Part shown: one piece after another, positions 1 through 64,000 of the stretch | Layout of the letters: each line of letters starts with the position of its first letter | Numbering within the stretch: position 1 is the first letter of the stretch | Assembly: GCA_944377485.1 (NCBI GenBank) | Contig: CALWFB010000001.1 | Coordinates: 12,138-76,137 of the forward strand | From: an uncultured Clostridia bacterium | GTDB lineage: Bacteria; Bacillota; Clostridia; Christensenellales; UBA1242 | Length of the DNA: 64,000 nucleotides | Direction of reading: 5' to 3' | The notes under the pieces: model-generated | Seen by the model: the letters and a program-made list of their open reading frames with translations, nothing else | Told to the model about the DNA's origin: nothing | Database searches by the model: none | Translations under genes and position numbers: made by a program

Positions 1-1
1 T

Positions 2-310
2 CTTGATGAAAAGCCTGGTATCGAAAATTTAAAAACTAATAATGTTTCCCTAGCAATCTACATGTTCAATCGCCCAGATTTAAACAAGATTGGTGAGTAT
101 ATGGAACAAAACAAATCTGACAAAAAGAGAAGAGATTCATTAGGCTATTTCATAAATTACACCATTCAAAATTCTCCAACTTATACATACGAAATAGATG
201 GAGAATTTTGTGATATAGGCACACCTGATGAATATTACAAAATGAGACCTGCCGAAATTATTTATGATATATATTATAGCAATTCATCTCCTTTGAACAA
301 TAAAAAGTAG
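2..310 (+). CDS. sugar-phosphate nucleotidyltransferase family protein, C-terminal part (5' end outside window)
   Basis: The frame of ORF 62..310 stays open to the window edge (LDEKPGIENLKTNN...). The EKP and ...CDIGTPDEYY motifs resemble NTP_transferase enzymes. Confidence 0.5.
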   Translation, partial: LDEKPGIENLKTNNVSLAIYMFNRPDLNKIGEYMEQNKSDKKRRDSLGYFINYTIQNSPTYTYEIDGEFCDIGTPDEYYKMRPAEIIYDIYYSNSSPLNNKK

Positions 311-385
311 ATAAATCTACTTTTTTTATTTGTTAAAAATCATTTTCAAAACTAAATTTTTATGTTATAATAATATAGCAAATAT

Positions 386-459
386 GCGGGTGTCGTACAT
401 CGGTAGTACACGAGCTTCCCAAGCTTGTAAGGTGGGTTCGACTCCCATCACTCGCTCCA
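386..459 (+). tRNA. tRNA-Gly(CCC)
   Basis: 74-nt cloverleaf GCGGGTG...CTCGCTCCA. Anticodon stem CGAGC/GCTTG, loop TTCCCAA. T-arm GGTGGGTTCGACTCCCATC. CCA is encoded. Confidence 0.9.
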
Positions 460-755
460 ATAACCTATATCAATCTTAACTTGTCGGCGGTTCGTACACT
501 TCATCTGTTGTCGTTTTAAAACTAACAAATAAAGTTAAAAGAGTTTTACAATTAATAAATGTTAAAATAATAAAACTGATAATGAATTTCTTTTTTAATA
601 ATCTGTTTCATTAAAATATAAGTATAAACTAATGAATCTTATGTAAAATTGTTTTTTGTTATAGATTTTTATATTAAATTATAGAATTAATGTCGACATT
701 GATTTAAATAACTTTTTATTAAAATTAACAAAATAAAAAAATTGTAGAAAAAATC

Positions 756-784
756 TTGACAATCAAAATTTTTTCATATATACT
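756..784 (+). promoter_or_regulatory. sigma70-type promoter for the tRNA-Met/tRNA-Glu unit
   Basis: TTGACA (756-761), 17-nt spacer, TATACT (779-784), 14 nt upstream of the tRNA 5' end. Confidence 0.6.
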
Positions 785-798
785 AGGAAAGTAATCTT

Positions 799-874
799 GG
801 CGGTGTGGCTCAGCGGTTAAAGCAATCGGTTCATACCCGATAGATCGGTAGTTCGATTCTACCCACCGCCACCA
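799..874 (+). tRNA. tRNA with CAT anticodon (elongator Met or Ile2-lysidine type)
   Basis: 76 nt. Anticodon stem ATCGG/CCGAT, loop TTCATAC. G1-C72 and no GGG/CCC anticodon stem, so not an initiator. CCA is encoded. Confidence 0.9.
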
Positions 875-1114
875 ATTTGGTTGCTACAACAATTCTTCTC
901 TAATGTAGCATAAGATTACAATTCCTTTTATCCTATTGACCATTAAATTGGTCGATTATGCAGAAATGCATAATGAAAAACCTTCCTTTGTTTTATTAAT
1001 TATTGGTGACAACCAATAAAACCGAGAAAAGTACCGACATTAAGTTTTTCCTTATTGTCGGTATGCAAATCACTCGGGAATAGACAATAACTTAAAAATG
1101 ATAAATATAATCAT
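875..1114 (+). other. 240-nt structured spacer between tRNA-CAT and tRNA-Glu (candidate ncRNA or processing element)
   Basis: Series of hairpins: TGCTACA/TGTAGCA; ATTATGCA-GAAA-TGCATAAT; TTATTGGT-GACA-ACCAATAA; TACCGACATTAAG/CTTATTGTCGGTA enclosed by CCGAG/CTCGG. No ORF. Confidence 0.3.
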
Positions 1115-1189
1115 GGTCCCATGGTCAAGCGGTTAAGACACCACCCTTTCACGGTGGTATCAGGGGTTCGATTCCCCTTGGGACTACCA
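1115..1189 (+). tRNA. tRNA-Glu(TTC)
   Basis: 75 nt. Acceptor GGTCCCA/TGGGACT, anticodon stem CCACC/GGTGG, loop CTTTCAC. CCA is encoded. Confidence 0.9.
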
Positions 1190-1219
1190 AAAATACTATA
1201 TATAGTGTTTTTATCTTAT

Positions 1220-1262
1220 ATGACTTGTCTAGTTGTAGTGGTTAATGACAAGTCATTTTTTA
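1220..1262 (+). terminator. intrinsic terminator after the tRNA cluster
   Basis: ATGACTTGTC...GACAAGTCAT 10-bp stem followed by TTTTTT. Confidence 0.7.
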
Positions 1263-1523
1263 TTGTGAGTAGAATCTGAGTAGAATTCTGATTTGTTAAA
1301 TATATTTATATATTTAGTGTTGTCTTGTGCATTGTATTTCATATAAACAGATGCATTCAAACTCTGTTGAGCAGAGCGTAATCATAGATTGCTACCATTC
1401 GTTTGCTAAAAACTTGCCCATTGGGGCAACTTTTCTTAACACACTCACTTCCTGAAACTACCATATAGCAGATATCTGCCATTTTTATGTTAATAAATAT
1501 TATATTAAAAATTAAAAATAATC

Positions 1524-1552
1524 TTGATATCTAGTTCTTATTATGATAAAAT
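1524..1552 (+). promoter_or_regulatory. promoter giving a leaderless transcript of ORF 1559
   Basis: TTGATA-17 nt-TAAAAT, then 6 nt, then ATG at 1559. No Shine-Dalgarno. Confidence 0.5.
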
Positions 1553-1558
1553 ACCTCT

Positions 1559-2674
1559 ATGGATATTTATCAATGGGCTAAAAGTAATAATTTAATAACA
1601 AACAATGATTTTGAAAATCAAGCAGATATAAATTCTGCTTATGATTCTTTGATTGAGACCTCTTATCCAGAGTTAAACGCAAATTATATAAATGAAGTTC
1701 CAGAAAATAACTCTAATAGAGCAAATAAAATAAAAATTAAATCATTTTTGTATTTTAACTTAAACACTGACAGATTACAACAAAAGAATATATTGCTTAC
1801 AAGTGCATTGCAATATAAACTACTTACATGTAAAAAAAGAATAATGTCTATTGGTCTGTATAATCGTTCAATAGATACGACAAAAAAAGTTTGTAATTAT
1901 TCATATCTTTTGAAAGGAGTAATAAATCAAAACGAAAAAGATGTTGTTGTTTATTTTGTAAATACAATACAATTTAATTATAAAAATGCAAAAAGTACTT
2001 ATATTCACTCGTTGACAAAGCAACAAGTTGTAAACTTTGAAAAACTATTTTATTCCAATGAACCTGCACGCATCAACGAAATTTTATTTCTTGCCGACAA
2101 GGTTGATAATTTTTCAATTCATCAATACTTTCTACCATACGGTTTGGAAAGCAATACCATAACAGATGCTGTTTTATTATACAGATACGACCATACAGAC
2201 GCAAAACATATAAATTATAATTCATCAAATAATAACACAGCTCCTGTTTCTTACACTGCGCTATATCCCCCATATGTAGAATATCCTCACTTCCATTTTA
2301 CGACATCTTTTGGTAGCATTTATAAATTAAAATCCAATCAACAATCAAACAATTTTGGTGTTGGATACGCAATAGATGCACTTCAACTAAAAGAATATTT
2401 AATTCATTTATTAAATAAAGATGTCCCACTATATGATGATTTTGATTTTGGTATGCCTTTTAAAAGTTTAATTGATACAAAAGAAATTCCCTGTATAATA
2501 CGTATAAAAAAATTGATTAGAACTTTAGATAAATTGAATAATGCGATAAAAAAACAAAATATTTCGGCGGAATTTAAACTAGCATTGCTAATCACCCATT
2601 TATCAACGAATGATACATCTCCTGATATCGTAGAAATTTTCCGTCTAAGTGACTATAAAGATAATACATTGTAA
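1559..2674 (+). CDS. hypothetical protein (371 aa, no recognisable family)
   Basis: Long ORF with its own promoter. No motif that I recognise. Confidence 0.6.
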   Translation: MDIYQWAKSNNLITNNDFENQADINSAYDSLIETSYPELNANYINEVPENNSNRANKIKIKSFLYFNLNTDRLQQKNILLTSALQYKLLTCKKRIMSIGLYNRSIDTTKKVCNYSYLLKGVINQNEKDVVVYFVNTIQFNYKNAKSTYIHSLTKQQVVNFEKLFYSNEPARINEILFLADKVDNFSIHQYFLPYGLESNTITDAVLLYRYDHTDAKHINYNSSNNNTAPVSYTALYPPYVEYPHFHFTTSFGSIYKLKSNQQSNNFGVGYAIDALQLKEYLIHLLNKDVPLYDDFDFGMPFKSLIDTKEIPCIIRIKKLIRTLDKLNNAIKKQNISAEFKLALLITHLSTNDTSPDIVEIFRLSDYKDNTL

Positions 2675-2984
2675 AAATGATTACTAGTGTTCCAATGATT
2701 GAAGCCGCAAGACAAACCAAACTGATTGTTAAAGCCACTTTGCCAAATTTACGCTTGTTAATTTTTGTTTGATATTGTGAAAACGACACTCCGCCAAAGA
2801 CAAATGTACAAAGTGCAACAAATGCGAACGCATAGAAGACAATTGCTCCTAGTAGAGACATAACAGGCATCTGATATCCTTCGCCCTGTTGAGTCGCCAA
2901 GACGTTATCTGCAAAATTTGTTGCAAGCAACACCAGCAATATAACAGCCACAACGTCGATTACTGACAAAATAATACCCTGCAC
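2592..2984 (-). CDS. small multi-pass membrane protein; the reading frame continues upstream through an in-frame TAA to an ATG at 3083 with a strong SD
   Basis: 3-4 hydrophobic helices. Upstream in the same frame: GGAGAGGGAAGG-T-ATG FKWLKLLFGAKTQYLMLATKE TAA EEKDKSIKLG (GTG 2984). Confidence 0.5.
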   Translation of the reverse strand: MQGIILSVIDVVAVILLVLLATNFADNVLATQQGEGYQMPVMSLLGAIVFYAFAFVALCTFVFGGVSFSQYQTKINKRKFGKVALTISLVCLAASIIGTLVIIFTMYYLYSHLDGKFLRYQEMYHSLING

Positions 2985-3209
2985 ACCCAGTTTAATACTT
3001 TTGTCTTTCTCTTCTTATTCTTTTGTAGCGAGCATTAAATATTGTGTTTTAGCTCCAAACAATAATTTTAGCCATTTAAACATACCTTCCCTCTCCTTGT
3101 TATATATTATCATGCGTCCATGCTTTATGTCAGATAATTAAATTATAATATTTTTTATCTTTATAATAAAATTAAATTTATTACATTATATGCATTGAAA
3201 TTGTATAAA

Positions 3210-3941
3210 CTATTTTGAAATCTTATTAAATTCATACAGTGCAATCCCCACACTAATAGGGAGATTGAGACTATCAATTTTTTTACTATGTTCTATCACC
3301 ACACTCTCATCATAATCAAGTAAATTATCTGGTAATCCACTTGCTTCGTTGCCAAAAATTAAATCATATTTTTTATTATCAATATCAAATTTTCCTAATA
3401 TGTTTTTACCTTTCAACATAAAGAAATATTTTTTATTTTTACTATAATTCAAATATTCGCTAATTGAATCAAACTCTTTAATTTTTAATGAAAAGATTGC
3501 CCCCATGCTTGCTCTTATTACTTTTGGATTAAAATAATCCACTGCTGGTTTAATAATAATTAAATTTTCAACATTAAAGCCTAACATTGTACGCATAATC
3601 GTCCCCATATTTCCCATATCAGACGGGTTTACAAGCACGATATTATTTTTATTTGAAATAAATTTTGAATCGTATTTTTCAAATACTCCAACAACAAAAC
3701 AATTTTCTTTGCTAACTAATCGATTGATTAATTTATCGTTATATTCAATCTTTATGTTTTTTTCATTACAAATCTCCAACAATTTGTTAACATCTGGACT
3801 CATTTTCAATTTTGTACTAAGGATAACTTTGATTACTTTGTCAGAACAATTTTTTACTAATTCAAAAGTCGGAAAGATTCCAAATGCATATGAATATGCA
3901 TTATCTTTATCGTATTTTGCTAATTTTAATTCTTCTATCAT
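3210..3941 (-). CDS. TrmH/SpoU-family RNA 2'-O-methyltransferase
   Basis: SpoU-type C-terminal motifs (LVNPSDMGNMGTIMRT, IFGNEASGLP, SLNLPISVGIALYE). TGgTAAAAT lies 6 nt upstream of the ATG. Confidence 0.85.
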   Translation of the reverse strand: MIEELKLAKYDKDNAYSYAFGIFPTFELVKNCSDKVIKVILSTKLKMSPDVNKLLEICNEKNIKIEYNDKLINRLVSKENCFVVGVFEKYDSKFISNKNNIVLVNPSDMGNMGTIMRTMLGFNVENLIIIKPAVDYFNPKVIRASMGAIFSLKIKEFDSISEYLNYSKNKKYFFMLKGKNILGKFDIDNKKYDLIFGNEASGLPDNLLDYDESVVIEHSKKIDSLNLPISVGIALYEFNKISK

Positions 3942-4065
3942 AAAATGATTTTACCACATATAAAAATTTCAAACAACAAAATAAAAATATTTCATAAAAA
4001 ATTGTCATTTAATTTAAAAATTTGTTTTAAACGTAATTTTTCAACAATTAGTATAAAAATGCAAA

Positions 4066-4365
4066 ATGTCCGCACTTTCACAGGACGAATCTCGAAGTGG
4101 GAATAAAAAAATGACCGCCTAATAGGTCAATAATTACGCAGTAATTTGACAAAAGGGCGATTTATAATATAGGGCTCCCACAAGTGTCGTAAGATACGCA
4201 GTGGAAATAGCGAAGCAACTGCTTGATTGTGATGTTTTACATTCATTAAAATATAGGGCTCCCACAAGACGAATGTCGAAGTGGGAAAAATGGAGCGACC
4301 GATTATAAACTCACTGTTGCAATTTCTTTTGAAATTGCGGTGAGTAAAAATCGAGTCACTCCATC
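4066..4365. repeat. three tandem copies (A0, A1, A2) of a structured interspersed repeat, abutting the 3' end of tRNA-Ser(GGA)
   Basis: Hairpin module TCCCAC-(short inner hairpin)-GTGGGA at 4076-4102, 4176-4206 and 4260-4286. A1 and A2 both start ATATAGGGCTCCCACAAG. Confidence 0.6.
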
Positions 4366-4453
4366 TGGCGCAGAGAACAGGATTTGAACCTGCGGATGCT
4401 TTCACATCACACGATTTCCAATCGTGCTCATTCGACCGCTCTGACATCTCTGC
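4366..4453 (-). tRNA. tRNA-Ser(GGA)
   Basis: 88 nt. Acceptor GCAGAGA/TCTCTGC, anticodon loop TTGGAAA, long variable arm. CCA is encoded. Confidence 0.9.
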
Positions 4454-4461
4454 ATGCGGTT

Positions 4462-4490
4462 ATTATATAATAAAAAACTAAAATAATCAA
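4462..4490 (-). promoter_or_regulatory. promoter of tRNA-Ser(GGA)
   Basis: Reverse strand TTGATT-17 nt-TATAAT, 8 nt upstream of the tRNA 5' end. Confidence 0.6.
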
Positions 4491-4542
4491 TATATAAAAT
4501 GTAAAACAATATTAGATTTTATCTTAATAACTCATTATTGCG

Positions 4543-4572
4543 ACAAAAAATAAGCACTGTTGTGCTTATTTT
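4543..4572 (-). terminator. intrinsic terminator of the 4573..5079 gene
   Basis: AATAAGCAC-loop-GTGCTTATT followed by a T-run on the reverse strand. Confidence 0.7.
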
Positions 4573-5079
4573 TTATTTTTTCGCAATAGCCAAGCCTAAT
4601 CCAGATGTGACAATACCTGCAATAGTAATTACATATGGACCAGCATTAGGCAACATTGAAATAGCATCGTTTGTTCCTTGGAAGCATCCAACAAATAGTG
4701 CAATAATAAATACTAATGAACAAACGATTCCTACAATAGCTGCGATTTTCATAATAAGATTAAGTATACCAATGTTTAAGAAGAATTTTAAAACACAGAT
4801 AACCACAATCACAGCAACTGCGATAAGTGCAATCCACATAAAGATTCTAGCTGTTTGCCAAGCACCCAACCAGTCAGGACGCATAGCATCTGATAATTCA
4901 GCTCCCATATCGATTGTATCAAACCAATCGCTCATTGAAGCAGATTCAGAAAGGTCGCTAATTTGCCTTAAACTAGTGGTTATGAATTTGAAAGCCATAC
5001 CTACGAATGTAAAGATACCTGTCACAATAGCTACAATCTTTAAAATTAGACTTGTAGAATCAGTTTTCTTTTTTGCCAT
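4573..5079 (-). CDS. integral membrane protein (hypothetical)
   Basis: Start chosen at ATG 5079 (MAKKKTDS...), preceded by AGGAGG. Several TM helices. The plus-strand ORF 4538..5116 is its shadow. Confidence 0.6.
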   Translation of the reverse strand: MAKKKTDSTSLILKIVAIVTGIFTFVGMAFKFITTSLRQISDLSESASMSDWFDTIDMGAELSDAMRPDWLGAWQTARIFMWIALIAVAVIVVICVLKFFLNIGILNLIMKIAAIVGIVCSLVFIIALFVGCFQGTNDAISMLPNAGPYVITIAGIVTSGLGLAIAKK

Positions 5080-5336
5080 ATACCCTCCTTTTGTTATTAA
5101 CATAATAATCAATTAAAAATTTTATGTCAATCAAAATTCAAAACTTGCTTTAAAATTATGTATTTTTATTAAATATGCTACAATTAAAACTCGGACGATT
5201 TCCTTCTATACAAACTCTATTTTGTTATATATTATATTAATAATATCTAACTTATTTAAATAAGAGAGAATAAATTTTAAAAATCAGTATTGACGAAATA
5301 ATAACTTAGTGATATCATAAACATAGGAATTAAGTT

Positions 5337-5969
5337 ATGAAAAAACCTAAAAAATATTATATGTCAATTTATGGAAAAATTTTCGTAGGAAAATGTGTTT
5401 CAACGGAGTTAGTTAAAGTTTCTAATTTTTTAAATGATATTATAGAAGATTCTTATGTCTTGTATTCTGTTGTCTATAATCAAAATCTTATAGATGATTT
5501 TATCAATTCGCTTAATTTTATACTTAAACGATTTGATGTCTATATTAACAAATTCTCTAAAAATAATCTGGAAGAAAATGATGATTGGTTTAACATCATC
5601 ACGCAAGATATAATCGCATTATATTCATCAATCGAAACGGTGCAGGACAAGTTTTCACCAGAAAAAATCAATATGGCAAAAATACCTTACTATAATAGTA
5701 TATATAACGACTTGACTGAAATATTGCATAATTTGTCTGACATATTATACTATTATTTCCGTATAGAAGATTTTGCAGAAGATGATAGAACCAAGTTCAA
5801 TCCCGAAACTCAAACTGGATTCTCTTTATTAGACAATTATAATGGAGATATTGATGTCATTCCTCGACATGCTGGATTTTATGACGTAAACAAAAAGAGC
5901 ATTATTAAAAAAGAAATCGTAAGCATTAGACGAGCAAAATATATAAATAAAAATATTGATAATTTATAA
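5337..5969 (+). CDS. hypothetical protein (210 aa)
   Basis: ORF with TTGACG-17-TATCAT promoter and AGGAA SD. No family recognised. Confidence 0.55.
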   Translation: MKKPKKYYMSIYGKIFVGKCVSTELVKVSNFLNDIIEDSYVLYSVVYNQNLIDDFINSLNFILKRFDVYINKFSKNNLEENDDWFNIITQDIIALYSSIETVQDKFSPEKINMAKIPYYNSIYNDLTEILHNLSDILYYYFRIEDFAEDDRTKFNPETQTGFSLLDNYNGDIDVIPRHAGFYDVNKKSIIKKEIVSIRRAKYINKNIDNL

Positions 5970-6003
5970 TCAAAAAAAAGGCAATTGTTATTCATTGTCT
6001 TTT

Positions 6004-6501
6004 TTATTTTAAAATACCTTCTATTTGCAGTAATTTAACTTTTCGAGCAATACCACCTGCATATCCAGTCATCTTACCATTACTTCCTAAAACCCTATGG
6101 CAAGGTATTATAATAGAAATAGGATTGTGTCCAACAGCCCCTCCTACTGCACGTGCAGACATTCTTTTATGTGTATGTTTAGCAATTATATCGGCTATCT
6201 CTTTATAACTAATTGTTTTACCATAAGGAATATTTTTTAATATTTCCCATACCTTTTTACGAAAATCAGTACCTTCTAATTCGATAGGAATATTTACATT
6301 ATCCACAATCTTTCCACTAAAATAAGCATCTAAATAATTTTTGACTTTTTTAAAAATCAAAAGTGTATCATTTTCCACATAGCCCTTAATATGCGCCTGA
6401 TTAAAATATCTTTGATTCGAAAAATATAATCCAAAAAGTTTTTCTCCATTACTTGTTGCAATCATCTCACCTAATGGCGAATTATATACAAAATAATACA
6501 T
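6004..6501 (-). CDS. ogt: methylated-DNA--protein-cysteine methyltransferase
   Basis: Active-site PCHRV (IIIPCHRVLGSNG) and a typical C-terminal HTH region. Confidence 0.9.
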   Translation of the reverse strand: MYYFVYNSPLGEMIATSNGEKLFGLYFSNQRYFNQAHIKGYVENDTLLIFKKVKNYLDAYFSGKIVDNVNIPIELEGTDFRKKVWEILKNIPYGKTISYKEIADIIAKHTHKRMSARAVGGAVGHNPISIIIPCHRVLGSNGKMTGYAGGIARKVKLLQIEGILK

Positions 6502-6583
6502 TCCTTCTCCCTACTATATAAATCTATTGACATACTCATTATAACATAGTTATAAAAAAATAAAAAGGTCAAATTTGACCTTT

Positions 6584-7094
6584 TTAAAATTTTATACATC
6601 TTTTTATCTCACAACAAAAGCATTTGTTAAAATTGCATCTACGACTTCGATTGCAACAATTTTTTCTACGATTGTATCTACTAGAACAATTTGAATTGCA
6701 GCAACATCCACACGATATATAACCACAAATGTTTTTCATAATTTTACATTTGTGTCTAATACATTTAGGCACTGGATTTCTTGGAAAAACTCGTGTTATC
6801 ACTTCATTACTTAACGATACTTCTGGTGGAAACACTGAATTATCTGCAACCAGAGAAATGTTTCTAATTTCTGTTGGCATACTAATTCACCGTCACATCA
6901 AACTCAACCACTGTACTAGCACCCACTGCAAGATTTGGAAGAGCAAAACCAACAGCTGGATTACTTCCTGGTTGAAATATACCATCAATTTTTACACTAT
7001 TTGCAACAAAAGTTGTACCAGTTGGTATGACATCTGTAAATACGAGATTTGTTTTTAATAGTGTACCTGTATTTGTGATTGTGCTGACACGCAA
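6584..7094 (-). pseudogene. DUF11-like repeat-domain surface protein remnant with a Cys-rich tail (5'-truncated, frame-shifted)
   Basis: ORF 6882..7094 (VSTITNTGTLLKTNLVFTDVIPTGTTFV...VEFDVTVN) ends at TAG. The domain continues (IRNISLVADNS...) in the adjacent ORF 6584..6880 in another frame. No signal peptide or N-terminus. Confidence 0.45.
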
Positions 7095-7373
7095 AAATAT
7101 GTAAATATACTCAACAATGAATCAGCATACATATATTCACTAGGACTAAATTATGATGGACAGACCGGCAGTGTCAAGATACAGAAGTTAAATCAAGAAG
7201 TTCAAAACGAAATCTATTTTGAGACAATAACCGAGAGCGAATTCTTATCAGAAATCAAGAACCAACTTTTAGACACCACTCTAACAGACGAGAAGATAAC
7301 GAGTTTTTACAACAAATTCAAAGCAGAGGATTCCACTTTCACTCTCTCATTAAAGGATAAAATCACAATTGAT

Positions 7374-10300
7374 TTGCAAATCGAAGCATTACTAAAATCC
7401 AATAAAAGACTAGCCCAAGACCTAGAAGACTACGAAATGCAAATCACGAAATTAGAGCATCAACGTGAATTATACGAAATGCAGGTTCCAGTGCACTATT
7501 TGTACAATGAGGATAATATAATCTATGGATTTGGCAAAACTGCGAATGAAGACATCTTCCGCTTAATTCTAATCACCGATTCATATGAAAATTCAATATT
7601 TATCAATTACTCCTCATCCGAAAGCAACCAAATCACCAGCATCATTGATTCAGCGGAAAAGAGCATTACTTTCAACTACGACAGCCAGTTGAGGCTATCG
7701 AGCATAATTGATGCACGAGATAGAGAAATTTCATTTGCATATGTTAACAATCTTTTAACGACAATCACCTACCCTGATAAAACTATCAGTCGCTATTTCT
7801 ACGACTCAGACAACAAGATGATAGCGATAATAGACCAATCAAATATGGGTGCATATTTAGAATATTCGGACAATCAAATCAAGGTTCAAGCGCTCTCCGC
7901 ACTAAATTCTATCAAGCATAACCAGCCAGATTATCAAAAGGTTCTAGACTCGACCACTCTGACCTCTTATTTAATCGACAATTCATATCTCACAATCCAA
8001 TTTTACGACTGCAAAACCACCCACGTCAAAAATGCAAAGGGCAAGACCGTAGTCTATGTATTCAACAATCAAGGACAGGCAATCAATATATACGAAGATA
8101 GTTCTTCCCTGGATTCAGACAACACTAATGTACTGTCCAGACAATACTCTTACACAGACAAATTGCTGTCCGAATCAATCACCACCCTTCCTTATGCCAG
8201 AAATTATTTAGACGGTTCATGCTTCGACACAAGTATAATCTCACAGATTCCAGCACTCTACACTGGCAATATAATCGTCAGTGAAAATGCTTATTCAATC
8301 CCAAGTTTCATCAAAACAGCCTCCTGCGTTCACACTTTCACAGGCGACTTTCAGTCCGCTTCAATCTCAATGAGTGAACTAAATATTAGCGAACTAAACA
8401 CACAACTGACCTCAAAAAAGATTGAAAATATGGTACTCACCGGTTGGGCAAAGGCAAATTCCGCTTTCGTAAAGAATCCAAATGTGGCTGACAAATTTAA
8501 TGACGAAGAAATATCCTACCCAAGTTATATAGACAATAGGAAATTCGAACTTCGCATTTCAATCAAATATTCGGACGAAACCGACCCTCAAATTCTTTCA
8601 AAACAATTTGATTGGATGAACACCGAGTGGCAATATTGCTCTCTTCCTATCAAATTGAAACCAAAACAAATCGAATCCATATCTTGCTATTTCGATTATT
8701 CCAACAATACTAATACAGCCAACGTTCAATTCACTGATTTAGAGTTGCGTGAAGGTAGTTGTGAATCAAGGCATTATGACGATGAAAGCAAACTCATCAA
8801 ATCTGAATCTTCCACTTCTTTCACTCTCTACACCTACGACTCTGATGGCAATCTAATGAGCGAAACCACCCGTCTGATTCATGACGAAGACGATAAAGAA
8901 TTTATCACAACCTACGAATACAACAAAAACAACAAATTATTAAAAACCATCGACTATAATGGTATCATCACAGAAAATGTATATAATGACAAAGGTGTAG
9001 TGACGAAAACTTTGACCTACCATATCAATGAACCTACTCGCAAATTCTATTCCGAAACCCCAACTGACGAAAAAGGCAACACCACAGCTAGCGTAAACGA
9101 ATTTGGCGAACCTCTTGCTAATTATGAGTACATTGATGGCACAGGCATAATCTCTACCGAAACCGACCCTCACAACAACAGAACCTCGTACGCCTACGAC
9201 TCTAATGACACTCTAATCGGCTTAACCAGCACTGTCAATGGCGAAGAAAACACCAATATCTATGGCTACACCCTCACCTTTTTGACCTCGCTTAAACACA
9301 ACGACTTTGAATACAACTATGAGTATGACAACCTAGGCAAACTTAGCAAAATCTCCATTGCAGGAAACGAGTATCTATCTAAAACGTATGCTTATCAAGA
9401 TAATGACTCCATAGAACATGATAGCGAAACCACCACGTACAAGAATGGTGCAACGTTCAAGCAAATTCTCAATGATGACGGCAATGCCACTACTCTTGAA
9501 TATAACGGCAACACTATTCTAGAAAATATCTACAATTCGCTTGGCAATATCATTCAATCTACTGATATGTCAAATGATGAAAATAATATTCACAAGTATT
9601 ATTATGACAAATTTGGCAATCTGTATAGAGAAACCAACACTCAGCACAATACTAATGTTGAATTCGAAAACACTCTCAATCTTGACACAAATCAGCTAGA
9701 TGAGTCCACTATCAAATTAGGTAATGACACTTATCGCTACAATTATTCTTATACCAACAAACTTGACTCCACCATTTCTAATTTGTCTTTAACTAAATTT
9801 ACTAACTCAGATTCTTCCACAGCGCAAACCACCCCAATCTTTGAATCAAATATCAGTTATGATAGACTTGGTAGAATCTCAGAAATCGTTCAAGGTATAA
9901 ATCGTAAACAATATCACTATCTATCCAGTGGAGACCATACGTCAAATCTCATTTCTAGTGTTTGGTATGGTGACAATCTTAAACTTAGTGAAAACTATAA
10001 ATATCGCTATGACGAAAAAGGTAATATCCTAGAAATCCGAGAAAACGGCACTCTAATTGCTCGTTATAAGTATGATAGTTTATCTCGTCTAATCAGAGAA
10101 GATAACAAATCATTCAACAAAACCACAACCTACGACTATGACGCCGGTGGAAATATAATATGTAAAAATATATACAACTTCACACTAGTTGAAAATCTAG
10201 ATTTTGAGACCATTCAGTCTACAATTCCTTATTTATACAAATCTACTGGCTGGCGTGACCAATTAGTTTCATATAATGGCGAAACCTTTACTTATGACGA

Positions 10301-11558
10301 AATTGGTAATCCAACTAAATATAGAGATAAAAACTTATCATGGTCACACGCTAGACAGCTGGATAGTTTCGGAGATATTGCAAGTTTCAAATATAATGCT
10401 AATGGTATTAGAATCAGCAAGACCGTAAATGGTATTACAACTAAATATTATTTAAACGGAAATAAAATCATATCTCAAACTGATGCTACCAATACTCTAT
10501 TCTTCTATTACGGAACAGATGGTATTACAGGCTTCAACCATAATGGAACTGATTATTTATATAAGAAAAATATTCAAGGTGATATAATTGGAATCTATAA
10601 TCCAGAGAACAAGTTAATATGTAAATATATCTATGACGCATGGGGAAATCACGTTTGTCGAATTTTGTCGAATAATGGAGAATACGTTGACATAGTAGAT
10701 ACAAGTAATTATAATATTAATAGCAATTATATAACTATTGCTAACTTAAATCCTTTCCGCTATCGTAGTTATTACTATGATACAGAGACAGGACTATATT
10801 ATCTTAATAGTAGATACTATGACCCACAAACTGGAAGATTCATTAATGCAGATGCTATTTCCATAATTGACATCTCTCAAATAACTATTAATGGATTAAA
10901 TCTTTATTCTTATTGCTTAAATAACCCAGTTAACCAAATTGACGAAAATGGTTATATCGTTGGCTGGCTATTGGCTATAATTGTTGGCTCGATTATCGGA
11001 GCAACGGTGAATACTGGTTTTGAAGTGGCTAATCAAGTAAAAAATCATGGCTGGGATTTAGAAAACTGGAATTGGACTCAAATAGGATTGTCTTTTTTAG
11101 GCGGTGCAGTTTCAGGAGCCATTTCAGCAATTCCTGTTCCTGGATTTCAGACTTTCGGTATTTGGGGTAAAGTTTTTCATTATGGATTAACTTTTGTTAT
11201 TGGAGGTATCGGAGCTGTTGCAGGAGGCTTAATAGATGGTTCTGTCTATAATATCAAAAGTGCTTTTACAAATTTTGCTATTGGTGGAACTTTTAGTTTA
11301 TTTGCTGATTTATTTACAAATGGATTAAATAATATTGTTCAAAAATATTCAAACAATGTTTTAACAAATCCTTTATATGCTAATATGACTTTGGAAGACT
11401 TAATTGGTAGTGGTTTGAAAGAATATCCAAAACATTTAGCAAAATTAATGAATAAATTATCGCGTGCAATATTATATGCAAACAGAGGATTAACCAAATC
11501 TATATTTTATATGATTGGAATAAATTCAATTTTAGAAATCATTTCTGGTTTGCTATAA
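7374..11558 (+). CDS. RHS/YD-repeat toxin protein, apparently 5'-truncated (frame open from 7062 with no upstream start codon)
   Basis: Dozens of YD repeats (YDxxGN, YxYD). Core end YDAWGN...NPFRYRSYYYDTETGLYYLNSRYYDPQTGRFINAD...LYSYCLNNPVNQIDENGY, then a 200-aa variable C-terminus. Only a TTG start at 7374, with no SD. Confidence 0.85.
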   Translation: MQIEALLKSNKRLAQDLEDYEMQITKLEHQRELYEMQVPVHYLYNEDNIIYGFGKTANEDIFRLILITDSYENSIFINYSSSESNQITSIIDSAEKSITFNYDSQLRLSSIIDARDREISFAYVNNLLTTITYPDKTISRYFYDSDNKMIAIIDQSNMGAYLEYSDNQIKVQALSALNSIKHNQPDYQKVLDSTTLTSYLIDNSYLTIQFYDCKTTHVKNAKGKTVVYVFNNQGQAINIYEDSSSLDSDNTNVLSRQYSYTDKLLSESITTLPYARNYLDGSCFDTSIISQIPALYTGNIIVSENAYSIPSFIKTASCVHTFTGDFQSASISMSELNISELNTQLTSKKIENMVLTGWAKANSAFVKNPNVADKFNDEEISYPSYIDNRKFELRISIKYSDETDPQILSKQFDWMNTEWQYCSLPIKLKPKQIESISCYFDYSNNTNTANVQFTDLELREGSCESRHYDDESKLIKSESSTSFTLYTYDSDGNLMSETTRLIHDEDDKEFITTYEYNKNNKLLKTIDYNGIITENVYNDKGVVTKTLTYHINEPTRKFYSETPTDEKGNTTASVNEFGEPLANYEYIDGTGIISTETDPHNNRTSYAYDSNDTLIGLTSTVNGEENTNIYGYTLTFLTSLKHNDFEYNYEYDNLGKLSKISIAGNEYLSKTYAYQDNDSIEHDSETTTYKNGATFKQILNDDGNATTLEYNGNTILENIYNSLGNIIQSTDMSNDENNIHKYYYDKFGNLYRETNTQHNTNVEFENTLNLDTNQLDESTIKLGNDTYRYNYSYTNKLDSTISNLSLTKFTNSDSSTAQTTPIFESNISYDRLGRISEIVQGINRKQYHYLSSGDHTSNLISSVWYGDNLKLSENYKYRYDEKGNILEIRENGTLIARYKYDSLSRLIREDNKSFNKTTTYDYDAGGNIICKNIYNFTLVENLDFETIQSTIPYLYKSTGWRDQLVSYNGETFTYDEIGNPTKYRDKNLSWSHARQLDSFGDIASFKYNANGIRISKTVNGITTKYYLNGNKIISQTDATNTLFFYYGTDGITGFNHNGTDYLYKKNIQGDIIGIYNPENKLICKYIYDAWGNHVCRILSNNGEYVDIVDTSNYNINSNYITIANLNPFRYRSYYYDTETGLYYLNSRYYDPQTGRFINADAISIIDISQITINGLNLYSYCLNNPVNQIDENGYIVGWLLAIIVGSIIGATVNTGFEVANQVKNHGWDLENWNWTQIGLSFLGGAVSGAISAIPVPGFQTFGIWGKVFHYGLTFVIGGIGAVAGGLIDGSVYNIKSAFTNFAIGGTFSLFADLFTNGLNNIVQKYSNNVLTNPLYANMTLEDLIGSGLKEYPKHLAKLMNKLSRAILYANRGLTKSIFYMIGINSILEIISGLL

Positions 11559-11578
11559 ATTTTAATTTAGAGGTATAA

Positions 11579-12094
11579 ATGAAAAAACTTTTAAATACTA
11601 ACAAATATGATTGGATATTCCCTTTACTACTCTTTATAATTTTTCTTATCTCTTTAATATGTCTACTTATATTATATATACCTAATACAAATAGTAATTT
11701 ATCATTAAAAACACTTTTAATAGTTATATTATCAATCCTAATGCTTACATCTTTAATTTGTTTTTTATTTACTTTCCAATTTATAATTATAAACAAGAAT
11801 GGAATTATATTTAGGTGTTTAATATGCAAATATTCTTTTATAAAATGGAATGAAATTAAAAGCCTTAAATTAATTAACTTAAATACTAGTTCATCAATAG
11901 TTGGAATGAAATACTATCACATTTTTATAGAAATACAAACAATAAATGATAAACAAAATATGTTTAATAAAATATTATATAATAAAAAAAATGCAAATAT
12001 CCTTTTAGAATTTATTAATAAATATAATAAAAAAATCGATATAACTTGTTTAACAGAGAACTCAAATTTTAATTCAACTATTAAATGGTTTTAA
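11579..12094 (+). CDS. candidate cognate immunity protein (membrane-anchored)
   Basis: Starts 20 nt after the RHS stop. It has 2-3 N-terminal TM helices. The position is typical for rhs immunity genes. No family recognised. Confidence 0.45.
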   Translation: MKKLLNTNKYDWIFPLLLFIIFLISLICLLILYIPNTNSNLSLKTLLIVILSILMLTSLICFLFTFQFIIINKNGIIFRCLICKYSFIKWNEIKSLKLINLNTSSSIVGMKYYHIFIEIQTINDKQNMFNKILYNKKNANILLEFINKYNKKIDITCLTENSNFNSTIKWF

Positions 12095-12186
12095 ATTAAT
12101 TGTTTTTAAATAATTAAATTAAATAATAAAAAAGTATGATATATCATACTTTTTTATTTTTGTACAAATACATATATTTACCTTAA

Positions 12187-12645
12187 TATAATCTAGATTT
12201 TGAGACCATTCAGTCTACAATTCCATATTTATACAAATCTACTGGCTGGCGTGACCAATTATTGTCCTACAATGGCGAAACCTTTGTTTACGATTCTATT
12301 GGCAACCCAACTACTTATAGAAACAAAACTCTTTCTTGGTCTCACGCTAGACAGCTGGATAGCTTTGATACTCATACATACAAATACAATGCAAATGGCA
12401 TACGTATTCAGAAAGATAATATCCAATTTTTCTTAAATGGCAATAAGATTATTTCACAAACCGATGGAACTGACACTCTATTCTTCTATTATGCCTCAGA
12501 CGGTGTCACTGGCTTCAATCACAATGGAACCGACTATTTCTACAAGAAAAATATTCAAGGTGATATCATAGGTATATATAATAATGAAAATAAACTTGTT
12601 TGTAAATATATTTATGATGCCTGGGGAAATAAAAAAGGACAGTAA
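12187..12645 (+). pseudogene. orphan rhs core fragment (duplicate of 10195..10650) lacking a toxin domain
   Basis: NLDFETIQSTIPYLYKSTGWRDQL.SYNGETF...YDAWGN parallels the main gene. The first ~75 nt are near-identical and the rest is diverged. It ends YDAWGNKKGQ-stop. No ATG start. Confidence 0.75.
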
Positions 12646-12667
12646 TGATTACTGTCGCTTTTTTTTG
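12638..12667 (+). terminator. intrinsic terminator after the orphan rhs fragment
   Basis: GACAGTA-loop-TACTGTC followed by GCTTTTTTTT. Confidence 0.7.
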
Positions 12668-12693
12668 ATAATTTTCATTTTAAATGTATTTAT

Positions 12694-13329
12694 TTAATTA
12701 CTTGTCTTTGTGTACAATTTTTCTGTAAAGGTATTAATCTTTTCTGTATTAGATTCTATTTGTGCCTTATATTCATTTTCTGTCTCTTTAAGAGATGAAA
12801 TCTCATTATTTAATTCCAATATTTCTGAACTGTCTTGACAAAACAAATCTCTTAATTGTGTTAATGAAGTTAGTTTTTCAGTAATGGCTTCAAGAGATTT
12901 TTCAGCTGTTTTATTTTCTTTGTTTAAAGTCTTTATAGTTTCTTTAATATAAGAAATTGTTTCTTTTGTTAAATCAGAATTTATTTGTAATTTGCCAGAT
13001 TTTATGCCTTTAATCACTAACCATATTCTAGACACAATAGCATATAGAGATAATGATATTAACCATGAACTAATTGCACTATCTAGCACTAATAATGAAA
13101 TCCACTGTCTTTCAGTTATGCCGTAATACACAACACTAGCGATAAATGACAAAACAAGAGGTATAAACATAATAACAATGTTAACCATTTTCCTTTTGTT
13201 CTCTTCTAATGTTGAAGTTTTTTTCTTAATTGGCAATTTAATTAAATATGTCAAAAGAAAAGCTCCAAACCCAATCAACAATGCTTCCAATGTATAATTT
13301 TTGAAAATATTAAATATTTCATATTCCAT
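12694..13329 (-). CDS. membrane protein with a C-terminal coiled coil (hypothetical)
   Basis: Start set at MEYEIF (AGGAG 8 nt upstream). Three TM helices, then a heptad-like Glu/Lys-rich tail. Confidence 0.55.
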   Translation of the reverse strand: MEYEIFNIFKNYTLEALLIGFGAFLLTYLIKLPIKKKTSTLEENKRKMVNIVIMFIPLVLSFIASVVYYGITERQWISLLVLDSAISSWLISLSLYAIVSRIWLVIKGIKSGKLQINSDLTKETISYIKETIKTLNKENKTAEKSLEAITEKLTSLTQLRDLFCQDSSEILELNNEISSLKETENEYKAQIESNTEKINTFTEKLYTKTSN

Positions 13330-13518
13330 AATTATATCTCCTTTTAAAATTTTCATTAAAAACAAACATATTTTCTCCTTTTATATAAGATATCTTATCT
13401 ATTCTAATTGTAATTATAATTCACTATAATTTACTATAATCTTTATTGAAATTTACTTATAAAAAGTTTGTTAACAAAAACAAAAAAGTCATTAGAAATT
13501 TCTAGTGACTTTAATTCA

Positions 13519-13595
13519 TGGTGCGTCCAGAGGGATTCGAACCCCCGACCTTTGGTTCCGTAGACCAACGCTCTATCCAGCTGAGCTATGAACGC
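13519..13595 (-). tRNA. tRNA-Arg(ACG)
   Basis: 77 nt. Acceptor GCGTTCA/TGGACGC, anticodon stem TTGGT/ACCAA, loop CTACGGA. CCA is encoded. Confidence 0.9.
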
Positions 13596-13616
13596 ATATA
13601 TGATTATTAAGATAAT

Positions 13617-13751
13617 TACTTACGTGACCGAATGAGGAACCAAAGGTCACAATGGGTCCCACCAGACGAATGTCGAGTGGGAAGAGGAGCAACTAACCGA
13701 AAAAGGCTACATTTGCGTTCAGCAAATTGCCAAGAGTGCTAGTTGCGACGA
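13617..13751. repeat. structured interspersed repeat, copy B, bracketed by a 63-nt direct duplication
   Basis: TCCCAC-CAGACGAATGTCGA-GTGGGA (13657-13682). Then stem GCAACTA/TAGTTGC enclosing hairpin GGC-TAC-ATTTGC-GTTCA-GCAAAT-T-GCC. Confidence 0.6.
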
Positions 13752-13793
13752 GGTTCCGTAGACCAACGCTCTATCCAGCTGAGCTATGAACGC
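13752..13793 (-). pseudogene. duplicated 5' half of tRNA-Arg(ACG), through the anticodon loop
   Basis: 13752-13814 is identical by eye to 13554-13616 (63 nt: tRNA positions 1 to ~42 plus 21 nt of upstream flank). Confidence 0.85.
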
Positions 13794-13965
13794 ATATATG
13801 ATTATTAAGATAATAATTGAATATATAGATATTTTTCAATCAATGCACCTTAATTCTAACGTTTTTTATTATATCATAAAATTTTTTTTAATGCAAGACT
13901 TTATTTAAAAATAGTTAATTAAAATAAAAAAGTCTAAATTTTAGACTTTTAATATATCAAACAAA

Positions 13966-14532
13966 TTACTTATTTTTAAATAATAACAATCTTTTGGAGA
14001 TATAGTTATATATAAGTACGATAATTGTCACAATCACTTTAACTAACCATTGATTCCAACCCAATAGGTCAAATCCAATATACATACCTGCTAGATTTAT
14101 GCCTAGACCAATCGCGCTTAATATTGTAAATATTATAAAACCTTTCGTAGATTTACTTTTCCCTTTTTCATTAAATACGAATAGAATTGACATAATATAA
14201 TTAGCCAACAGTCCAACAATAAAACCAACTCCTGTACCAATTATTGTAGCCATCGTAGAAGGTGTTGGCGTATTAATAAATACGTTTACAAAAGATTCGT
14301 ATATACTAGGTTGCATTATATACATCACAACACCCATAGTGAACATATCTACAATAGTGGCAATGCCTCCACAAATTACGAAACGAATAATTTCACTAAC
14401 CGTTTTATGTTGTTTTGAGAATTCTTTATATTTATCAAGTAGAATTAAATATATTCGTTTAGGCAAAAGCAAAAGAATCATTAATATTACAGCTAATAAC
14501 ACGCATAAAACTGACCATATTACATTAAACAC
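13966..14532 (-). CDS. GtrA-like polysaccharide-synthesis membrane protein
   Basis: IRFVICGGIATIVDMFTMGV-type GtrA N-terminus, 4-5 TM helices. Downstream partner of a GT2 gene. Confidence 0.7.
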   Translation of the reverse strand: MFNVIWSVLCVLLAVILMILLLLPKRIYLILLDKYKEFSKQHKTVSEIIRFVICGGIATIVDMFTMGVVMYIMQPSIYESFVNVFINTPTPSTMATIIGTGVGFIVGLLANYIMSILFVFNEKGKSKSTKGFIIFTILSAIGLGINLAGMYIGFDLLGWNQWLVKVIVTIIVLIYNYISKRLLLFKNK

Positions 14533-14597
14533 AATTTACCTCTTTTCTATTTGCTAAATTAAATTTATTGTGTTTAATTTAACAAAATTTTTTTATA

Positions 14598-15536
14598 TTA
14601 GTTGTTTTCATCAAAATTTTTTGTTTCGCTAATTATGTAGCGCGGACGATTTCTTGCTTCTTCATAAGTGCGGCGCATATAAATATTATTAAATCCTATT
14701 ATAATGAATAATATTGAGAACATTAATGTAATTGTAGGGAATAACCATGCTGTCAAAGGCAAGAAAATTTTACAACATACTAAGACAATAAATGTTATAA
14801 AACAAGCGATGCTCAAGAATCCAAATAGAATTCCGCTTTTCATTGCTATACTTAGTGGCCAAGTAGAAAATGAAATAATTCCATTTCCCGCTAGCTTTAA
14901 TAATTTTTTCAATGTATATTTTGTTTCGCCTGCTTGACGTTCTTTTCTCTCAAATTCTACTTCGGTTTGCTTGAATCCTATCCAAGAGGTCAAACCTCTC
15001 AAATATCTATCATGTTCAGGCATTGAATTGATTACATTTACTACTTTTCTATCTAGCAATTTGAATTCGCCAACGTTTTTTGGAATCTTCAATCCGCTAA
15101 TGGTTTGCAAAAATTTTAAGTATATTGAAGATGTGATTTTTTTAAAAAAAGTTTCCCCCTTTCGTTTAGTTCGTTTCCCGTGCACTACTTCATAGCCTTC
15201 TTTCCATTTATCTATCATCAGAGGAATGACTTCCACAGGGTCTTGTAAATCTACATCCATTATAATCACAGCTTCACCACTTGAATGTTCTAAACCACAA
15301 AAAATTGCCGCCTGTTGTCCAAAATTCCTAGCAAAGCTTATATATTTTATATGTTCATCTTTGTTTGCATGATTTTTAAGAACATTTAAAGTATTATCTT
15401 TACTTCCATCATTGACAAAAATTACCTCATATTCATCATTTAATTCTTTCATAATGGGAGTGACAGCATCAACAAAAAGTGGAATAGATTCTTGTTCATT
15501 ATAAACTGGAACAATTATTGAATATTTAGCTTTCAT
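14598..15536 (-). CDS. family 2 glycosyltransferase (GtrB / polyprenol-phosphate glycosyltransferase-like)
   Basis: KYSIIVPVYNEQESI, VNDGSKDNT, DVDLQDP motifs. Two C-terminal TM helices. Confidence 0.85.
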   Translation of the reverse strand: MKAKYSIIVPVYNEQESIPLFVDAVTPIMKELNDEYEVIFVNDGSKDNTLNVLKNHANKDEHIKYISFARNFGQQAAIFCGLEHSSGEAVIIMDVDLQDPVEVIPLMIDKWKEGYEVVHGKRTKRKGETFFKKITSSIYLKFLQTISGLKIPKNVGEFKLLDRKVVNVINSMPEHDRYLRGLTSWIGFKQTEVEFERKERQAGETKYTLKKLLKLAGNGIISFSTWPLSIAMKSGILFGFLSIACFITFIVLVCCKIFLPLTAWLFPTITLMFSILFIIIGFNNIYMRRTYEEARNRPRYIISETKNFDENN

Positions 15537-15785
15537 TGTTTCTCCTTATACTCAATATCATAATAATAAAAAAATTGAATATTGTCAAATATTTTCATAT
15601 GTTTTAAAAAATTTGAATTTTATTAATGTAAAATAAATAAATATATAAATTTTAATTGATTTTTAAATGATTTTAATCAAAAAAAACTAAAAATTTATAT
15701 ATTTTTTTAAATTTTTAACATTTTTTGTTAATTTTTATTTGCCAAATTAATAAAAAAGTTATAAAATAATTTTAGGAGTAATTAT

Positions 15786-16547
15786 ATGGGAAAAGTTATT
15801 TCTGTCACAAACCAAAAAGGCGGTGTTGGTAAAACAACAACTTGCGTAAACTTAGCTTCTTATGTCGCAGACGCAGGCAATAAAGTTCTTCTAATAGATA
15901 TTGACCCACAAGGAAACGCATGCGCCAGTCTGGGTGTTGAGGTTGAAAAAGGTAAAAACTCAATATATGAGGTTTTATTAGGTGAAGTCAATATTAAAGA
16001 TGCAATTTATAATTCTGTCCTTAAAAATTTAGATGTTCTTCCATCAACAGTAGATTTAGCAGGAGCCGAAGTCGATTTGGTTTATGTTGACAACAGAGAA
16101 AATGTTTTAAAAGAAGCATTAAAAGAAATTAAATCGTCTTATGATTTTATATTTATTGATTGTCCTCCATCATTGGGATTGCTTACTGTAAATGCTTTAA
16201 CAGCAACTGATAGCATTATTATTCCAATACAGTGTGAGTATTTCCCTTTGGTAGGTCTTGGTCAATTAATGAATACAGTACGATTAATTAAGAAACACTT
16301 AAATCCAGATATTGAAATTGAAGGTGTCTTGTTAACCATGAAAGATAATAGAAGTAATCTAGTAGCTCAGGTAGCAGAAGAAATTAAAAAATATTTTGAA
16401 ACTAAGGTTTACGATACTTACATACCAAGAAATATTAGATTAGCAGAAAGTCCTAGTCATGGTAAGCCAATACTATTATATGATAGTAGAAGTAAAGGAG
16501 CAATTGCTTACAAGGCTTTAAGTGAAGAGTTTTTAAGAAAACAATAA
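15786..16547 (+). CDS. soj: chromosome partitioning ATPase ParA/Soj
   Basis: Deviant Walker A, KGGVGKTTT. Length and overall sequence are typical of Soj. Confidence 0.9.
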   Translation: MGKVISVTNQKGGVGKTTTCVNLASYVADAGNKVLLIDIDPQGNACASLGVEVEKGKNSIYEVLLGEVNIKDAIYNSVLKNLDVLPSTVDLAGAEVDLVYVDNRENVLKEALKEIKSSYDFIFIDCPPSLGLLTVNALTATDSIIIPIQCEYFPLVGLGQLMNTVRLIKKHLNPDIEIEGVLLTMKDNRSNLVAQVAEEIKKYFETKVYDTYIPRNIRLAESPSHGKPILLYDSRSKGAIAYKALSEEFLRKQ

Positions 16548-16557
16548 TCATAAAAAA

Positions 16558-16573
16558 TGTTCCACGTGGAACA
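16558..16573. promoter_or_regulatory. parS site 1 (also forms a terminator-like hairpin after parA)
   Basis: Perfect palindrome TGTTCCACGTGGAACA flanked by an A-run and a T-run. Confidence 0.85.
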
Positions 16574-16790
16574 TTTTTTTGATTTTATTAATTATAAAAA
16601 CAATTTTTTTATACAACTAAGAATTTTAATAGACGAAATATAAATATGTGATTATTTTATTTATATTTCGTATAATAAAAGGTGTTTATTAATTTAAATT
16701 TATATATCATAATATTAATCTTCTTTTTACTGTATTATATTTATTTAATTTTGTAATAATTAATATTCTACAAATTAAAGTCACAGTTAA

Positions 16791-16806
16791 TGTTCCACGT
16801 GGAACA
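16791..16806. promoter_or_regulatory. parS site 2
   Basis: Perfect palindrome TGTTCCACGTGGAACA. Confidence 0.85.
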
Positions 16807-16902
16807 ATTTTTACATTAATAAATAAAATTTTGGATAAGTTTATAAAATTTACAATTATTATTTGACACGCAATTAAATATGTATTATAATTAATATATA
16901 AA

Positions 16903-16918
16903 TGTTCCACGTGGAACA
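16903..16918. promoter_or_regulatory. parS site 3
   Basis: Perfect palindrome TGTTCCACGTGGAACA immediately upstream of the parB SD. Confidence 0.85.
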
Positions 16919-16930
16919 ATGGAGGGAATT

Positions 16931-17815
16931 ATGAAATTAGGACTTGGAAGAGGATTAGATAGCTTATTGAAGGTATACGATGAAGAGGTTGAAACAAAAA
17001 AAACAGAAGAACCATTAAATAATTACACGATGAGACATGGAGAGGTTGAAAAAATAGATATAAATAAGATATATACCAATCCAAATCAGCCCAGAAAGAC
17101 ATTTGATAAGGAAAGTCTAAATGAATTGGCTGAAAGTATAAGAATACACGGCTTAATTCAACCGATAGTTGTAAATGAAATGCCAGACGGATATATGATT
17201 ATTGCCGGAGAACGAAGATTTAGAGCTTGCAAAATTTGCGGATTGAAAGAAATTGATGCAGTTGTGAAAAATTATTCAAATAAACAGATTGCAGAAATCG
17301 CAATAATTGAAAATTTACAACGTGAAGACTTAAATCCTGTTGAAATGGCGAAAGGTATAAAAAAATTAATGGACGAATATGGTTTAACACAAGAAAAAGT
17401 GGCAGAAAGATTAGGAAAATCAAGGTCTGCAATAGCTAACAGTTTACGTATCCTAACATTATATCCAGAAGTAATTGATTTAATTGAAAAAGGGAAAATA
17501 TCTTTTGGTCATGCAAAAATACTCGCTGCTGTGACAGATTATGCAACTCAATTGATTTTAGCTAAAAAGATTGCAAAAGATAAATTGACGGTTCGAGACC
17601 TTGAAAAAGAAGTTGATGCAATACTTGGAAATAAAAAGAAAAAGAAAGTAGCAAAACTGCCTAGTGAAGAACTGCAAGATTTTATATCTGAACTACAAAG
17701 AAAACTCGGAACAAAAGTGACAGTTATAGGAAATGACAAAAAAGGAAGAATATACATAGACTATTATTCACAAGACGATTTAGATAGAATTTACGATGTC
17801 GTTTTACGTAAATAA
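16931..17815 (+). CDS. spo0J: chromosome partitioning protein ParB/Spo0J
   Basis: Start set at ATG 16931 (MKLGLGRGLDSLL), 5 nt after GGAGGG. The ParB box IIAGERRFRA is present. Confidence 0.9.
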   Translation: MKLGLGRGLDSLLKVYDEEVETKKTEEPLNNYTMRHGEVEKIDINKIYTNPNQPRKTFDKESLNELAESIRIHGLIQPIVVNEMPDGYMIIAGERRFRACKICGLKEIDAVVKNYSNKQIAEIAIIENLQREDLNPVEMAKGIKKLMDEYGLTQEKVAERLGKSRSAIANSLRILTLYPEVIDLIEKGKISFGHAKILAAVTDYATQLILAKKIAKDKLTVRDLEKEVDAILGNKKKKKVAKLPSEELQDFISELQRKLGTKVTVIGNDKKGRIYIDYYSQDDLDRIYDVVLRK

Positions 17816-17913
17816 TTTATTTGTTAACATGTGAAATAAAAGCGCATACTATAAAATTAGTAGACGCAATAAAAAATAATAGAAGAAATATCTATTATTT
17901 TTTTTATTTAAAA

Positions 17914-18897
17914 TCAAAATATTTTTGTAGATATCTTTTTGTTTTGATGAACTTGTTCGAGAAATTCTTTCAAGACTTCTTCTTCGATTTCCTTTATTGA
18001 TTTATTACTAAGATAAGCGGCAGCCCCTATATGTCCTCCACCTCCAAATTTTTTTGCAATCATAGCGACATCGTATCCTCGTTTGGCTCTCATACTAACA
18101 TAATATTGATTATCCTTTGGTTGAACAAAACATACTAAGCAATTACCAGAAATCGTCGCCAATCTATTGATTATGCCAGTATAATCATCAAACTTTGCTT
18201 TATACAATCGGGCCTGTTCTCGTGTGATTTGTGTTAAAATTATTTTACCATCTTCTAACGTTATTATATTTTGAATTGCCAAAGCTAGCAGATTCATGTT
18301 TCTAATTGTATTACTATTAAAAAAGTTATTATATATAGCGCCACTATCAATATAATTAAAGCAGGCGCTTGCTATTTTAAATGTATTTTTAGTAATAGCG
18401 CCTACTGAAAAATTGTTTGTATCCGTTATTATTCCCGCATAAATTTTACCATAAATCTTTGATGAAAATTTATAGTTATAAGCTTTCAATATCTTATAAA
18501 CAATTTCACACGTAGAACTAACAATTTCTACTATATTAAAATCTCCATCTCTTAAATTTGTATTATGATGGTCTATTACGAAAGTTTGTTTTGCCTTATC
18601 AAAAAGTATTTTATATTTTCCTACTCTATCAAGATTTGGGCTATCCATCATAATAGCTGTATGATACTTTGTAAAACTTTTATTAATTTTAACATTTTCA
18701 ATTATTGGCAAATAATTATTTGCTAATCCATCACTTTCAGCAAAAATATCAACCTTTTTAATTCCAAAATGTTTTATTATAAATTCTCTCATTACTATCA
18801 TGCTACATAAAGCATCGGCATCTGGCTCAATGTGCCCTATTAAACAAACCGAAGTAGCTTTTGATAAATTATCTAATATTTTTTTATATCTATTCAT
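17914..18897 (-). CDS. nrnA: DHH/DHHA1 phosphoesterase (NrnA-like oligoribonuclease / pAp phosphatase)
   Basis: Motifs HIEPDADAL, VIDHHNTN, GGGGHIGAAA. TGaTATAAT lies 6 nt upstream of the ATG. Confidence 0.8.
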   Translation of the reverse strand: MNRYKKILDNLSKATSVCLIGHIEPDADALCSMIVMREFIIKHFGIKKVDIFAESDGLANNYLPIIENVKINKSFTKYHTAIMMDSPNLDRVGKYKILFDKAKQTFVIDHHNTNLRDGDFNIVEIVSSTCEIVYKILKAYNYKFSSKIYGKIYAGIITDTNNFSVGAITKNTFKIASACFNYIDSGAIYNNFFNSNTIRNMNLLALAIQNIITLEDGKIILTQITREQARLYKAKFDDYTGIINRLATISGNCLVCFVQPKDNQYYVSMRAKRGYDVAMIAKKFGGGGHIGAAAYLSNKSIKEIEEEVLKEFLEQVHQNKKISTKIF

Positions 18898-18968
18898 ATA
18901 TTTATTATATCATATTATTTGAAATTCAGTTTCGTTTTTTTACTTCTATTTCTAAAATAGTGTAAAAG

Positions 18969-19044
18969 TTATCCACATTATGTGGATAACTCTGTGGATA
19001 ACTTGTGGAAAAGGTGTGGAAAAGTCGAAATATATTGTGGATAA
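18969..19044. promoter_or_regulatory. DnaA-box cluster (6 boxes in 76 bp), candidate oriC or DnaA-titration site
   Basis: Perfect TTATCCACA/TGTGGATAA at 18969, 18981, 18993 and 19036. One-mismatch TGTGGAAAA at 19004 and 19015. Very AT-rich flank to 19295. Confidence 0.8.
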
Positions 19045-19295
19045 GACATAATTGTATATATTAATACATTATATCTATCATTTATAAATTCTATTCTATT
19101 ATTTAGATATTCTTTTACAAAATCTTATAAAACTTCTATAATCTATTTAAAACTATAATTTGGTTTAGCCTTAGAAATTTTTAATTTAATTTGATTTATA
19201 TTTTATAAAAGCATTATTTTAATTTGAAGACAACTGAAATATTACAAATTCTATATCGTTAGTTATAACTTGTAATTTTAAAAATATATTATTGT

Positions 19296-20009
19296 ATGAA
19301 GTTTAATATGAAAATCAAAAATTTTTTTCTTGCCAATAAATGTATTATAATAATGCTATGTATAATGCTGATACTTTCATCTTGTTTCTCTGGAATTGTA
19401 GCATATAGCGTTTCAAATTATAATGGTATTACAATTGTAATTGATGCAGGTCATGGAGGCAGAGACGGAGGAAGTATCGGAATAAATGGAACGATTGAAA
19501 AAGAAATAAATTTAAAATATTCGCTAGCATTAAAAGAAAAACTTGTAAGTGCGGGTTATAGAGTAGAATTAACTCGAAAAACTGATGATGCTCTATATTC
19601 TGAAACGGCAAAAAATAAAAAAATGAGCGATATGCGCGCAAGATTCAATATTATTCAAAAAACAAATCCAAATTTAGTAATAAGCATACACATGAACAGT
19701 TTTAATTCTTCAAGTGCACGTGGTGCATTGACATATTATCGCAATGGCGATGAAGCTAGCAAAAAATGTGCAGACTTGATTCAGTCTAGTTTAAACACTT
19801 ATTGTGCTGCTCCAACTCGTCAAGGAAAAGTTGGTGATTATTATATTTTAAATTGCAGTTATTACACCTCAATATTAATTGAATGTGGATTCATCTCAAA
19901 TCCAGAGGAAGAGAGATTATTAAATACTGATGAATATCGTGAAAAATTCATTGATGCTATTTATAATGGAATACTATTGTATTTTGGCAATACTAATAAC
20001 AATATTTAG
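19296..20009 (+). CDS. N-acetylmuramoyl-L-alanine amidase (Amidase_3, CwlD-like)
   Basis: IDAGHGGRDGG, SIHMNSF, ECGFISN motifs. N-terminal TM anchor. Confidence 0.85.
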   Translation: MKFNMKIKNFFLANKCIIIMLCIMLILSSCFSGIVAYSVSNYNGITIVIDAGHGGRDGGSIGINGTIEKEINLKYSLALKEKLVSAGYRVELTRKTDDALYSETAKNKKMSDMRARFNIIQKTNPNLVISIHMNSFNSSSARGALTYYRNGDEASKKCADLIQSSLNTYCAAPTRQGKVGDYYILNCSYYTSILIECGFISNPEEERLLNTDEYREKFIDAIYNGILLYFGNTNNNI

Positions 20010-20112
20010 TAAATGCATAATCATATATAACGCATTGTTTATTGCTTAAATTTTTTAAAACGACTTTAAATATATATTTTTTTAATAAACAAAAAAAGAG
20101 CAAAAGCTCTTT

Positions 20113-21549
20113 TTATACTAAACTAGTATCTCTGATATACAAACTTCCACTAGTTGTTGTCACTGTTAATGTAGCATTATTATAATCGGTAATCGAACCA
20201 TTAACATACTCAGTGTGTTCTTTATCTGTATAGCCGCCATAATTTGATATCTGTGCTAAATTCACACTTACGTCTCCCGAATCTGTTTTTGTATGCAACA
20301 TATATTTAGCATCGGTATTGATAATTAATGAAACTGAGCCAGTCTTCCCATCAACAACATTTTCTCCAAACACATTATTCATATTGATATCCGCTCTACC
20401 ATTATCGTTAATCGTTATAACAACATTTTCTACACCAGAAGAGGTGATTTTTCCATTGTTCGTAGTTGCTTGCAACATTCTTGAATTAGGATTATCCTCA
20501 TAACTATCTGCATCATTATTAAATGTTATATTGATATCTCCATAGTTGGAATTCGCTGTCACTCTTGAATATGTTGAATTAACTGTAATTGTCCCATCGT
20601 CTGTCGTTAGAATTAAAGGTGAAGTACTATTCTTTATCGTGATATTACCCGTATCCGTAGTAATGTCAGCAGTAGCCAAAACGTTCTCAATTTCTACTCT
20701 ACCAGATTTTGATAACAAAATTGTGCCACCATTTGTCAAATTCTTAATATATACATTTGTATCTGATGATTTTATTTCCACATAAAAGACCGTATCTATT
20801 TCAATTCTTCCGCCCGCTTCGTCTATATCTTCTCTAAAATCATTACATTCTTTTATTAATATAACCGCATTTTTATTAGATTCTATCAATACATCACCAA
20901 GTGTGCTGTTAAGCGCTTCAAAATATCCACTTGTCGCTGAGATGGTGACATCATTAACATTTGTTGTCACATTCTCACCAATAATAAAATCTGCCCTTCC
21001 AATATTTGCATCAATAAATCCATTAACTGAACCATCTACAAATTGGAAATTGCCACTAGTCGTATTATAAATTAAATTATTAACAATTATAGTTTCATTG
21101 TTTATATTTGTCTCCGCATTGTGATTATTTAACTCTATATCAAATGCTTTGCTCGTAGGTACTCTTAATTGAATAAATGATTTATTGGCAATTGTTGCAC
21201 CATATGGTTCATCGACATTAAATATCAATACTCCACTATCTATATCAACATCAATATTGACATCGCTATTTTTTTGAAGTACAAATCCTAATGAATTAGC
21301 ATAAACTCTAAGCGAAATGTTTTCACTGGCTGCTGGCACCACTGAAACGGCATAAGACCTCGAATTTACCTCAATTTTATTTATATTAGTGGCATCATAT
21401 GACTCTGAATTAAAATAATCATGATAACTAATATAAGTTATTCCAAATAAATTTGACCCCGGCACAAAGAATAGGTACAAAACACCCACTGCACATAGTC
21501 CAATCAATAGCAAAATTACTATTAAAAAATATTTCCAAAAGGTTTTCAT
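20113..21549 (-). CDS. membrane-anchored beta-helix repeat protein (DUF4097-like)
   Basis: N-terminal TM helix, then repetitive T/N/G/D-rich beta-strand units (..GDINITF.., ..GSLYIRD..). Confidence 0.5.
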   Translation of the reverse strand: MKTFWKYFLIVILLLIGLCAVGVLYLFFVPGSNLFGITYISYHDYFNSESYDATNINKIEVNSRSYAVSVVPAASENISLRVYANSLGFVLQKNSDVNIDVDIDSGVLIFNVDEPYGATIANKSFIQLRVPTSKAFDIELNNHNAETNINNETIIVNNLIYNTTSGNFQFVDGSVNGFIDANIGRADFIIGENVTTNVNDVTISATSGYFEALNSTLGDVLIESNKNAVILIKECNDFREDIDEAGGRIEIDTVFYVEIKSSDTNVYIKNLTNGGTILLSKSGRVEIENVLATADITTDTGNITIKNSTSPLILTTDDGTITVNSTYSRVTANSNYGDINITFNNDADSYEDNPNSRMLQATTNNGKITSSGVENVVITINDNGRADINMNNVFGENVVDGKTGSVSLIINTDAKYMLHTKTDSGDVSVNLAQISNYGGYTDKEHTEYVNGSITDYNNATLTVTTTSGSLYIRDTSLV

Positions 21550-21673
21550 AGTAATATTTTATAAGAAATAAAAAGTTTTGTCAATAGAAACAAAAACAAA
21601 TATTAGTTAAGCATGAGTCAAATTAAATTGATTTATCGCTTTGAAAGTGATATAATGAATAACGGAGTAAATT

Positions 21674-22312
21674 ATGTTGATAGATATTGAAGGAACTGAT
21701 GGCTCTGGGAAAGCTGTCCAAACTAAAAAATTATATGAATATTTAACCCAAAAAGGATATAAATGCAAACTAATAAGTTTTCCAAATTATGACAGCCCAT
21801 CAAGTGAACCTGTTAAAATGTATCTTGGCGGAGAATTAAAAAAAGAATTTGATGGATATCAAAATAGTGCCTTATATGCGGTTGATAGATTAATCACCAT
21901 GAACAATAATATTGACATCAATGATTATGATTTTATTCTGTTTGATAGATATGTTCCAAGCAATATGATTCATCAATCTACAAAGATGACAACTATTTCA
22001 GAAATTGATGCGTTTATTGAATGGATAATAGATTTTGAATATGGCAAACTAAAACTACCTATACCTGATAAAATCATTTTTTTAGATATGCCACCAGAAT
22101 TCAGTATGAAACTTGCCAGCGAGCGCTCCGATTTAAAATGCAAAAAAAATAAAGACATTTTGGAATCTGATGAAAATCATATTCGAACTGCATATGAGCG
22201 TGCTAAATACATTGCAAATAAATTTAATTGGCTCCACATACCATGTGTTAATGGCAATATCAAATCCATTGATGAAATTCACAAAGAAATATTGACTAAA
22301 TTGGGTATATAG
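21674..22312 (+). CDS. tmk: thymidylate kinase
   Basis: P-loop IEGTDGSGK, DRY-type motif, LID-region-like sequence. TTGATT-17-TATAAT promoter upstream. Confidence 0.8.
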   Translation: MLIDIEGTDGSGKAVQTKKLYEYLTQKGYKCKLISFPNYDSPSSEPVKMYLGGELKKEFDGYQNSALYAVDRLITMNNNIDINDYDFILFDRYVPSNMIHQSTKMTTISEIDAFIEWIIDFEYGKLKLPIPDKIIFLDMPPEFSMKLASERSDLKCKKNKDILESDENHIRTAYERAKYIANKFNWLHIPCVNGNIKSIDEIHKEILTKLGI

Positions 22313-22441
22313 TGATAATATTAAGAGCGCTCAATTTTAATTAGTATATTTGTATTACTATATAATATTAGACATTATTTATATATAAATATATATGACA
22401 AATTAAATATAATAATCAAATTAAAACAACTTGGAGATAAT

Positions 22442-24277
22442 ATGAAAATAATAACTAGACGAGAATTAATTGATAAATGGTTCAAATTTTATACGAGCAA
22501 AGCTCACGTAATTATACCTAGTGCTAGCATTGTGCCAGAAAACGACCCTACTGTGTTATTCACAACAGCAGGTATGCATCCGCTAGTACCATATTTGCTT
22601 GGTCAACCACACCCAAAAGGTAAAAGATTGTGCGACTTGCAAAAATGTATTCGAACCGGTGATATAGACGAAGTTGGAGATGATAGTCATCTAACTTTTT
22701 TTGAAATGCTTGGCAATTGGAGCCTTGGAGATTATTTCAAGGAACAAATGATTCCTTGGAGTTATGAATTCTTAACCAGTCTAGAATATTTAGGACTGGA
22801 CAAAGACAAGCTTGCTGTCACAGTATTTGCAGGAAATGACATTGCTCCACGAGATAATCTTTCAGCAGCATTATGGGAAAAGCAAGGTATAAAAAAAGAA
22901 AACATTTATTACTTAAAGGATAATTGGTGGATATTGGGAAGCGGAATTGGTCCATGCGGTCCAGATACTGAGATGTTTATTGATACGGGTAAACCAAAGT
23001 GTTCTCCTGAGTGTAATCCTAGTTGCGATTGTGGAAAATTCTTAGAAATTTGGAACGATGTATTTATGGAATATAAAGTCAATCCAGATAAATCAGTCGA
23101 AAAATTAGCTCATCCAAATGTTGACACGGGTATGGGACTAGAACGTACTCTTTGCAAATTAAATGGATACAAATCTGTATATGAAACAGAATTATTCGCT
23201 CCTATCATTCAATATTTAGAAAAAATTAGTGGTAAATCATATCATGATGAAGAATACACTTCTTCATTTAGGATTATCTCTGACCATATGCGTGCTGCTA
23301 CTTTTATTATTGGAGATGAACAAGGTGTTTCTCCTAGCAATTTAGGTCAAGGATATGTTCTACGCCGTCTTATTCGTAGAGCAATTCGACATATGAAAAA
23401 ATTAAGTATAGAAAAAGGTCACCTTGGCGAAATATCTAAACTTTATATAGAATATTTTAAACAAGATTATCCTGAACTCAATACCAATGCTCAAAAGATT
23501 ATTGATGAACTAAATAAAGAAGAAGACAAATTCTTAAAAACTCTTGAATTGGGCAACAAAGAATTTGAAAAAGTAATCAATGGAATTGAACGAAAAAATC
23601 AATTCATGTCAAAAGACCCAAATTATAAACCTGAAAATACTATCAGTGGTAAAAGTGCATTTAGGTTATATGATACCTTTGGTTTCCCAATTGAATTGAC
23701 ACAAGAAATGGCTAATGAACGTGGATATATGGTTGACATAGATGGATTTAACGAAGCTTTCCGTCAGCATCAAGAATTGGCTCGCACCACCAATGCGGGA
23801 GTGTTCAAAGGTGGACTTGCTGACGACAGTGTTTGGACAACTCGACTACACACAGCATGCCACTTATTACTTGCTGGACTAAGGAAAATGTTTGGCAATC
23901 AAATAGAACAAAAAGGTAGCAATATCACTAGTGAAAGGTTGCGTTTTGACTTTAACTTTGATAGAAAATTGACCGATGATGAAGTAAAAAGTCTTGAAGA
24001 ATTTGTAAACTCTGCAATAAAGCAATCTATTCCTGTTGAGCGTTTAGAAATGAAGTTTGAAGAAGCAAAACAAAAAGGTGCATATGGTGTATTAAAGGCA
24101 CAAGATAACGATATAATTTCCATATATAAAATAGGTGACGTAGATTTCCAAATTTGTGGTGGTCCGCATGCAAAAAACACTAGCGAACTGGTTGATTTTA
24201 AAATTGTTAAACAAGAAGCCGTGTCTGCTGGTGTAAGACGTATAAAGGCAGTGATTAATACACAAAATGCTAACTAA
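22442..24277 (+). CDS. alaS: alanine--tRNA ligase, short form lacking the C-Ala domain
   Basis: FTTAGMHP, FFEMLGNWSLGDYFK, GPCGPDTEMF. Editing-domain HTACHLL...CGGPH. Only 611 aa. Confidence 0.9.
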   Translation: MKIITRRELIDKWFKFYTSKAHVIIPSASIVPENDPTVLFTTAGMHPLVPYLLGQPHPKGKRLCDLQKCIRTGDIDEVGDDSHLTFFEMLGNWSLGDYFKEQMIPWSYEFLTSLEYLGLDKDKLAVTVFAGNDIAPRDNLSAALWEKQGIKKENIYYLKDNWWILGSGIGPCGPDTEMFIDTGKPKCSPECNPSCDCGKFLEIWNDVFMEYKVNPDKSVEKLAHPNVDTGMGLERTLCKLNGYKSVYETELFAPIIQYLEKISGKSYHDEEYTSSFRIISDHMRAATFIIGDEQGVSPSNLGQGYVLRRLIRRAIRHMKKLSIEKGHLGEISKLYIEYFKQDYPELNTNAQKIIDELNKEEDKFLKTLELGNKEFEKVINGIERKNQFMSKDPNYKPENTISGKSAFRLYDTFGFPIELTQEMANERGYMVDIDGFNEAFRQHQELARTTNAGVFKGGLADDSVWTTRLHTACHLLLAGLRKMFGNQIEQKGSNITSERLRFDFNFDRKLTDDEVKSLEEFVNSAIKQSIPVERLEMKFEEAKQKGAYGVLKAQDNDIISIYKIGDVDFQICGGPHAKNTSELVDFKIVKQEAVSAGVRRIKAVINTQNAN

Positions 24278-24295
24278 TTCCTTTTTAAAACAATA

Positions 24296-24327
24296 AAAAG
24301 AATCACGGAGTTCCGTGATTTTTTTAT
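24296..24327 (+). terminator. intrinsic terminator of alaS
   Basis: AATCACGGA-GT-TCCGTGATT followed by TTTTTTT. Confidence 0.8.
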
Positions 24328-24378
24328 TAAAATGCTCTCTTATTTTTTGAAATTTAAACATGTCTATTTCGAAATCAT

Positions 24379-24406
24379 TTGACAATGGTTTATTAGTTTT
24401 TATAAT
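24379..24406 (+). promoter_or_regulatory. consensus sigma70 promoter reading antisense into HTH gene 1
   Basis: TTGACA-16 nt-TATAAT. The -35 sits in the loop of the inverted repeat AAATCATT/AATGGTTT. Confidence 0.5.
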
Positions 24407-24445
24407 AATTCTGTTTTAATAAATAAAAGACAGACCAATTTCAAA

Positions 24446-24691
24446 TTAAATATCTTCTCTTCCTAGAAGATAATCTGTCGTCACTCCAAAATACTCAGCA
24501 ATTGCAACTAATGAATCAATTTGAGGAGAACGAATTTTTAAAAGCCAACAATTAATGGTTGATTTAGGTATATTTATCTTTTGAGATAATTGCGCAATAC
24601 TTAAAGATTGAAAATTCATTAACTCCTTTAAACGATTAGCAAAAATTGTTAAAATATCTTTTTTATTCAAATCAAAAATATTATCTTTCAT
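24446..24691 (-). CDS. XRE-family helix-turn-helix protein (81 aa)
   Basis: LSIAQLSQKINIPKSTINCWL HTH. Ends TTDYLLGREDI like its paralog. Confidence 0.8.
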   Translation of the reverse strand: MKDNIFDLNKKDILTIFANRLKELMNFQSLSIAQLSQKINIPKSTINCWLLKIRSPQIDSLVAIAEYFGVTTDYLLGREDI

Positions 24692-24715
24692 AATCTATAC
24701 TTTCTACGAAATCGT

Positions 24716-24744
24716 TTGACAACGATTTTTTCGTTTTTTATAAT
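24716..24744 (+). promoter_or_regulatory. consensus sigma70 promoter reading antisense into HTH gene 2
   Basis: TTGACA-17 nt-TATAAT. The -35 sits in the loop of the inverted repeat AAATCGTT/AACGATTT. Confidence 0.5.
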
Positions 24745-24770
24745 TAAAATGTTTTAATATTTTATATAGG

Positions 24771-24977
24771 TTATATATCTTCTCTTCCTAGAAGATAGTC
24801 AGTTGTCACATTAAAATAATCTGCTAATTGGACTACTGCATCTATTTTAGGTAATCTTGTTTTCAGTAGCCAACAGCTAATTGTTGACCTAGGAATATTG
24901 ACATTTTTGGCTAACTGTACAATATTCAAAGATTTGAACTCCATGAGTTCACGCAATCTCTCAACAAAAACATTCAT
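24771..24977 (-). CDS. XRE-family helix-turn-helix protein (paralog; start at ATG 24977 or TTG 25010)
   Basis: LNIVQLAKNVNIPRSTISCWL HTH. C-terminus TTDYLLGREDI. Confidence 0.8.
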   Translation of the reverse strand: MNVFVERLRELMEFKSLNIVQLAKNVNIPRSTISCWLLKTRLPKIDAVVQLADYFNVTTDYLLGREDI

Positions 24978-25133
24978 TATTTTGTCTCTCACAAAATTAT
25001 TATGAATCAAGAACGCATATTTATTTTATTAGGTGGCGAAAGCAACCTATTGTAATTATATTAAAACTAGCGAAAACTCGGATAACTTTGAATCTTTATT
25101 TGCTAGCGATTTAGAACAGTTGTTGTTTTCGCT

Positions 25134-25166
25134 AAAAAAAGCACATAATGTGCTTTTTTATTTTTT
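25134..25166. terminator. bidirectional intrinsic terminator
   Basis: AAAAAAAGCACA-TAA-TGTGCTTTTTTATTTTTT. Confidence 0.65.
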
Positions 25167-25323
25167 CCTTTAATTAAGTAATTCATCAATCAAATTAAAA
25201 TCTAAATTTATTGTAAATTTTAAATTATTTAATATGAAAATAATGAATTTAAAAATTTTTTTATAATTATTTTACTTTTAATTAGTTTTATGTTATAACT
25301 TTTTATATAATTCAGGAGAAAAT

Positions 25324-26958
25324 ATGGACAATAATATTACACCATCTAACTTTATAGAACAAGCAATTGTAGAAGATATTAAAGAAAAAGGTCTTAAAAA
25401 AATCATAACACGTTTTCCACCAGAACCTAATGGATTTACACATATTGGACATGCCAAAGCAATATGTATAGATTTTTTAACCGCTGAAAAATTCAAAGGT
25501 TATACAAATCTTAGAATGGACGACACCAACCCAAACAAGGAAAGTGATGTCTACGTAAAAGCATTAATGGAAGATATCAAATGGCTTGGTTTTAAATGGA
25601 AAAATTTAACTTATGCTTCTGATTACTACGAGTTCCTTTATAATTGTGCAATTGATTTGATTGAACAAGGAAAGGCTTTTGTATGTGATTTGAGTGCAGA
25701 TGAAGTCAGTTCAATGCGTGGAACTCTGACTGAACCCGGGAAAGAAAGTCCTTATAGAAACCGTTCAATAGAAGAAAATTTAAAGTTATTCAAAGAAATG
25801 AGAGCAGGTAAATATGCTGACGGAGAAAAAACTTTGCGTGCCAAAATTGACATGTCTCACCCTAATATAAACATGCGAGACCCTGTTATTTATCGTATTC
25901 TTCATGTGAAACATTTTAGACAAGGGGACAAATGGTGTATTTATCCGATGTATGATTTTGCACACCCATTAAGTGACGCATACGAACAGGTGACTCATTC
26001 TCTTTGTAGTCTTGAATTTGAAGACCATAGACCATTATATAATTGGTTTGTAGATAATTGCAGAATACTACCAGGTGTGAAACCTAGACAAATAGAATTT
26101 GCTAGACTTAACATTGACGGTACAGTAATGAGCAAACGATATATGCACGAATTGGTTGAAAAAGGATATGTCGATGGTTGGGACGACCCAAGACTCCCTA
26201 CTCTATCCGGATTTAGACGCAAAGGATATACTCCAACCGCCATACGAGAATTTTGCACACGTATTGGAGTTGCCAAATCAAATAGTGTAGTTCAACCACA
26301 TATCTTAGAAGCCTGTATTCGTGAAGAGTTGAATAAATCTGCTCTACGTGTGGTTGCTGTTCTTGACCCTATAAAAGTCAATATCACAAACTTCCCAGCC
26401 AACAAGACAGAAAAAGTTTTAATCTCCAACAATCCTACCATAGAAAACAGCAAAAAACATTCAATTCTTTTCAGCAACGAACTATATATAGAACGTGAAG
26501 ACTTCATGATAGAGCCTACCAGCAAATTCTTCCGACTTACTCCGAATGGATATGTTAGATTGATGGGGGCTTATGTCATTAAATGTGACGAAGTTGTTAA
26601 AGATAAAAATGGCAATATTGACCATTTGAATTGCTCGATAATATTTGATGCAAAAGAACAAAACATAAAACCAAAAGGTACAATTCATTGGCTAAGTAGA
26701 AAAGAAGCCGTAAAAATCACCACTCGCAAATTCCACAATCTTTTGAAAGAAGGTGAAGTGTATGAAAGCGGAATGGTGGATAAAATAATCAATCCTAATT
26801 CTATGGAAAAACATATTTCATACATTGAACCATTTGCATTAAAACAAAAAGGAAACATGCAGTTTATCCGAAATGGATATTATATTGAAGATAGTCGTCT
26901 TAGCAAAAAAGATAATAAAGTATTTTTAGAAACAGTAAGTTTAAAAGATAGTAAATAA
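25324..26958 (+). CDS. glnS: glutamine--tRNA ligase
   Basis: TRFPPEPNGFTHIGHAKA (HIGH) and VMSKR (KMSKS). Length 544 aa with a GlnRS-type C-terminal beta-barrel region. Confidence 0.9.
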   Translation: MDNNITPSNFIEQAIVEDIKEKGLKKIITRFPPEPNGFTHIGHAKAICIDFLTAEKFKGYTNLRMDDTNPNKESDVYVKALMEDIKWLGFKWKNLTYASDYYEFLYNCAIDLIEQGKAFVCDLSADEVSSMRGTLTEPGKESPYRNRSIEENLKLFKEMRAGKYADGEKTLRAKIDMSHPNINMRDPVIYRILHVKHFRQGDKWCIYPMYDFAHPLSDAYEQVTHSLCSLEFEDHRPLYNWFVDNCRILPGVKPRQIEFARLNIDGTVMSKRYMHELVEKGYVDGWDDPRLPTLSGFRRKGYTPTAIREFCTRIGVAKSNSVVQPHILEACIREELNKSALRVVAVLDPIKVNITNFPANKTEKVLISNNPTIENSKKHSILFSNELYIEREDFMIEPTSKFFRLTPNGYVRLMGAYVIKCDEVVKDKNGNIDHLNCSIIFDAKEQNIKPKGTIHWLSRKEAVKITTRKFHNLLKEGEVYESGMVDKIINPNSMEKHISYIEPFALKQKGNMQFIRNGYYIEDSRLSKKDNKVFLETVSLKDSK

Positions 26959-27140
26959 ACTATCTTTTTTTATTTCTTATTATTTTTTATTTTTTTATTT
27001 TATTTGTTAATTTTTAAATAATTTTATCAAAATTATTAAATAATTATTATTTTTTTAATTTGTTTTACTATTTTTATTTTTAATAATTAAAATATTTTAG
27101 AATAGTTTATTTTTTTATTTTGTTGTGATATAATTTTATT

Positions 27141-27797
27141 ATGTCTTCACGAACTAAACGCATAATATTAAATATTACCAGTGCAATTCTGACTGTATTA
27201 ATAATAGTTGTCAGTTTTTTTGCTCTAATTAATATCATGTTTAATATAATTTTTATACGTACAAATGTAAGAGGTTATTCAATGTATCCCACATTAAATT
27301 ATAATGTCCCCACTTCTCAAACAGATGGAGATGTAGTTTATATAAACAAATTTTCAAGCTACACCAATGATGATATTGTCGTAGCACAAGTGGATTGGTG
27401 GGATAGCGGATATATTATCAAGCGATTGATAGGTTTGCCAAATGACACAATCCAAATCAAAGATGAAGGAACTCACTACGCATTATATGTTAATGAAAAA
27501 TTATTTTATACAAAAGAAAAAAATGCAGACACCGATTCATATTACAATAATTTGTATTTGACGTTTTTCGATAGATTCCCTGAAAATACAACCACAAATG
27601 AAAGCGGAGAGCAATGTATAAAACTAAATGACAATGAATATCTATTGATGGGGGACAATTGGGGAAACAGCACTGATTGTCTAACTGGCGGACCAGCGAA
27701 AAAATCAAACATAGTCGGTCGTGTAGATATTATTATACATTATGGGGAAAACCAATTTCGTACATTAGTAAAGGAGATGTGGAATCTACTATTTTAA
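27141..27797 (+). CDS. lepB: signal peptidase I
   Basis: GYSMYPTL (catalytic Ser), IKRLIGLPND (Lys), GDNWGNSTD. TGaTATAAT lies 6 nt upstream of the ATG. Confidence 0.85.
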   Translation: MSSRTKRIILNITSAILTVLIIVVSFFALINIMFNIIFIRTNVRGYSMYPTLNYNVPTSQTDGDVVYINKFSSYTNDDIVVAQVDWWDSGYIIKRLIGLPNDTIQIKDEGTHYALYVNEKLFYTKEKNADTDSYYNNLYLTFFDRFPENTTTNESGEQCIKLNDNEYLLMGDNWGNSTDCLTGGPAKKSNIVGRVDIIIHYGENQFRTLVKEMWNLLF

Positions 27798-27806
27798 AGG
27801 GGTTTT

Positions 27807-28535
27807 ATGAATTTTGTTAGAAATAATTGGGACAAAATAGCTAAGGAGGAATTTGAATCATATCTTGATTCAATCAAAGAGACTGATGAGAAAAAACTCA
27901 ACTGGACAAAACGCATATATAACACAAAGATGCCTGTGTTAGGCATCAAAGTTCCTATTATTAAAAAACTTGCAAAAGAAATTAACAAAGGCAATGCTAT
28001 ATCTTTTCTTGAATTAAATCTAAATTCAACCTTTGAAAATTTACTCATCAATGGGTGTTTAATTGCAAAAATAAAAGATTTCAATTTAATGAAAAAATAT
28101 CTAGATGATTACTCAAAAAAAATTGATAATTGGGCTTTGTGTGACTGTATTGATTTTGAAATAAATCAAAAGAACAAATCAAACTATTTTGCTTTAAGCC
28201 AAGAATACATAAAATCAGAATTTCCATATACTAGAAGAATTGGCGTGCTTATATGGTTTAAATTTATAAATGACAAAGAATATTTAAATATTATTTTAGA
28301 TAACATACCATTCTTCAAAAACGAAACTCACTACTATGTTAACATGGCACTTGCTTGGTTCGTATGCGAATGTTTTGTAAAAAATAGAGAAATCGGATTA
28401 TTAATTTTTAAAAATAAAATGCTAAATAATTTTGTTAATAACAAAGCCATTCAAAAAATAAAAGATAGTTTTAGAGTGTCTGATGAAGACAAAATATTAT
28501 TAGAAAATTTTAAAATAAAAAATAAAATGATTTAA
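27807..28535 (+). CDS. DNA alkylation repair protein (AlkD-like HEAT-repeat)
   Basis: Size and the NWALCDCID-type motif are consistent with the AlkD/DNA_alkylation family. Assignment is from memory. Confidence 0.55.
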   Translation: MNFVRNNWDKIAKEEFESYLDSIKETDEKKLNWTKRIYNTKMPVLGIKVPIIKKLAKEINKGNAISFLELNLNSTFENLLINGCLIAKIKDFNLMKKYLDDYSKKIDNWALCDCIDFEINQKNKSNYFALSQEYIKSEFPYTRRIGVLIWFKFINDKEYLNIILDNIPFFKNETHYYVNMALAWFVCECFVKNREIGLLIFKNKMLNNFVNNKAIQKIKDSFRVSDEDKILLENFKIKNKMI

Positions 28536-28711
28536 TTAAATGTTTTTATAAAAAATCATTTTTTATATTTTTTATTAATTTTTTATATAAATAATTAATA
28601 TTTTTTAACTTTTTATTATATTTTTATTAATTTTTTATCTTCATAATTTATTTTTTACACATAAAATTTTTATTTCTACAAAAACTATTTTTACAATAGG
28701 AGTAAAAATTT

Positions 28712-29878
28712 ATGAAAAAAAGTAAACAAATAATTTTAAAATTATCTTTAATCATTTTTGGAGCAATTATTAGTTTTGTATTTTTATTTTCAAATCAGAC
28801 TATAACTGCCAATGCAAGTTTTACGACCAGTGCCAATTGCAAATCCGCAGTTTTAATTGAAAAAAATTCTAAACAAGTATTATATGAAAATGCCAGTCAT
28901 GAAAAACTACCCATTGCAAGTGTGACAAAACTTATGACTGTATTGTTGACATTGGAACATATTGACAACGGTTCTATCTCACTGGACGACAAAGTAATGG
29001 TTAGTTCAAATGCAAGCGGAATGGGTGGAAGTCAAATTTTCCTGGATAGTGATAACGAATACGTCTTAGGTGAATTATTGAAATCAGTAATAGTTGCTAG
29101 CGCTAATGATTCTTCTGTTGCCCTAGCCGAGTATATTGCAGGAAGCGAAAATAATTTCGTACGCATGATGAACGAAAGAGCAAAAGAACTGGACATGCTA
29201 GATACTAACTATGCAAATTGTACTGGACTGCCAAGTGCCGAAGGATACTCCTCCGCTTACGACCAAGCATTAGTCCTTAAAGAAGTATTAGATTATGACA
29301 TATATCACACTTATTCTTCAATTTGGTTTGAAGACTTCACCCACCCTAGTGGCCGTACCACACAAATGGCGAATACAAACAAATTATCAAGATATTATGA
29401 TGGTTGTATAGGTGGGAAAACAGGTTCTACCAACCAAGCAAAATACTGCCTTGCAGTTGGTGCCAAACGCAACGATATGAGCCTTATCTCAGTAGTTTTA
29501 GGTGCAGATAGCAGTCAAGAACGTTTTAAATATGCAAGCGATTTGTTAAATTATGGATTCGAAAATTACGAAAGCAAAACTTTATTTAGCAACAAAAACC
29601 TTGAAGGAAAAACTATTAAAATCAAAGGAATGGATAGAGCCACCCGCCTTACTGCCGAACGAGATTATACTCTTGTTAGCAAAATTAGTGAAGATGTGAA
29701 TTTCTCTCTAAATTTCAATCTTCCTAGCATGTTAACAAGTGTGAAACAAAATCAGGTAGTAGGTAATGTTGAAATAATCGTTGATGGCGTAGTTGTAGAC
29801 AAAATCAACATTCTAGCCCTCGATTCACATCGTGAAGCGAACGTATGGGATTATTTCAAAGAAATCATTAACAACTAA
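28712..29878 (+). CDS. dacA: D-alanyl-D-alanine carboxypeptidase (PBP5 family)
   Basis: SVTKLMT (SxxK), SANDS (SxN), KTGST (KTG). Signal peptide present. Confidence 0.85.
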   Translation: MKKSKQIILKLSLIIFGAIISFVFLFSNQTITANASFTTSANCKSAVLIEKNSKQVLYENASHEKLPIASVTKLMTVLLTLEHIDNGSISLDDKVMVSSNASGMGGSQIFLDSDNEYVLGELLKSVIVASANDSSVALAEYIAGSENNFVRMMNERAKELDMLDTNYANCTGLPSAEGYSSAYDQALVLKEVLDYDIYHTYSSIWFEDFTHPSGRTTQMANTNKLSRYYDGCIGGKTGSTNQAKYCLAVGAKRNDMSLISVVLGADSSQERFKYASDLLNYGFENYESKTLFSNKNLEGKTIKIKGMDRATRLTAERDYTLVSKISEDVNFSLNFNLPSMLTSVKQNQVVGNVEIIVDGVVVDKINILALDSHREANVWDYFKEIINN

Positions 29879-30134
29879 AAGTCATTAAAATAGGGAGAAA
29901 ATTTCTCTCTATTTTTATTTGTCAACCCTAATTTCTATCGATTTTTTTAACACAATTTACATTAATATAATTAAAACTATAATGTTATTTCAAAATATGA
30001 CTTGATTTTTGTTTTCTTATATGATACAATTAATGCGTTAAAAATTAAATTAAAGTTTTAACACATTAATATAGATGTCGATGTCATATTAGTGTCCTTA
30101 CCCGAAAGGGTCAATAGTCCATAAGGAGGTTAAG

Positions 30135-30416
30135 ATGAAAAATTACGAATTGATGTACATCATTCCAAGTCAATCTACTGACGAAGAAAAAGAAGCATTA
30201 ATCGCTCAGGTCAATGGCATGATTGAAAAAGATGGTGGCAAAATTGAATCAGTAGAGCGTGTTGGAAACAAGAAACTTGCTTACGAAATTCAAAAGAAAC
30301 GTGAAGGTTTTTATGTTTTAGTTAACTTCACTTCTGACGCAAATGTTCCTAATAGATTAGGTTCATTGCTTGCCATTACAAACAACATTTTGCGCTACAT
30401 CATAGTTGCAAAATAA
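30135..30416 (+). CDS. rpsF: 30S ribosomal protein S6
   Basis: MKNYELMYII... typical S6. AAGGAGG SD. Confidence 0.9.
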   Translation: MKNYELMYIIPSQSTDEEKEALIAQVNGMIEKDGGKIESVERVGNKKLAYEIQKKREGFYVLVNFTSDANVPNRLGSLLAITNNILRYIIVAK

Positions 30417-30429
30417 TATAGGAGATGTT

Positions 30430-30858
30430 ATGAATAAAGTATATTTAATAGGCAATCTGACTCGTGACCCAGAATTGAGCACTACTACTAGTGGAGTTTC
30501 TGTATGTAGATTGTCAATTGCTGTTGGCAGACGTTTTGCTAATGCTGATGGAGAAAGAGAAACTGATTTCTTCAACATCACAGCATGGCGTGGAACTGCG
30601 GAAAACTGTGCTAAATTTTTAAAGAAAGGTAATAAAATCGCCGTATCAGGTTCTATTCAAACAAGAAACTACGAACGTGCTGACGGTACAAAAGGCTTTG
30701 CTGTCGATATCATAGCCGATGAAGTTGAATTTTTGTCATCAAAGAATGACGGTTCTAGCGAACCTAATTCTAACGAAGGTGGAATGGGTGTAGGTACTGG
30801 AATGTCCGGTTCCCCAGTTGCAGACCTTCAACCAATTGATGATGATTTACCATTTTAA
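30430..30858 (+). CDS. ssb: single-stranded DNA-binding protein
   Basis: Start at ATG 30430 (MNKVYLIGNLTRDPEL) after AGGAG. C-terminal acidic tip DDDLPF. Confidence 0.9.
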   Translation: MNKVYLIGNLTRDPELSTTTSGVSVCRLSIAVGRRFANADGERETDFFNITAWRGTAENCAKFLKKGNKIAVSGSIQTRNYERADGTKGFAVDIIADEVEFLSSKNDGSSEPNSNEGGMGVGTGMSGSPVADLQPIDDDLPF

Positions 30859-30876
30859 TATTTAAAGGAGATAATT

Positions 30877-31197
30877 ATGGCAGAAAAAATTGAAGAAGTT
30901 GAAGTTGTAGAAAAAGTTGCTCCAACAACCGAAGAAAAAGAAGAAAAGACAACTGCTGATAAGAAAAAATTCTACAAACAACACAAGAGCAATAAAAAGA
31001 AAGTATGTATTTTCTGTGAAGATAAGAATTGTAAATTCATTGATTACAAAGACCCTAGATTGAAAAAGTTTGTCACTGAAAAAGGTAAAATAATCCCAAG
31101 CAGACAAACCGGAACCTGCTCTCGTCATCAACGTGAATTGACAGTTGCAATCAAACGTGCTAGAAATATTGCTTTGCTTCCATTCAGCGGTGACTAA
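30877..31197 (+). CDS. rpsR: 30S ribosomal protein S18 with an N-terminal Glu/Lys-rich extension of ~30 aa
   Basis: Core CIFCEDK...[48 protein letters not shown]. Confidence 0.9.
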
Positions 31198-31217
31198 GAT
31201 AATTTTAATTAAAGTGA

Positions 31218-31248
31218 AATGACACAAAATTAATTGTGTCATTTTTTA
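31218..31248 (+). terminator. intrinsic terminator of rpsF-ssb-rpsR
   Basis: ATGACACAA-loop-TTGTGTCAT followed by TTTTT. Confidence 0.8.
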
Positions 31249-31353
31249 TTCTTATTTTAGTTATATTTTATAGATTCAATTGATAAAATTTGAGTTTATT
31301 TTATATGTTATAATTTTGTTTGAAATATTTTTCTTTTTTGATATAATAGAAAC

Positions 31354-32466
31354 ATGAATATAGAAAATATTGGAGATGAATTATCAAAATTAGTTGACAA
31401 GTTCGAAACAACCAAAGCTTGTCTTAATCTTAACGAATTGCAAGAGCGCTTGAATTCACTACTAAGAGAACGTGAATCTCTTTCTTTCTGGAATAATTTA
31501 GACTATGCCATGCAGACCAACAAAGAGATAAAGTCTTTGCAAGAATTATTTAACGAAGTTCAAACTTTGCAAAATAGTTTAACCTCATTAATCTCTACCG
31601 TCCGCAGTCTAGAAAAAGAAACCGATATAGAACTATTAAACCTTGCATTATCTGAATTGTTGGAATTGAAAGAAAAAGTGGACGAATTAAATGTTCGAAC
31701 GCTTTTAGATGAAAAGTATGATAATAATGATGCAATTTTAACAATTCACTCAGGTGCAGGTGGAACAGAGGCACAAGATTGGGTTGTCATGTTGATGCGA
31801 ATGTATAAAATGTATGCCAGCAAAAACAATTTTGAATTTAGCGTTGTAGACAAACTTGATGGTACAGATGCAGGACTCAAATCTGTCGTCATTTGGATTA
31901 AGGGCGAATATGCATACGGAAAATTGAAAGGCGAAATGGGAGTTCATAGACTAGTTCGTATTAGTCCTTTCGATAGCAATAAACGTAGACATACCAGCTT
32001 TGCTTCCGTAGAAGTAGTCCCAGCCATTTCAAAAGAAACAGATGTGAAAATTCGCAACGAAGATTTGCGGATTGACACCTATCGAAGCAGTGGCGCAGGC
32101 GGACAGAATGTCAACAAAGTTGAAACCGCTGTTAGAATCACTCACATTCCAACGGGAATTGTTGTCACTTGTCAAAACGAACGCAGTCAATTGCAGAATC
32201 GTGAAAATGCTATGAAAATTTTGACAAGTAAATTGGTTGCTCTCGAAGAAGAAAAGCACAAGCAAAATATCAACGACATCAAAGGTGACTTAAAGCGAAT
32301 TGAATGGGGAAGTCAAATTAGAAGTTATATTTTCCAGCCATACACAATGGTAAAAGACCACCGCACAGATTATGAAACGAGTGACGTTGAGGGTGTTATG
32401 AATGGTGAGCTTAATCCATTTATTAATGAATATTTAAAGAAGTCTCACACGAAGACAATAAATTGA
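31354..32466 (+). CDS. prfB: peptide chain release factor 2 (single uninterrupted frame)
   Basis: SPF (RISPFDS) and GGQ ([10 protein letters not shown]) motifs. No internal +1 frameshift site. TGaTATAAT lies 6 nt upstream of the ATG. Confidence 0.9.
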
Positions 32467-32712
32467 AAATCTTTTTCAATAATTTAAAATTTTAAAATAA
32501 AAAATCCATAGGAATCTCCTTGGATTTTTTTACTCTTTAAGTTTTCATTATATGTTATGGTATCTATCTAGGTTTTACATATAATATCTTGTTTTTCAAA
32601 TATTCGTCTACTCAATTATATCATCTAATGCGAATTTTAATTTTTGGCTTATCAGTATGTAATTCTAATTTTATTCTTCTATTTTTACAATTTCCACATT
32701 GCGTTCTTCCTT

Positions 32713-33471
32713 TTACCTATTAAATAATTTTAACATATACTCTGGCGACTGTAAATTTTCTAAATTTATATTATTGCCGCTTATAGCCGATTCGTTTCTT
32801 TGATGCTTTCCTTGAATCGCTTGAGATTTATTCTCTTTGATTGCATACCATAGTGCTTCTTTAAAATCAGGATAAGCTTTTAGAAATGGTTTATAATCTT
32901 CATATTGGCATACTATATTGAATCCCGTAGAATCTTTGACCTCTTCATAGTTTTTAATCAAAAAAGGTCCAACATCAATTGACAGACTTTGTTCATCTAG
33001 AGTTTTCATATGTGCAAGTTTAAAACTTCTATCATCTGTTTCAATTATAAAATCAAAATTTATCGTGCCATACTCATAACCTCTATACCAATTTCCAATT
33101 CGAACCTGTATATCCTGATTATGAATGTCTTCGAAATATTGTTGCATATAATTTTTTAAATCACTTAATGGAATAGTGAATGTAAATTTTTTAGATTTAA
33201 TTATCTGTCTAATCTGTTTAATAATATCATTTATCCTATCAAATTTTTCCAACAATATGTTATTAATTTCTGTCGAATATAATTTGAAACCATCATTTAA
33301 ATAATAATCTTTCATGCACTCCATACAGGAGTTAAACGAATTTTCGTTTGGTTTCAAATTTTTAAGTTGTGTTGCAACCAATTTGCCATCTTCTTCTTTT
33401 CTAATATCTGCTATTTCTTTATACAATTTATCTTTTTCTTCAATTAAATTTTTTAATTCGGACAATTTCAT
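32713..33471 (-). CDS. hypothetical protein (252 aa), distant paralog of 45336..46154
   Basis: Own TTGACA-17-TAAAAT promoter and AAGGAAG SD. N-terminus MKLSELKNLIEEKDKLYKEIADIRKEE. Confidence 0.55.
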   Translation of the reverse strand: MKLSELKNLIEEKDKLYKEIADIRKEEDGKLVATQLKNLKPNENSFNSCMECMKDYYLNDGFKLYSTEINNILLEKFDRINDIIKQIRQIIKSKKFTFTIPLSDLKNYMQQYFEDIHNQDIQVRIGNWYRGYEYGTINFDFIIETDDRSFKLAHMKTLDEQSLSIDVGPFLIKNYEEVKDSTGFNIVCQYEDYKPFLKAYPDFKEALWYAIKENKSQAIQGKHQRNESAISGNNINLENLQSPEYMLKLFNR

Positions 33472-33601
33472 ATACCACTTCTTCCTTTTTTAGATTTTAT
33501 CACACATAATAAGTGTTGTCAATACAGATTTTTTGATTGATAATGCATACATTCAAATCATTTTTAATGGTTTATTTCTATTTTAAACATTTATTAATCA
33601 C

Positions 33602-33630
33602 TTGAAAAAATTTAAACATTGATATATAAT
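33602..33630 (+). promoter_or_regulatory. promoter of tsaD (leaderless GTG start)
   Basis: TTGAAA-17 nt-TATAAT, 6 nt, GTG 33637. The TTG at 33619 used by the ORF track lies inside the spacer. Confidence 0.55.
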
Positions 33631-33636
33631 ATCTGT

Positions 33637-34647
33637 GTGAAAAAAGATTTTAGAATATTAGCAATAGAGACAAGTTGTGATGAAACAAGTGCTTCCGTGA
33701 TTGTTGATGGAAGGACTTGTCTTTCAAATATTGTGTCTAGCCAAATTGATATTCACACTAGATTTGGTGGAGTTGTGCCAGAAGTTGCCAGCAGAAATCA
33801 TATCACTGCAATAGATAATGTTGTCCAACTTGCTTTAAGTGAAGCCAAACTTTCATTTGATGATATTGATGCTATTGCTGTCACATATGGAGCAGGTTTA
33901 GTTGGTTCTCTGCTTGTAGGGGTGAGCTATGCCAAAGCTCTATCTTACGCTATTCATAAACCTTTGATTGCCGTCAATCATATTTATGGTCACATCGCAG
34001 GTAATTATCTATCTTTTCCTGACCTCGTTCCTCCGTTTATATGCTTGGTTGTCAGCGGAGGACACACAGCGATTATTGAAGTAAAAGATTTTAACCATCA
34101 TAAAATAATTGGTAATACTCTTGATGATGCTGCTGGTGAAAGTTTTGACAAAGTAGCTCGTGTACTTGGACTAGGTTATCCTGGCGGACCAAAAGTGAGT
34201 GCTCTAGCTAAAAATGGCAAAAATATAATTCAATTTGCAAAAGCAAATGACAATCTTGGGTACAATTTCAGTTTTAGCGGAAAGAAAACTGCCGTTATAA
34301 ATTACGTACACAAATTAGAGCAAGCAAATAAGCCAATTCCAAAAGAAGATATTTGTCTCAGTTTTGAACACTGGGTGGTAGATGAACTAACGAAAAAAAC
34401 TATTGATGCTTGTATCAATTTGGGATATGATAAAATTGTGGTTGCTGGCGGAGTTAGTGCTAATACTCGACTGCGAGCGACACTACAAGAAAAATGTGAG
34501 AAGAATAAAATAAGATGTTTCTTTCCTGATTTTGAATATTGTACTGACAATGCTGCAATGATAGGAAGTGCTGGTTATTATGCATTCCTTGATGGCATTG
34601 GAATTGCTGATATGTCTCTTGCTCCTAATCCAAGTTTAAGTTTATAA
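33637..34647 (+). CDS. tsaD: tRNA N6-adenosine threonylcarbamoyltransferase
   Basis: ILAIETSCDETSASV, HIYGHI, VVSGGHT motifs. Confidence 0.9.
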   Translation: MKKDFRILAIETSCDETSASVIVDGRTCLSNIVSSQIDIHTRFGGVVPEVASRNHITAIDNVVQLALSEAKLSFDDIDAIAVTYGAGLVGSLLVGVSYAKALSYAIHKPLIAVNHIYGHIAGNYLSFPDLVPPFICLVVSGGHTAIIEVKDFNHHKIIGNTLDDAAGESFDKVARVLGLGYPGGPKVSALAKNGKNIIQFAKANDNLGYNFSFSGKKTAVINYVHKLEQANKPIPKEDICLSFEHWVVDELTKKTIDACINLGYDKIVVAGGVSANTRLRATLQEKCEKNKIRCFFPDFEYCTDNAAMIGSAGYYAFLDGIGIADMSLAPNPSLSL

Positions 34648-34695
34648 ACGTTCTCGATATAACTATTAATCTTTAATTTAATTTTATAGTTATAA

Positions 34696-34770
34696 GTTCT
34701 CGTGGTGTAATGGATAGCACAATGGTCTTCGGAACCATTAGTTCGGGTTCGAATCCTGACGGGAGCACCA
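34696..34770 (+). tRNA. tRNA-Arg(TCG)
   Basis: 75 nt. Anticodon stem ATGGT/ACCAT, loop CTTCGGA. CCA is encoded. Confidence 0.85.
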
Positions 34771-34794
34771 AACTTAAATTGGTTTTAAATGAAT

Positions 34795-34825
34795 AAAAAA
34801 TACAGCAAATTTTGCTGTATTTTTT
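34795..34825. terminator. bidirectional terminator (tRNA-Arg on plus, aspS on minus)
   Basis: AAAAAATACAGCAAA-TTTTGCTGTATTTTTT. Confidence 0.8.
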
Positions 34826-34848
34826 ACTAAAATTTTTTAGTGATTATT

Positions 34849-36582
34849 TTATTGACGCAATCTAATATGAAGTTCTCTCAATTCTTTTTCGCCAACTTCA
34901 ATTGGTCCACCCATCAATAAATCTTGTGCTTTACTATTCATTGGGAAAGGAACAACATCTCTTATGTTTGTGATTCCTAACATTAACATCAATAATCTTT
35001 CAAAGCCAGGTGCTACACCTGCATGAGGCGGCGCTCCATATTGGAATGCTGTATATAATGCTCCAAAACGAGATTTGATTTCTTCCTCTCCGTATCCAAC
35101 AATTTCAAAGACTTTTAGCATTATATCTTTATCTGTATTACGAACTGCTCCTGACGCAATCTCATATCCATTGGCTACCAAATCATATTGATATGCTGTA
35201 ATTTTTAATGGGTCTAATGCATTTAATTCCTCTAAACTTGCTTTTGGCATATTGAATGGATTGTGGCAAAATTCTATTTTGCCTTCATCGTTCAATTCAA
35301 ACATGGGGAAATCTGTTATCCAGCAAAATTCTATTCGAGATTTATCCACCAAGCCCAATTTTTCACCCGCTTCATCTCTTAGCATACCTGCAAGTTTATA
35401 ACACTTCTTGCTGCTAGCATCTGCAATTACAAATATATCATCACCAATTTTTGCGCCAGTTTTTTTGATTAATTCTTGGCATTCCTTTTCTGTAATAAAT
35501 TTCACTATCGGTCCTTTAAGTGAACCATCTTCTTGAACTCTAACCCAAGCCAATCCTTCTGCGCCTTCGCTTAACATTAGGTCTTGCAATCTATCAAAGA
35601 AACTCCTAGGTTGATTACTAGCACTTACAGCAAATCCTTCGACCGTTCTATCTTTAAATGCTTTAAATGTTGTATCTTTGAATACGTCTTCTAATCCTAC
35701 CATAACTATCGGATTTCTTAAATCTGGTTTATCCGTTCCATATTTAATCATTGCCTCTCTATATGAAAGCTTTGGGAAAACTCCTTTATTAAACGGAAAT
35801 TTGCTATATTTAGAAAACAAATCATTGATAAGAGTTTCAACCACTGAATGAACGTCCTCTTGTGTTGCAAAGCTCATTTCCATATCTATTTGATAAAAAT
35901 CTCCTGCAAGCCTATCCGCACGAGGGTCTTCATCTCTAAAACATGGAGCAATTTGAAAATATTTATCAACTCCACCACACATTAAAAGCTGTTTAAATTG
36001 TTGAGGAGCTTGTGGTAGTGCATAAAATTTTCCTTTATGCACTCGACTTGGTACTAAATAATCTCTCGCACCTTCTGGACTAGGGACTGTTAAAATAGGT
36101 GTATTAACTTCTGTAAATCCAAGACTTCGCATTAAGCTCCTGGTCTCAAAAGCAACATCATCTCGCAATTTTAACATTTGTTGCATTTTATCATTACGCA
36201 AATCAAGATATCTGTGTCTTAACCTAATTTCTTCGCTTGTCTTCATACTATCTTCCACATCGAATGGTAGCATATGTTTTGAACTAGACAAAACTCTCAT
36301 CTCATCAATTTTTACTTCAACTCTCCCTGATTTTATATTAGGGTTAATTGTATCCTCATCACGCAAAACAACTTTACCTTTTACTGTTATTACGCTTTCC
36401 CTAGCAAGAGATGTCAATAAACTATCATCATTTGTCTTTAATTGAACGACTCCGCTCTTATCTCGAATATCTATAAAAACAATTCCTCCATGGTCTCGAA
36501 CTGTTTTTACCCAGCCAGCGAGTTCTATTTCTTTTCCTATAAAACTTTCATCTACATCTCCCAGCATCACTGTCCTATACAT
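34849..36582 (-). CDS. aspS: aspartate--tRNA ligase (bacterial type; possibly non-discriminating)
   Basis: FYQIDMEMSF, class II motif 3 GAPPHAGVAPGFERL. 577 aa. Last gene of the gatCAB-aspS operon. Confidence 0.9.
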   Translation of the reverse strand: MYRTVMLGDVDESFIGKEIELAGWVKTVRDHGGIVFIDIRDKSGVVQLKTNDDSLLTSLARESVITVKGKVVLRDEDTINPNIKSGRVEVKIDEMRVLSSSKHMLPFDVEDSMKTSEEIRLRHRYLDLRNDKMQQMLKLRDDVAFETRSLMRSLGFTEVNTPILTVPSPEGARDYLVPSRVHKGKFYALPQAPQQFKQLLMCGGVDKYFQIAPCFRDEDPRADRLAGDFYQIDMEMSFATQEDVHSVVETLINDLFSKYSKFPFNKGVFPKLSYREAMIKYGTDKPDLRNPIVMVGLEDVFKDTTFKAFKDRTVEGFAVSASNQPRSFFDRLQDLMLSEGAEGLAWVRVQEDGSLKGPIVKFITEKECQELIKKTGAKIGDDIFVIADASSKKCYKLAGMLRDEAGEKLGLVDKSRIEFCWITDFPMFELNDEGKIEFCHNPFNMPKASLEELNALDPLKITAYQYDLVANGYEIASGAVRNTDKDIMLKVFEIVGYGEEEIKSRFGALYTAFQYGAPPHAGVAPGFERLLMLMLGITNIRDVVPFPMNSKAQDLLMGGPIEVGEKELRELHIRLRQ

Positions 36583-36597
36583 AATTATCTCCTTTAA

Positions 36598-38010
36598 TTA
36601 GTTAATTTTATCCTTTAATTTTTCCATAACTTCTTGTGCATTTGCTTTCCCTCGGGTTTCCTTCATTACCTGTCCAACAAGGAAATTTAATATTTTAGGG
36701 TCTTGCTCACTTTTATATTGTTCAACGACCTGTGCCTTTTCTAGTAAAACTTTATCCAAAACTTCAAACACTAAATCGCTAGACATATCTGCCATTATTC
36801 CCTGTCTTTTAGCTTCTTGTTCTGCGTTTAAATTTGTTCCCCAAATATAAGATAACAAGTCTTTTGCTGCATTTCTACGAATTTTCTTTTCGTCAACAGC
36901 TCTAATTATCCAAACTAAATTTTCTTTGCCTATTTGAATTGTTCCGCCACCCTTTATTCTAGCAAGAATTTCAGTAGTAAACCAATTTGCAACAGATTTA
37001 GGTTGGAAATACATTTTCAAACAATCTCTATACATATCAGAAACTTCTTTATCTGCTAATATAACATCAGTATCGTATTCATTTAATCCATATTCTTCAA
37101 GATATTTTTTCTTCATCTCATCAGGAAGCATTGGCATGCTATCTTTTATTTGTTTTATTTCATCGTCACTAATGTTTACTGCCAACAAATCTGGGTCGGG
37201 AAAATATCTATAATCTTCGCTATTTTCTTTTGTCCTAAGAGTAAAACTTTCTCCCTTATCATTATCCCATTTTCTAGTCTCTTGAACAATTTCTCCACCA
37301 TCATCAAGTATTTCTTTCTGTCTCTCAATTTCGTAATTTATTGCTCTATGGATTGCCTTAAATCCCATTATATTTTTCATTTCCACTTTTGTCCCAAATT
37401 CTTTACTTCCTTTGGGTTTTAAAGAAATGTTTACATCTGCTCTCATTTGACCTTTTTCTATTTCGCAATCAGCCACTCCCGCATAAATATAAATTTGTCT
37501 CAATTTTGTCAAAAATTCAATCGCTTCATCGGCTGTCTCCATATGAGGTTCTTTCAATGCATCTGTCACCAATTCAATTAGTGGTACACCACATCTATTG
37601 TAATCAATCATTGAAACATCGTCTTGATGAATCAACTTTCCTGCATCTTCTTCCAAATGAATTCTATTGATAGGAATATCTTTGTCAAACACCCGTAGAT
37701 GACCATTGATACAGATAGGTTTTTCTAATTGGCTGATTTGATAAGCTTTTGATAAATCGGGATAAAAATAATTTTTTCTCTCAAAAATCGCTGTACGGTT
37801 AATTTCAAATCCAAGTGCAAGTCCTGCTCGAATAGTTTGTTCCACTGCTTTACGATTCAACACAGGCAAAGCACCTGGTAAACCCATACATACAGGACAA
37901 CAATTACTATTAGGAGAACTGCCGTATTCGTTTTTGCATGAACAAAAACATTTGCTTTCAGTCTTCAATTCCGCATGGACTTCTAGTCCTATTACCACAT
38001 CATATTGCAT
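36598..38010 (-). CDS. gatB: Asp/Glu-tRNA amidotransferase subunit B
   Basis: MQYDVVIGLEVHAEL N-terminus and YqeY-like tail. 470 aa. Confidence 0.9.
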   Translation of the reverse strand: MQYDVVIGLEVHAELKTESKCFCSCKNEYGSSPNSNCCPVCMGLPGALPVLNRKAVEQTIRAGLALGFEINRTAIFERKNYFYPDLSKAYQISQLEKPICINGHLRVFDKDIPINRIHLEEDAGKLIHQDDVSMIDYNRCGVPLIELVTDALKEPHMETADEAIEFLTKLRQIYIYAGVADCEIEKGQMRADVNISLKPKGSKEFGTKVEMKNIMGFKAIHRAINYEIERQKEILDDGGEIVQETRKWDNDKGESFTLRTKENSEDYRYFPDPDLLAVNISDDEIKQIKDSMPMLPDEMKKKYLEEYGLNEYDTDVILADKEVSDMYRDCLKMYFQPKSVANWFTTEILARIKGGGTIQIGKENLVWIIRAVDEKKIRRNAAKDLLSYIWGTNLNAEQEAKRQGIMADMSSDLVFEVLDKVLLEKAQVVEQYKSEQDPKILNFLVGQVMKETRGKANAQEVMEKLKDKIN

Positions 38011-38011
38011 A

Positions 38012-39445
38012 TTATTCTCCTATTTTTGTTTCTATAAATTTTGCGAATTTATAAATCGTTGCTTCATCAAATTTTTTTGCCATAAGCTGTATACCTAACG
38101 GAAGCCCATTATCTCCTTTCCCAAAAGGAATGGATAGTGATGGTAGCCCCGCAATATTGGCTGTCACAGTGAAAATATCCTCTTTGTATGTGTCAACTGG
38201 ATTTTTTGATTTACTGCCAATTTTAAATGCTTCGCCGATTGTCGTTGGCATAATTATAATGTCACAACCTTTGAATGCGTCTTCAAACTCTTTAATCAAT
38301 TCATGTTGAACTGCTTTTGCCTTTTTGTAATATGCATCATAATATCCAGAAGATAAAACATAGTTTCCAAGCATTATTCTTCGTTTTACTTCACGACCAA
38401 AACCTTCGCTTCTACTTTTTTTATATATCTCCTGTAAATTCCTAGCATCATCACTGCGTGTAGTATACTTTACTCCATCAAATCTTGCCAAGTTGCTGGT
38501 TGCCTCTGCTGGTGCAATAATATAATAGGTTGCAAGTCCCAAACTTATATCTTTAATTGATATATCTACAACTTTTATCCCATTTAATTTTAATAAGGAT
38601 AAAAATTTTGAAATATTTTTTTCACACGGCATTCCCTTAATCATTTCTAAAATCTCATGTGGAACACCTATTGTCAACTTTGATATATCTTCATCTAGAA
38701 TTTTTGAATACTCCTCAACTTTTTCATCTGCACTTGTGCTATCACACTCATCTTTTCCTGCAATCACTTCTAGCATCAAAGCATTGTCTAATACATTTTT
38801 TGAAAAGATTCCTACCTGGTCTAGTGAACTAGCAAAAGCCACAATCCCATATCTAGATATTCTTCCATAGCTAGGTTTTAAACCATAAATTCCGCAATAA
38901 CTTGCAGGCTGACGAACGCTTCCTCCTGTCTCTGTACCAAGAGAAATTGGACACATATTCAGAGCAACAGCACAAGCACTTCCCCCTGATGAACCTCCTG
39001 GAACTCTGTCAAAATCTAGTGGATTGTGAGTGACACCAAAAGCCGAATTTTCAGTAGAACTTCCCATAGCAAATTCATCCATATTTGCTCTACCAATTAT
39101 TATCGCACCTGCGTTTAAAACTTTCTTTATGACTGTTGAATCATATTGAGCAATGTAGTTTTCTAAGAATTTTGAACTGCAACTACATTTCTTTCCTTTA
39201 TATAGTATATTGTCCTTAATGATTATTGGCACTCCCACTAGTTTACCACGAAACCCAGATGAAATTTTTTTGTCCATCTCTTTTGCTTTTTCTATTGCAT
39301 CATCAAAGACTTCTAATACCGCATTGTATTTTTCACATTTTTTGATTTGTTCTATAAAAGCCTTACACACCTGTTCGGCGCTCAACTCTTTTGTTAAAAT
39401 TTTATCTCTTATTTCTATTGCTGATAAATCAATAATTTCACTCAT
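38012..39445 (-). CDS. gatA: Asp/Glu-tRNA amidotransferase subunit A
   Basis: Amidase signature GGSSGGSACAVA. 477 aa. Confidence 0.9.
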   Translation of the reverse strand: MSEIIDLSAIEIRDKILTKELSAEQVCKAFIEQIKKCEKYNAVLEVFDDAIEKAKEMDKKISSGFRGKLVGVPIIIKDNILYKGKKCSCSSKFLENYIAQYDSTVIKKVLNAGAIIIGRANMDEFAMGSSTENSAFGVTHNPLDFDRVPGGSSGGSACAVALNMCPISLGTETGGSVRQPASYCGIYGLKPSYGRISRYGIVAFASSLDQVGIFSKNVLDNALMLEVIAGKDECDSTSADEKVEEYSKILDEDISKLTIGVPHEILEMIKGMPCEKNISKFLSLLKLNGIKVVDISIKDISLGLATYYIIAPAEATSNLARFDGVKYTTRSDDARNLQEIYKKSRSEGFGREVKRRIMLGNYVLSSGYYDAYYKKAKAVQHELIKEFEDAFKGCDIIIMPTTIGEAFKIGSKSKNPVDTYKEDIFTVTANIAGLPSLSIPFGKGDNGLPLGIQLMAKKFDEATIYKFAKFIETKIGE

Positions 39446-39447
39446 AT

Positions 39448-39723
39448 CTACTCCATTATCCTAGGAACAACTATACAATCTTTTTTTACGACAGGGGTGT
39501 TTTCAAGTAATATATCAACAGGCATACTGTCCTTTGCTTTATCTTCTCTTAGATTTAACATATCAATGCTATTAATAAAACTGCTTCCGCTAATTTCTGC
39601 ATTTTTCACTATGTCTGCCAACTCCAATAGACTACTAAATTCATTAGAAAACTCTTCCAATTCCTCTGTACTGAATTCCAATTTAGACAATTCTGCAAGA
39701 TGTTCAATTTCTTTAATATCCAT
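39448..39723 (-). CDS. gatC: Asp/Glu-tRNA amidotransferase subunit C
   Basis: 91 aa. MDIKEIEHLAELSKLEFSTEELE typical GatC. AAGGAG SD. Confidence 0.9.
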   Translation of the reverse strand: MDIKEIEHLAELSKLEFSTEELEEFSNEFSSLLELADIVKNAEISGSSFINSIDMLNLREDKAKDSMPVDILLENTPVVKKDCIVVPRIME

Positions 39724-39740
39724 AAATTCTCCTTAACTTT

Positions 39741-39776
39741 AAAAAAACCACAGGTTCTATGTGAGCCTGTGGTTTT
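39741..39776 (-). terminator. attenuator terminator in the gatCAB-aspS leader
   Basis: AAAACCACAGG-11 nt loop-CCTGTGGTTTT plus further Ts, ending 17 nt before the gatC ATG. Confidence 0.75.
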
Positions 39777-39809
39777 ATTCTAATCTAAGCATGACAAAAG
39801 GCCCGCATA

Positions 39810-39863
39810 TTAAATGTGGTTAAGATTGTTATTATTATTGTTATTAATAATAGTAATAATCAT
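39810..39863 (-). CDS. candidate Asn-rich leader peptide MIITIINNNNNNNLNHI
   Basis: ATG preceded by AAGGA. 7 consecutive Asn codons (AAT/AAC) plus one more. TAA stop 1 nt before the antiterminator arm ATGCGGGCCT (39799-39808). Confidence 0.55.
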   Translation of the reverse strand: MIITIINNNNNNNLNHI

Positions 39864-39884
39864 AAATTTCCTTTTGATAAATAA

Positions 39885-39913
39885 AAAATATCACATTAAA
39901 TTAAAAAAGTCAA
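39885..39913 (-). promoter_or_regulatory. promoter of the gatCAB-aspS leader
   Basis: Reverse strand TTGACT-17 nt-TATTTT with an extended TG (TGaTATTTT). Confidence 0.5.
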
Positions 39914-39997
39914 CAGTTTAAGTAAAATTTTCCTTATTTATATTATAATCAAAATTTATTAAATTTATTTCTATCCTGCATTCATCAACATTTGCTC

Positions 39998-40026
39998 TTG
40001 CTAAAAAAAGTAAATAGTGTTATACT
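39998..40026 (+). promoter_or_regulatory. promoter of mnmE (leaderless)
   Basis: TTGCTA-17 nt-TATACT, 6 nt, ATG 40033. Confidence 0.55.
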
Positions 40027-40032
40027 ATTTTT

Positions 40033-41343
40033 ATGGAAACAATTGTAGCATTAGCCACTCCTGCTGGTAATAGTGGAGTCGCAGTTATTAGAATGAGTGG
40101 AGAAAAATCAAAATCAATTTTACAAAAAATAATTCACGAAGATATAGAGTTTGAACCACGTAAAATGTATTTAAAGAGAGTCTATTTTTCAGGACTAGAA
40201 GACACTTGCCTTGTCGTCTTTTTTCCTCATCCTAATAGTTATACAGGTGAAGATGTGGTAGAAATTCAATCACATGGTGGATATTTTATAGCACAAAAAA
40301 TTATTGATGAATTAATCCGTTTAGGAGCAACCCTTGCAGACCGAGGCGAATTTAGTAAGCGAGCATTTATTAATGGGAAATTGTCATTAGACCAAGCAGA
40401 AGGAATTATGGATTTAATCAATGCGGAAAGTGAAATGCAGGCAAAGACAGGCAGTTCATTGATGCAGGGAAAATTAAAAAATTTCATCACCAATTATCAA
40501 AATAAATTGACTGAAATTTTGGCTGAAATTGAGGCAAAACTTGATTATCCAGAATACGAATATACTGAAAATGAAACAAGTAATGTGTTAAAAACTTTAC
40601 AAGATATTGAGGCAAATTTAAATTTACTGATTTCAGAGAGCACTACTGGAATTATAATCAAGAATGGAATAAAAGTAGCATTAATAGGCTCACCAAATGT
40701 TGGAAAGTCGAGTTTACTTAACGCCCTTAGCAAATCAAACAAAGCCATTGTCACCTCCATTGCCGGTACGACTCGTGATGTAATCGAAGCAGAATATGAA
40801 TACAACGGAATTATTTTTAGATTATATGACACAGCCGGCATTCATGAAAGTCAAGATGAAGTGGAAAAAATCGGAATTGAACGTGCAAAACAAATTTTAA
40901 ATGAAGCAGACATAGTTTTAAAAATTTCTGATGATAAAAACCTTTGTACTATTAAAACACCTAAACCCTATATTAATGTTATAAACAAATCTGACATAAT
41001 AGATGTGGATAAAATAAAAAAACAATTTCAAGATGACACCATTTTTGTTAGTGCCAAAAATAATGAAAATATTGATAAATTAAAACAATTAATATTTGAT
41101 AAAACCATTCACGGAGAAATCAATACTAATAAATTATACCTAACCAACACTCGTCATATTGAATGTGTAAAACAAGCCAAAAATTATATAAACAATGCAA
41201 TAACTCAATTTAATTCTACCAGTATGGATATTATATCAAGTGAAATAAAATCTGCATGGTTAGCACTTGGTGAAGTGACAGGTGAAACGAATAATGAAAC
41301 AATAATAGATAAAATATTTTCTAAATTTTGTTTAGGAAAATAA
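40033..41343 (+). CDS. mnmE: tRNA modification GTPase MnmE
   Basis: TIVALATPAGNSGVAVIRMSG N-terminus. G-domain GSPNVGKSSLLN and DTAG. C-terminal CLGK. Confidence 0.9.
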   Translation: METIVALATPAGNSGVAVIRMSGEKSKSILQKIIHEDIEFEPRKMYLKRVYFSGLEDTCLVVFFPHPNSYTGEDVVEIQSHGGYFIAQKIIDELIRLGATLADRGEFSKRAFINGKLSLDQAEGIMDLINAESEMQAKTGSSLMQGKLKNFITNYQNKLTEILAEIEAKLDYPEYEYTENETSNVLKTLQDIEANLNLLISESTTGIIIKNGIKVALIGSPNVGKSSLLNALSKSNKAIVTSIAGTTRDVIEAEYEYNGIIFRLYDTAGIHESQDEVEKIGIERAKQILNEADIVLKISDDKNLCTIKTPKPYINVINKSDIIDVDKIKKQFQDDTIFVSAKNNENIDKLKQLIFDKTIHGEINTNKLYLTNTRHIECVKQAKNYINNAITQFNSTSMDIISSEIKSAWLALGEVTGETNNETIIDKIFSKFCLGK

Positions 41344-41446
41344 TTCTCTTCTTTTTGTAATTTTTACAAAAATCTAACTATCAAACAATTAATATAAACT
41401 TTATAATATTGAAATTATTAAAAAATGTGTTATAATAAGGCGGTAT

Positions 41447-43309
41447 ATGAACTTTATAGACAACTATGATGCAATAGTAATAGGTAGTGGACACGCAGGA
41501 AGCGAAGCGTGTCTGGCTTTGTCACGTCTTAATAAAAAAACATTGCTCACCACGCTAAATCTTGATAGTATTGCTTTTCTTGCATGCAATCCCAGCATTG
41601 GAGGAACAGCGAAAGGTCAACTAGCAGCAGAAGTTGATGCTCTAGGTGGAGAAATAGGTGTCAATGCGGACAAATCAATGCTTCAACTAAGAATGCTCAA
41701 TTCAGGCAAAGGTCCAGCGGTACAATCCTTACGTGCACAAGTGGATAAAGTTGTCTATCACAATGAAATGAAACATACTATCGAAAGACAAAAAAATTTA
41801 GATGTTTTACAATGTGAAGTAGCTGAAATCTTAGTTGAAAACGGAAAAGTTATCGGTGTAAAGACAAGTATGAATGAATACTTTTCATGCAAGGCAGTTG
41901 TTGTTTGTACAGGTGTTTACCTTAATAGTAGAATAATAATTGGAGATTTCACCAAATATACTGGTCCCAATGGATATGAACCTAGCACAATGCTCACCAA
42001 ATCTCTTATAGATTTAGGTATTGAAATCAGGCGTTTCAAGACAGGAACCCCTGCCCGTGTTGACGGAAAAACAATAGATTATTCAAAATTCGAAATTCAG
42101 CCAGGTGACGACTTAAATATTTCATTTTCTCCAATCAGTAAAAAAGTGAAAAACAAAAAAGTTTGTTATCTAGGATATACATCGACAGCGATGCATGACT
42201 GTATTCGTGAAAACATATCACGTGCTCCTCTATATTCTGGCAAAATCAATGGAATTGGTCCTCGATATTGCCCTAGCATTGAGGATAAAATCATGCGATT
42301 TGCTGACAAAGAGCGTCATCAACTTTTCTTAGAACCAGAGAGTGAAAATTCTGACGAAGTATATGTTCAAGGAATATCAAGTAGCATGCCTACAGATGTT
42401 CAACGAAAGATGTATTCGTTGATACCAGGCTTTGAAAACGTAAAAATAATGCGTTTTGCTTATGCCATTGAATACGATTGTATCAATGCCACTGAACTAA
42501 AAAATAATCTAGAATCAAAAAAAATTTCAGGTCTATTTTTTGCTGGACAAGTAAATGGGACGAGTGGATATGAAGAAGCGGCTGCACAAGGAATAATGGC
42601 GGGAATTAATGCTGAACGTTATATAGATAACCTCTCTCCATTTGTTTTAGGTAGAAATCAAGCATACATTGGCGTTTTGATTGACGACTTAGTCACAAAA
42701 GATATAATAGAACCTTATCGAATGATGACAAGCAGAGCAGAATATCGTTTGATTTTACGCCAAGACAATTGTGACATTCGTCTAACTGAGTTGGGTAGAA
42801 AAATTGGACTTGTCGATGACAAAAGATATAAAATTTTCAAGAAAAAATTAAAACAAATTGAACAAGTGAACAGCACTCTAAATACAATGTGTAATCCTGA
42901 AAAACTTACTCCACTATTCACTGAAAAAGGGGAAAGCCTTCCAAAATCCGGACTTACATTAAAAGAATGTATAAAACGAAACAATATTACAATATTTGAT
43001 ATTGCTTCGCACTTTAATTTATTTTCAGATATACCAAAAATTGTCCTAGACTATGTCAATACTGAAATTAAATATGAAGGATATATTAAAAAAGAATTAG
43101 AATACATTGAAAAAAATCAGCACATAGAAAATCTCTCCCTACCCGACATTGACTACTCCAAAATAAATGGACTAAGAATAGAAGCTAGACAAAAACTAAA
43201 CAAATTCAAACCCACTACTCTTGGCCAAGCAAAGAGAATAGATGGAGTGAGCCCTAGCGATATCAATGTTCTTCTCGTCTATTTAAAATTAAAAGGAATT
43301 ATCAAATAA
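41447..43309 (+). CDS. mnmG: tRNA uridine 5-carboxymethylaminomethyl modification enzyme MnmG
   Basis: FAD motif IVIGSGHAGSEA. 620 aa, GidA family throughout. Confidence 0.9.
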   Translation: MNFIDNYDAIVIGSGHAGSEACLALSRLNKKTLLTTLNLDSIAFLACNPSIGGTAKGQLAAEVDALGGEIGVNADKSMLQLRMLNSGKGPAVQSLRAQVDKVVYHNEMKHTIERQKNLDVLQCEVAEILVENGKVIGVKTSMNEYFSCKAVVVCTGVYLNSRIIIGDFTKYTGPNGYEPSTMLTKSLIDLGIEIRRFKTGTPARVDGKTIDYSKFEIQPGDDLNISFSPISKKVKNKKVCYLGYTSTAMHDCIRENISRAPLYSGKINGIGPRYCPSIEDKIMRFADKERHQLFLEPESENSDEVYVQGISSSMPTDVQRKMYSLIPGFENVKIMRFAYAIEYDCINATELKNNLESKKISGLFFAGQVNGTSGYEEAAAQGIMAGINAERYIDNLSPFVLGRNQAYIGVLIDDLVTKDIIEPYRMMTSRAEYRLILRQDNCDIRLTELGRKIGLVDDKRYKIFKKKLKQIEQVNSTLNTMCNPEKLTPLFTEKGESLPKSGLTLKECIKRNNITIFDIASHFNLFSDIPKIVLDYVNTEIKYEGYIKKELEYIEKNQHIENLSLPDIDYSKINGLRIEARQKLNKFKPTTLGQAKRIDGVSPSDINVLLVYLKLKGIIK

Positions 43310-43330
43310 AAATTTAGGAGAAATTTATAA

Positions 43331-44455
43331 ATGATAAAAATTAATGGAATCAATTTAGATGAAAAAACAGCTAATTTATATGTGAAAAATCTAGACAAAA
43401 ATTGTGCAATTGTAGATGCCCATGGTTTTAATTCTTTTATTAATCATAAGATTGATGGAAAATCAATTATGGATAATTTAAAAATAATTCAAAGTCTATT
43501 AGAAATTGAAAAATTAAAAAATATAAAATTTGACAAATCTTATTCTGAACAAATCAATATAGTTAAAGAATTTTATAAAACTTATTTTCCTTCTATTTCA
43601 GAAACCATAGATTCTATTATCGACAATAAAAATCCTGATTATAATGTAGTCCTTCAATTGGGTAAATCAGTTCATAGTTCTGTGGGACATTCAGGCTTTG
43701 ATACTAAATTAAATTTTGTAGTAGGCTTAGATGGTTCACTAGAAGGTATGATTACTCTTGTTCATGAATTATCTCATGCTATCAGCGCACATCATACTGA
43801 AACAATAGCTCAAACAAAAGCAATTAATTCAAAAGATTTAAGTAATCAAGAAAAAAATAAATTAATAGCCAAATTCAATGAGTTTTGCAAACATAAATCT
43901 GACTTTGATATTGATTGCATAGGAGAAATAGAAAGTCATATTGTTGAAAATTTATTTGTACAATATTTGTTAGATAAAAAAATCATCTCACAAGAAAACT
44001 ATGACACATATTTTTTAAGCAGAAAAATTTCTCTTAATAATAATTTAAATTTAATTTTTGAAGAAAATGAAATTATATCTAATTTACCTTGTCCAATAAC
44101 TTATGAAAGTGTTTTAAAATTTATTCAAAATAAACAAAACGAACATTCATCTAATTTTAAAAATATTATAAACCGTCTGAAAATCATGTCAGAAAGAGAT
44201 GAAAAAAGTGGAAAGCACAGTAAATATATGTATAGATACGTAGTAGGAGAAATTGTATCATCAGTTTGGTTCGACAAATATTTGACAAATCCTAAAAATA
44301 AAAAAGAAATGCTTGATAAATTTATTTCTTATTTATCAAATACTGACAAATTAAATATTAACTCAGCTTCTGAGTTTTTAATAAATGAAGATTTTATGAA
44401 TTGTATTAATGATTACATAAATTTAAACGAACATAATAATGAAATTTCAATTTAA
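43331..44455 (+). CDS. HExxH metallopeptidase-like protein (M3/PepF-like core, short)
   Basis: LVHELSHAISAHH plus a downstream GEIESHIVENLF (possible third ligand Glu). AGGAG SD. Inserted between mnmG and rsmG. Confidence 0.5.
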   Translation: MIKINGINLDEKTANLYVKNLDKNCAIVDAHGFNSFINHKIDGKSIMDNLKIIQSLLEIEKLKNIKFDKSYSEQINIVKEFYKTYFPSISETIDSIIDNKNPDYNVVLQLGKSVHSSVGHSGFDTKLNFVVGLDGSLEGMITLVHELSHAISAHHTETIAQTKAINSKDLSNQEKNKLIAKFNEFCKHKSDFDIDCIGEIESHIVENLFVQYLLDKKIISQENYDTYFLSRKISLNNNLNLIFEENEIISNLPCPITYESVLKFIQNKQNEHSSNFKNIINRLKIMSERDEKSGKHSKYMYRYVVGEIVSSVWFDKYLTNPKNKKEMLDKFISYLSNTDKLNINSASEFLINEDFMNCINDYINLNEHNNEISI

Positions 44456-44517
44456 TATATAAAAAAATAAAAATTAATATTAAAATTTAATAAAAATTAT
44501 TGAAAAAAATAAAATTT

Positions 44518-45198
44518 ATGAAAAAAATTGAAAAATATTATAATTTAATTAATGAACATCTAAGTGAATTTGAAAAATATTATAATTCACTAATTTCTTT
44601 CAACGAAAAAGTCAATTTGACTGCAATTACGGACAAAGAAGATGTTTTTATTAAACATTTTCTTGATAGTATTTTGTCTATTGAAGAAATAAAAGAAAAT
44701 TCTCACGTAATTGATATTGGTGCAGGTGCGGGATTTCCTAGTCTACCAATCAAAATTGTTCGTCCTGATATAAATCTAACAATGTTAGATTCTCTAAATA
44801 AGCGTATCAATTTTTTAAATCAAATTTGTACTGAACTAAACATTGAATCTACAAATGTTCATGCACGAGCAGAAGATTATGTTAAAAATCATAGAGAAAA
44901 ATTTGACATTGCCCTTGCCCGTGCTGTTGCTAGATTAAATACTCTTGTTGAATATCTTTTACCCTATGTGAAAATCGGAGGATTAGTTTTAGCATACAAA
45001 GGTTCAAATTATCTTGAAGAATTAAGTGAAGCAAAAAGAGCTATCGAACTTTTAGGTGGAAAATATTTAAAAACTATTTCTTTTAATCTACCTGAAAACA
45101 AAGGTGAAAGAAACATAATTATAATTGAAAAAATTAAATCAACTCCAAAATTATATCCACGAGAAAAAAATCTTCCAAAAATTAAACCAATAATATAA
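44518..45198 (+). CDS. rsmG: 16S rRNA (guanine527-N7)-methyltransferase
   Basis: SAM motif DIGAGAGFPSLPIKI. The start is either ATG 44518 or TTG 44500. Confidence 0.85.
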   Translation: MKKIEKYYNLINEHLSEFEKYYNSLISFNEKVNLTAITDKEDVFIKHFLDSILSIEEIKENSHVIDIGAGAGFPSLPIKIVRPDINLTMLDSLNKRINFLNQICTELNIESTNVHARAEDYVKNHREKFDIALARAVARLNTLVEYLLPYVKIGGLVLAYKGSNYLEELSEAKRAIELLGGKYLKTISFNLPENKGERNIIIIEKIKSTPKLYPREKNLPKIKPII

Positions 45199-45335
45199 AA
45201 ATAATAACTTTATTAAAAAATTAAATTTTTAACATAAAAAATATAATTTTTATTTAATTTATTTAAATATTAATAAAAAAATTGCTATTTATTTTTAGCA
45301 ATTTTTTATTTTTCATATATTATTTTAATTAATTA

Positions 45336-46154
45336 TTAATCTATTATTATATCAGGATTTTTTACCATATCATTTTTTCTATCTTTACATATTTGACTAT
45401 TTACTCTCAATTCTTTAATTTCTTCTTTTAATTTTTCAATCTTTGTTGAATTATTTTCAACAGCCATTATCAATAATTCTTGTCTCTTTGTATCTAAATT
45501 TTTAACCGATTCTTTCACTGTATTCCAATAAATATTTCTTATAGTATTTTGATATAACATTGATTCAAATTCTTGCCACTGTTCAGATGACAACATATAT
45601 GGAGAAAGTTTAATATAATCAGTTGTCATTTGTCTTCTCTTCACTGCTTTCATAATCAAATTTTTGATATCAGAAAAATCATAACCTATTTCATCAATAT
45701 CAATAATATATTTATCTTTATTGGTGGATTCTATATGAAGTTGTCCCTTTGTTATTGTCTGCCTAGTTATAATGTTCTGTTCACGTTGTTTTTCTACTTC
45801 AAGTTTAAATCGAGGTTCTAATTGAGCTTTTTCAAAAAATTTATTCAACTTTTCTTCAAACATTTTTACGTCAATCCAAAAATATCTCGTCCAATCGCCT
45901 AGTGATTTAGACAAATAATCTTCAATATTGTAAATTGATTTTTTCTTCTTATATATTATATCATTGATTTCAGGAGAAAAGTATTCTTCTTCAACATCTT
46001 GTATATTTTCAATATTATTTAAAGTTGTACTAATATTATAATTCATTTGTTTTCTTTTTGGAAGTTTTTTGTATTCTTTTCTCTTTATATCCTCTATCTC
46101 AACTTTTAAATCAATCATTTCATTTACTAACTTTTTAAATTCTGAAAAATTCAT
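45336..46154 (-). CDS. hypothetical protein (272 aa), distant paralog of 32713..33471
   Basis: AAGGAG SD. N-terminus MNFSEFKKLVNEMIDLKVEIEDIKRKE resembles the other copy. Confidence 0.55.
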   Translation of the reverse strand: MNFSEFKKLVNEMIDLKVEIEDIKRKEYKKLPKRKQMNYNISTTLNNIENIQDVEEEYFSPEINDIIYKKKKSIYNIEDYLSKSLGDWTRYFWIDVKMFEEKLNKFFEKAQLEPRFKLEVEKQREQNIITRQTITKGQLHIESTNKDKYIIDIDEIGYDFSDIKNLIMKAVKRRQMTTDYIKLSPYMLSSEQWQEFESMLYQNTIRNIYWNTVKESVKNLDTKRQELLIMAVENNSTKIEKLKEEIKELRVNSQICKDRKNDMVKNPDIIID

Positions 46155-46356
46155 ATATACTCCTTAATTGAACTAATATTAACATGAATTCTTAAATTTG
46201 TCAATATTGATATTTTATATCTATATATATATAATATATATTATATAATATAATAATAGGATATATTATATATAGTAAAACATATTATCATATTAATAAA
46301 ATTATAAAAATCTGATAAATTAATAGTAAAAATGAAAAATTTTAATAATTTTAACG

Positions 46357-46385
46357 TTGACAATAAAAATTTTTAATAATATAAT
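46357..46385 (+). promoter_or_regulatory. promoter of recF (leaderless)
   Basis: TTGACA-17 nt-TATAAT, 7 nt, ATG 46393. The TTG start in the ORF track is the -35 hexamer. Confidence 0.6.
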
Positions 46386-46392
46386 TGAAAAA

Positions 46393-47469
46393 ATGAAAAT
46401 AAATAGAATTCAACTTAATAATTTTAGAAATTACAAAAATTCAATTATAGATTTTAGTGATGGCATAAATTTCATTGTAGGAAGGAATGCTCAAGGTAAA
46501 ACTAATTTGCTAGAAAGTATTTATCTATCAAGTGTTGGCAAGAGTCCTAAAAGTTGTCGTGAAAAACAAATTATAATGTTCAATGAAAACCAATCAAAAA
46601 TTGAATTAAGTTTTTCCACCCTAGCTGGAAACAAAAATATAAAGTTTTTTTTGGACCGAACAAACAAAAAATCTATAAAAGTAAACAATATAAACATTTT
46701 GAAATTGACCGAATTTGTTGGAATACTTTCTGTTGTTTATTTTAGCCCTGATGAATTGAAACTAATAAAAGAAGTGCCAGAAGATAGACGAAATTTTTTA
46801 GATATTTCAATCTCTCAATTTGATAGGACTTATCTATATAATCTTCTTAGATATGACAAAATTTTAAAACAAAGAAATTCAATTTTAAAAAGTACAGATA
46901 GCGTAGAATCTAAAATTGAGCAACTTGATTTATTTACTCCTCAATTGATTGAATGTGCTCAAATAATTATTGAAAAAAGATTAAATTTTATTGAAAAACT
47001 TAAAAATATTGCTACAAATATCCATAAATTTATAACTATCGATGAAAATTTAGATATTTCTTATAGCTATATCAATACGTCAGGTTTATCAATAAAAGCT
47101 GACTTACAAAAAGAATTTGATAAGGTTAAATTAAAAGAAATAGATTTAGGATACACTTGTGTTGGACCACATCGAGATGATTTAATTTTTAAAATCAACG
47201 GTATGGATTGTAAATATTATTCAAGTCAGGGTCAACAGCGAACTGTCGCTCTTGTTGTTAAGTTATCGTTAATGGAAGTTATAAAAAATGAAATCGGTGA
47301 ATATCCAATATTATTACTAGATGATGTATTAAGTGAACTTGACCAAAATAGGCAAGATAGATTAATTGAATTGATTAGTAAATATCAAACATTAATTACT
47401 TGTACAAAAATTCCTGAAACCAAAATAAAATACAATATTATAAAAGTAGAAAATGGAAGTATTATTTAA
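46393..47469 (+). CDS. recF: DNA replication and repair protein RecF
   Basis: MKINRIQLNNFRNY, Walker A GRNAQGKTNLLESI, LLLDDVLSELD. Confidence 0.9.
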   Translation: MKINRIQLNNFRNYKNSIIDFSDGINFIVGRNAQGKTNLLESIYLSSVGKSPKSCREKQIIMFNENQSKIELSFSTLAGNKNIKFFLDRTNKKSIKVNNINILKLTEFVGILSVVYFSPDELKLIKEVPEDRRNFLDISISQFDRTYLYNLLRYDKILKQRNSILKSTDSVESKIEQLDLFTPQLIECAQIIIEKRLNFIEKLKNIATNIHKFITIDENLDISYSYINTSGLSIKADLQKEFDKVKLKEIDLGYTCVGPHRDDLIFKINGMDCKYYSSQGQQRTVALVVKLSLMEVIKNEIGEYPILLLDDVLSELDQNRQDRLIELISKYQTLITCTKIPETKIKYNIIKVENGSII

Positions 47470-47624
47470 TACTTTTATTTTTTTTATTCATTTGAAATTA
47501 AAAAATTATTTTTTTAAGTAAATATTTTATAAAAAAATAAAAAAATAATTATTTTTATTAAAAATATATTAAAATTAATAAAAAATCCACTGAATTTTCA
47601 GTGAATTTTTATTTTTTTTATAAC

Positions 47625-48980
47625 TTAATATTTTAACAATTGAGATTTAATATCATTTACAAGTGTTCTAATATGTGGATTTATTTTTACTTGATTACTA
47701 ATTTTATCTCTTGCATGCATAATAGTCGTATGGTCTCTTCCTCCAAATATTGCACCAATTGCAGTAAGTGGAATGCTAAGCATATCGTTTATTAAATATA
47801 TGCACAACTGTCTTGGTTCAACAATTTCTTTATTTTTTTTCTTTCCAATCAAATCTTCTTTCGATACTTTGAAGAAATCACATACGGTATTTAAAATTTT
47901 CTCTGCATCGAGATTTGTTTTTTCTGTCTCTCCATAATCTTTAAGTGCTTCGTGAGCATCTTCCATAGAAGCATGTGATTTTCCAAGCAAACTTGAATAA
48001 AATACCACTTTTGATAATATTCCTTCCATCTCACGAATATTAGTTCCTGTCTTTTGTGCTATAAAATCTACTACATCTTCGTCAACAAGATATCCCTCTT
48101 GACTACATTTTTTCTTAATAATTGCTACCTTAGTTTCATAATCAGGCTCTTGAATATCTTGAATAAGCCCACTACTGAATCTACTACGTAATCTCTCTTC
48201 TAATGAACTCATCTCTTTTGGTGAACGGTCAGAAGCAATTATAATCTGTTTATTGTTTTGATATAAATCATTGAATGTATGGAAGAATTCTTCTTGAATT
48301 CCCATTTTGTTGCTAATGAATTGAATATCATCAATCATTAACACATCTACACTACGATATTTATCTCTAAAATCGAGATTTGATTTATCTTTTCCACTAC
48401 GGATAGAATCTACATAATCATTTGTGAATTTTTCACATGTCACATAAAGTACGTTTAAATCAGGTCTATGTTTGTTTAAATAATTACCAACTGCATGCAA
48501 TAAGTGTGTTTTACCAAGTCCAACACCTCCATAAATGAATAATGGATTAAATTTTTCACTAGGGTGTTCCGCTACACTCTGCATAGCTGCACATACTACT
48601 TGATTTGATTTTCCTACTACAAAGTTTTCAAATGTATATTTTTGATTAAATTTGGACTTAAAGTTATTTGAATCTTTTTCACTCATCATTCGCTCTAATT
48701 CTTCATCTTGTTTTCTAATAGATTCTTCATATTCCTGATTGTCTGTTATTCGAACGAATGTATATGGTGTAAACTCTTGTCTAACACATTTTGTTATTTT
48801 TTCATATATAGCAGGTTGATTAACTTGATTTTTCGCTGTAATACTAGGTGCTTTTAATATTAATTCATCATTTGCATATTGAATTGGCGTCAAGGTATTT
48901 ATCCATAAATCAAAGGTGACAGCGGTCACTTCGTTTTCTAACTTATTCAATACCTTTTTCCATTGGTCAAGTAAAAACAT
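47625..48980 (-). CDS. dnaA: chromosomal replication initiator protein DnaA
   Basis: Walker A GGVGLGKTHLLHA, MIDDIQF. C-terminal DNA-binding domain FGGRDHTTIMHA. Confidence 0.95.
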   Translation of the reverse strand: MFLLDQWKKVLNKLENEVTAVTFDLWINTLTPIQYANDELILKAPSITAKNQVNQPAIYEKITKCVRQEFTPYTFVRITDNQEYEESIRKQDEELERMMSEKDSNNFKSKFNQKYTFENFVVGKSNQVVCAAMQSVAEHPSEKFNPLFIYGGVGLGKTHLLHAVGNYLNKHRPDLNVLYVTCEKFTNDYVDSIRSGKDKSNLDFRDKYRSVDVLMIDDIQFISNKMGIQEEFFHTFNDLYQNNKQIIIASDRSPKEMSSLEERLRSRFSSGLIQDIQEPDYETKVAIIKKKCSQEGYLVDEDVVDFIAQKTGTNIREMEGILSKVVFYSSLLGKSHASMEDAHEALKDYGETEKTNLDAEKILNTVCDFFKVSKEDLIGKKKNKEIVEPRQLCIYLINDMLSIPLTAIGAIFGGRDHTTIMHARDKISNQVKINPHIRTLVNDIKSQLLKY

Positions 48981-49219
48981 ATACCACTCCTCAATTTTTG
49001 TTGCTATTATTATATAATAAAAATAATATTAAGTCAATTAGCAAATCAAAATTAAATTAAAGGTTTTGTTTGTTGTTTTTTATGATTGGCACTGTATTTT
49101 AAAATCAGTTTTCATGACATAATTATTGTTTAGTCAATCAATCTCTTTGAAAAATGAAAAATACGAAATATTCTAATAAATTTTTTATTGGTACTGAAAT
49201 ATTTGTTCTCTATGATGAG

Positions 49220-49365
49220 TTATACACATTGAAATTTGGGTTATCAACATAAATATACACACATTTAGTCACATTTATTGTGGATAAAAATAGTATGAAT
49301 TTTGTCGAATTATGACAGAATCACCACTATATATTGAATTAAATTAAGTTGTCCACTTTTCCACA
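49220..49365. promoter_or_regulatory. DnaA boxes in the dnaA-dnaN divergent intergenic region
   Basis: TTATACACA 49220, TTATCAACA 49241, perfect TGTGGATAA 49279, TTTTCCACA 49357. Confidence 0.7.
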
Positions 49366-49522
49366 TTCACTAATAAAAAAATCACTATCAAAAAACAAAA
49401 AAAATTAATAAAAAAACTACACGTGCACGCACGCATATAATGCGCATAAAATACTATTTTATAGTATTTTTCTTTGATTTAATTAATAGAAAAAATTTTT
49501 CGACAAAAGTGTAAAAATTTAT

Positions 49523-49551
49523 TTGACATATCTAGGCTCGTTTGCTAATAT
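49523..49551 (+). promoter_or_regulatory. promoter of dnaN
   Basis: TTGACA-17 nt-TAATAT. About 90-nt 5' UTR to ATG 49645. Confidence 0.6.
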
Positions 49552-49644
49552 AGTCATGTATCATTAGATGGAATGCGAGCAATTTCACGTGGTACAGATG
49601 ATATTGAGGGGGAAGTATTATCGTGGTATGTTAAGGAGTCTATT

Positions 49645-50742
49645 ATGAAATTTAGATGTGATGGTTTAGAATTGAGCGAAGCAATTAGTACAGTATCAAA
49701 AGCTATTAGTTCAAAGACTACTTCTCAAATACTTGAAGGAATTAAGATGGTATGTGAGAATGACTTGCTTATACTTACTGCTACTGACCTTGAAATGAGT
49801 ATTGAAAAGAGAATTCGAGCAGAAGTTGATTCTCGTGGCGAAACAGTTGTGCCAGGTAGATTATTTGGCGAATACATAAAAAAGCTAACTAATGAACAGA
49901 TTGAATGTGAATTGAATGAAAAAAATCAGTTAAAAATTTCGTATACAGACAGTGAAGGCTGTTTACAATGTATGGAAATTAGTGAATTTCCTGCAATTAA
50001 AGAAGTTAATAAGGATAATTTCTTTGAAATCACAAAAGAAGATTTCAAAGCTTTAATAAATAATGTTTTCTACGCAGTAGCACAAGATGATAGTAGACCA
50101 ATTTTGAAAGGAATATTGTTAGAAACTAATCAAAATACGATTAAAGCAGTGGCTGTGGATGGTTGTAGATTGAGTATTTCTAATAAAAATCTTGTTATGA
50201 GTACAACAGATTTTAAAATCATTGTTCCAGGAAGGAATCTTAATGAAATTGTTAAGATGATGAATGGCGATGATAATGTGAAAATCTATGTACATTCAAA
50301 CAACATAATGGTAGATTTGGGTGATACGATAGTAATCAATCGTTTGATTGATGGGCAATTTATTAATTATCGTCAGATTGTTCCAAAGGATTTTTCAACA
50401 ATTGTCACCATCAACAAAGAGCAATTAGAAGATGCTATTGATAGAGCCAGTGTACTTTCTCGCATTGACAAAAATAATTTAGTAAAATTTGACATCAAAG
50501 AGAAAAATTTGATGCTTACGTCAAATAGTGAAATAGGTAATACACGTGAAAATATTACAGTAGGAGTAAAAGGTAATGATTTAAACATTTCGTTTAATTC
50601 TAAATATTTTAGTGATTGTTTGCGTGTGATTGATAATCCATACGTTAAGATGAACTTTAATAGTCAGATTCAACCTTGTGTAATAACTCCATGTGAAGGT
50701 AATGATTTCTTATTTTTGATTTTACCTGTAAAAGCTAGATAA
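49645..50742 (+). CDS. dnaN: DNA polymerase III beta sliding clamp
   Basis: Start at ATG 49645 (MKFRCDGLELSEAIS) after AAGGAG. About 365 aa, clamp family. Confidence 0.9.
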   Translation: MKFRCDGLELSEAISTVSKAISSKTTSQILEGIKMVCENDLLILTATDLEMSIEKRIRAEVDSRGETVVPGRLFGEYIKKLTNEQIECELNEKNQLKISYTDSEGCLQCMEISEFPAIKEVNKDNFFEITKEDFKALINNVFYAVAQDDSRPILKGILLETNQNTIKAVAVDGCRLSISNKNLVMSTTDFKIIVPGRNLNEIVKMMNGDDNVKIYVHSNNIMVDLGDTIVINRLIDGQFINYRQIVPKDFSTIVTINKEQLEDAIDRASVLSRIDKNNLVKFDIKEKNLMLTSNSEIGNTRENITVGVKGNDLNISFNSKYFSDCLRVIDNPYVKMNFNSQIQPCVITPCEGNDFLFLILPVKAR

Positions 50743-50851
50743 TAAATTAATTAAATTTAATAATTTAATAAAAAATTTATTATAATAAATATAATATAAA
50801 TATAAAATAAATTAATAAAAAAATATTTTGTAATACGAAAATATCTATTAT

Positions 50852-50941
50852 TTATCCACATTTAAGTTTTTCGAACATATGTTTAATTTATATAAATATA
50901 AATTAAAAGTTATCCACATTTTAATTTCGTATTGTGGATAA
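50852..50941. promoter_or_regulatory. three perfect DnaA boxes in the AT-rich region downstream of dnaN
   Basis: TTATCCACA at 50852 and 50910. TGTGGATAA at 50933. Confidence 0.75.
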
Positions 50942-51068
50942 CTTTTTTTTATTTTCTATTGATTAATTTTTTTAATTGAATTATAATATTTTAGTTATAT
51001 AATTTTTTTATTATTTTTACAGTTATATAATTGTATGTAAATATAAAAAAATAGATTAGTTTATTTAT

Positions 51069-51156
51069 GGAGAGTTGTCAGAGTGGTCTAATGTGTCGCT
51101 CTCGAAAAGCGATGAGGTGCAAGCCTCCGGCGGTTCGAATCCGCCACTCTCCGCCA
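51069..51156 (+). tRNA. tRNA-Ser(CGA)
   Basis: 88 nt. Anticodon stem TCGCT/AGCGA, loop CTCGAAA, long variable arm. CCA is encoded. Confidence 0.9.
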
Positions 51157-51222
51157 ATCTATAAATTAAAATAATATTTAAATAATCATAATGACAAAAC
51201 ATTAAATTTATGATATAATATA

Positions 51223-51807
51223 GTGATGAAAAATATTGATGAAACAATTAAAAATTGTACCGCTTGTGGGGTCTTTCCAAAATTGAAGGACAATTTTATT
51301 CAACTAAGGAAAAGTAATATTCTGGTATTAGGGGAATCCCCTGCAAAAGATGGTTGGCTAAAAAGTGGACGAGCGTTTTTTAATTCAAATGGAGAATTGC
51401 AGGCTAGTGGAAAGGTCTTAAATAAGTTATTAAATATGTGTTCTTTATCAATAGATGATATAAATTTTACAGAAAGCTGTAAATGTATTATAGAGAATCG
51501 AAAAAGATTAAGAGAATGTATCAATAATTGCAAACCAATTTTGTTTTCACAAATAGAAAAGTCTGATTTTGATATCATTCTACCTATGGGACAATTTCCA
51601 ACAGAAGCAATATTAGGTAAAAAAATTACTAAATTAAAAGATTATGTTGGAAAAATATTTGAAATTAAAATAGGCAAATATGTTAGAAAAGTTATTCCTA
51701 TATATCATACTTCACCGATTAGTCCATTGAGTTTTAAAGGAAATGAACCAATATTTAAAGAGATAATAAAACCGTTGGTTTTAAATAGTAATCAAAATTT
51801 GAGATAG
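51223..51807 (+). CDS. uracil-DNA glycosylase superfamily protein
   Basis: VLGESPAKDGW (GE[SA]PG-like motif A) and IYHTSPISPL (HxSP motif B). Confidence 0.6.
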   Translation: MMKNIDETIKNCTACGVFPKLKDNFIQLRKSNILVLGESPAKDGWLKSGRAFFNSNGELQASGKVLNKLLNMCSLSIDDINFTESCKCIIENRKRLRECINNCKPILFSQIEKSDFDIILPMGQFPTEAILGKKITKLKDYVGKIFEIKIGKYVRKVIPIYHTSPISPLSFKGNEPIFKEIIKPLVLNSNQNLR

Positions 51808-51842
51808 TCAAATATATAAATAAAAATAATGAGGAAGATTTT

Positions 51843-52331
51843 ATGATTGTTGATGACATTAAAAATATCGCAAAAACACAAAAAGTTTATGTTTCGTTTG
51901 ATATGGACGGAGTGATTGCAGAATACGATATATCAAAAAATGATTTACACAAAACCAAAACGAATGATTATTATAAAATAAAACGTCCAATCAAAACTAT
52001 AATTCATATTATGAAAATGTTATTCGAAATTCAAAATATAGAAGTTGGAATATTGAGTGCATGTCATTTTGAAAATCAAAAACAGGATAAAATTGAATGG
52101 CTAAAAATCAATGTGCCATTTTTAAAAAAAGAAAATATTCATATAATTTCTTATGAGAAAATTAAATTTGATGAAAAAAATAAATATAGTTTAAAAACAC
52201 AATATCTAGAAAATTTATTTAAAAATAATCAATATATAGTATTTCATATAGATGATGATGTCAGAGTAATTAAAAGTATGAAAAATAGTAGTGATATAAA
52301 CGTAGTGCATATTAGTAGTCTGATTGAATGA
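51843..52331 (+). CDS. HAD-family 5'(3')-deoxyribonucleotidase-like protein
   Basis: FDMDGVIAEYD (DxDG nucleophile motif), HIDDD near the C-terminus. Confidence 0.55.
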   Translation: MIVDDIKNIAKTQKVYVSFDMDGVIAEYDISKNDLHKTKTNDYYKIKRPIKTIIHIMKMLFEIQNIEVGILSACHFENQKQDKIEWLKINVPFLKKENIHIISYEKIKFDEKNKYSLKTQYLENLFKNNQYIVFHIDDDVRVIKSMKNSSDINVVHISSLIE

Positions 52332-52462
52332 TAAAAGCGAATTAATAATTGCATACAAATTACTTATATTTATATAAAACCAATGGTAAAGTGTTTTATT
52401 TTTGTTTTGATTTTTTCAACAAATATTGTATAATTATTTCAGAACATATAAAGGAGAAATTT

Positions 52463-52837
52463 ATGAAAAATTTAAAAATATATAGATGTGAAGTTTGTGG
52501 AAATATATGTGTAAAACTGGTAGATTCAGGTGTTCCAATGGTTTGTTGTGCTAGACCAATGAAGGCATTAACTCCAAATACTGTTGATGCGGCCAGTGAA
52601 AAACATAAACCTGTTGTCAAAATTGATGGAAATAATATAACTGTTCAAGTTGGAGAAGTGTTGCACCCTATGACAAAAGAACACTATATTTCTATGATTA
52701 TTGTTGAAACAAATAAAGGTTTTATGGTAAAAAATTTAACACCAAATATTGAACCTATCGCAGAATTTGTTTTATCTAACGATGAAAAATTAATAAATAC
52801 ATATGCTTATTGTAATCTTCATGGATTATGGAAATAA
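52463..52837 (+). CDS. dfx: desulfoferrodoxin / superoxide reductase
   Basis: Start at ATG 52463 after AAAGGAG. N-terminal CEVCGN...CC centre. C-terminal H...H...CNLHGLW centre. Confidence 0.8.
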   Translation: MKNLKIYRCEVCGNICVKLVDSGVPMVCCARPMKALTPNTVDAASEKHKPVVKIDGNNITVQVGEVLHPMTKEHYISMIIVETNKGFMVKNLTPNIEPIAEFVLSNDEKLINTYAYCNLHGLWK

Positions 52838-52944
52838 GGTTTTTTAGTGTTAGATAGTTTATTTATATAACATAGAATTATCAAATTATATTACCAGAAT
52901 AATAATGTAGATATTTAGTTTAAATTAATTATAAGGAAAGTTCA

Positions 52945-53763
52945 ATGAAAATCGTCAGCTATAATATCAACGGAATTCGTGCAGCAAACAAGTTAGGCAT
53001 TATTGATTGGATAATCAATACGAATTATGATATATATTGTTTTCAAGAGATTCGTGCTAATGAAACAATTACACGTTCTATATTTTCAGATGACGAACAG
53101 ATTTCTATATTTGAAAAAAATGGAACAGATAATTCAAATATTATTGATAAATATTACAAATATTATAATTGTGGTAATATTCCAGGATATGCAGGGACGA
53201 TGATACTATCAAAAATTAAACCGAATAGAGTAGAATATGGAATGAAAGATTTTTTTGAAGATGAAGAAGGAAGAGTGACGACCATATACTTTCAAGATTT
53301 AGCAATAGTCAATGCATATGTTCCTAATGGAAATTCTAGACTTGAATTCAAGATGAAATTTTTAGATGCTTTAACTAAATATTTGGAAAAATTAAAAGAA
53401 GATTATTCGACCCTATGTGTAGGAGATTTTAATATTGCTAACGATGAAATAGATTTGACAAATCCAAAGGAATGCAAAAATAAATCTGTGTTTTTACCTA
53501 TTGAACGTGAAGCATTCAAAAAAATTTTATCATTAGGGTACATTGATACGTTTAGATATTTATATCCGGATAAAAGAGAATATTCATGGAGAAGTTATCG
53601 TTCTCGTCAAGAACAATTACCTTCCTCTCATTACAATGCCTGGAAATATCGTATAGATTATGCTATTATTTATAATAGGAATGATTATAAAATAGTAAAA
53701 TGCGAGATGCCAGATTTAAAATATAGTGACCATTTACCGGTAATTTTAGAACTGAATAAATAG
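52945..53763 (+). CDS. xth: exodeoxyribonuclease III
   Basis: MKIVSYNINGIRA, CFQEIR, GDFNIA, SDHLPV. Confidence 0.9.
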   Translation: MKIVSYNINGIRAANKLGIIDWIINTNYDIYCFQEIRANETITRSIFSDDEQISIFEKNGTDNSNIIDKYYKYYNCGNIPGYAGTMILSKIKPNRVEYGMKDFFEDEEGRVTTIYFQDLAIVNAYVPNGNSRLEFKMKFLDALTKYLEKLKEDYSTLCVGDFNIANDEIDLTNPKECKNKSVFLPIEREAFKKILSLGYIDTFRYLYPDKREYSWRSYRSRQEQLPSSHYNAWKYRIDYAIIYNRNDYKIVKCEMPDLKYSDHLPVILELNK

Positions 53764-53974
53764 ACAAGTTTTATACATACCATTATTGCGACTAAGTCTT
53801 ATAGGAACCCAAACAATGCAAATAAAATGAGCAATTTAACATAAAAGCGAGAAATTCTTAAATTAAACCTTTTAAACAGGAAAAGAAGTAATGAAGGAAA
53901 ACGCATGTTGTCCTTCATAAAAGCGAGTAATCAAGCAAAAGACTAAAATTGCGCTAGCAATTTAGTAATAGCAA

Positions 53975-54086
53975 AATAGGAATCCTGCGAGACGAATGTC
54001 GAGTGGGAAAGAGGAACGACCGAACAAAAGGCTTACATTCGCATAAACTTCGTTTAGCGAATTAGCAAAAGTTCGAGTTGTGACGT
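53975..54086. repeat. structured interspersed repeat, copy C, abutting the 5' end of tRNA-Leu
   Basis: TCCTGC-GAGACGAATGTCGA-GTGGGA (53983-54008). Then stem ACGAC-CGAAC/GTTCG-a-GTTGT enclosing hairpin ATTCGC...GCGAAT. Confidence 0.6.
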
Positions 54087-54173
54087 GCGGATATGGCGAA
54101 ACTGGCAGACGCGCTAGATTCAGGTTCTAGTGGGAGCAATCCCTTGCAGGTTCAAGTCCTGTTATCCGCACCA
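54087..54173 (+). tRNA. tRNA-Leu(CAG)
   Basis: 87 nt. Acceptor GCGGATA/TATCCGC, anticodon stem CTAGA/TCTAG, loop TTCAGGT, long variable arm. CCA is encoded. Confidence 0.9.
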
Positions 54174-54336
54174 GCAAACAAATCTTTGATGTCCTTGAAA
54201 TAATTTTCATATTTATACTCGTATTTAATAATCAAGATAATAAATAGAGAAGCTTAATTCAATACTTTTTTTGTTTTGATAAAATAGTTTGAAAAAATTT
54301 TGTTTTTATAGTATATTATAACTAGAAGGAATTTTT

Positions 54337-54972
54337 ATGAGAGAACTTGACTTAGAATCATGGAAACGTAAGGATATTTTTAATTTATACTATCAATTTG
54401 ATATTCCACAAGTTTCACTTTGCACACCTTTAAATGTGACTAGGGTGTATGAATTTGCAAAGTCGAAAGATTTATCTTTCTATTTTTGTATGTGCCATGT
54501 TTTTTATACCGCACTTTTAAAATTTGAAGAATTTATGATACGCTCAATTAAAGGTAAAATTGTTATTGAAGATGGTGAATTTGTCAACATATGTGCAAAT
54601 AGAGAGGGTGAGGAAATTTTTAAAATTATAACCGGTAGATATTATAGAGATATTGAAAAGTTTTGTAATGAAACTAAAAAGAAATTAGAAAATCAAACCA
54701 CCTTCACTGAACCTTTACCTCCTGGTGTAAGAAGAAGTCAAGTTATTGCATATATATCTTGTGCTCCTTGGTTTGAGTTTACACACTTAACACATCCGCA
54801 AGATGTTCAACGAAATTCTTTTGTGCCACATGTTAGCTTTGACAAAATGAAAATAAACGAGAAAGGTGAGCGTTGGGTTAATGTCTCTCTTCAAGTAAAT
54901 CATGCTGCTATTGACGGCATTCTTATTGCTAAATTGTTGGACGAAGTTAATTCAATAATAACTCATTTATAA
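54337..54972 (+). CDS. chloramphenicol O-acetyltransferase family protein (type A CAT-like)
   Basis: 211 aa. SLQVNHAAIDG aligns with the CAT catalytic HHAVCDG region. W.RK..F N-terminus. Confidence 0.7.
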   Translation: MRELDLESWKRKDIFNLYYQFDIPQVSLCTPLNVTRVYEFAKSKDLSFYFCMCHVFYTALLKFEEFMIRSIKGKIVIEDGEFVNICANREGEEIFKIITGRYYRDIEKFCNETKKKLENQTTFTEPLPPGVRRSQVIAYISCAPWFEFTHLTHPQDVQRNSFVPHVSFDKMKINEKGERWVNVSLQVNHAAIDGILIAKLLDEVNSIITHL

Positions 54973-55187
54973 AGTTGTTGTTTTAATTCACCTTTAACCT
55001 AATATAATCTAAATCTACATAGAAAAAAATAGTGGGCGTATATTCAATCACTTATAGTACAAAAAAATTGTTTTCAAAAAGACTATAATTTGAATAATAA
55101 TTATATGATTAAATAATATACATTAATAACATTTAATAGAATATAAAGAGAAAAGAGAAGTTAATAAACTTCTCCTTTTTGTTCTAT

Positions 55188-55436
55188 TTAACTGTTTATA
55201 AATGAAATATTTATATCTCCGTTATTGCAATTAGTTATTAAATGCTTACTGCCATCTGGCTTTTTGCTTGGAAGATTGGTTTCTCCTTTTTTGATTGTGC
55301 AGTCTATCGAATATTCGTCCCAACTGCCTACAATAGAACCTGAAATACTACCGTTTTTTGAGCTCAATGAAATTGTTGAACCAACTTGTATAGAACTTAT
55401 TTTGATGTCCCCACCATTTGAATTTAAGGTAAATAT
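55188..55436 (-). pseudogene. C-terminal remnant of a DUF4097-like beta-helix protein
   Basis: Open frame without a start: TLNSNGGDIKISS...GSISGSIVG...NNGDINISFINS-stop, followed by terminator GAGAAGTT..AACTTCTC. Confidence 0.5.
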
Positions 55437-55604
55437 CTATTTGTTGATTGTACGGAAGAAAATCGTGCTGTGATGCGTGAAAAACTTTGCAATATTGCAA
55501 AAGAAGAGTATGGAGTAAATCCTGATTTTATTGTAGAGATAGTTGTTTTGTCAGGAATTTTGCAATGGAATTATCAAATACAAATACTGATTGAAAACGA
55601 ATAG
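55428..55604 (+). pseudogene. short gene remnant (possibly 4-oxalocrotonate tautomerase-like)
   Basis: Frame GKYLFVDCTEENRAVMREKLCNIAKEEYGVNPDFIVEIVV... lacks an N-terminus and an SD. The family guess is from memory of 4-OT sequences. Confidence 0.25.
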
Positions 55605-55648
55605 TACAATATAAATTTAACTAAAAAAATTGTAAAAAACCAATGTAT

Positions 55649-56911
55649 TTATTTTATTTTAATTGCGTAAATTGTTTCACCATCTTTTGACATCGCAGAA
55701 AAGGCAAGAGTATATATATTTAAACCTTCATCATATATAGATGCCATCACACCATAATAAATTTTGTCATTTGTAAAAAATTGGATATATTGTTTGTATT
55801 TTGTGAGGTTTCTATTTAATTGAATTTCAATTGAAATGCTTTCATTCGTTTTTGTACTAGTTCTTTTTGATAAATGAATTACATTATAAGTGCCATTAAT
55901 ATTTTTGTTTGATAAATATAGTTTGTCATGTGCATATCTATTAGGCATCACGACAGGCCAATCTAATTCGTTAAAATACATGCTGCGGATATTAAGGTAA
56001 TGTTTGTCCGCTTTTTCGTCTAGTCTTGTGTGATGAACAAAATAGTATTTTTCTCCGTCTTGCAAAATGCTATTATGACCAGGAGCAGTATATGTATGAT
56101 TTTGGTGTAAAAATCGATAGTTTGCTATTATAATTCCACCTAAATTATCCCAATCTGTATCTGTCATGATTTTTCCATTAGGGTCTAGGTAAGGACCAAA
56201 GATATTTTTTGAACGAGCTACACGCACATTATAACTGTCAACTAAACTGCCAAATGATAAAAATAGATAGTAATAGTCAGTTTTTTTGTTGTATGTAATG
56301 AACGAACCCTCTATTGGAGCCATTTTACCGCCAGCAATATGTGTACCAATTTTATTATTCTTGCTTAATCCTGAGGTTTTGTTAAGTTCTATAATATATA
56401 TTCCGCCAAAGAAACTACCATAACTTAACCACAATTTTTTATCTTTATCAAATTTAACACATGGGTCAATCGCATTAGGTAGTTCGATATTTCCGCCAGA
56501 TTTTGAAGATAAGATTTTCCCCTGATTTTTATATGGACCTAGTATATTGTCCGATTTTGCTAGACCAATAAAACTTTGAGTGCTACCAAAAGAAGAAATA
56601 GAATAGTACAAAAAATATTTTGAACCTATTTTGATTATATCCGGAGCCCAAAAGGGTGAAGCTAAATTACGTGATTTAGGCAATTCAACTTGACAATAGT
56701 CTATACCTTCTTTTAGTTCATTTTGTATGGTTGTTTGATTGAAACAGCTATTTTTATTGTCAATCCAATGAATTAAATCATTTGATTCTCTAATTTGAAA
56801 ATAACCATGGGTAGAAATTGTGTAATATTTCTCTTTGGTTTTGATTATCGCTGGGTCGTGTACTCCAAATTCTGCGATTTTATCCGAGTAGTCTTGAAAT
56901 AAATTTTTCAT
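55649..56911 (-). CDS. glycoside hydrolase family 43 (arabinanase/xylosidase-like)
   Basis: HDPAIIKTKEKYY, FWAPDIIKIGSKYFLYYS and an APGHNS-type segment typical of the GH43 five-bladed propeller. Confidence 0.8.
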   Translation of the reverse strand: MKNLFQDYSDKIAEFGVHDPAIIKTKEKYYTISTHGYFQIRESNDLIHWIDNKNSCFNQTTIQNELKEGIDYCQVELPKSRNLASPFWAPDIIKIGSKYFLYYSISSFGSTQSFIGLAKSDNILGPYKNQGKILSSKSGGNIELPNAIDPCVKFDKDKKLWLSYGSFFGGIYIIELNKTSGLSKNNKIGTHIAGGKMAPIEGSFITYNKKTDYYYLFLSFGSLVDSYNVRVARSKNIFGPYLDPNGKIMTDTDWDNLGGIIIANYRFLHQNHTYTAPGHNSILQDGEKYYFVHHTRLDEKADKHYLNIRSMYFNELDWPVVMPNRYAHDKLYLSNKNINGTYNVIHLSKRTSTKTNESISIEIQLNRNLTKYKQYIQFFTNDKIYYGVMASIYDEGLNIYTLAFSAMSKDGETIYAIKIK

Positions 56912-57072
56912 ATATTCTCCATTGGTTAAATTATATAAAATATAATTTCAAAAGTAAATCATTAGAATAAAAACAAAATAATTATTGTTAGACAATTATT
57001 AAACAATAAAAAATTTCAATATTGACAAATCTGCTTTCATAGTATATTATATATAGACATAAGGAGAAGAAT

Positions 57073-57741
57073 ATGGGTTATGAAGAATTTTTAAATTCAG
57101 AATATATAATCAATTCTTATAAAAAGATTGAGTATTTAAAAAGAGACTTTCCCGTCAACCATGGATTTGTTCATATCAACCATGTTATTGAAAATGCAAA
57201 AGAGATAAGCAAGAAATTAGGTTTTTCTCAAAAAGAAAGAGAATTACTATTAATCGCAGCAACTTTTCATGATACTGGATATCTAATGGGAAGAGACGAA
57301 CATGCCAAAAATGGGGCAATCTTAACATTGGGCTATTTGACTGAAAATTCAGATTTAGAATTGGAAGATATAAAACGAATATGCAAAGCAATCGCATCTC
57401 ATGGAGGATTCAATAAAGAAGATTATTTGGATAATGTTTCTATGGGGTTAATTTTGGCAGATAAAATGGATTTTGTTAAGACTAGATATGATAAATATTT
57501 ATGTAGTTATGTGGAGAAATATAAACCATTTTTAGAGATAGATGCTGTCAAATTGAAAAAAATTGGTGATGGATATGAAGTCGTAATAGAAAGTGCTGAC
57601 GATAAGTTGGAAGAAAAGATTATAGATAGAAGCATTTATAAAAAACTTAATGAAATAATAGACAATATTAATAATTATACAAATTATCACATTGATTTGA
57701 AATTCGCATCAAATAATGCTAATCCAGATATAAAATTATAA
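57073..57741 (+). CDS. HD-domain phosphohydrolase
   Basis: H...HINHV and AATFHDTGY (HD motif). TTGACA-17-TATTAT promoter and AAGGAG SD. Confidence 0.7.
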   Translation: MGYEEFLNSEYIINSYKKIEYLKRDFPVNHGFVHINHVIENAKEISKKLGFSQKERELLLIAATFHDTGYLMGRDEHAKNGAILTLGYLTENSDLELEDIKRICKAIASHGGFNKEDYLDNVSMGLILADKMDFVKTRYDKYLCSYVEKYKPFLEIDAVKLKKIGDGYEVVIESADDKLEEKIIDRSIYKKLNEIIDNINNYTNYHIDLKFASNNANPDIKL

Positions 57742-57856
57742 ACGACCGTTTGGTCGTTTTTTATTAATTTTAAATAAAAATCAAAATAATATATAAAATT
57801 GCTTGCCACAAATGGTTAAAATAATATATAATTTGAATATCAATTAGGGGGTTAAA

Positions 57857-58798
57857 ATGACAATTGTTAAAAAAATATCAAAACTATTTTCAATATTGGC
57901 AATCCTGATGGTAGGAGTGCTAGTATTCACAGCATGTGGAGATGACGATAATAAAACAAATCCAACAAATAATGCAAGTATCACTATTTCTAGTACGTTA
58001 AAAGCAGATGCAGAAGAAATACTTGAAACTATGAAAAATCATGTTCTTGATAAATTGACTAAGGTTGATGAAGGAAATACTAATGGTCAAGGTCATTATA
58101 CTTTTGCAGAAGCACAAGAAGAAATATCTGAATTCACCGAATATTATGTATTAGTTGGAACATTAAGCGATGTAGATGATTTAACTAGTGTAGGATTTGG
58201 TAATGTTAGTTATTCAAAAGACCAAACTATTCCTTTGTCAGTGGGAAGGGATAAATTCATTGAAGATAAAGTCTATTATGTAGAAGACAACAAACTTTAT
58301 ATGGCTGCACCTATAGTTTTGGTAGAATCTGCTGGACAAACTAAAATTAAACTTAATAATAAAGAAGTTGATTTCAATGTCAATCCAAGTGTTGAGACAA
58401 TAGATTTTACAGCAGTAAGTTTCTGTTTCGATACTGATAATACTGTTGTTCATCATGAAAATGAAGATGTGTATGTTTGCACATATAGAGAAGGTGCAGG
58501 GAAATCTATGATTGGTTTCTATTATGCAGGAATGGCACAAAATGATGTTTCTGTAAATCGTCTTTATAAAAATGGTGTATTGAATAGTTATAGTATTGTA
58601 TCAAATACTGATGCGGACAAAGATTCTAATTACCCATTAACATATTATTTAGTACCATATGTTCCAAGTGGTGATGTGAATGAAATTGATGCAGAAAAAC
58701 ACAATAATGCACAATTTGAATTAAAGGCATATATTCAAGGAAAGGGAGTTGCTACAGCAAATATCCGTAATATTATTGAATATACTAATGCTGAATAA
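57857..58798 (+). CDS. lipoprotein (hypothetical)
   Basis: Signal peptide with lipobox LVFTAC. Confidence 0.65.
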   Translation: MTIVKKISKLFSILAILMVGVLVFTACGDDDNKTNPTNNASITISSTLKADAEEILETMKNHVLDKLTKVDEGNTNGQGHYTFAEAQEEISEFTEYYVLVGTLSDVDDLTSVGFGNVSYSKDQTIPLSVGRDKFIEDKVYYVEDNKLYMAAPIVLVESAGQTKIKLNNKEVDFNVNPSVETIDFTAVSFCFDTDNTVVHHENEDVYVCTYREGAGKSMIGFYYAGMAQNDVSVNRLYKNGVLNSYSIVSNTDADKDSNYPLTYYLVPYVPSGDVNEIDAEKHNNAQFELKAYIQGKGVATANIRNIIEYTNAE

Positions 58799-58850
58799 AA
58801 TTAATTTGTTAATAAAAAATCTTAGGTGTTTCCTAAGATTTTTTTATATT

Positions 58851-59543
58851 CTATTTACATTTAATTTTTACACTGGCACATATTTCAATTGTGTTATCCA
58901 TGTTTTCTTCGATTGAAAAGTTTCTATATAAAATTGGAGAATAATATGAACTTTCTTCTTCAATTTCTAATACTGTTATTTCATCTTTTTCCAGTAATTT
59001 TTTTGCATTTTGAATTGCATTTTCTACTGCAAGATTTAAATTTTGTTGATAGACTTCTTCTGCATTAGAGAGTTTGAAATTGACATAATTTATTTCTGTT
59101 ATTCCTGAGGAAATCAGCGAATCAATATTATTTGTAAAAGTGGACAAATTGTCTAGTTCATAGGAGAAGGTTAGAATAGCATAATAACCTACTATTGTCT
59201 TTCCTGAGGAATAATCATAACTTGGGTTAGTGGTAAAACTAGTAATTTTAATTTGTTCAGAGGATATACCATTTGCAATCAAACTATTTTTCGCACTGTC
59301 AAATTGAGACATGGTTTTCTCTTTGGAAACATCAAGTGACATGTCTACATTTTCTATTCTAACGAAAATTTCAGCACTGTCTGCTTCAATCTTTTGAGTA
59401 GATTTACCGACTATTTCAAGTGTGGGTTCACCCGCAATATTTACTGCATCGGCACTGATTTGTGTATTGAAATTGGTGAGAAATAAGATTGATATTACAC
59501 ATATTAGCATTAAAATTAAAAATAAAGATTTTGTTTTTTTCAT
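58851..59543 (-). CDS. SIMPL (DUF541) domain secreted protein
   Basis: Signal peptide. Layout and the ...NLNLAVENAIQNAKKL helix are typical of SIMPL proteins. Confidence 0.55.
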   Translation of the reverse strand: MKKTKSLFLILMLICVISILFLTNFNTQISADAVNIAGEPTLEIVGKSTQKIEADSAEIFVRIENVDMSLDVSKEKTMSQFDSAKNSLIANGISSEQIKITSFTTNPSYDYSSGKTIVGYYAILTFSYELDNLSTFTNNIDSLISSGITEINYVNFKLSNAEEVYQQNLNLAVENAIQNAKKLLEKDEITVLEIEEESSYYSPILYRNFSIEENMDNTIEICASVKIKCK

Positions 59544-59787
59544 ATATATTCTCCTTTTTCAAATTTAGATTGGTTCGTATGAAAATAAAAATTCATAAAT
59601 TTTAAAATTAGTGTAAAATTTCTATATTATTTAAAATTAATCAAAGAACATACAAAATTAGTCAAATTAACTAAATTTTGTTCAATATTAAGGTCTATGA
59701 AGCGGTCGATATAAGGGTTGATTAAAAATTTACTTTACAAATTTTATAAATTAAAGCATAATACCTACATACAAAAAGGAGATAAAA

Positions 59788-60039
59788 ATGATAGAATTTA
59801 GATATGATACACAACTATTAATTGAAGGGAAAAATTTAGATGAAGATAAAATTAGAGAGTATTTTACAAAGAATTTTAAAGGAGATTGTCTGATTGCTGT
59901 TGGTGATAGTGAATTAATTAAAATTCATTTTCATACAAATGAGCCATGGGACGTTTTGAAATATTGTGCTACTCTTGGCGAAATCTGTGATATAGTTGTC
60001 GAAGATATGGATAGACAATCAAGAGGCCTGAAAGGATAA
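59788..60039 (+). pseudogene. fragment of a DAK2-fusion YloV-like protein (83 aa)
   Basis: GDCLIAVGDSELIKIHFHTNEPWDVLKY...VVEDMDRQ resembles an internal YloV module. Far shorter than full-length YloV. Confidence 0.5.
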
Positions 60040-60166
60040 TAATATCTTCGACAACTAAGGGGGTCCCCACATGTGATGAAAATCACTTGAAGGGGAGGAG
60101 GAGCAATCAAGCAATAGACTTGGAATGCGATATAGAGCATTCAAGTAATGGTGAAGATTGCGATGC
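60040..60166. repeat. structured interspersed repeat, copy D, bracketed by a 34-nt direct duplication
   Basis: TCCCC-ACAT-GTGAT-GAAA-ATCAC-TTGAA-GGGGA (60064-60096), then GGAGGAGCAATCAAGC as in copy B, then hairpin CTTGGAATGC...GCATTCAAG. Confidence 0.55.
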
Positions 60167-60276
60167 AAGATATGGATAGACAATCAAGAGGCTTGAAAGG
60201 TTAATTATTTTGTTAATCGCATATTATTAAACTTTCTAAATTTTGGTTTTGCTTTTTAATAGGGATAAGGAAAAAT

Positions 60277-60843
60277 ATGAGAGTTGATTATGAGTATGTA
60301 TTGGAGTTTGCGAAGAAAAAGCATGAGGGTCAGTTTCGAGCTGATGGGGTGACCCCCTATATTAATCACCCTATACAGGTTGCTGCTATTGTGAAAAGAG
60401 TAAAAAAATCGGCAGATATAGATAGCATTGTTGCGGCAGCATTATTGCATGATACGTTAGAAGATACATATACTTCTTATAGAGAATTGACAGATGAATT
60501 TGGAGAAATGGTTGCAAGTATGGTGATGGAAGTGACAACCGCATCATATGTGCCAATGTTAATTGGAAAAAGCAATTATTTGAAACGAAAAATGGTGGAT
60601 ATGTCAAACTATGCACTTGTGATTAAATTATCAGATAGATTGGCAAATTTAATTGATTCAAAGACGTTATCCGAAGAGAGAAGATATAGATTAATCGTAG
60701 ATACTCATGACATAATAGAATATATTGAAGCACATAGAGAATTGACGGGCACACAGAAGGTGTTAATCACAGAGATTCGTGAACAACTAGCAAAGATAAA
60801 AGAAGAAAACATGGAAGAAAATTTAAATAACAATAATATATAG
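60277..60843 (+). CDS. RelA/SpoT-type HD hydrolase (small alarmone hydrolase-like)
   Basis: KKHEGQFRADG, YINHPIQVA, LLHDTLEDT. Confidence 0.75.
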   Translation: MRVDYEYVLEFAKKKHEGQFRADGVTPYINHPIQVAAIVKRVKKSADIDSIVAAALLHDTLEDTYTSYRELTDEFGEMVASMVMEVTTASYVPMLIGKSNYLKRKMVDMSNYALVIKLSDRLANLIDSKTLSEERRYRLIVDTHDIIEYIEAHRELTGTQKVLITEIREQLAKIKEENMEENLNNNNI

Positions 60844-60902
60844 GATTGACAGTTTATATTTTTTTACAATGAGTAAAAATAAATTTAGTTTATGGAGGGA
60901 TT

Positions 60903-61553
60903 ATGGAAATTTATACACAGGGAATAGGAGAAAAGAGATTTTCACCAGAAGAAATAAAAATCAATTTTAATTTCAAAATTCATGCTAAGACCTATGAACA
61001 AACATTAAATGAAGGAATTAAAAAGGTAGATGAGTTTACAAAATTATTAGAAAAATTGAATTTCAAAAGAGAAACTTTCAAGACACTTGCATTTAAAGTA
61101 TATGAAGAGACTAAATATGATAAAGAAAAACAAAAAGATGTTTTAGTAGGATATATTTATAATCATGATGCGTCTTTAATATTTGATTATGACATGAAAA
61201 GATTATCAAGATTAATCCAAGAGATTAGCAAATTAAAAGATGGTCCAAAGGCAAACATTTCATTTAGTTTGAAAAATGAAGATAAAGCAAAATCAGCATG
61301 TATAGATAAAGCATATAAAAATGCAAAGACAAAAGCAGAAGCGATAGCAAAAAGTGCAGGTAAAAAGTTGCTAGAATGTAAGAAAGTGAGTTTCGAATCT
61401 TTTGATGAGAAGGTGGAATCAGCAACAAAATTTAATGGAATGGCAAAAATGGCTCTGCAAGATTCATACAGCATGCATTCGATAGAAAACATTATAGTAC
61501 CACAAGATATTGAGGTGTCTCAGGAACTATACTGTCTTTGGGTTGCAGAATAA
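60903..61553 (+). CDS. SIMPL (DUF541) domain protein, cytoplasmic-type paralog
   Basis: KAYKNAKTKAEAIAKSAGKKL helix and overall layout. No signal peptide. Confidence 0.55.
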   Translation: MEIYTQGIGEKRFSPEEIKINFNFKIHAKTYEQTLNEGIKKVDEFTKLLEKLNFKRETFKTLAFKVYEETKYDKEKQKDVLVGYIYNHDASLIFDYDMKRLSRLIQEISKLKDGPKANISFSLKNEDKAKSACIDKAYKNAKTKAEAIAKSAGKKLLECKKVSFESFDEKVESATKFNGMAKMALQDSYSMHSIENIIVPQDIEVSQELYCLWVAE

Positions 61554-61763
61554 AAGGTACGTATAGACTACAATTAACATTATAATTGTAGTTTTTTATT
61601 TATAAGCCTCAAAATATTGAAGAAAGTTCAAAACGAAATAATTTGAATACAATGTTTAGCGAATCTTGGAGAAATAGGGCTAAATAATTTTTTTGTTTGT
61701 TTATTATTGACAAGACTTTTAGAATTTGTTATCATAATCTAGTACTATTAAAAGGAGAGACCT

Positions 61764-61901
61764 ATGAAACAGACTTATCAACCAAAGAAAAGACAACGCA
61801 ATAAAGTTCACGGTTTCAGAGCGAGAATGAAAACTTTGTCAGGTAGAAAAGTTCTAAAAAGACGTAGAAACAAAGGAAAGAAAGATTTAACTAACAATTA
61901 A
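61764..61901 (+). CDS. rpmH: 50S ribosomal protein L34
   Basis: [22 protein letters not shown]... (45 aa, below the ORF-track cutoff). AAAGGAG SD. Confidence 0.9.
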
Positions 61902-61925
61902 TTTTGATTAGTAAAAGTAGTTTTT

Positions 61926-62276
61926 ATGTTAAGTAGAATTAATCGATTGAAGAAGAGAAAAGAGTTCAATTACGTGTACAAAAAGGGTGAAGTCATTCAC
62001 GCACCCAGTTTCATAATGCATTATGTTAAGACGTATCGACCTTATGCTCAAATCGGAATTTCTGTATCTAAACAAGTGGGCAATTCAGTAGTTAGAAGTA
62101 GAGTCAAACGAATATTTAGTGAGGCATGTAGATTAAATATCCATAAATTTGCGATTAAAAATTATGTGTTTACTCCTAGACCAAGTGCGGCGGACAAAAG
62201 TTCAACAGACATTGAAAAAGAAATTTTGTTTGTATTAAAGAAGAATGGTTTACTTATAGGAGAAAAAAATGTTTAG
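61926..62276 (+). CDS. rnpA: ribonuclease P protein component
   Basis: RLKKRKEFNYVYKKG...RVKR motifs. Follows rpmH. Confidence 0.9.
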   Translation: MLSRINRLKKRKEFNYVYKKGEVIHAPSFIMHYVKTYRPYAQIGISVSKQVGNSVVRSRVKRIFSEACRLNIHKFAIKNYVFTPRPSAADKSSTDIEKEILFVLKKNGLLIGEKNV

Positions 62277-62544
62277 ATTCTATTATGTTATCACATATCC
62301 ACTGACATTGATATGTCTACTTTTATTATCCATATATCGTGGGATAGTTAGATATGCGTTGCCAAAAAGTTGTAATTATATCCCAACATGCAGTCAATAC
62401 GCATGGGATAGCATATTAGAATTTGGTGCTATTATTGGCGGAGTCTACGCAATTAAGAGATTAATCAGATGTAGACCGGGGCATAAAGCGGGGTATGATT
62501 TTGCAAATTTAAATTTATCAGGGAATTATAAATGGAAATGTTGA
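62269..62544 (+). CDS. yidD: membrane protein insertion efficiency factor YidD
   Basis: SCNYIPTCSQYAWDSI...RLIRCRPGHKAGYD. Confidence 0.85.
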   Translation: MFRFYYVITYPLTLICLLLLSIYRGIVRYALPKSCNYIPTCSQYAWDSILEFGAIIGGVYAIKRLIRCRPGHKAGYDFANLNLSGNYKWKC

Positions 62545-63569
62545 ACAGTGTAAGTATGCTACTTGCTAGCGACTTTTGGACTATTATTATAGATTTTTTT
62601 GCTAGAACGATTGTCAATTATGGTTGGGCAATCATTGTTTTTACTATTTGTTTGAAGTTGGTATTAAGTCCGCTAGATATCTTTCAACGTGTTTCCACTC
62701 AAAAACAATCTCGTGTCATGGCGGTGATTCAGCCTGAAATCAATGCACTGCAAGAAAAGTATAAAAATGACCGTGAAAAATTAAATCAAGAAACTAACAA
62801 ATTATATAAAAAATATAGAGTAAACGTTGGTGGTATGTGTATTACAATGCTACTGACAATGGCAATTTCACTTATAGTTTTATTCACATTGTATTCAAGT
62901 ATTCGTTCGTATGGTAATGAAAAATTATATACAACATATCAAGAGTTGGATAATGCATATATTCAAGCGGAATCTGATTATGAATTATTGACGGATACTG
63001 ATTTGACAAAAGAAGAATATATTGAGCAAGCTGTGCTAGTGAAGTATGATGAAATTAGCGAACAGAATAGTTGGCTATGGATAAAGAATGTTTGGAAATC
63101 GGATACTAACACCAGCCAATTTGTAGACTTTGAAGATTATGCAAATCACTATAACCTTGAAGGTGAAGACAAAGATAATGCAAAAGCTAGATATGATAGT
63201 ATCGTGTCAACAATTGTTGGAGATGGTAGGGACAACAACGGTTATTATGTTATAATGATATTTGCTGTATTGGTATCTTTCTTAACACAGTTCTTATCAG
63301 CTAAATTGTTAGCGCCAAAAGGTCAAAAGATGAATTTGACCAACAAAATAATGATGGCTATAATTCCTATCACAATGTTAATATTGGCGATGACATCAAA
63401 TGTCGTGTTTACTCTATATATCATTACAAACTCACTTATGACAGCGATTATATCTACAATAATTTCATTAGTATTGAAAAAGATAAATAAAAACAAAGAT
63501 GACAAAGAAATTTTAATGAAATCCAGAAATGTAGAAGTAGTTGAATATAGTCGAAATTATAAAAAATAA
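62532..63569 (+). CDS. yidC: membrane protein insertase YidC
   Basis: Position after rnpA-yidD. Five TM helices. Conserved LKLVLSPL / KYRVNVGGMC segments. Confidence 0.85.
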   Translation: MEMLNSVSMLLASDFWTIIIDFFARTIVNYGWAIIVFTICLKLVLSPLDIFQRVSTQKQSRVMAVIQPEINALQEKYKNDREKLNQETNKLYKKYRVNVGGMCITMLLTMAISLIVLFTLYSSIRSYGNEKLYTTYQELDNAYIQAESDYELLTDTDLTKEEYIEQAVLVKYDEISEQNSWLWIKNVWKSDTNTSQFVDFEDYANHYNLEGEDKDNAKARYDSIVSTIVGDGRDNNGYYVIMIFAVLVSFLTQFLSAKLLAPKGQKMNLTNKIMMAIIPITMLILAMTSNVVFTLYIITNSLMTAIISTIISLVLKKINKNKDDKEILMKSRNVEVVEYSRNYKK

Positions 63570-63607
63570 AACTTAAATCATAAGAAAAATAGATATAGGA
63601 GAGGAAT

Positions 63608-64000
63608 ATGCAAATTGAGGCAACAGGAAAAAGTGTAGAGATAGCAATTCAAAATGGCTTGCTAGAATGTGGAATGAAAAGAGAAGATGTTCAAGTAAAA
63701 ATTATTGATGCTGGTGGCTTGTTCAAAAAAGCAAAAGTAGTTTTAATTTGGGGAGAAGAAGAAAAGTTTGAACCAGAAGTTGAAGAAAATAATACAGATT
63801 TAGAATCTAAAATTGAACCTGAAACAGCAGAAGATATTGAGCCAATAGAAGAGAGCAAACCCGAAGAAAAAGAAAAGAAAAAAAGAATAGTAGATACCGA
63901 AAGATTAGAAAAAAAAGGTAAAGAGTTTTTGTTGGGACTAGCAAAGATGTTAGACGAAAATGCACAAGTGGAAAGCAGTGCGGGAGAGAATGAAATATCT
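63608..64000 (+). CDS. jag: Jag/KhpB RNA-binding protein, N-terminal part (3' end outside window)
   Basis: MQIEATGKSVEIAIQNGLLECGMKREDV Jag_N domain. AGGAG SD. The frame is open to the window end. Confidence 0.8.
   Translation, partial: MQIEATGKSVEIAIQNGLLECGMKREDVQVKIIDAGGLFKKAKVVLIWGEEEKFEPEVEENNTDLESKIEPETAEDIEPIEESKPEEKEKKKRIVDTERLEKKGKEFLLGLAKMLDENAQVESSAGENEIS

Follow-up and report, generated by a model that had tools for sequence, protein, structure and literature searches.

The structured repeats that stand in triple tandem against a tRNA-Ser gene in this DNA belong to a real, unclassified family of two-hairpin elements of about 100 nt found in gut Christensenellales-like bacteria. 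Our analysis of the whole 64,000-nucleotide stretch (hereafter the window) and of related loci, which are given L numbers below, leads us to a reading in which these repeats are probably non-autonomous, nucleic-acid-guided and site-specific mobile elements, each made of a carried host segment (S), a guide and a two-hairpin core, and inserted seamlessly by an enzyme acting in trans. The features that define them are duplications of gene segments flanking the units, a guide complementary to the insertion junction and sites of insertion that lie within genes. Taken together, the guide, the polymorphism between strains and the spare gene end point to a natural, sequence-programmed DNA insertion system. 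In the literature searched we met no account of elements of this kind and, to our knowledge, neither this strategy nor this guide architecture has been described for any transposon, intron or recombinase family.

The preliminary description of this DNA proposed a family of six copies sharing a first hairpin module (H1), and all six modules are present where it placed them: A0 (4076-4102), A1 (4176-4206) and A2 (4260-4286) in the tRNA-Ser array, and B (13657-13682), C (53983-54008) and D (60064-60096) elsewhere. The H1 pattern GACGAATGTCGANGTGGGA, with up to three mismatches allowed, has four matches in the window against 0.02 expected, a number equalled by none of 100 shuffles. The second module (H2) that had been proposed is also real, in that a covariance model of the H1 plus H2 core (R1), searched in the window and in related genomes, recovers B, C, D and A2 along with homologues in the related genomes. 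Over 35 distinct R1 matches, in an alignment that was itself fitted to the model and is thus biased towards the structure, 83.8% of cells are paired compared with 66.1% after shuffling (0/500 shuffles as high), pairing drops to 33-46% when the partners are slid, 22 of the 24 core pairs have changed on both sides, and the covariation score is 0.346 versus 0.140. The compensatory change between B and C (ATTTGC/GCAAAT to ATTCGC/GCGAAT) is as had been described, the H1 stem of the related copy L008 has been wholly replaced (CCATC/GATGG), and folding of ten divergent copies gives the same two-hairpin architecture. The idea of a structured, modular family with compensatory changes is borne out. The family also remains unclassified: Rfam 15 searched at gathering thresholds returned only eight tRNAs, and at relaxed thresholds (E ≤ 5-10, for positions 3950-4480 and for the whole window) nothing fell on any copy.

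What needed revision is the count, since full units are found only at A2, B, C and D; in A0 a degenerate H1 is joined to a different H2, and the H2 of A1 is short. A seventh copy, partial and resident, lies at 53891-53966, and the window contains no others. The units have subterminal hairpins at both ends (H1 near the left end, H2 closing at the 3' end) without terminal inverted repeats. They contain no ORF, their internal loops are small, conserved and A-rich, and their 3' tails vary among copies (...GACGA(G), ...GACGTG, ...GACGCG and ...GCGATG).

The copies had been thought merely to sit beside genes, whereas B lies inside a tRNA gene and D inside a protein-coding gene. Copy B interrupts tRNA-Arg(acg) at the junction 13553/13554, which corresponds to tRNA positions 41 and 42. 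All parts of the unit are given here on the + strand. The target (13547-13559) consists of GACCTTT, the end of the left flank (l), followed by GGTTCC, the start of the displaced segment (s), and is the exact reverse complement of the guide (g) at 13636-13648, GGAACCAAAGGTC. The first copy of the host segment, S1 (13554-13616), comprises the 5' half of the tRNA together with 21 nt of leader and completes a functional tRNA-Arg gene (13519-13595, minus strand). It is followed by a left arm (13617-13648), which holds a spacer x (13617-13635) and the guide, and by the core (13652-13751; 79.5 bits with R1), made up of H1 (13657-13682), the linker AGAGGA (13683-13688), H2 (13689-13746) and the 3' tail GACGA (13747-13751). 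Beyond the core comes S2 (13752-13814), the displaced partial tRNA 5' half and leader, which is continuous with the native upstream region and a predicted promoter (13839-13810, minus strand). Copy B is separated from tRNA-Arg by 26 nt and adjoins a partial copy of that gene. S1 and S2 form a perfect 63-nt direct repeat, of which empty alleles have one copy. The guide lies partly within a hairpin (GTGACC/GGTCAC) and matches over 13 nt (7 nt of l and 6 nt of s), and 0 of 5000 shuffles were as good. Strains differ in copy B: the window, L157-160 and L166 carry it and L161-163 lack it, the GtrA protein being identical in all of them. Occupied and empty alleles differ by exactly 198 nt (135 + 63).

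Copy D has the same organisation in an unrelated target, a gene for a FakA-like_M protein (59788-60039; Pfam assignment), where the junction 60001/60002 falls within a Glu codon 13 codons before the stop. Here the target on the + strand (59993-60008) is TAGTTGTCG followed by AAGATAT, and is the exact reverse complement of the guide ATATCTTCGACAACTA (60042-60057, +), which matches over 16 nt (9 nt of l and 7 nt of s), a match equalled by none of 5000 shuffles. S1 (60002-60043, +) supplies the last 12 codons, the stop codon and 4 nt, and is now the functional end of the gene. The core (60058-60166, +; 61 bits with R1) contains H1 (60064-60096) with a GAAA inner loop, the linker GGAGGA, H2 (60103-60161) and the tail GATGC. 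S2 (60167-60208, +), a 42-nt repeat with S1, is the displaced native gene end with its reading frame still intact; it is continuous with the native downstream region and has the SNP states of the empty allele in L167, whereas those of S1 are unlike both the empty alleles and S2. Copy D is absent from L167 and present in L168-176, and its site is empty in three other species.

Both B and D are thus insertion polymorphisms, with clean empty sites in strains whose neighbouring proteins are identical, and the empty alleles read exactly L-S-R, with L and R the left and right flanks, so that the insertion is seamless. Because deletion between S1 and S2 could also yield empty alleles, each polymorphism may reflect either gain or loss of the unit. 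This presence and absence within species upholds the mobility implied by the term 'small mobile RNA element' used previously; the RNA part of that term fares less well, as copies lie in both orientations relative to local transcription.

The D site also offers a comparison across species, with different lineages of the element in different species and no element in others. In three cases at this site in other species the guide changes together with its target. GTTGTC/GACAAC in L151 corresponds to GTAGTC/GACTAC in L177-E1, and AAGATAT/ATATCTT in the window to AAGACA/TGTCTT in L188; the guide of L177-E2 fits an L179-type target at 15 of 15 positions. The L188 guide is an exact 13-nt complement across the l-s junction (0/5000 shuffles as good). 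Tandem stacking is seen here too: L177 holds two different units in tandem, and L188 two units against one in L189, plus the relic of an older guide. The exact guides in B, D and L188 (13, 16 and 13 nt) end 1-5 nt before H1, and six units have an l-matching part of the guide (6-9 nt) that stops 1-7 nt short of H1 and changes along with the target; the order is 5'-(complement of s)(complement of l)-3'. Two observations weigh against a guided element: guides of the beta lineage are short (6-7 nt), with 85-295 of 5000 shuffles as good, and in most copies (A0-A2, C, L008 and the tRNA-His site, which abut tRNA ends or are nested) neither a guide nor an S is recognisable.

The flanking repeats are of variable length (38-63 nt) and are carried with the element. 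In L177, S2 differs from the S1 and S3 of its own locus at 10-11 of 38 positions and from the L143 allele at only 5, and it still encodes the conserved peptide; since this unit carries a foreign, still coding allele, S travels with the element. For the same reason, and because S1 in the window differs from the empty allele, we rejected a true target-site duplication by staggered cuts or target-primed reverse transcription (LINE/SINE-like or Cas1-like). We also rejected the idea that insertion itself generates the guide (by fold-back synthesis, P-nucleotides or copying from tRNA), because the geometry of the guide is constant with respect to the element rather than to host transcription and because 33-76 nt separate the guide from its complement.

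Direct repeats of a gene end or tRNA part around an insert, with the gene restored by the copy on the element, are the classic signature of integrative elements, and B and D carry such repeats. The units could accordingly be miniature integrase-dependent elements resembling CIMEs, in which a tyrosine or serine recombinase, resident and acting in cis or trans, integrates into tRNA genes or gene 3' ends, S1 and S2 being attL and attR, the core a remnant of an island arm and the guide incidental. Integrative elements are known to accrete in tandem, a gene for a large serine recombinase adjoins two arrays (L013 and L147), and at L035 a 135-nt insert without a guide lies between 64-nt repeats at the 3' end of tRNA-Leu(gag). 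We nevertheless regard this explanation as very unlikely. It leaves unexplained why the junction recurs as an exact inverted copy of 13-16 nt at a constant position 5' of H1 and why guide and target co-vary in three species pairs, and one covarying two-hairpin core is found at unrelated targets. The S of copy B is a tRNA 5' half plus leader, the junction between positions 41 and 42 is not among the usual integrase sublocations, and no integrase gene was found near B, C or D. Serine recombinases, as far as we know, neither need nor leave long blocks of identity. Compared more generally with integrative elements (CIMEs and XerCD-dependent IMEXs), the family shares the replacement gene part, the flanking direct repeats and the tandem accretion; it differs in its size of 135-190 nt, in lacking a recombinase gene, in that the duplicated part can be a tRNA 5' half, and in the internal guide that co-varies with the target.

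The three tandem copies at tRNA-Ser form an array whose units have partly decayed and which is itself polymorphic. All three units are on the + strand. A0 (4066-4169) pairs its degenerate H1 (TTTCAC/GTGGGA) with a 'type 3' second module, consisting of a hairpin TGACC..GGTCA at 4112-4129 and an inner hairpin at 4132-4146, and homologous blocks are found in L013 and L147. A1 (4170-4253) has an H1 with the inner stem GUGUC/GAUAC and a GUAA loop, followed by a short second module, and is missing in strain L182 as an 84-nt indel between 23-nt direct repeats (4162-4184 and 4246-4268). A2 (4254-4365) is a full unit with H2 at 4290-4364 and an R1 match at 4255-4359 (27.4 bits); its linker ATGGAG forms Watson-Crick pairs with the 3' tail CTCCAT. 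The tRNA contacts are as had been described: the 3' end of A2 abuts the 3' (CCA) end of tRNA-Ser(gga) (4366-4453, minus strand), the two being convergent. The 3' end of C abuts the 5' end of tRNA-Leu(cag) at 54087 in the same direction. The full core of C (53978-54086, +; H2 at 54016-54081; 87.9 bits with R1) has an H1 stem, UCCUGC/GUGGGA, that includes G.U pairs, and is nested at or after the 3' part of the resident unit (53891-53966, +), which consists of H1 (ATGAAGGA..TCCTTCAT, 53891-53918), then AAAAGCGAG, then H2 (53927-53966). In L001 and L008, too, tRNA-Leu genes are preceded by this resident unit. Copy C has neither an S duplication nor a recognisable guide, and no strain polymorphism that would fix its left boundary was found among four strains.

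Such clustering at tRNA genes, with positions kept across species (after tRNA-Ser, and before tRNA-Leu and tRNA-His), would suit a REP/BOX-like repeat that benefits the host as a terminator, processing signal, RNA stabiliser or protein-binding site of tRNA operons, and that spreads and varies by recombination and duplication only, without dedicated transposition. The reverse complement of A0 4112-4129 with a T-run was scored as a terminator-like site for the tRNA-Ser transcript, and unequal recombination accounts for the A1 indel. We find this account very unlikely given the compensating duplications that accompany copies within a tRNA gene and a coding region, the occupation of one site by different lineages according to species and its emptiness elsewhere, the foreign S allele imported by one unit, nesting in both orientations and an inconsistent orientation relative to transcription. 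The likeness to BOX/REP repeats that had been noted previously is a loose one. BOX, REP and Correia repeats and MITEs are likewise short, structured, modular, multi-copy and often intergenic, tandem and nested; the present elements differ in having no terminal inverted repeats, no short fixed target-site duplication, single-site specificity through a long guide, and a host gene segment as cargo.

Returning to guided mobile elements as the favoured reading, we propose that the mobile unit would begin with S, which duplicates the host sequence immediately downstream of the point of insertion, followed by the short variable spacer x, the guide g as reverse complement of the target across the l-s junction, and the core of about 100 nt, with H1, a purine-rich linker and H2, whose closing helix would run to an invariant 3' end (...GACGA(G)). 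The unit would enter seamlessly between l and s, the carried S repairing the interrupted tRNA or protein gene and the recipient S being displaced downstream as a relic, to give the order L-S1-x-g-core-S2-R. The guide may direct insertion by pairing, l with its 3' half and s with its 5' half, thereby aligning either both flanks, or the element 3' end and the target bond, for cutting and joining by the enzyme supplied in trans. As to the chemistry, single-strand 'peel-and-paste' transposition by a transposase of HUH/Y1 type, as in IS200/IS605, seems most likely, with the guide lengthened from the 4 nt of that family to 13-16 nt. The S segment may have arisen when an element first sited at a gene boundary later shifted its guide into the conserved gene body and captured the flank. 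Because the junction of L with S1 recreates the target, new units could therefore insert upstream again, and repeated upstream insertion would produce tandem stacks with decaying older members, and hence arrays such as A0-A1-A2.

Counts of G.U and A.C pairs, used for strand assignment, were 17 versus 18 and favour neither strand, and the active form may be DNA or RNA. A + strand S-x-g-H1-H2 transcript might instead work as a small intron-like or retro-homing ribozyme or RNP, its guide resembling a group I internal guide sequence or the group II EBS/delta, its conserved 3'-terminal G attacking the l-s junction in a manner resembling reverse splicing, and reverse transcription then fixing the product in DNA. 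The guide does run across the junction without a break and in the order of a P10/P1 guide, and the conserved 3'-terminal G adjoins s. In group I introns the intron 5' end and the 3' exon both pair with the guide, and the identical starts of S1 and S2 match this arrangement. There are also RNA-like motifs, namely GNRA loops in H1 (GUAA/GAAA), tandem G.A pairs in H2 (CGAGC/GCGAG) and a purine-rich linker and tail, and copies abutting tRNA 5' ends might acquire an exact 3'-OH through RNase P. Even so, we judge an RNA-level element unlikely, given that the core, at about 100 nt, lacks every conserved catalytic element of group I or II introns and has no Rfam match, that G, T or A precedes the junction rather than the base of a group I U.G wobble, and that no reverse transcriptase was seen in the sampled loci. 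In addition, all genes next to copy B and the A array lie on the strand opposite to these copies. At B the sole predicted promoter drives the opposite strand, with none predicted for the + strand, and S1 of B reaches about 11 nt past the predicted transcription start of tRNA-Arg, which argues against an RNA origin of S in this copy.

Set beside introns themselves, guided mobile elements of the kind we favour share a contiguous internal guide that pairs with the end of the upstream flank and the start of the downstream flank, a conserved G that ends the element beside the downstream flank, and homing to conserved gene sequences including tRNA genes. They differ from group I and II introns in their size of about 100 nt and their two hairpins, in the lack of any recognisable catalytic core or Rfam match, in having Watson-Crick pairs rather than U.G at the 5' junction (group I), in an orientation independent of host transcription, and in restoring the gene by a duplicate rather than by splicing. 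The group I catalytic core (P3-P9 and the G-binding site) is absent from the units, with no Rfam Intron_gpI match, and their size and folds do not fit the six-domain structure, domain V or 5' GUGYG of group II introns, with no Rfam match and no reverse transcriptase in the loci.

The closest mechanistic analogue appears to be the guide-directed choice of sites in IS200/IS605. IS608 reads its cleavage sites, CL and CR, with 4-nt guides that lie 5' of each hairpin base, and the element has been retargeted in vitro by engineered pairing of 12 or 17 nt (PMC5934647). Like the IS200/IS605 family with its PATEs, and REP/REPIN sequences with their RAYT, the present elements are small and strand-specific, with subterminal hairpins and no terminal inverted repeats. 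Further likenesses to IS200/IS605 are seamless insertion 3' of a specific sequence retained in the left flank, a cleavage or target site read by a guide just 5' of a hairpin base (PMC5934647), the lack of a true target-site duplication, and the need of non-autonomous copies for a trans-acting enzyme. The differences are that the guide is of 13-16 nt over both sides of the junction rather than 4 nt, that the distance from cleavage site to guide is 40-90 nt and much longer than in IS608, that the left end bears a functional copy of the displaced host gene segment, that H2, a long hairpin with multiple loops, greatly exceeds known end hairpins in complexity, that each lineage is specific to one site, and that no Y1 transposase or TnpB was found in the sampled DNA. 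We put forward only tentatively, as a reading we think rather less likely than otherwise, a programmable seamless insertion in which an RNA or single-stranded DNA scaffold of about 100 nt, bearing a contiguous 13-16-nt guide, would direct an enzyme to join the element 3' end to one exact phosphodiester in conserved genes, the carried 'repair patch' of the displaced gene segment making the insertion cost-free to the host.

Other guided or structured systems show partial likenesses. In the bridge RNA or seekRNA of IS110/IS1111, too, a guide in a non-coding end specifies target and element junction for site-specific insertion; IS110 bridge RNA has split guides in two internal loops and accompanies a gene for its own DEDD recombinase, whereas here there is one contiguous guide outside the hairpins and no DEDD recombinase ORF. 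The sharply conserved 3' end abutting the flank resembles the scaffold-guide junction of TnpB/IscB omega-RNA, yet no tnpB or iscB was seen in the sampled loci and an intact L-S1 junction would be a self-target of the nuclease; homing by RNA-guided nuclease and break repair is disfavoured because the occupied allele keeps an intact l-s target. Integron attC sites have R'' and R' boxes (RYYYAAC ... GTTRRRY), with cassettes delimited between G and TT and arrays that are co-oriented. H2 contains GCAAC...GTTGC; an attC or CALIN assignment was rejected, since the unit ends 6-7 nt further on, after GACGAG, and starts with the host s, and H1 has no counterpart in the attC consensus. Retrons, DGRs, T-boxes, hammerhead, HDV and hairpin ribozymes, tRNA-like heads, CRISPR arrays and TIGR arrays were rejected on architecture or Rfam results.

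As for a protein partner, no transposase, reverse transcriptase or nuclease lies beside any copy in about 440 kb of related loci, no Y1_Tnp or OrfB family member was found in the window plus those loci, and Pfam and NCBIfam searches gave no partner protein near the copies, which weighs against the favoured reading. If the guide does set the site, tiny non-coding elements would home through long base pairing to single conserved positions, the bond between tRNA positions 41 and 42 or a conserved codon 13 codons from a stop, with the damage neutralised by a carried copy of the displaced gene end. This would account for the pile-up of structured repeats at tRNA genes in these gut bacteria, and would represent either a natural counterpart of the engineered long-guide IS608 or a new chemistry of guided recombination. 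The hunt for the partner enzyme would then be directly testable and of interest for genome-insertion tools, and partial tRNA or gene-end duplicates beside units should be annotated as signatures of insertion rather than as assembly errors.

A scan of a genome collection with the H1 motif gave 22 loci, of which only four Clostridia MAG loci were real, and a viral scan gave three matches, all by chance; blastn of plasmids returned nothing. A metagenome scan with GTGGGARGAGGAGCRAC gave 120 loci, nearly all chance or coding matches, with L142 and L035 the only real ones. Within the window all copies are on the + strand, with A and B to the left and C and D to the right of dnaA/dnaN (about 48-50 kb). 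Over only four loci, and with dnaA/dnaN standing in for a mapped origin, the all-plus orientation would not fit a simple lagging-strand-template rule.

Copy B lies between perfect 63-nt direct repeats (13554-13616 and 13752-13814), each consisting of the 5' half of tRNA-Arg(acg) and 21 nt of leader, and the repeats flanking copy D (60002-60043 and 60167-60208), 42 nt each, correspond to the final 12 codons and stop codon of a FakA-like_M gene. In both copies, the stretch directly 5' of H1, the first of the two hairpins in the roughly 100-nt core, is the exact reverse complement of sequence spanning the left boundary of the first repeat. This extends over 13 nt in B (GGAACCAAAGGTC against GACCTTT before and GGTTCC after the boundary) and 16 nt in D (ATATCTTCGACAACTA against TAGTTGTCG and AAGATAT), and when the 30 nt before H1 were shuffled, none of 5000 shuffles was as good in either case. 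The preliminary description contained neither the flanking repeats nor this guide. Given repeats that flank the element and a guide that complements the left boundary of the first of them, the order is L-S1-x-g-core-S2-R, where L and R are flanks, S1 and S2 are copies of a host gene segment (S), x is a spacer and the guide g is the reverse complement of the end of L plus the start of S. The sole predicted tRNA-Arg promoter (13810-13839, minus strand) is upstream of the displaced copy S2, so that in occupied strains the tRNA-Arg transcript would run through the partial tRNA in S2 and through the antisense element before being processed.

A mobile element had previously been offered as one alternative for the repeats, and the presence or absence of B and D among strains now argues for it. 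Contigs encoding an identical GtrA protein beside B (L numbers denote related contigs) fall into occupied (the window, L157-160 and L166) and empty classes (L161-163, with a single tRNA-Arg and a single leader), which differ by exactly 198 nt, the combined length of the element (135 nt) and one S (63 nt). At D, nine strains are occupied and one other, L167, is cleanly empty; the site is also empty in three further species (L143-146, L147-150 and L179). Units in related MAGs are variously tandem, inverted and nested, for example within the H1 loop of another unit.

The six H1 modules of the preliminary description (A0, A1, A2, B, C and D) are all real and correctly placed, but A0 and A1 fall short of full units, and the window holds an additional partial 'resident' unit at 53891-53966. 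The H1 motif has four matches in the window against 0.02 expected, far above chance, and in a motif scan of a genome collection its real matches outside the window, as distinct from chance hits, were confined to 'uncultured Clostridia' MAGs. Single-sequence folds of ten divergent copies share a common architecture in which the outer stem of H1 (5-6 bp) leads through a small internal loop to an inner hairpin, often with a GNRA loop; next come a purine-rich linker (AGAGGAG) and H2, a long irregular hairpin whose closing helix extends to the 3' end (...GTTGCGACGAG). The linker 5' of H2 pairs with the 3' tail by Watson-Crick pairing in A2-type units (GGAG/CTCC), and in type 1 units the corresponding GAGGA and GACGAG could form tandem G.A pairs. 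A covariance model matches B, C, D and A2 in the window, with 30-odd further matches in 440 kb of related loci. Across 35 distinct matches, 83.8% of cells pair, compared with 66.1% in shuffles (0 of 500 as high) and 33-46% when partners are slid, and double changes occur in 22 of 24 pairs, in line with the stem pairing and compensatory change first reported; these figures are biased towards structure by an alignment fitted to the model, but the margin is still large. Whole stems are swapped in some copies, such as that in L008, which occupies the same tRNA-Leu site as copy C with an H1 stem of CCATC/GATGG rather than TCCCAC/GTGGGA. The family also keeps its unclassified status, with no match to the copies in Rfam 15 at gathering or relaxed thresholds.

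Guide and target co-vary at the D site, where four species carry units whose cores diverge widely in sequence. The end of L/start of S reads GTTGTC in L151 (guide GACAAC), GTAGTC at E1, one of two tandem units in L177 and of an element lineage shared with L151 (guide GACTAC), AAGATAT at window copy D (guide ATATCTT) and AAGACA in L188 (guide TGTCTT, part of a 13-nt exact complement). In L151 and L177-E1, whose guides are of the short 'beta' type, the two bases at the junction (G before it, A after it) face GA. In the second L177 unit, the guide (ATATCTTCAACAACA) mismatches its own host at two positions but matches perfectly the junction of L179-type genomes (TGTTGTTGAAGATAT), which fits arrival from another species. 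Downstream of both D-site units in L188, a decayed stretch (4200-4300) contains CCTTCGACTAC, a guide-like complement of the GTAGTCGAAGG-type target present in L177, another species, suggesting that the site may have been invaded repeatedly from different donors.

We rejected the reading of S as a target-site duplication, since the middle of the three S copies that accompany the two tandem units of L177 is a foreign coding allele. It differs from the outer copies at 10-11 of 38 positions but from the allele of L143, another species, at only 5, and still codes for the conserved peptide with one amino-acid change; ten mostly synonymous differences rule out decay as its source and point to import as coding sequence with the element. 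Among strains of the window species, the SNP states particular to S1 are GGCCTG or GGACTG, and GGATAATAAT; GG(C/T)TTG and GGTTAATTAT are common to S2 and the empty allele, and in two strains S1 has been partly converted to the S2 state. S alleles thus travel with the element, making the mobile unit S + x + g + core. We propose that this unit is placed exactly between l, the end of L, and s, the start of S, with the recipient's own S becoming a downstream relic, and since insertion would recreate an intact l/s junction, a further unit could insert upstream. L177 carries two different units in its stack, and L188 has two units, compared with one in its sister strain L189, and then what is left of an older guide. 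On its distal side, S invariably ends a little beyond the functional gene, whether a few nt past the stop codon (D and L151), at the tRNA +1 position (L001) or in the promoter -10 region of tRNA-Arg (B). From this we infer that elements first settled at gene boundaries, where A2 and C still sit, and that later guide shifts into the conserved gene body captured the intervening flank in the left end.

Mechanistically, the guide half adjoining H1 would pair with l and the distal half with s. Once the element is inserted, its conserved core 3' end is joined directly to the s of S2, so that l and S2 could be aligned side by side on the guide, the arrangement needed for seamless excision, and insertion would align the element 3' end and the target bond likewise. 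Self-splicing introns use a comparable guide logic (P1/P10; EBS/IBS), as do IS200/IS605 transposons at the DNA level. IS608 recognises its cleavage sites (TTAC and TCAA) and its target through 4-nt guides 5' of the subterminal hairpin bases, and engineered 12- or 17-nt pairing retargets the element in vitro (PMC5934647). Both the l part of our guide, 1-7 nt before H1, and the interaction between linker and 3' tail agree with this IS200/IS605 scheme. We prefer a DNA-level single-strand mechanism to one acting at the RNA level because copies occur in either orientation relative to local transcription, B runs antisense to every adjoining gene and lacks a predicted plus-strand promoter, and S in B reaches past the transcription start predicted for the tRNA. 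This is a slight preference, given the RNA-like character of the GNRA loops, tandem G.A pairs and conserved terminal G, and an H2 more elaborate by far than the end hairpins known from transposons; counting G.U versus A.C pairs did not distinguish the strands. Whether DNA-level or not, the enzyme must act in trans; no candidate was found near any copy in the window and related loci examined.

On the defining features that were tested, the family does not match Rfam families, group I or II introns, bridge-RNA elements, classical MITEs or attC sites. It has the testable architectural features of IS200/IS605-type non-autonomous elements but differs in guide length and position, site specificity, its host-gene cargo and its more complex H2, and a literature search found no description of such elements. 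We rate the family as guide-directed non-autonomous mobile elements that differ from those described; that their chemistry is also new is less likely than not, though a serious possibility.

At 4066-4365, the triple tandem originally described against tRNA-Ser consists of three plus-strand units directed towards the tRNA-Ser(gga) 3' end. Of these, A2 is complete, A1 has a short H2 and is dispensable in one strain, and A0 combines a degenerate H1 with a module whose reverse complement resembles a terminator of the tRNA-Ser transcript. That strain, L182, lacks A1 through an 84-nt indel bounded by a 23-nt repeat, the 5' halves of H1 in A1 and A2, a pattern consistent with unequal recombination between tandem units. 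Read in reverse complement, the A0 hairpin TGACCGCCTAATAGGTCA (4112-4129, minus strand) precedes a T-run and is scored as an intrinsic terminator; on this prediction, the tRNA-Ser transcript would continue through A2 and A1 in reverse complement and stop only there. Homologous stacks lie by tRNA 3' ends in other species (L147, L013 and L151). S and a recognisable guide are both absent from the A-array units and C. Either these occupy intergenic boundary targets needing no repair patch and their guides have decayed, or guide-independent spread occurs too. The arrays homologous to A0-A2 in L147 (1-1500) and L013 (6160-7877) abut TGGTGCGGAT..., which in reverse complement reads as the 3' end of a tRNA-Leu-like sequence, and beyond it lies the 3'-terminal part of a gene for a large serine recombinase (Resolvase/Recombinase/Zn_ribbon_recom); this junction may be the boundary of an integrated element.

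Other insertions were seen in related contigs. L001 (1836-2084, MAG CALWPK010000009) has a partial tRNA-Lys (positions 1-41), a 128-nt insert on the minus strand and then a full tRNA-Lys. The insert has a different, non-type-1 core and includes CCCGGGACAC, a reverse-complement match to the tRNA T-stem that lies immediately 3' of the duplication boundary; its geometry is that of copy B, and the insertion point is also between tRNA positions 41 and 42, despite the unrelated cores. In L035 (contig ERZ780079 NODE-14, 50% GC), 64-nt direct repeats (2108-2171 and 2307-2369), which extend from the tRNA-Leu(gag) T-loop/acceptor end and take in the terminator, flank a 135-nt insert that has neither a recognisable guide nor a type-1 core and resembles a classical att-type remnant. 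A type-1 unit (4870-4975, minus strand) also lies in this contig, between a T-box terminator and the thrS start, flanked by a 9-nt inverted repeat (CACGGCCGC/GCGGCCGTG). Units end at, or one base before, a mature tRNA 5' end in the same orientation at 54086/54087, L008 3481/3482 and L001 1835/1836, where RNase P would free an upstream RNA with the conserved end ...GACGA-3'OH.

The window has a G+C content of about 29% and contains ordinary chromosomal genes and eight tRNA genes, with dnaA, dnaN, rpmH, rnpA and yidC near the region. Exact protein matches assign it to a 276-kb scaffold from a human gut metagenome (ONAT22-1_SAMEA6814443 scaffold_22), and a Christensenellales MAG holds the nearest named relative of a neighbouring protein. 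At 47625-50742, ORFs of 451 aa (minus) and 389 aa (plus) are dnaA and dnaN by synteny with L143 and L151; their divergent orientation is unusual among Firmicutes-type origins. The cumulative GC skew minimum falls between about 40 and 50 kb. A gene for a 1394-aa RHS-repeat protein (7374-11558) has a local G+C of 0.33-0.38 compared with about 0.29 elsewhere, and this neighbourhood is variable, since the genes after the tRNA-Arg locus differ by strain (L158/L159 versus L157). A 200-nt direct repeat of about 70% identity (24446-24645 and 24771-24970, 325-nt spacing) overlaps an 81-aa ORF (24446-24691, minus) and has no kinship with the element family. Finally, the palindrome AATGTTCCACGTGGAACATTTTTT occurs twice, 233 nt apart (16556-16579 and 16789-16812), and looks like either bidirectional terminators or a protein-binding palindrome.

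Follow-up and report, generated by a model that had tools for sequence, protein, structure and literature searches.

The segment 13554-13814 of the window, by which we mean the whole stretch of 64,000 nucleotides from an uncultured Clostridia bacterium that was analysed, is explained best, and in our estimate probably correctly, as one insertion of E, our name for a structured mobile element that is small and non-coding, and the insertion would have been targeted by base pairing and completed by repair synthesis. The segment overlaps the gene for tRNA-Arg(ACG) and the parts of this locus are as follows.

13519-13595, minus strand: intact tRNA-Arg(ACG) gene (ARAGORN; Rfam tRNA, 67.4 bits)
13554-13616: direct repeat copy 1, raw tRNA positions 42 to 1 plus the 21-nt leader (63/63 identity)
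13617-13635, plus strand: 5' extension, called f1, 19 nt, TACTTACGTGACCGAATGA
13636-13648, plus strand: guide-like segment, GGAACC and AAAGGTC on the two sides of the point that matches the join, exact reverse complement of target 13547-13559
13649-13653, plus strand: linker ACAAT from the guide-like segment to the E core
13654-13751, plus strand: E core, copy B (covariance-model match, 83.3 bits; covariation; strand asymmetry)
13752-13814: direct repeat copy 2, half tRNA-Arg pseudogene (13752-13793) plus leader (13794-13814, 21 nt)
13810-13839, minus strand: promoter-like site upstream of the half tRNA, TTGAAA, 18 nt, TATTAT (consensus match only)

An earlier sequence-only reading had claimed that 13554-13616 and 13752-13814 are identical, and they are so at 63 of 63 positions. 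Each 63-nt repeat corresponds, as that reading had also stated, to raw tRNA-Arg positions 1-42 plus 21 nt of 5' flank, and the breakpoint, between raw positions 42 and 43, is within the 3' strand of the anticodon stem. The first 42 nt of the intact tRNA gene lie within the gene-proximal repeat copy, 13554-13616, which is thus part of the functional gene and is the one that is present singly in the empty alleles of two other contigs (L044 and L045). The 135 nt between the repeats (13617-13751) have a GC content of 49% compared to 30% for the window, and contain repeat copy B as had been proposed, with the covariance-model match at 13654-13751; no transposase, integrase or credible ORF was found inside this insert. 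In copy B a hairpin, which has a purine-rich internal loop, comes first and a three-tier long stem next, and the terminal GACGA is joined directly to the target. The 13-mer GGAACCAAAGGTC at 13636-13648 repeats 13547-13559 exactly in inverted orientation; it occurs 2 times in the window compared to 0.03 expected, it beat 1000 of 1000 shuffles of the 5' part of the insert in its match to the target, and it spans the joining point between 13553 and 13554 with 6 nt on one side and 7 nt on the other. The point within it that matches the join is 15 nt from the TCCC at 13657. The inverted copy had been placed in the loop of the GTGACC/GGTCAC hairpin; its exactness holds, but its last 4 nt are in the 3' arm of that hairpin and not in the loop, the 5' arm and the loop being supplied by f1. 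There is no significant homology between the f1 of copy B and the 5' parts of other E copies.

Since the half tRNA keeps the promoter-like site, the -10 of which straddles the repeat boundary, and the intact tRNA-Arg gene keeps AATTAT and has lost the -35, it may reasonably be predicted that the old promoter transcribes the half tRNA, the element in antisense and the full tRNA by read-through. The further suggestion that the half tRNA plus the element is a functional RNA is unlikely because covariation and the asymmetry of G-U and A-C pairs show the functional strand of E to be its sense strand, which is here antisense to the tRNA. A transcription start at the repeat boundary, at -21, was considered but found no support, the start expected from the best promoter match being near -10.

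Both empty and filled alleles of this locus were found. In L044, from a sister sample, and in L045, which are among the contigs with exactly the same flanking protein, the GtrA / tRNA-Arg / 211-aa-gene locus is exactly 198 bp shorter and has one tRNA, without the repeat and without the duplication. Because the empty alleles are without both, the duplication and E arrived together in one insertion event, and the claim of a single insertion into or next to the tRNA gene is upheld. The filled site was found to be identical in L046, which comes from an independent Brazilian sample and a separate assembly, and another contig, L047, starts at the filled junction; two more (L034 and L043) are 100% identical copies of the source scaffold of the window in an ENA metagenome. 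The empty and filled alleles show directly that the 198-bp insertion is polymorphic among closely related strains. Short-read contigs of several other samples break within the duplicated tRNA half, as is expected with a 63-nt repeat, and these breaks are what could be cited for an assembly artefact. That the structure is such an artefact, or a tandem duplication of simple local origin with no relation to the repeat, is nevertheless extremely improbable: the filled structure was assembled independently in L046 and in the source of the window, L047 opens at the junction, the empty alleles are without the duplication as well as the repeat, and three analogous events exist at other loci. As far as assemblies can show, both possibilities are refuted. 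As part of the explanation that we hold to be probable, the 63-nt repeat would be a target duplication made in the insertion, and it is because of this duplication that the cell still has an intact tRNA-Arg(ACG). The view that the event is unusual is borne out, a duplication of 63 bp being beyond the range of classical transposases.

E is a structured repeat of about 100 nt with the core motif GACGAATGTCGA(A)GTGGGAA, which has four occurrences in the window, all of them on the plus strand: two units 3' of tRNA-Ser(GGA), copy B and copy C. The copies other than B are located as follows.

4073-4364, plus strand: E tandem array, composed of A1 (4073-4170), a partial middle unit and A2 (4257-4364)
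53980-54086, plus strand: E copy C (91.6 bits), its 3' end abutting +1 of tRNA-Leu(CAG) (54087-54173)

With a covariance model made from eight copies, 16 strong ones were detected. In the alignment of these 16 copies 88.8% of the cells are paired compared to 73% in shuffles, compensatory changes are present in 18 of the 24 pairs, and the observed values were reached by none of 500 shuffles; when the 3' partners were slid by 1-3 columns the pairing fell to 33-41%. On the E strand there are 37 G-U and 5 A-C, for either orientation to the neighbouring tRNA. Because G-U greatly exceeds A-C whichever the orientation, this shows directly that selection acts on E as a single strand, namely its own sense strand. 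The fold runs from a hairpin with a purine-rich internal loop to the three-tier long stem and ends in the conserved GACGN. Rfam 15 gave tRNAs only when the whole window was searched at the gathering threshold, and tRNAs were likewise the only Rfam matches in 3800-14200 of the window at an E-value <= 10 and in five related loci at an E-value <= 0.1. When the 19-mer core was used as an exact pattern to scan about 186,000 genomes and the JGI metagenomes, the matches were mostly chance ones in GC-rich genomes, and the relatives of E were found only in uncultured low-GC Clostridia (loci L004, L011, L031, L056, L059 and L060), where they again adjoin tRNA genes; the same scan of a viral contig collection gave 0 matches. 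A palindromic repeat of Planctomycetota with the same 19-mer was set aside since it has nothing else in common with E.

Three further insertion events were found, two of them in tRNA genes with partial duplications around E, a tRNA-Leu in contig L066 and a tRNA-Arg in contig L059, both of the same species. In L066 an insertion of 191 bp lies inside tRNA-Leu(CAG) in the order tRNA positions 1-28, antisense E, filler and full tRNA; the window and 13 other contigs have this gene uninterrupted, as empty alleles. The two repeat copies in L066 differ at position 16, where the insert-adjacent copy has T as in another species and all 14 empty tRNA-Leu alleles have C; an element-borne gene segment and a later mutation would account equally well for this one-base difference. 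In L059 the tRNA-Arg locus is rearranged and E is inserted at another tRNA-Arg site, the order running from the full tRNA over 47 nt to an inverted copy of 15 nt, and from there to E and tRNA positions 52-77. At this locus a fragment with tRNA positions 33-77 also bounds an island of 1.26 kb, and this boundary is the remnant of a classical integrative element. The third event, called D, is in the window at the 3' end of the ORF 59788-60039.

60002-60208, plus strand: complete insertion of event D, with the E core at 60062-60166 (covariance match, 24.4 bits)

The direct repeat of event D (60002-60043 and 60167-60208) is 42 nt long and 93% identical between its copies, and it runs 4 nt beyond the stop codon. 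Its guide-like copy at 60042-60057, just upstream of the core, is a 16/16 inverted match to 59993-60008, the z-score of the fold is -3.9, and the empty allele, in contig L082, is 165 bp shorter. Because event D is at the 3' end of a protein-coding gene, the insertion is not strictly aimed at tRNA genes; of the idea that it is, what stands is that E mostly abuts tRNA genes. Among all the loci compared there was no donor copy for B, L066 or L059, and none was found for any event.

The four events have different E variants and different targets and share one architecture, and what we say of architecture and mechanism comes from comparing these four sequences. Reading along the E strand, the target left of the join is followed by the direct repeat, an optional 5' extension of 0-49 nt, the reverse-complement target copy that spans the join, a linker of 6-9 nt, the E core ending in GACGN, and the direct repeat again. 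The guide-like segment formed by the copy ends 4-7 nt before the E core. In the order B, L066, L059 and D, the inverted join-spanning copies match the target at 13/13, 10/10, 13/15 and 16/16 positions (10-16 nt), the last one being an exact 16-nt inverted repeat, and among shuffled 5' parts of the inserts an equal or better inverted match was given by 0, 0 and 4 of 1000 for B, L066 and L059, respectively. The distance from the join-equivalent point to the TCCC that opens the first hairpin is 15, 15, 16 and 15 nt even though its two component lengths vary (7+8, 6+9, 9+7 and 9+6), and this constant spacing of 15-16 nt is read as a putative molecular ruler. The comparison shows that the 13-nt inverted copy at the tRNA-Arg locus is not incidental but is a recurrent, position-fixed signature of four independent insertions. 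A further regularity of the four events is that directly 5' of the copy there is A in the element and C in the target, and that G follows the copied stretch in the target. The GACGN terminus is conserved at every E 3' junction and passes straight into the target. In the same order of events, the direct repeats measure 63, 28, 26 and 42 nt and end 21, 0, 0 and 4 nt beyond the interrupted gene; what is inserted besides the repeat measures 135, 163, 163 and about 124 nt. How long the duplication is does not depend on the element, and the length appears to be whatever keeps the gene intact. Copy B, which at 135 nt is short at its 5' end, resembles a 5' truncation beside the two copies of 163 nt. 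When the 5' extensions of the events were compared there was one weak match of 17 nt (p ~0.01), and the resemblance between the f1 of B and that of L004 was not significant. The segments next to the core differ between related E cores, of which those of L066 and L004 are 84% identical.

That the parts keep a constant order, that the 3' join is exact and that there is a ruler speaks against random repair and favours a positioning of the join by base pairing, through E or through a protein that holds its scaffold. Random repair would here mean a replication or repair accident in which, at a stalled fork or a break in a highly transcribed gene, a nascent strand switches templates (FoSTeS/MMBIR, or microhomology-mediated end joining with snap-back), copies E and some bases of the opposite strand and then re-copies the target. 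Short templated inverted copies beside duplications are typical of such repair, tRNA genes are fork barriers, the E arrays recombine between strains, and a repeat family unrelated to E, called X, is also found in a tRNA with a 41-nt repeat; a template-switch model for inverted repeats has been described (PMC10766183). From random switching one would not expect the same order, a precise E 3' end and a spacing of 15-16 nt in four events, nor that it is always the whole E in one orientation relative to the junction, and at the E 3' junctions no microhomology is visible. We therefore regard such an accident as unlikely. We are similarly sceptical of a miniature integrative element, that is a circle of about 190 bp made of E and a gene segment as att core, which would enter by one Campbell-type crossover with a recombinase in trans or by homologous recombination, the direct repeat being element-borne. 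The totals of repeat plus insert are indeed similar (198, 191 and 189 bp), the breaks are near the anticodon arm and the T arm, and the tRNA-Arg locus is a classical integration hotspot, as the tRNA 33-77 fragment at the 1.26-kb island of L059 illustrates; the T of the insert-adjacent repeat in L066, shared with another species and not with the 14 empty alleles, points the same way. It does not fit, though, that copy B duplicates the 5' half with 21 nt of a strain-specific leader and not the usual 3' part, that event D is in a protein gene, and that neither the inserts nor their surroundings contain an integrase. With only about 190 bp the circle would recombine poorly, and the inverted copy, the 15-16-nt spacing and the E 3' end at the repeat boundary would be left unexplained.

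The outer ends of the repeats raise another possibility, for they coincide with mature tRNA ends, at +1 in L066 and in the tRNA-Lys of L004 and at CCA in L059, and older E copies abut exactly the +1 or the CCA end. A tRNA 5' fragment could have primed on E RNA, or a reverse transcriptase could have jumped from a tRNA 3' fragment, and the hybrid cDNA would then have recombined homologously, as in Neurospora mitochondrial retroplasmids, one of which reportedly integrates by way of a tRNA-primed hybrid cDNA. End-to-end template switching is a known property of reverse transcriptases of the group II-intron type (bioRxiv 10.1101/792986). On the other side, the repeat of copy B reaches 21 nt upstream of the tRNA and into the predicted -10, event D is without a tRNA and its repeat goes 4 nt past the stop codon, and the inverted join-spanning copy is left unexplained; in L059 this copy cannot derive from tRNA RNA because it is antisense to the tRNA. 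We find a hybrid cDNA harder to believe than either an accident of repair or a miniature integrative element. The retroplasmid case is like E in that a small-RNA cDNA, for E a presumed one, is joined to tRNA sequence and tRNA sequence is duplicated; it differs in having its own reverse transcriptase and a tRNA-like 3' end and no guide-like inverted copy, and in belonging to a eukaryotic organelle.

For the preferred explanation, a base-pair-targeted insertion of E, the differences between empty and filled alleles of 198 bp (tRNA-Arg), 191 bp (tRNA-Leu) and 165 bp (protein gene) speak, and the following course can be proposed. The 5' segment of E RNA would pair with one target strand, and a protein bound to the E scaffold would nick or join at the measured distance, the nick falling on the other strand opposite the measured position. 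Starting at the 3'-OH of the nick, target-primed reverse transcription would copy E into DNA, beginning with the processed 3' end of E, and the second strand, primed on the DNA copy of E, would be overtaken by synthesis from the other side, so that strand displacement and flap ligation duplicate a variable stretch of the target and leave it as the direct repeat. In essential genes only rare events with a duplication that rebuilds the whole gene would survive, and if displacement is usually short, an insertion there would survive only when displacement reaches the gene end. Short displacement as the usual case could explain both why the repeats end where a gene ends or shortly beyond, since survival would demand it, and why most E copies are placed exactly at tRNA boundaries and show no repeat. 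It counts against this explanation that there is no candidate for a partner enzyme in the scanned ORFs of the 64-kb window, be it a reverse transcriptase, a nuclease or another partner, that no promoter is detectable on the own strand of copy B, that the older E copies abutting tRNAs show neither the repeat nor the guide-like copy, and that the one-base difference in the L066 repeat equally fits an element-borne gene segment. A reverse transcriptase was likewise not among the scanned ORFs of the window and the scattered loci, and look-up of the protein adjoining tRNA-Arg(TCG) gave no record. The main weakness of the E model is the origin of the target-matching segment, for each E variant must have gained one and no donor was found. 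A more specific and clearly more speculative version is that E is the RNA component of a system by which bacteria carry out RNA-guided, target-primed retro-insertion, much as prime editing does by design; we hold this to be doubtful, if worth keeping in mind. The 5' segment of 10-16 nt would pair with one DNA strand, a protein bound to the scaffold would make the nick at the measured 15-16 nt, and the nicked strand would be the primer from which this RNA is reverse-transcribed, beginning at the RNA's 3' end. If true, E would be the first SINE-like guide-directed bacterial retroelement, with a guide that might be reprogrammed.

By analogy, the nearest systems in logic would be the retrohoming of linear group II introns, the target-primed reverse transcription of SINEs and LINEs, and the guide-carrying RNAs of transposons. 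Linear group II intron RNA is said to retrohome through partial reverse splicing, target-primed reverse transcription and end joining. With these introns E shares complementarity inside the element across the insertion point (cf. EBS1/delta with IBS1/delta'), a precise 3' join with a ragged or variable 5' junction and, as we infer for E, a single-stranded RNA intermediate; target pairing of the group II type across the site is seen in 4/4 events, as an analogy of logic only. E has no domain V/VI, no GUGYG start, no Rfam intron match and no encoded reverse transcriptase. Its core of about 100 nt has two helical domains compared to the six-domain ribozyme of group II introns, its complementarity is contiguous and takes up 4-7 nt and not 1-3 nt on the 3' side of the junction, and group II introns do not make target duplications of 26-63 bp as E does. 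Like non-LTR elements and SINEs, of which we know of none in bacteria, E is non-autonomous and structured and has a defined 3' end, a variable or truncated 5' end and duplications of variable length, and as with some eukaryotic retroelements its copies cluster at tRNA genes. The combination expected of a retroelement, a precise 3' junction with a variable 5' end and a variable duplication, was found, with inserts of 135, 163 and about 124 nt and repeats of 26-63 nt. Unlike SINEs, E is without an A-rich tail, and SINEs are without a reverse-complement target copy and have duplications usually <20 bp. With omega-RNAs and bridge RNAs E has in common that a short variable segment by a conserved scaffold matches its own insertion site and that the site of action is at a fixed distance from the scaffold, but the pairing in E is only 10-16 nt and is 6-9 unpaired nt away from the scaffold. 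The guides of IscB and TnpB omega-RNAs are transcribed from the flank whereas the segment of E is inside the insert, and the bridge RNAs of IS110 have split guides in two internal loops and a 2-nt core duplication compared to the one contiguous segment of E.

An omega-RNA remnant had been considered because the 3' end of E abuts variable tRNA sequence. It was rejected, since no TnpB or IscB genes are present and the guide would target the retained intact tRNA of the cell itself; the scanned ORFs of the window (Pfam) gave no IscB, TnpB, IS110, DEDD recombinase or transposase gene, and the omega-RNA and IS605-orfB RNA families had no Rfam match even at an E-value <= 10. An IS110 or bridge-RNA element is contradicted by the single contiguous complementary segment, the repeats of 26-63 nt and the lack of a recombinase gene. 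IS200/IS605 derivatives (PATEs) insert 3' of a conserved tetra- or pentanucleotide and make no target duplication; in E the left flanks differ in every copy and direct repeats of 26-63 nt are present. A classical MITE does not fit as the only inverted repeat involves target-derived sequence and the repeat length varies from 26 to 63 nt. Integron attC sites, REP/BIME, group I introns and small self-cleaving ribozymes were set apart by their descriptions, E showing no conserved target motif, no R'/R'' cores and no Rfam match and being too small. Integrative elements with a tyrosine integrase that target tRNA genes resemble E in their insertion into tRNA genes, with a partial tRNA copy as direct repeat and the gene left intact; their length is in the kilobase range, they carry an integrase gene, and it is the 3' part of the tRNA, from the anticodon loop or T loop to the end, that their repeat restores, compared to inserts of 123-163 nt without an ORF in E, and only the L059 event has a repeat of the 3' part, that of copy B being tRNA 1-42 plus the leader. 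A literature search on bacterial mini-elements that target tRNAs returned nothing that matches E. Because it fails the defining features of each family that could be tested, E, whose signature matches no known bacterial mobile element, is classed on its four events as a putative new kind of element. If the base-pair targeting is true, E would be a minimal insertion module of about 120 nt that might be reprogrammed and whose target choice can be read from its sequence, which would be relevant to genome-writing tools and to the origin of guide-directed mobility. A conservative reading is that essential single-copy tRNA genes tolerate an internal insertion because the event itself rebuilds the gene; this accounts for 5'-half tRNA pseudogenes, unlike integrase models, and it adds an uncatalogued family of structured elements by which the leaders and trailers of tRNAs are shaped in Clostridia of the gut type.

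The older E copies A1, A2 and C and those in L004, L011 and L031 have no repeat and no guide-like signature, and they have either decayed or arisen differently. The 3' end of the E array at 4073-4364 abuts the CCA end of tRNA-Ser(GGA) (4366-4453, minus strand), neither a direct repeat nor a guide-like copy is detectable there, and the copies of this array recombine between strains. Upstream of copy C, from 53785, there are degenerate E and leader remnants, and the arrangement of copy C is orthologous in another species (L011). The window is the chromosomal origin region, with dnaA, rpmH-rnpA-yidC, parAB, mnmEG, aminoacyl-tRNA synthetases and an RHS locus. All E copies of the window have the plus-strand orientation, but as they occur on either side of the dnaA / DnaA-box region, E shows no consistent replication-strand bias.

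Insertion of E, the structured mobile element of about 100 nt, is not confined to tRNA genes, and two further insertions can be set beside copy B, the one in the tRNA-Arg(ACG) gene.

Window 59993-60208: event D, a complete insertion like copy B, at the 3' terminus of a FakA-like ORF of 83 aa
L066 2453-2730: polymorphic 191-bp E insertion in tRNA-Leu(CAG) in the window's species, with the break at raw position 28|29 (counted from the first nt of the tRNA)

Event D consists of the E core, a 42-nt direct repeat and an inverted copy, the reverse complement of the target just upstream of the core, which matches at 16 of 16 positions across the junction, and its empty allele was found in the sister sample L082. 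The direct-repeat copy that forms the end of the ORF differs from the other copy only by synonymous changes. At the tRNA-Leu(CAG) locus the half copy carries C16, as do all 14 of the 14 empty alleles; the full copy carries T16, which is shared with L011, a contig of a different species.

When the bases flanking the inverted copy were compared among the four E insertions (copy B, event D and those of L066 and L059), the base directly 5' of it was A in the element whereas it was C in the target in every one of them (window 13636 and 60042 for the first two). The copied stretch opened with a purine in each case (G, G, G, A), and G was the target base that follows it in 4/4. With n=4, this A/C/G pattern may mark the 5' end of a synthesis step or may reflect a requirement for a flanking motif.

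The tRNA-Arg(ACG) locus and its surroundings also differ among strains in larger segments.

L059 8515-12031: tRNA-Arg(ACG) locus of another strain, with two additional tRNA fragments, [33-77] and [52-77]
Window 7374-12645: 1394-aa RHS-repeat protein, small ORFs downstream and an RHS C-terminal fragment
L046 826-2825, also L047-L049: two additional genes, of 561 aa and 103 aa, in some strains only

In the L059 locus, one island, of 1.26 kb, encodes a GNAT acetyltransferase; another, of 1.95 kb, begins 3 nt upstream of the tRNA and encodes an HTH regulator and a zinc-ribbon protein. The locus lacks the RHS region of the window, a block that is missing or replaced in both L044 and L059. The 561-aa and 103-aa gene pair lies about 170 nt downstream of tRNA-Arg and ahead of a 211-aa gene; neither Pfam nor PADLOC gave a match for its proteins.

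Another tRNA-associated repeat, X, is unrelated to E.

L004 1835-2084: X, a 133-nt structured repeat, in a Clostridia MAG
Window 1374-1413: homologue of X downstream of tRNA-Glu

In L004, X separates a half tRNA-Lys (1-41) from the full-length gene, and the inverted stretch of X that derives from the tRNA (raw positions about 36-66) lacks 4 nt, in a deletion whose centre is the junction. A palindromic repeat in a Planctomycetota MAG (L009, L012, L018, L028), about 95 nt long, present in multiple copies and distinct from E, has at its centre the 19-mer GACGAATGTCGAGTGGGAA, also found in E, and beyond this 19-mer no likeness between the two was seen.

Arrays of E, candidate signals within E and features near its copies lie at the following sites.

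Window 4040-4365 and L069 12440-12760: E array downstream of tRNA-Ser in two strains
Window 4250-4279 and 53973-54002, minus strand: outward-facing promoter-like sites
L031 1009-1173 and L004 4213-4377: conserved 54-aa ORF (MYKTVIIPYTASAKKRAKLIEEKINE...) between tRNA-Gln and the E array preceding tRNA-His
Window 47625-51070: dnaA (minus strand) and, upstream of tRNA-Ser(CGA), AT-rich sequence

In one strain the tRNA-proximal unit of the tRNA-Ser array carries the long stem of the distal unit in place of its own, which indicates recombination or gene conversion among array members. The conserved hairpin of E reads TCGACA in antisense and, together with AT-rich sequence at the 5' edge of E, gives the promoter-like sites. 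The antisense long stem followed by a T-run in A2, the tRNA-proximal unit at tRNA-Ser(GGA), and in L011 looks like a terminator for the adjoining tRNA. The AT-rich sequence upstream of tRNA-Ser(CGA), in which the TTATCCACA box recurs, is probably oriC, and copies of E, all in one orientation, flank this putative origin on both sides.

Follow-up and report, generated by a model that had tools for sequence, protein, structure and literature searches.

A conserved array of six DnaA boxes beside nrnA in an uncultured Clostridia bacterium, probably an origin-proximal DnaA-box cluster outside oriC

The stretch of 64,000 nucleotides analysed here (the window) comes from an uncultured Clostridia bacterium, and at about 19 kb it contains an intergenic region between a divergent nrnA-like and cwlD-like gene pair, in which six DnaA boxes lie within 76 bp (18969-19044). 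Four of the boxes match TTATCCACA perfectly, and two carry one mismatch (TTTTCCACA). When the array is read on the minus strand, five boxes follow each other head to tail, with start-to-start spacings of 21, 11, 11 and 12 nt, and a sixth, inverted box follows after a gap of 3 nt. No other box cluster within the window is as dense or matches as well. When the window was simulated 300 times with a first-order Markov model, the count per 100-bp stretch never exceeded three boxes (one mismatch at most) versus the six observed, and a chance origin of the cluster was thereby ruled out. The coordinates of the features are collected in Table 1. The six boxes with their match quality, their place between two divergent genes, the very AT-rich DNA that follows, the triple parS close by and the distance of ~30 kb from dnaA had been reported in the initial annotation, and all of these observations were confirmed: the ~250 bp on the cwlD side of the array (19045-19295) have a GC content of 13-16%, the three parS sites are identical and lie 2 kb away, and the distance to dnaA was measured as ~29-30 kb (28.6 kb to the 3' end of dnaA).

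Table 1. Features of the array region and of the dnaA-dnaN region. Positions refer to the window.
Feature	Position	Strand	Remark
parS, three identical sites (TGTTCCACGTGGAACA)	16558-16573, 16791-16806, 16903-16918		parA-parB spacer, ~2 kb from the array
nrnA-like DHH/DHHA1 phosphoesterase gene	17914-18897	-	array neighbour in 5 of 7 species
Putative extended -10 (TGATATAAT) of the nrnA-like gene	18904-18912	-	read from the sequence
Most conserved array core	18964-19009	-	TCCACAAGTTATCCACAnAGTTnTCCACA(n2-3)TGTGGATAACTTTT; alignment A3
Array box 1	18969-18977	+	perfect
Array box 2	18981-18989	-	perfect
Array box 3	18993-19001	-	perfect
Array box 4	19004-19012	-	TTTTCCACA
Array box 5	19015-19023	-	TTTTCCACA
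Array box 6	19036-19044	-	perfect
Promoter-like site TTTACA-17-TATAAT, facing the cwlD-like gene	19114-19142	+	11 of 12 matches; consensus match only
cwlD-like N-acetylmuramoyl-L-alanine amidase gene	19296-20009	+	array neighbour in 5 of 7 species
dnaA	47625-48980	-	divergent from dnaN
dnaA-dnaN divergent spacer, most likely oriC	48981-49572		boxes at 49220-49365; contains the skew change point
dnaN	49573-50742	+	divergent from dnaA
Spacer downstream of dnaN, 326 bp, 4-18% GC	50743-51068		three perfect DnaA boxes at 50852-50941

Downstream of the array, at a distance of ~56 nt, comes the extended -10 of the nrnA-like gene, 6 nt ahead of the ATG; it is kept in three relatives (L009 and L010, alignment A1; L017, alignment A3). 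A Shine-Dalgarno sequence is absent (18895-18912, minus strand), and the nrnA-like mRNA may be leaderless, because the extended -10 precedes the ATG by only 6 nt. On a promoter scan of the region, the number of consensus sites equalled the shuffle expectation. An Rfam scan matched only tRNAs and gave no RNA element at the array locus. The parA-parB spacer with its three 16-bp parS palindromes is unusually long (370 bp; 16548-16918), and it is long in relatives too.

For the comparison with relatives, two GTDB MAGs labelled 'uncultured Clostridia' (L009 and L010, with NrnA 81% and 77% identical) were considered together with four contigs obtained by a protein search with NrnA (L011, L013, L015 and L017, with homologues of 63, 60, 58 and 53% identity). 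DnaA is 82-92% identical across the clade, and one DnaA homologue (90% identity) is named 'Candidatus Onthoplasma faecipullorum' (Christensenellales in the NCBI taxonomy). The initial annotation had looked to relatives for the presence or absence of the cluster, and the array was found in all six of them, that is, in seven species including that of the window. The architecture of five boxes plus one is common to these species, in spite of an NrnA identity of only 53-81%, with two exceptions: the L013 array is shorter by exactly one 11-nt box unit, the helical phase being preserved, and the L015 array is devoid of the distal box. The array core (46 nt) has a mean pairwise identity of 94% and a minimum of 87%, and the flanks, 35-37% identical, are essentially unalignable (alignment A3). 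The conservation takes in the non-box spacer bases and a CTTTT tail, and the inverted pair TTATCCACA-nnn-TGTGGATAA at the array end, with a gap of 2-3 nt, is invariant in all seven species. To judge from these alignments, the array is under strong selection. Scans of JGI metagenomes gave no match with the NrnA alignment, and with the array pattern they matched the same species only.

The genomic context of the array is more variable than its sequence. In the window, L009, L011 and L017, it lies between cwlD and nrnA. In L010 it is located upstream of nrnA, with a convergent 616-aa gene as its other neighbour and a flank on that side that is not AT-rich; in L015 it abuts the start of cwlD, and a beta-lactamase-family gene lies between the array and nrnA; in L013 it is found upstream of tmk, 5 kb from nrnA. 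The distance from the array to the 3' end of dnaA is 4.3 kb in L013 (dnaA locus L019), 9.6 kb in L017 and 28.6 kb in the window, and the array is origin-proximal wherever this is visible, namely in these three genomes. Its orientation relative to fork travel also varies, the window and L017 differing from L013 and L015. From these gene orders and alignments, the array appears to move independently of its flanking genes. It can also be mentioned that in L010 (1-17446) the parAB-nrnA block has a skew sign opposite to that of the window and of L009, and this block is therefore reversed relative to the origin of that genome, suggesting that inversions around the origin have occurred repeatedly in the clade.

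The proximity to gene starts is compatible with a reading in which the array is only a DnaA operator that couples the transcription of nrnA and/or cwlD to the state of replication and plays no part in the control of initiation. The array ends ~56 nt upstream of the conserved extended -10 of nrnA, nrnA is kept on one side in five of the seven genomes and cwlD on the other in five of the seven, and no genome lacks a gene start that faces the array; moreover, the DnaA-box clusters (DBCs) of Bacillus subtilis regulate their neighbours sda, ywlC and yydA (PMC3245932). However, no single gene is tied to the array in all genomes, as the array upstream of tmk in L013 illustrates, and in L015 the end with the inverted box points to the 3' end of a gene, while in L010 the other side is occupied by a convergent gene. 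In addition, the array occupies positions of about -60 to -150 with respect to the -10, without overlap, and six boxes of invariant architecture far exceed the need of a typical operator. We consider this reading unlikely.

The location of the replication origin was analysed by means of strand skew. Because raw GC skew is confounded by the coding strand, we used the skew of G versus C at third codon positions of each gene (GC3), expressed on the plus strand. From 1.5 to 49 kb, up to the end of dnaA, the GC3 skew is negative in 40 of 42 genes on either coding strand, for example in the plus-strand genes alaS (-0.13), glnS (-0.27), rpsF (-0.31) and mnmG (-0.31) and in the minus-strand genes gatB (-0.26) and aspS (-0.23). 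From dnaN (49.5 kb) to 64 kb it is positive in all 17 genes, again on either coding strand, including the minus-strand genes at 55649-56911 (+0.33) and 58851-59543 (+0.35). The skew switch at ~49.4 kb runs from minus to plus and is of the origin type, and the sign of the GC3 skew is unchanged across the array. The cumulative G-C minimum was 49,454 whether all sites, intergenic sites or third positions together with intergenic sites were counted, whereas third positions alone placed it at 48,213, inside dnaA. In a two-segment likelihood model, the maximum-likelihood change point was 49,476 (2-lnL interval 49,420-49,571), which is inside the dnaA-dnaN spacer. This model was better than a model of no change by 110 lnL units, and a change point confined to 15.6-19.3 kb was, at best, 84 lnL units worse. 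In 10-kb extensions past both window ends, taken from same-species contigs, the pooled skew was -0.165 on the left and +0.17 to +0.18 on the right, its sign being independent of the coding strand in both. The skew analysis spans ~84 kb of one ~276-kb scaffold and records long-term history, not present-day firing. As regards the relatives, no minus-to-plus GC3 switch was found at the array in L009, L010, L011, L013, L015 or L017, and a weak skew switch is present at dnaN-dnaA in L019.

The chromosome origin is thus most likely the dnaA-dnaN region, at ~49.4 kb. The initial annotation had proposed a displaced oriC at 15.6-19.3 kb, a proposal refuted by the change point at 49,476; it had also named a skew minimum at dnaA-dnaN as counting against such an oriC, and the minimum at 49,454 is located there. 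The proposal was based on the co-orientation of genes with replication and on a switch of the coding strand at ~15.6 kb. Such a switch is real, there being 19 plus-strand versus 10 minus-strand genes at 15.7-49.2 kb, but the genes on its left are not almost all on the minus strand, as had been stated: left of 15.7 kb, five genes covering 6.8 kb (mostly an RHS cassette) are on the plus strand and eight covering 4.6 kb are on the minus strand. The switch of the coding strand has no matching nucleotide skew. The plus-strand genes at 15.8-47.5 kb have the GC3 composition of the lagging strand, and those of 15.7-49.2 kb, which carry this composition, have therefore long been head-on to replication. 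The possibility of an origin at 15.6-19 kb hidden by a recent inversion was also considered and was judged unlikely, since the gtrB-parA-parB-nrnA junction is old, its gene order being common to species with NrnA only 77-81% identical. The plus-strand genes of the segment would be lagging-strand under either scenario, with or without the inversion.

With the origin at 49.4 kb, ~19 plus-strand housekeeping genes (15786-47469) are head-on to the fork, and they include parAB, tmk, alaS, glnS, lepB, dacA, rpsF-ssb-rpsR, prfB, tsaD, mnmE, mnmG, rsmG and recF. The head-on placement of highly expressed and essential genes is unexpected in Bacillota, and the co-orientation rule fails in this stretch. 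In the same part of the window, the AlaS gene (22442-24277) encodes a short form of 611 aa, whose best match is PRK01584, and a GlnRS gene (25324-26958) is present alongside gatCAB-aspS (34849-39723). The RHS cassette, which accounts for most of the plus-strand coding left of 15.6 kb, contains a gene for an RHS-repeat protein of 1394 aa (7374-12645 region; GC 35%, GC3 skew -0.51) followed by small ORFs; this region varies among strains (L023, L024) and has the appearance of a polymorphic-toxin cassette.

In Bacillota, dnaA and dnaN are usually in tandem. Here they diverge over a spacer of 500-650 bp, in the window (47625-50742) and likewise in L019 (8400-11347) and L020 (8254-11350), and because this arrangement is common to relatives we regard it as a trait of the clade. 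The rpmH-rnpA-yidD-yidC-jag genes are on the plus strand 12 kb to the right of the dnaA region and do not adjoin dnaA. The argument for a displaced origin had made no use of the minus-strand dnaA, divergent from dnaN, or of the box clusters at 49220-49365 and 50852-50941. Approximately 250 bp of the dnaA-dnaN spacer are conserved with L019 and L020 (alignment A4). Within the spacer, tandem boxes (TTGTCCACT/TTTTCCACA) at 49349-49365 are followed by TTCA, by CTA ATA and by a ~45-nt A-tract that extends to 49419. This element (49349-49419), which is kept in L019 and L020, is positioned directly to the left of the change-point interval and has a partial basal-unwinding-system (BUS) layout; it is the candidate unwinding site of oriC, although its canonical DnaA-trios number only two. 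The spacer also contains two perfect Spo0A boxes (TGTCGAA), at 49303-49309 (plus strand) and 49499-49505 (minus strand), of which the box at 49303 is kept in relatives, and Spo0A is encoded by the species (L021, 17271-18023). These sites suggest a possible sporulation-linked control of initiation or of dnaA/dnaN transcription; across the window as a whole, Spo0A boxes are not significantly enriched (11 observed versus 6.2 expected). As for the AT-rich spacer downstream of dnaN, two of its three boxes form an inverted pair ending in ...TGTGGATAACTTTT, as in the 19-kb array, and equivalent boxes downstream of dnaN are absent from L019 and L020. The spacer may represent a second origin component or one more DBC.

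The array and the spacers were also compared with respect to DNA unwinding. The module sought consisted of a box, a spacer of at most 16 nt, DnaA-trios and an AT-rich DNA unwinding element (DUE). The polarity rule for the trios derives in part from the R1/DUE arrangement of Escherichia coli. It derives in part, too, from the oriC2 sequence of Clostridioides difficile (PMC7561715). The DnaA-trio/BUS scan gave no canonical box-spacer-trio run adjoining the array; since all three box clusters proved to be without a canonical module, the scan does not discriminate between them. By eye, a partial module (two trios and an A-tract) that is conserved in relatives was recognized in the dnaA-dnaN spacer. 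A trio-like run near the array (TAGAAATAGAAGTAA) occupies the wrong strand with respect to the boxes, and L009 and L010 lack it. The AT-rich flank of the array is not conserved, and other DNA or genes are found in its place in L010, L013 and L015. Among the features of an oriC, the array has the box cluster, which is necessary and not origin-specific, and shows neither a skew switch nor a conserved unwinding module; among those of a DBC, it has near-consensus boxes outside oriC and an origin-proximal location, with the high early dosage that this implies.

A further reading assigns the array to a split origin, as a remote auxiliary part whose bound DnaA is looped to the unwinding site in the dnaA-dnaN spacer; the array would then be a relic of the box cluster found upstream of dnaA (oriC1/incAB) in typical Firmicutes. 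The inversion of dnaA relative to dnaN in this clade and the missing rpmH-dnaA box cluster speak in its favor, as does the conservation of the array, which is stricter than a sink would need, and a precedent exists in the distal box of B. subtilis incC, which acts through a loop (PMC6669920). Nevertheless, the separation of 4-30 kb is variable and contrasts with ~1.4 kb in known bipartite origins, and the orientation of the array is not conserved, and we regard a split origin as quite improbable. Finally, it is very improbable that the array itself serves, at a site displaced from dnaA, as the replication origin or as an additional active one: the density and match quality of its boxes, the adjoining ~250 bp of low GC content, the nearby parS sites and coding-strand switch, and the origin-like head-to-tail spacing of one helical turn are outweighed by a skew change point at 49.4 kb with the near-array point 84 lnL units worse, by six relatives with no origin-type switch at the array, by an AT-rich flank that is replaced in three genomes, by the lack of a box-spacer-trio module in the correct polarity, by a variable orientation and distance to dnaA, and by a dnaA-dnaN spacer that is itself conserved and box-rich.

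By analogy with B. subtilis, the array is probably an origin-proximal DBC situated outside oriC. A DnaA-titrating site of this kind had been named in the initial annotation as the alternative to a displaced origin, and it fits all of the evidence, as the array is outside the skew switch, origin-proximal and conserved. The array sits on the dnaA-side replichore, ~30 kb from the origin and 2 kb from the parS sites, where ParB is loaded. It is taken to be neither an origin nor a simple operator because it stays near the origin and parS, is free of any one promoter or orientation and has no conserved unwinding element. We infer that DnaA binds to the array, with titration or another negative control of initiation and a modulation of promoters as its consequences. 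The five high-affinity boxes, arranged head to tail at one helical turn and capped by the inverted box, could seed a short DnaA oligomer that assembles cooperatively on double-stranded DNA. Since the array would be copied within seconds of initiation, its copy number would double early, and the doubled array could draw DnaA from oriC, or alter the state of DnaA, and in this way damp re-initiation. As a secondary effect that would depend on the genome, bound DnaA could modulate the adjoining promoter, here that of nrnA and possibly that of cwlD.

Simple titration may be an incomplete description of the array, because its sequence is invariant across genera, spacer bases included, which goes beyond the literature on the DBCs of B. 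subtilis. A tentative extension is that the array is a dedicated cis-acting DnaA-control locus of the functional class of datA and DARS, more than a passive sink, for which the exact geometry is required. It is likewise conceivable, though doubtful, that the array persists as a mobile unit close to the origin and parS throughout an uncultured Christensenellales-like clade with an unusual divergent dnaA-dnaN origin. An activity that depends on the geometry, be it hydrolysis, exchange or looping to oriC, is conceivable with the same reserve. If the dedicated control locus were real, it would be the first sequence-conserved locus of its type defined in Clostridia. Regardless of that extension, the analysis corrects the origin call, given that heuristics based on box density or on the coding strand would misplace oriC by 30 kb in this lineage, and it exposes an unusual origin neighborhood, with divergent dnaA and dnaN and ~19 head-on housekeeping genes including rpsF-ssb-rpsR. 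For uncultured gut Clostridia, the array provides a clean case of an origin-proximal DnaA-box cluster established by comparison, its fixed architecture suggests that geometry counts and not box number alone, and it could guide experiments on non-origin DnaA sites in bacteria without the Hda/SeqA of E. coli.

In the literature library searched, nothing specific came up on DnaA boxes beside nrnA or on origins in Christensenellales. The array was compared with better known systems. With the bipartite oriC of Firmicutes (incAB/incC of B. subtilis and oriC1/oriC2 of C. difficile; PMC7561715, PMC6669920) it shares dense boxes at helical-turn spacing and, in the window genome, adjoining AT-rich DNA. 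Unlike these origins, it is off the skew switch and away from dnaA and dnaN, its flanks are unconserved, and a conserved DUE or DnaA-trio module is lacking. With DARS1 and DARS2 of E. coli it has in common closely spaced boxes that include an oppositely oriented pair. This pair resembles the head-to-head boxes of DARS, a resemblance that speaks against the DBC reading. To our knowledge, the DnaA of Bacillota exchanges nucleotide readily, as worked out in B. subtilis, and we know of no need for a reactivation of the DARS type. The core of DARS consists of three boxes, at which ADP-DnaA releases its nucleotide, and DnaA is reactivated there, not sequestered (PMC5742627).

The datA locus of E. 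coli, which has head-to-tail boxes near oriC (PMC5742627), may be regarded as a functional analogue of the array. Both are origin-proximal, non-origin clusters with about five boxes in head-to-tail order (in datA, the essential ones), and early duplication is thought to matter for datA. The datA locus, at which DnaA-ATP is hydrolysed, needs an IHF site between its boxes and spans ~260 bp to 1 kb (PMC5742627), and the array belongs to another phylum and another regulatory network, with no Hda/RIDA.

The closest comparison is with B. subtilis, in which six DBCs outside oriC, mostly origin-proximal, are co-distributed with parS (PMC3245932, Okumura et al. 2012). These DBCs repress initiation synergistically with Soj/Spo0J: deletion of all of them leads to early initiation and is synergistic with the loss of Spo0J, and an ectopic DBC copy rescues the phenotype in a dosage-dependent manner (PMC3245932). 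Some of them also regulate adjoining promoters, and clusters of this kind are described as usual close to the oriC of Firmicutes, the gene downstream of them differing between species (PMC3245932). The array differs from the DBCs of Bacillus, whose positions vary by species, in being compact (76 bp), with a fixed architecture of five boxes plus one and a sequence conserved over several genera; its strictly retained inverted sixth box and its invariant spacers exceed what is described for Bacillus. Like the DBCs of B. subtilis, the array consists of high-quality boxes outside oriC, is intergenic and promoter-adjoining, lies close to the origin together with parS, and is found in a Bacillota genome without control of the SeqA/Hda type.

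Follow-up and report, generated by a model that had tools for sequence, protein, structure and literature searches.

On the minus strand of the 64-kb window (i.e. the whole stretch of DNA that was analysed), four genes follow each other whose identities were assigned by NCBIfam models: gatC (39448..39723; TIGR00135, 55.7 bits, above the cut-off), gatA (38012..39445; TIGR00132, 590 bits), gatB (36598..38010; NF004014, 562 bits) and, as the last gene of the operon, aspS (34849..36582; NF001750, 735 bits), which encodes a bacterial-type AspRS of 577 aa. These matches agree with the gene content that an earlier note on this DNA had read from the sequence. The same note had regarded the AspRS as non-discriminating. 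An AspRS is indeed encoded in the operon, but the enzyme is bacterial-type and falls short of the cut-off set for the archaeal-type 'aspS_nondisc' model; the operon context suggests that it is non-discriminating. Its best match among solved structures is the Asp/Asn enzyme 4WJ3 of P. aeruginosa, with a small margin over the E. coli AspRS, which is a weak hint regarding the AspRS type. Furthermore, a glnS gene is situated on the plus strand of the window (25324..26958; TIGR00440, 607.6 bits, above the cut-off), as had been claimed before. Since a GlnRS permits direct Gln-tRNA(Gln) synthesis, GatCAB probably serves Asn in this organism and is not needed for Gln. A gene asnS was not found among the 18 larger ORFs of the window that were scanned, and tRNA-Asn, which was looked for with regard to the U1-A72 test, occurs neither in the window nor in 14 related loci. 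No Gln leader was found before glnS, where the 1-kb gap contains two small opposite-strand ORFs, and the 64-kb window contains no further Asn leaders elsewhere.

The region between gatC and its upstream neighbour mnmE, which is divergent and begins at 40033, is occupied by an element of approximately 135 nt; all coordinates given for it are minus strand. It starts with a promoter composed of the -35 hexamer TTGACT (39913-39908) and, after a 17-nt spacer, the extended -10 motif TGaTATTTT (39893-39885), which judged from the spacing would place the transcription start near 39878. A Shine-Dalgarno (SD) sequence AAAGGA (39874-39869) precedes an ORF of 17 codons from ATG to TAA (MIITIINNNNNNNLNHI plus TAA, 39863-39810), which includes a run of seven consecutive Asn codons (39845-39825), the proposed regulatory codons. 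Region 1, (A)ACCACAT or AACCACAU (39821-39814), is complementary to the 5' half of region 2, and it is a copy of the core of the terminator 5' arm, hence pairing with region 4 is also possible. Region 2 (ATGCGGGCCT, also given as AUGCGGGCCU; 39808-39799) lies 1 nt after the stop codon and forms the 5' strand of an antiterminator, the 3' strand of which is the region 3 partner AGGCTCACAT (AGGCUCACAU; 39768-39759). The 3' end of region 2 is overlapped by a segment CCUUUUG (39795..39801), which is complementary to the sequence CAAAAGG of the SD region (39870..39876). An intrinsic terminator with an 11-bp stem, an 11-nt loop and a U7 tract extends from 39776 to 39741; its arms are AAAACCACAGG (39776-39766) and CCTGTGGTTTT (39754-39744), the latter also written as CCUGUGGUUUU. 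The SD sequence of gatC (39734-39729) and its ATG at 39723 follow. No minus-strand gene is situated 5' of the leader, therefore this terminator does not represent the end of another gene. The positions of promoter, SD sequence, mini-ORF, Asn run, regions 1-3 and terminator in the earlier note proved correct to the base.

The element is present 5' of gatC in 15 lineages (the window and 14 others), 14 of which are complete, with GatC proteins sharing 55-99% identity. The 14 others, in which it is situated within the 450 nt 5' of gatC, are L001, L002, L081, L083, L085, L087, L089, L091, L093-L097 and L099, and it was not found in L098. In L081, an Asn leader of a second type was seen in addition. 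All 14 complete leaders show TTGAC[AT] 17 nt 5' of a TGn-extended -10 motif. Among 78 outgroup GTDB species representatives (GatA identity at most 52%), no Asn mini-ORF occurs upstream of gatC; two weak candidates were rejected, since that in L008 is a coding region and that in L036 plain spacer. A T-box was not found before gatC in eleven outgroup loci either. In the window and in L081, L083, L085 and L087, the gap between terminator and gatC start comprises 17-23 nt and holds no second promoter, so that the operon can be expressed there by read-through only. In several relatives, a good promoter is located between terminator and gatC, and these could hence express the operon without read-through. 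If the aspS of the window is the only AspRS of its host, the expression of this enzyme would rest entirely on terminator read-through.

The run of seven AAY codons is the sole run of at least five on both strands of the 64-kb window, and runs of at least six appeared in 0 of 300 first-order Markov simulations. Across the 14 complete lineages, the run covers seven to eight consecutive codon positions, which are AAT or AAC in 98 of 101 cases with T/C toggling at third positions; AAA and AAG do not occur, yet among AAN codons AAA is the most frequent one in the genes. An in-frame SD sequence and ATG precede the run in 14/14. The N-terminal residues of the leader peptide are variable among the lineages, and the C-terminal motif [LFV]-N-H-I is found in ten of the 14. 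In L083 and L087, the frame is shifted after the run (LKPHMNADLL) while the nucleotides of regions 1 and 2 are retained, and the leader peptide of L091 ends with FNHTSM, again with the underlying nucleotides retained. Since the frameshift in L083 and L087 leaves the nucleotides intact, conservation acts on the RNA in the 3' part of the leader and on the codons in the run.

The folding energy of the leader is lower than that of shuffled sequences (z = -3.9). The RNAalifold consensus structure corresponds to the terminator (-17.0 kcal/mol in the window), in which 94% of the cells are paired and three pairs show changes on both sides. In the window, the duplex of regions 2 and 3 comprises eight Watson-Crick pairs, one G-U pair and one C.A mismatch according to a hand check, exactly as proposed before, and its region 3 strand is drawn from the final 3 nt of the 5' terminator arm and from the loop; by sharing these nucleotides, the 2:3 helix and the terminator are mutually exclusive. 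Three pairs of the 2:3 helix are changed on both sides (nine cells), and 83.5% of its cells are paired versus 22-50% when the partner columns are slid. Its covariation amounts to 0.210 compared to 0.101 in shuffles, none of 500 shuffles reaching the observed value. Moreover, the cognate duplexes have a mean energy of -12.2 kcal/mol compared to -8.9 kcal/mol for non-cognate ones, and 0 of 10000 permutations equal the cognate value. Conservation and covariation in relatives had been fixed beforehand as the test on which the attenuator reading could fail; the mini-ORF, the terminator and the 2:3 pairing are kept in the 15 lineages, and both helices covary.

The situation is different for region 1. 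The MFE fold contains the 1:2 hairpin, 75% of the cells of which are paired, but the sequence is nearly invariant and no significant covariation was found. Hence, of the 1:2 pairing that had been claimed, the complementarity holds in most lineages, whereas covariation does not support it. The 1:4 pairing (89% of the cells paired) is likewise free of significant covariation, and in masked folds it occurs nested together with 2:3. In the MFE fold of the free leader, the leader SD sequence is paired with CCUUUUG. The duplexes between the SD sequence and this anti-SD segment have a mean of -10.5 kcal/mol versus -4.9 kcal/mol for shuffled partners, and own partners beat swapped ones except in 15 of 5000 permutations. 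By eye, the length of both strands covaries as well, with CAAAGG/CCUUUG in L001, L089, L094 and L096 and CAAAAGG/CCUUUUG in most others.

The positions that a ribosome could take were modelled by masked folding of transcripts cut before region 4, with the ribosome placed either in the Asn run or at the stop codon. With the ribosome in the run, the 2:3 helix forms in 14/14 lineages (-7.3 to -20.3 kcal/mol), and with the ribosome at the stop codon it is lost in 13 of the 14, where the terminator alone remains. The exception is L085, where 7 nt are duplicated behind the stop codon, so that the 2:3 core stays accessible with a ribosome terminating there. Region 2 starts 16 nt past the last codon of the run in 11 of the 14 lineages. 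These folds bear out the trp/his-type geometry that had been suggested for the leader. However, in the full-length leader of the window the terminator is kept at equilibrium even when the ribosome is masked in the run, and the 2:3 helix of the window with its C.A mismatch (-7.8 to -10.6 kcal/mol) is weaker than the terminator (-17 kcal/mol). Since the terminator outcompetes 2:3 at equilibrium, read-through must be kinetic, which likewise applies to the trp attenuator of E. coli.

On the basis of the elements themselves, their conservation, the codon selection on the Asn run, the covariation of the 2:3 and 3:4 helices and the footprint geometry, it is very likely that the element is a ribosome-mediated (leader-peptide) transcription attenuator, which adjusts gatCAB-aspS to how much Asn-tRNA(Asn) is supplied. 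From these features, we infer that the ORF is translated, that ribosomes stall on it, that the hairpins compete kinetically, and what the physiological signal is. Accessed from its strong promoter, the leader would be transcribed as an RNA opening with the 17-codon ORF, on which a ribosome would load while RNA polymerase is still transcribing the leader. When Asn-tRNA(Asn) is plentiful, the ribosome would pass the seven Asn codons, reach the stop codon and cover region 2; region 3 would then pair with region 4, the terminator would form and transcription would stop at approximately 39741, before gatC. When Asn-tRNA(Asn) is scarce, the ribosome would stall in the run and leave region 2 exposed, which could pair with the newly made region 3, such that no terminator forms and the polymerase enters gatC-gatA-gatB-aspS. 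The read-through would provide more of the enzymes which make Asp-tRNA(Asn) and amidate it. In an untranslated leader, CCUUUUG would be engaged by the SD sequence and region 2 by region 1; with region 2 closed in this way, termination would be the default.

Several other explanations must be weighed against this attenuator. The poly-Asn mini-ORF could act via arrest by its nascent peptide, as known for ErmCL, TnaC or SecM, or via the general speed of translation, thereby reporting the overall ribosome capacity, and not via Asn-tRNA(Asn). Any stall in the ORF would suit the hairpin geometry, and the [LFV]-N-H-I tail of ten lineages could be read as a conserved peptide. However, this tail changes in L083, in L087 (by its frame) and in L091 while the nucleotides stay, so that the RNA and not the peptide is conserved there. 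The N-terminus is variable as well, and what is strictly maintained at the coding level is solely a stretch of codons specifying one amino acid, placed before the operon that makes the corresponding aminoacyl-tRNA. With N-terminus and tail both varying, the leader was not assigned to the class of arrest peptides, and we regard such a mode of action as very unlikely. Main control could also be exerted at the level of translation or transcript fate (leader translation, mRNA stability or an sRNA such as rnTrpL) with the terminator being constitutive. This assumption would be in line with the co-evolving complementarity of SD and anti-SD, with the promoters located between terminator and gatC in several relatives and with the attenuator-derived sRNAs described for trpL in Sinorhizobium (PMC7968998). 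But the lineages that depend on read-through, among them the window, are difficult to reconcile with a constitutive terminator, which would moreover leave the covarying antiterminator unexplained; hence, the chance of this explanation is very small, slightly below that of a peptide arrest. An sRNA role could coexist with attenuation.

It is also conceivable that the ORF is irrelevant and that a factor acting in trans, i.e. an uncharged tRNA as in T-box systems, a protein or a metabolite, binds the leader RNA and switches the hairpins. Covarying alternative hairpins would suit any antitermination system, and T-box control of the aspS-gatCAB operon in Clostridium acetobutylicum is cited in PMC4206432. 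However, an Rfam scan of the whole window returned tRNAs only. A T-box leader (RF00230) was rejected, because the window gave no match at the gathering score and positions 39650-40050 gave none at E<=10, and neither was any riboswitch match found in the leader at these thresholds; a permissive scan of the leader gave a sub-threshold Thr_leader and noise, therefore a riboswitch was rejected, too. Furthermore, the RNA from promoter to region 2 is nearly all ORF and leaves no space for a Stem I or an aptamer, and it would stay unexplained why all 14 complete leaders have an SD and an ATG in frame with a run conserved as AAY-only codons. Taken together, we consider a factor acting in trans to be highly improbable. 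Finally, an AT-rich spacer could by chance carry an Asn-rich ORF beside an ordinary terminator, since AAT is a frequent triplet at a genomic G+C content of approximately 30%. Against this stand the simulations, which never produced a run of six, and the maintenance of a covarying element in 15 lineages with GatC proteins down to 55% identity; the probability of such a coincidence is next to nil and it can be taken as refuted for practical purposes.

The leader-peptide attenuator proposed here resembles the trpL, hisL, leuL, thrL, ilv, pheA and E. coli pheST leaders in its short promoter-proximal ORF with a run of the relevant codons, the Rho-independent terminator before the first gene, the antiterminator that shares a strand with it and the decision between the hairpins by ribosome position. 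In contrast to these classical attenuators, to which it has no sequence homology, its regulatory amino acid is Asn, it controls a tRNA-dependent amidotransferase and AspRS instead of a pathway for a free amino acid or the cognate synthetase, and it occurs in a low-GC representative of the Clostridia and not in a proteobacterium. In addition, it contains the SD-sequestering helix and a region 1 copying the terminator 5' arm. The Rfam family Threonine operon leader (RF00506, Thr_leader) aligns over its full length with 28.7 bits, compared to a gathering score of 55. Membership was rejected because of this score and of the codons, which are Asn and not Thr or Ile; the alignment is a sign of shared architecture only.

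In Bacilli, hisZ and paralogues of hisS have been reported to be preceded by histidine leader peptides (Naville and Gautheret, 2010, PMC2965389). As in these cases, a 'regular' leader-peptide attenuator is proposed here for Firmicutes, where T-boxes are usual, and before genes for aminoacyl-tRNA synthesis; amino acid and genes are different and there is no sequence relation. The closest functional counterpart is the aspS-gatCAB operon for tRNA-dependent Asn synthesis of C. acetobutylicum, which is under T-box control (Saad et al., 2012, J Biol Chem 287:20382, as cited in PMC4206432). As far as described there, both operons combine AspRS and GatCAB and belong to the same class, with a premature terminator that answers to the charging of tRNA(Asn). 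The sensor in C. acetobutylicum is an RNA which reads uncharged tRNA directly, whereas here a translating ribosome is proposed to read the usable product. By inference, the ribosome would also report a block of amidation, during which Asp-tRNA(Asn) accumulates. To a T-box, which monitors nothing but the free or blocked state of the tRNA 3' end, such an aminoacylated tRNA should count as 'charged', so that its build-up should be missed. The leader analysed here holds no T-box. In full-text literature searches, neither an Asn leader peptide nor a gatCAB operon under leader-peptide control was found to be reported, which supports the assumption that a leader-peptide version of such control had not been described.

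Tentatively, and with somewhat less than even confidence, a wider picture can be drawn for the clade: GatCAB and AspRS may be its only source of Asn-tRNA(Asn), and the leader may be a product-specific homeostat which counts usable Asn-tRNA(Asn). With it, asparagine, and tRNA-dependent amino-acid synthesis as a whole, might have their first leader-peptide attenuator, which would carry an additional lock sequestering the SD; two different Asn attenuators might act in series in one lineage or more. How bacteria control the formation of Asn-tRNA and Gln-tRNA by the indirect, tRNA-dependent pathways was named an open point in a 2008 review (PMC2330236). Little is known about it, the one described case being the T-box cited in PMC4206432. 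With the attenuator proposed here, asparagine would join the short list of amino acids having leader-peptide attenuators, and another case of a leader peptide replacing a T-box would be added for the Firmicutes. The 15 natural variants with their compensatory changes offer a compact object for asking whether the ribosome distinguishes amidated from mischarged tRNA. Moreover, the element can serve as an annotation marker for these uncultured gut Clostridia, suggesting that their GatCAB works for Asn.

On the minus strand of 39500-40100, which was read directly with every motif placed by script, the region ahead of gatC is laid out as the earlier note had described it, and each element was confirmed. 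A -35 box TTGACT (39913-39908) is separated by 17 nt from an extended -10 box TGaTATTTT (39893-39885), a site also listed by the promoter scan, and is followed by the Shine-Dalgarno (SD) motif AAAGGA (39874-39869), a leader ORF for the peptide MIITIINNNNNNNLNHI (39863-39810), region 2 AUGCGGGCCU (39808-39799), the terminator AAAACCACAGG/CCUGUGGUUUU with U7 (39776-39741) and the gatC ATG (39723). The operon then continues in the order gatC, gatA, gatB and a 577-aa bacterial-type aspS, with gaps of 1-15 nt, mostly 1-2 nt. Since the upstream gene mnmE is divergent and lies on the opposite strand, the terminator is situated inside the 5' leader and is not that of a different gene. Compared with shuffled controls, the leader has a markedly more stable fold (z = -3.9). 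Its seven consecutive Asn codons, (AAY)x7, are the sole run of at least five within the 64 kb on both strands, at a G+C content of about 30%, and a run of six appeared in none of 300 first-order Markov simulations. Independent comparative evidence supports the interpretation of the earlier note, and we consider it highly probable from the sequences compared that the element is a functional Asn-sensing leader-peptide attenuator.

A GatA-based scan with one genome per species returned two close relatives only, the remaining matches being at most 52% identical. These are L001, a Candidatus Onthoplasma MAG (GatA 80% identical) whose genus is placed in Christensenellales by NCBI, and L002 (GatA 73% identical); the same leader is present in both. 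A metagenome scan with a DNA pattern added L082, a near-identical copy of the window, and the new lineage L081. Furthermore, a protein search with GatC yielded 87 relatives with 49-99% identity, and among the twelve whose contigs were examined, a leader was found for every one with GatC at least 55% identical (L083, L085, L087, L089, L091, L093-L097 and L099, the last cut inside the ORF). The earlier note had named conservation of the mini-ORF in relatives as a check of its reading, and 15 distinct versions, 14 of them complete, were found upstream of gatC. The most distant relative sampled, L098 (GatC 49% identical), has no leader and a different upstream gene; this locus marks the edge of the attenuator-bearing clade. 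There, the start of gatC and the end of a 95-aa upstream ORF overlap (L098:344-912). No Asn-rich mini-ORF precedes gatC in any of 78 more distant species, and an Rfam scan of eleven of those detected no T-box there. Present in relatives and absent in outgroups, the element is thus confined to a single clade of low-GC gut Clostridia.

The promoter (TTGAC[AT]-17-TGnTAnnnT), the SD, a run spanning 7-8 codon positions and an ATG that shares its frame are common to all 14 complete versions, while the residues N-terminal to the run vary freely (MIITII, MFAV, MLNIVL, MKNFNM, MTKMI etc.). Of the 101 run codons, 98 are AAT or AAC, many positions alternating between T and C, and the others are two GAT and one TTT. 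AAA or AAG never occurs (0/101), though among the AAN codons AAA is used most often in ten genes of the window, and this pattern reflects selection for Asn codons and not for A-rich RNA. The 3' part behaves differently. A 1-nt insertion after the run abolishes the TAA in L083 and L087, so that the peptide ends in LKPHMNADLL, and in L091 it ends in FNHTSM with the stop inside region 2. All three nevertheless retain the sequences of regions 1 and 2, hence conservation of this part is at the RNA level. In 11 of the 14 versions, 16 nt separate region 2 from the final codon of the run. The GAT (Asp) codons interrupt the run in L085 (about 2871-2873) and L097 (about 2416-2418), and the Phe codon lies in L095. 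GAT is one transition away from AAT. Given the AspRS in the operon, an Asp codon here may not be without effect.

Both competing hairpins are conserved by compensatory change, as counted in the 14-sequence alignment A1. For the terminator (3:4), 94% of the cells are paired (27-53% for slid partners) and three pairs changed on both sides, for example from CCACAGG/CCUGUGG to UCACAGG/CCUGUGA or CCACAAG/CUUGUGG; this hairpin is also the RNAalifold consensus structure. For the antiterminator (2:3), the value is 83.5% (slid partners 22-50%), counted with two lineages out of register in A1, a flaw that works against this structure and not for it. Covarying 2:3 pairing in relatives, another test named by the earlier note, was indeed detected: three pairs (9 cells) changed on both sides, and the covariation of 0.210 versus 0.101 was matched in none of 500 shuffles. 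The C.A mismatch of the window is replaced by U-A, A-U or C-G in other lineages. Moreover, an alignment-free comparison gave mean duplex energies of -12.2 kcal/mol for cognate regions 2 and 3 versus -8.9 kcal/mol for partners from other lineages, and none of 10000 permutations was as good as the own partners.

Transcripts cut just before region 4 were folded with the ribosome footprint (A-site codon + 12 nt) masked. With the ribosome on the first or last run codon, 2:3 is predicted in 14/14 versions (-7.3 to -20.3 kcal/mol), whereas a ribosome on the stop codon abolishes it in 13/14. Only L085, where 7 nt are duplicated in tandem directly after the stop, deviates. The masked folds thus agree with the trp/his-type geometry claimed previously. 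However, in the full-length window leader at equilibrium, the terminator (-17 kcal/mol) is favoured by the fold even with a stalled ribosome, therefore the choice must be kinetic, as is likewise the decision of the E. coli trp attenuator. The antiterminator would form first and keep hold of region 3 while the polymerase crosses the U tract.

Two further pairings may contribute. The leader SD region CAAAAGG (39870-39876, minus strand) is complementary to CCUUUUG (39795-39801), a segment overlapping region 2 at its 3' end; the helix is part of the free-RNA minimum free energy (MFE) structure of most versions. Its length shifts on both sides together (CAAAGG with CCUUUG in four versions), the duplex averages -10.5 kcal/mol versus -4.9 kcal/mol for shuffled partners, and, with only 15 exceptions in 5000 permutations, cognate partners outdo swapped ones. 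This helix may act as a lock, closing region 2 and stopping leader translation once the SD is ribosome-free. AACCACA occurs twice on the minus strand, in region 1 (39815-39821) and as the core of the terminator 5' arm (39768-39774), a repeat already noticed in the first reading. By complementarity, either copy can pair with region 4, and region 1 can also pair with region 2 in the classical 1:2 manner. The 1:2 and 1:4 complementarity is found in most lineages and is almost invariant, hence covariation is uninformative here. Nested 1:4 and 2:3 pairing is the MFE structure in several versions with the ribosome early in the run, so region 1 could capture region 4 after 2:3 formation.

The leader would work on the principle of the trp, his, thr and pheST leaders: six of their defining features are found here, and a further one, the 1:2 pairing, is possible by its complementarity. 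Rfam assigned no family member to the leader: a T-box was rejected, since none matched, and Thr_leader was rejected because its 28.7 bits lie below the gathering score of 55. Functionally, its nearest counterpart is the T-box that precedes the C. acetobutylicum aspS-gatCAB operon (Saad et al. 2012, as cited in PMC4206432), and the closest mechanistic case within the phylum are the His leader peptides preceding hisS paralogues in Bacilli (PMC2965389). A 2008 T-box survey detected none ahead of amidotransferase genes (PMC2494555). The earlier note was aware of no leader-peptide version, and neither an Asn leader peptide nor leader-peptide control of gatCAB was found in full-text searches of a literature collection without most subscription journals, such that an earlier description is possible. 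Within this scope, the amino acid, the class of controlled genes and the extra putative SD lock are new, and the phylum is unusual.

The GlnRS gene reported for the window was confirmed, therefore GatCAB is probably unneeded for Gln. This gene, the joining of GatCAB and AspRS in one operon and the Asn-codon leader together indicate that the operon serves the amidation of Asp-tRNA(Asn). The bacterial-type AspRS is putatively non-discriminating, judging by its operon context; its closest solved structure is the P. aeruginosa Asp/Asn enzyme, only marginally nearer than E. coli AspRS. The ribosome uses only Asn-tRNA(Asn) brought by EF-Tu. This factor has a lower in vitro affinity for some mischarged species, although how far this holds in vivo is unclear (PMC2330236). 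By inference, a leader sensor would also register a limitation at the amidation step, to which a T-box, as a reader of the free 3' end, should be blind. The element offers a clean system for studying the regulation of indirect aminoacylation pathways.

In L081, a second, sequence-unrelated Asn-rich mini-ORF MFRVMNNNFNNNNLNANNLGFIFVVEKF (850-1002, locus minus strand) adjoins the promoter of the main gatC leader on its upstream side. This ORF has a strong terminator of its own, and GGGUUUCAU and AUGAAACCC offer an alternative pairing of 9 bp. The contig ends at its SD, leaving the promoter region beyond the contig, and the arrangement looks like two different Asn attenuators in series. Relatives with a terminator-gatC spacer of 52-166 nt often have a near-consensus extended -10 promoter there, most clearly at L089:2942-2970, L099:108-136 and, by eye, L002 at about 5675-5690; such a promoter would allow attenuator-independent expression. 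None was found in the 17-23 nt spacers of the window, L081, L083, L085 and L087.

Elsewhere in the window, the 1-kb gap upstream of glnS holds two minus-strand ORFs, of 81 aa (24446-24691) and 79 aa (24771-25010), which resemble each other and are apparently paralogous, each adjoining a similar 'cgaaatc(a/g)tttgacaa' sequence; our impression is of small helix-turn-helix regulators. The AlaRS (22442-24277, plus strand, 611 aa) is a short form, which matches a PRK01584-type model end to end and covers only positions 3-430 of the 847-position TIGR00344 alaS model. The product of 7374-11558 (plus strand), 1394 aa long and containing YD repeats as well as an RHS core domain, is possibly a toxin-delivery protein. 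Finally, dnaA (47625-48980, minus strand) and dnaN (49573-50742, plus strand) are divergent with mnmE and mnmG nearby, the 44-48 kb stretch has 22.5% G+C, and 44001-50742 may be a replication-origin region.
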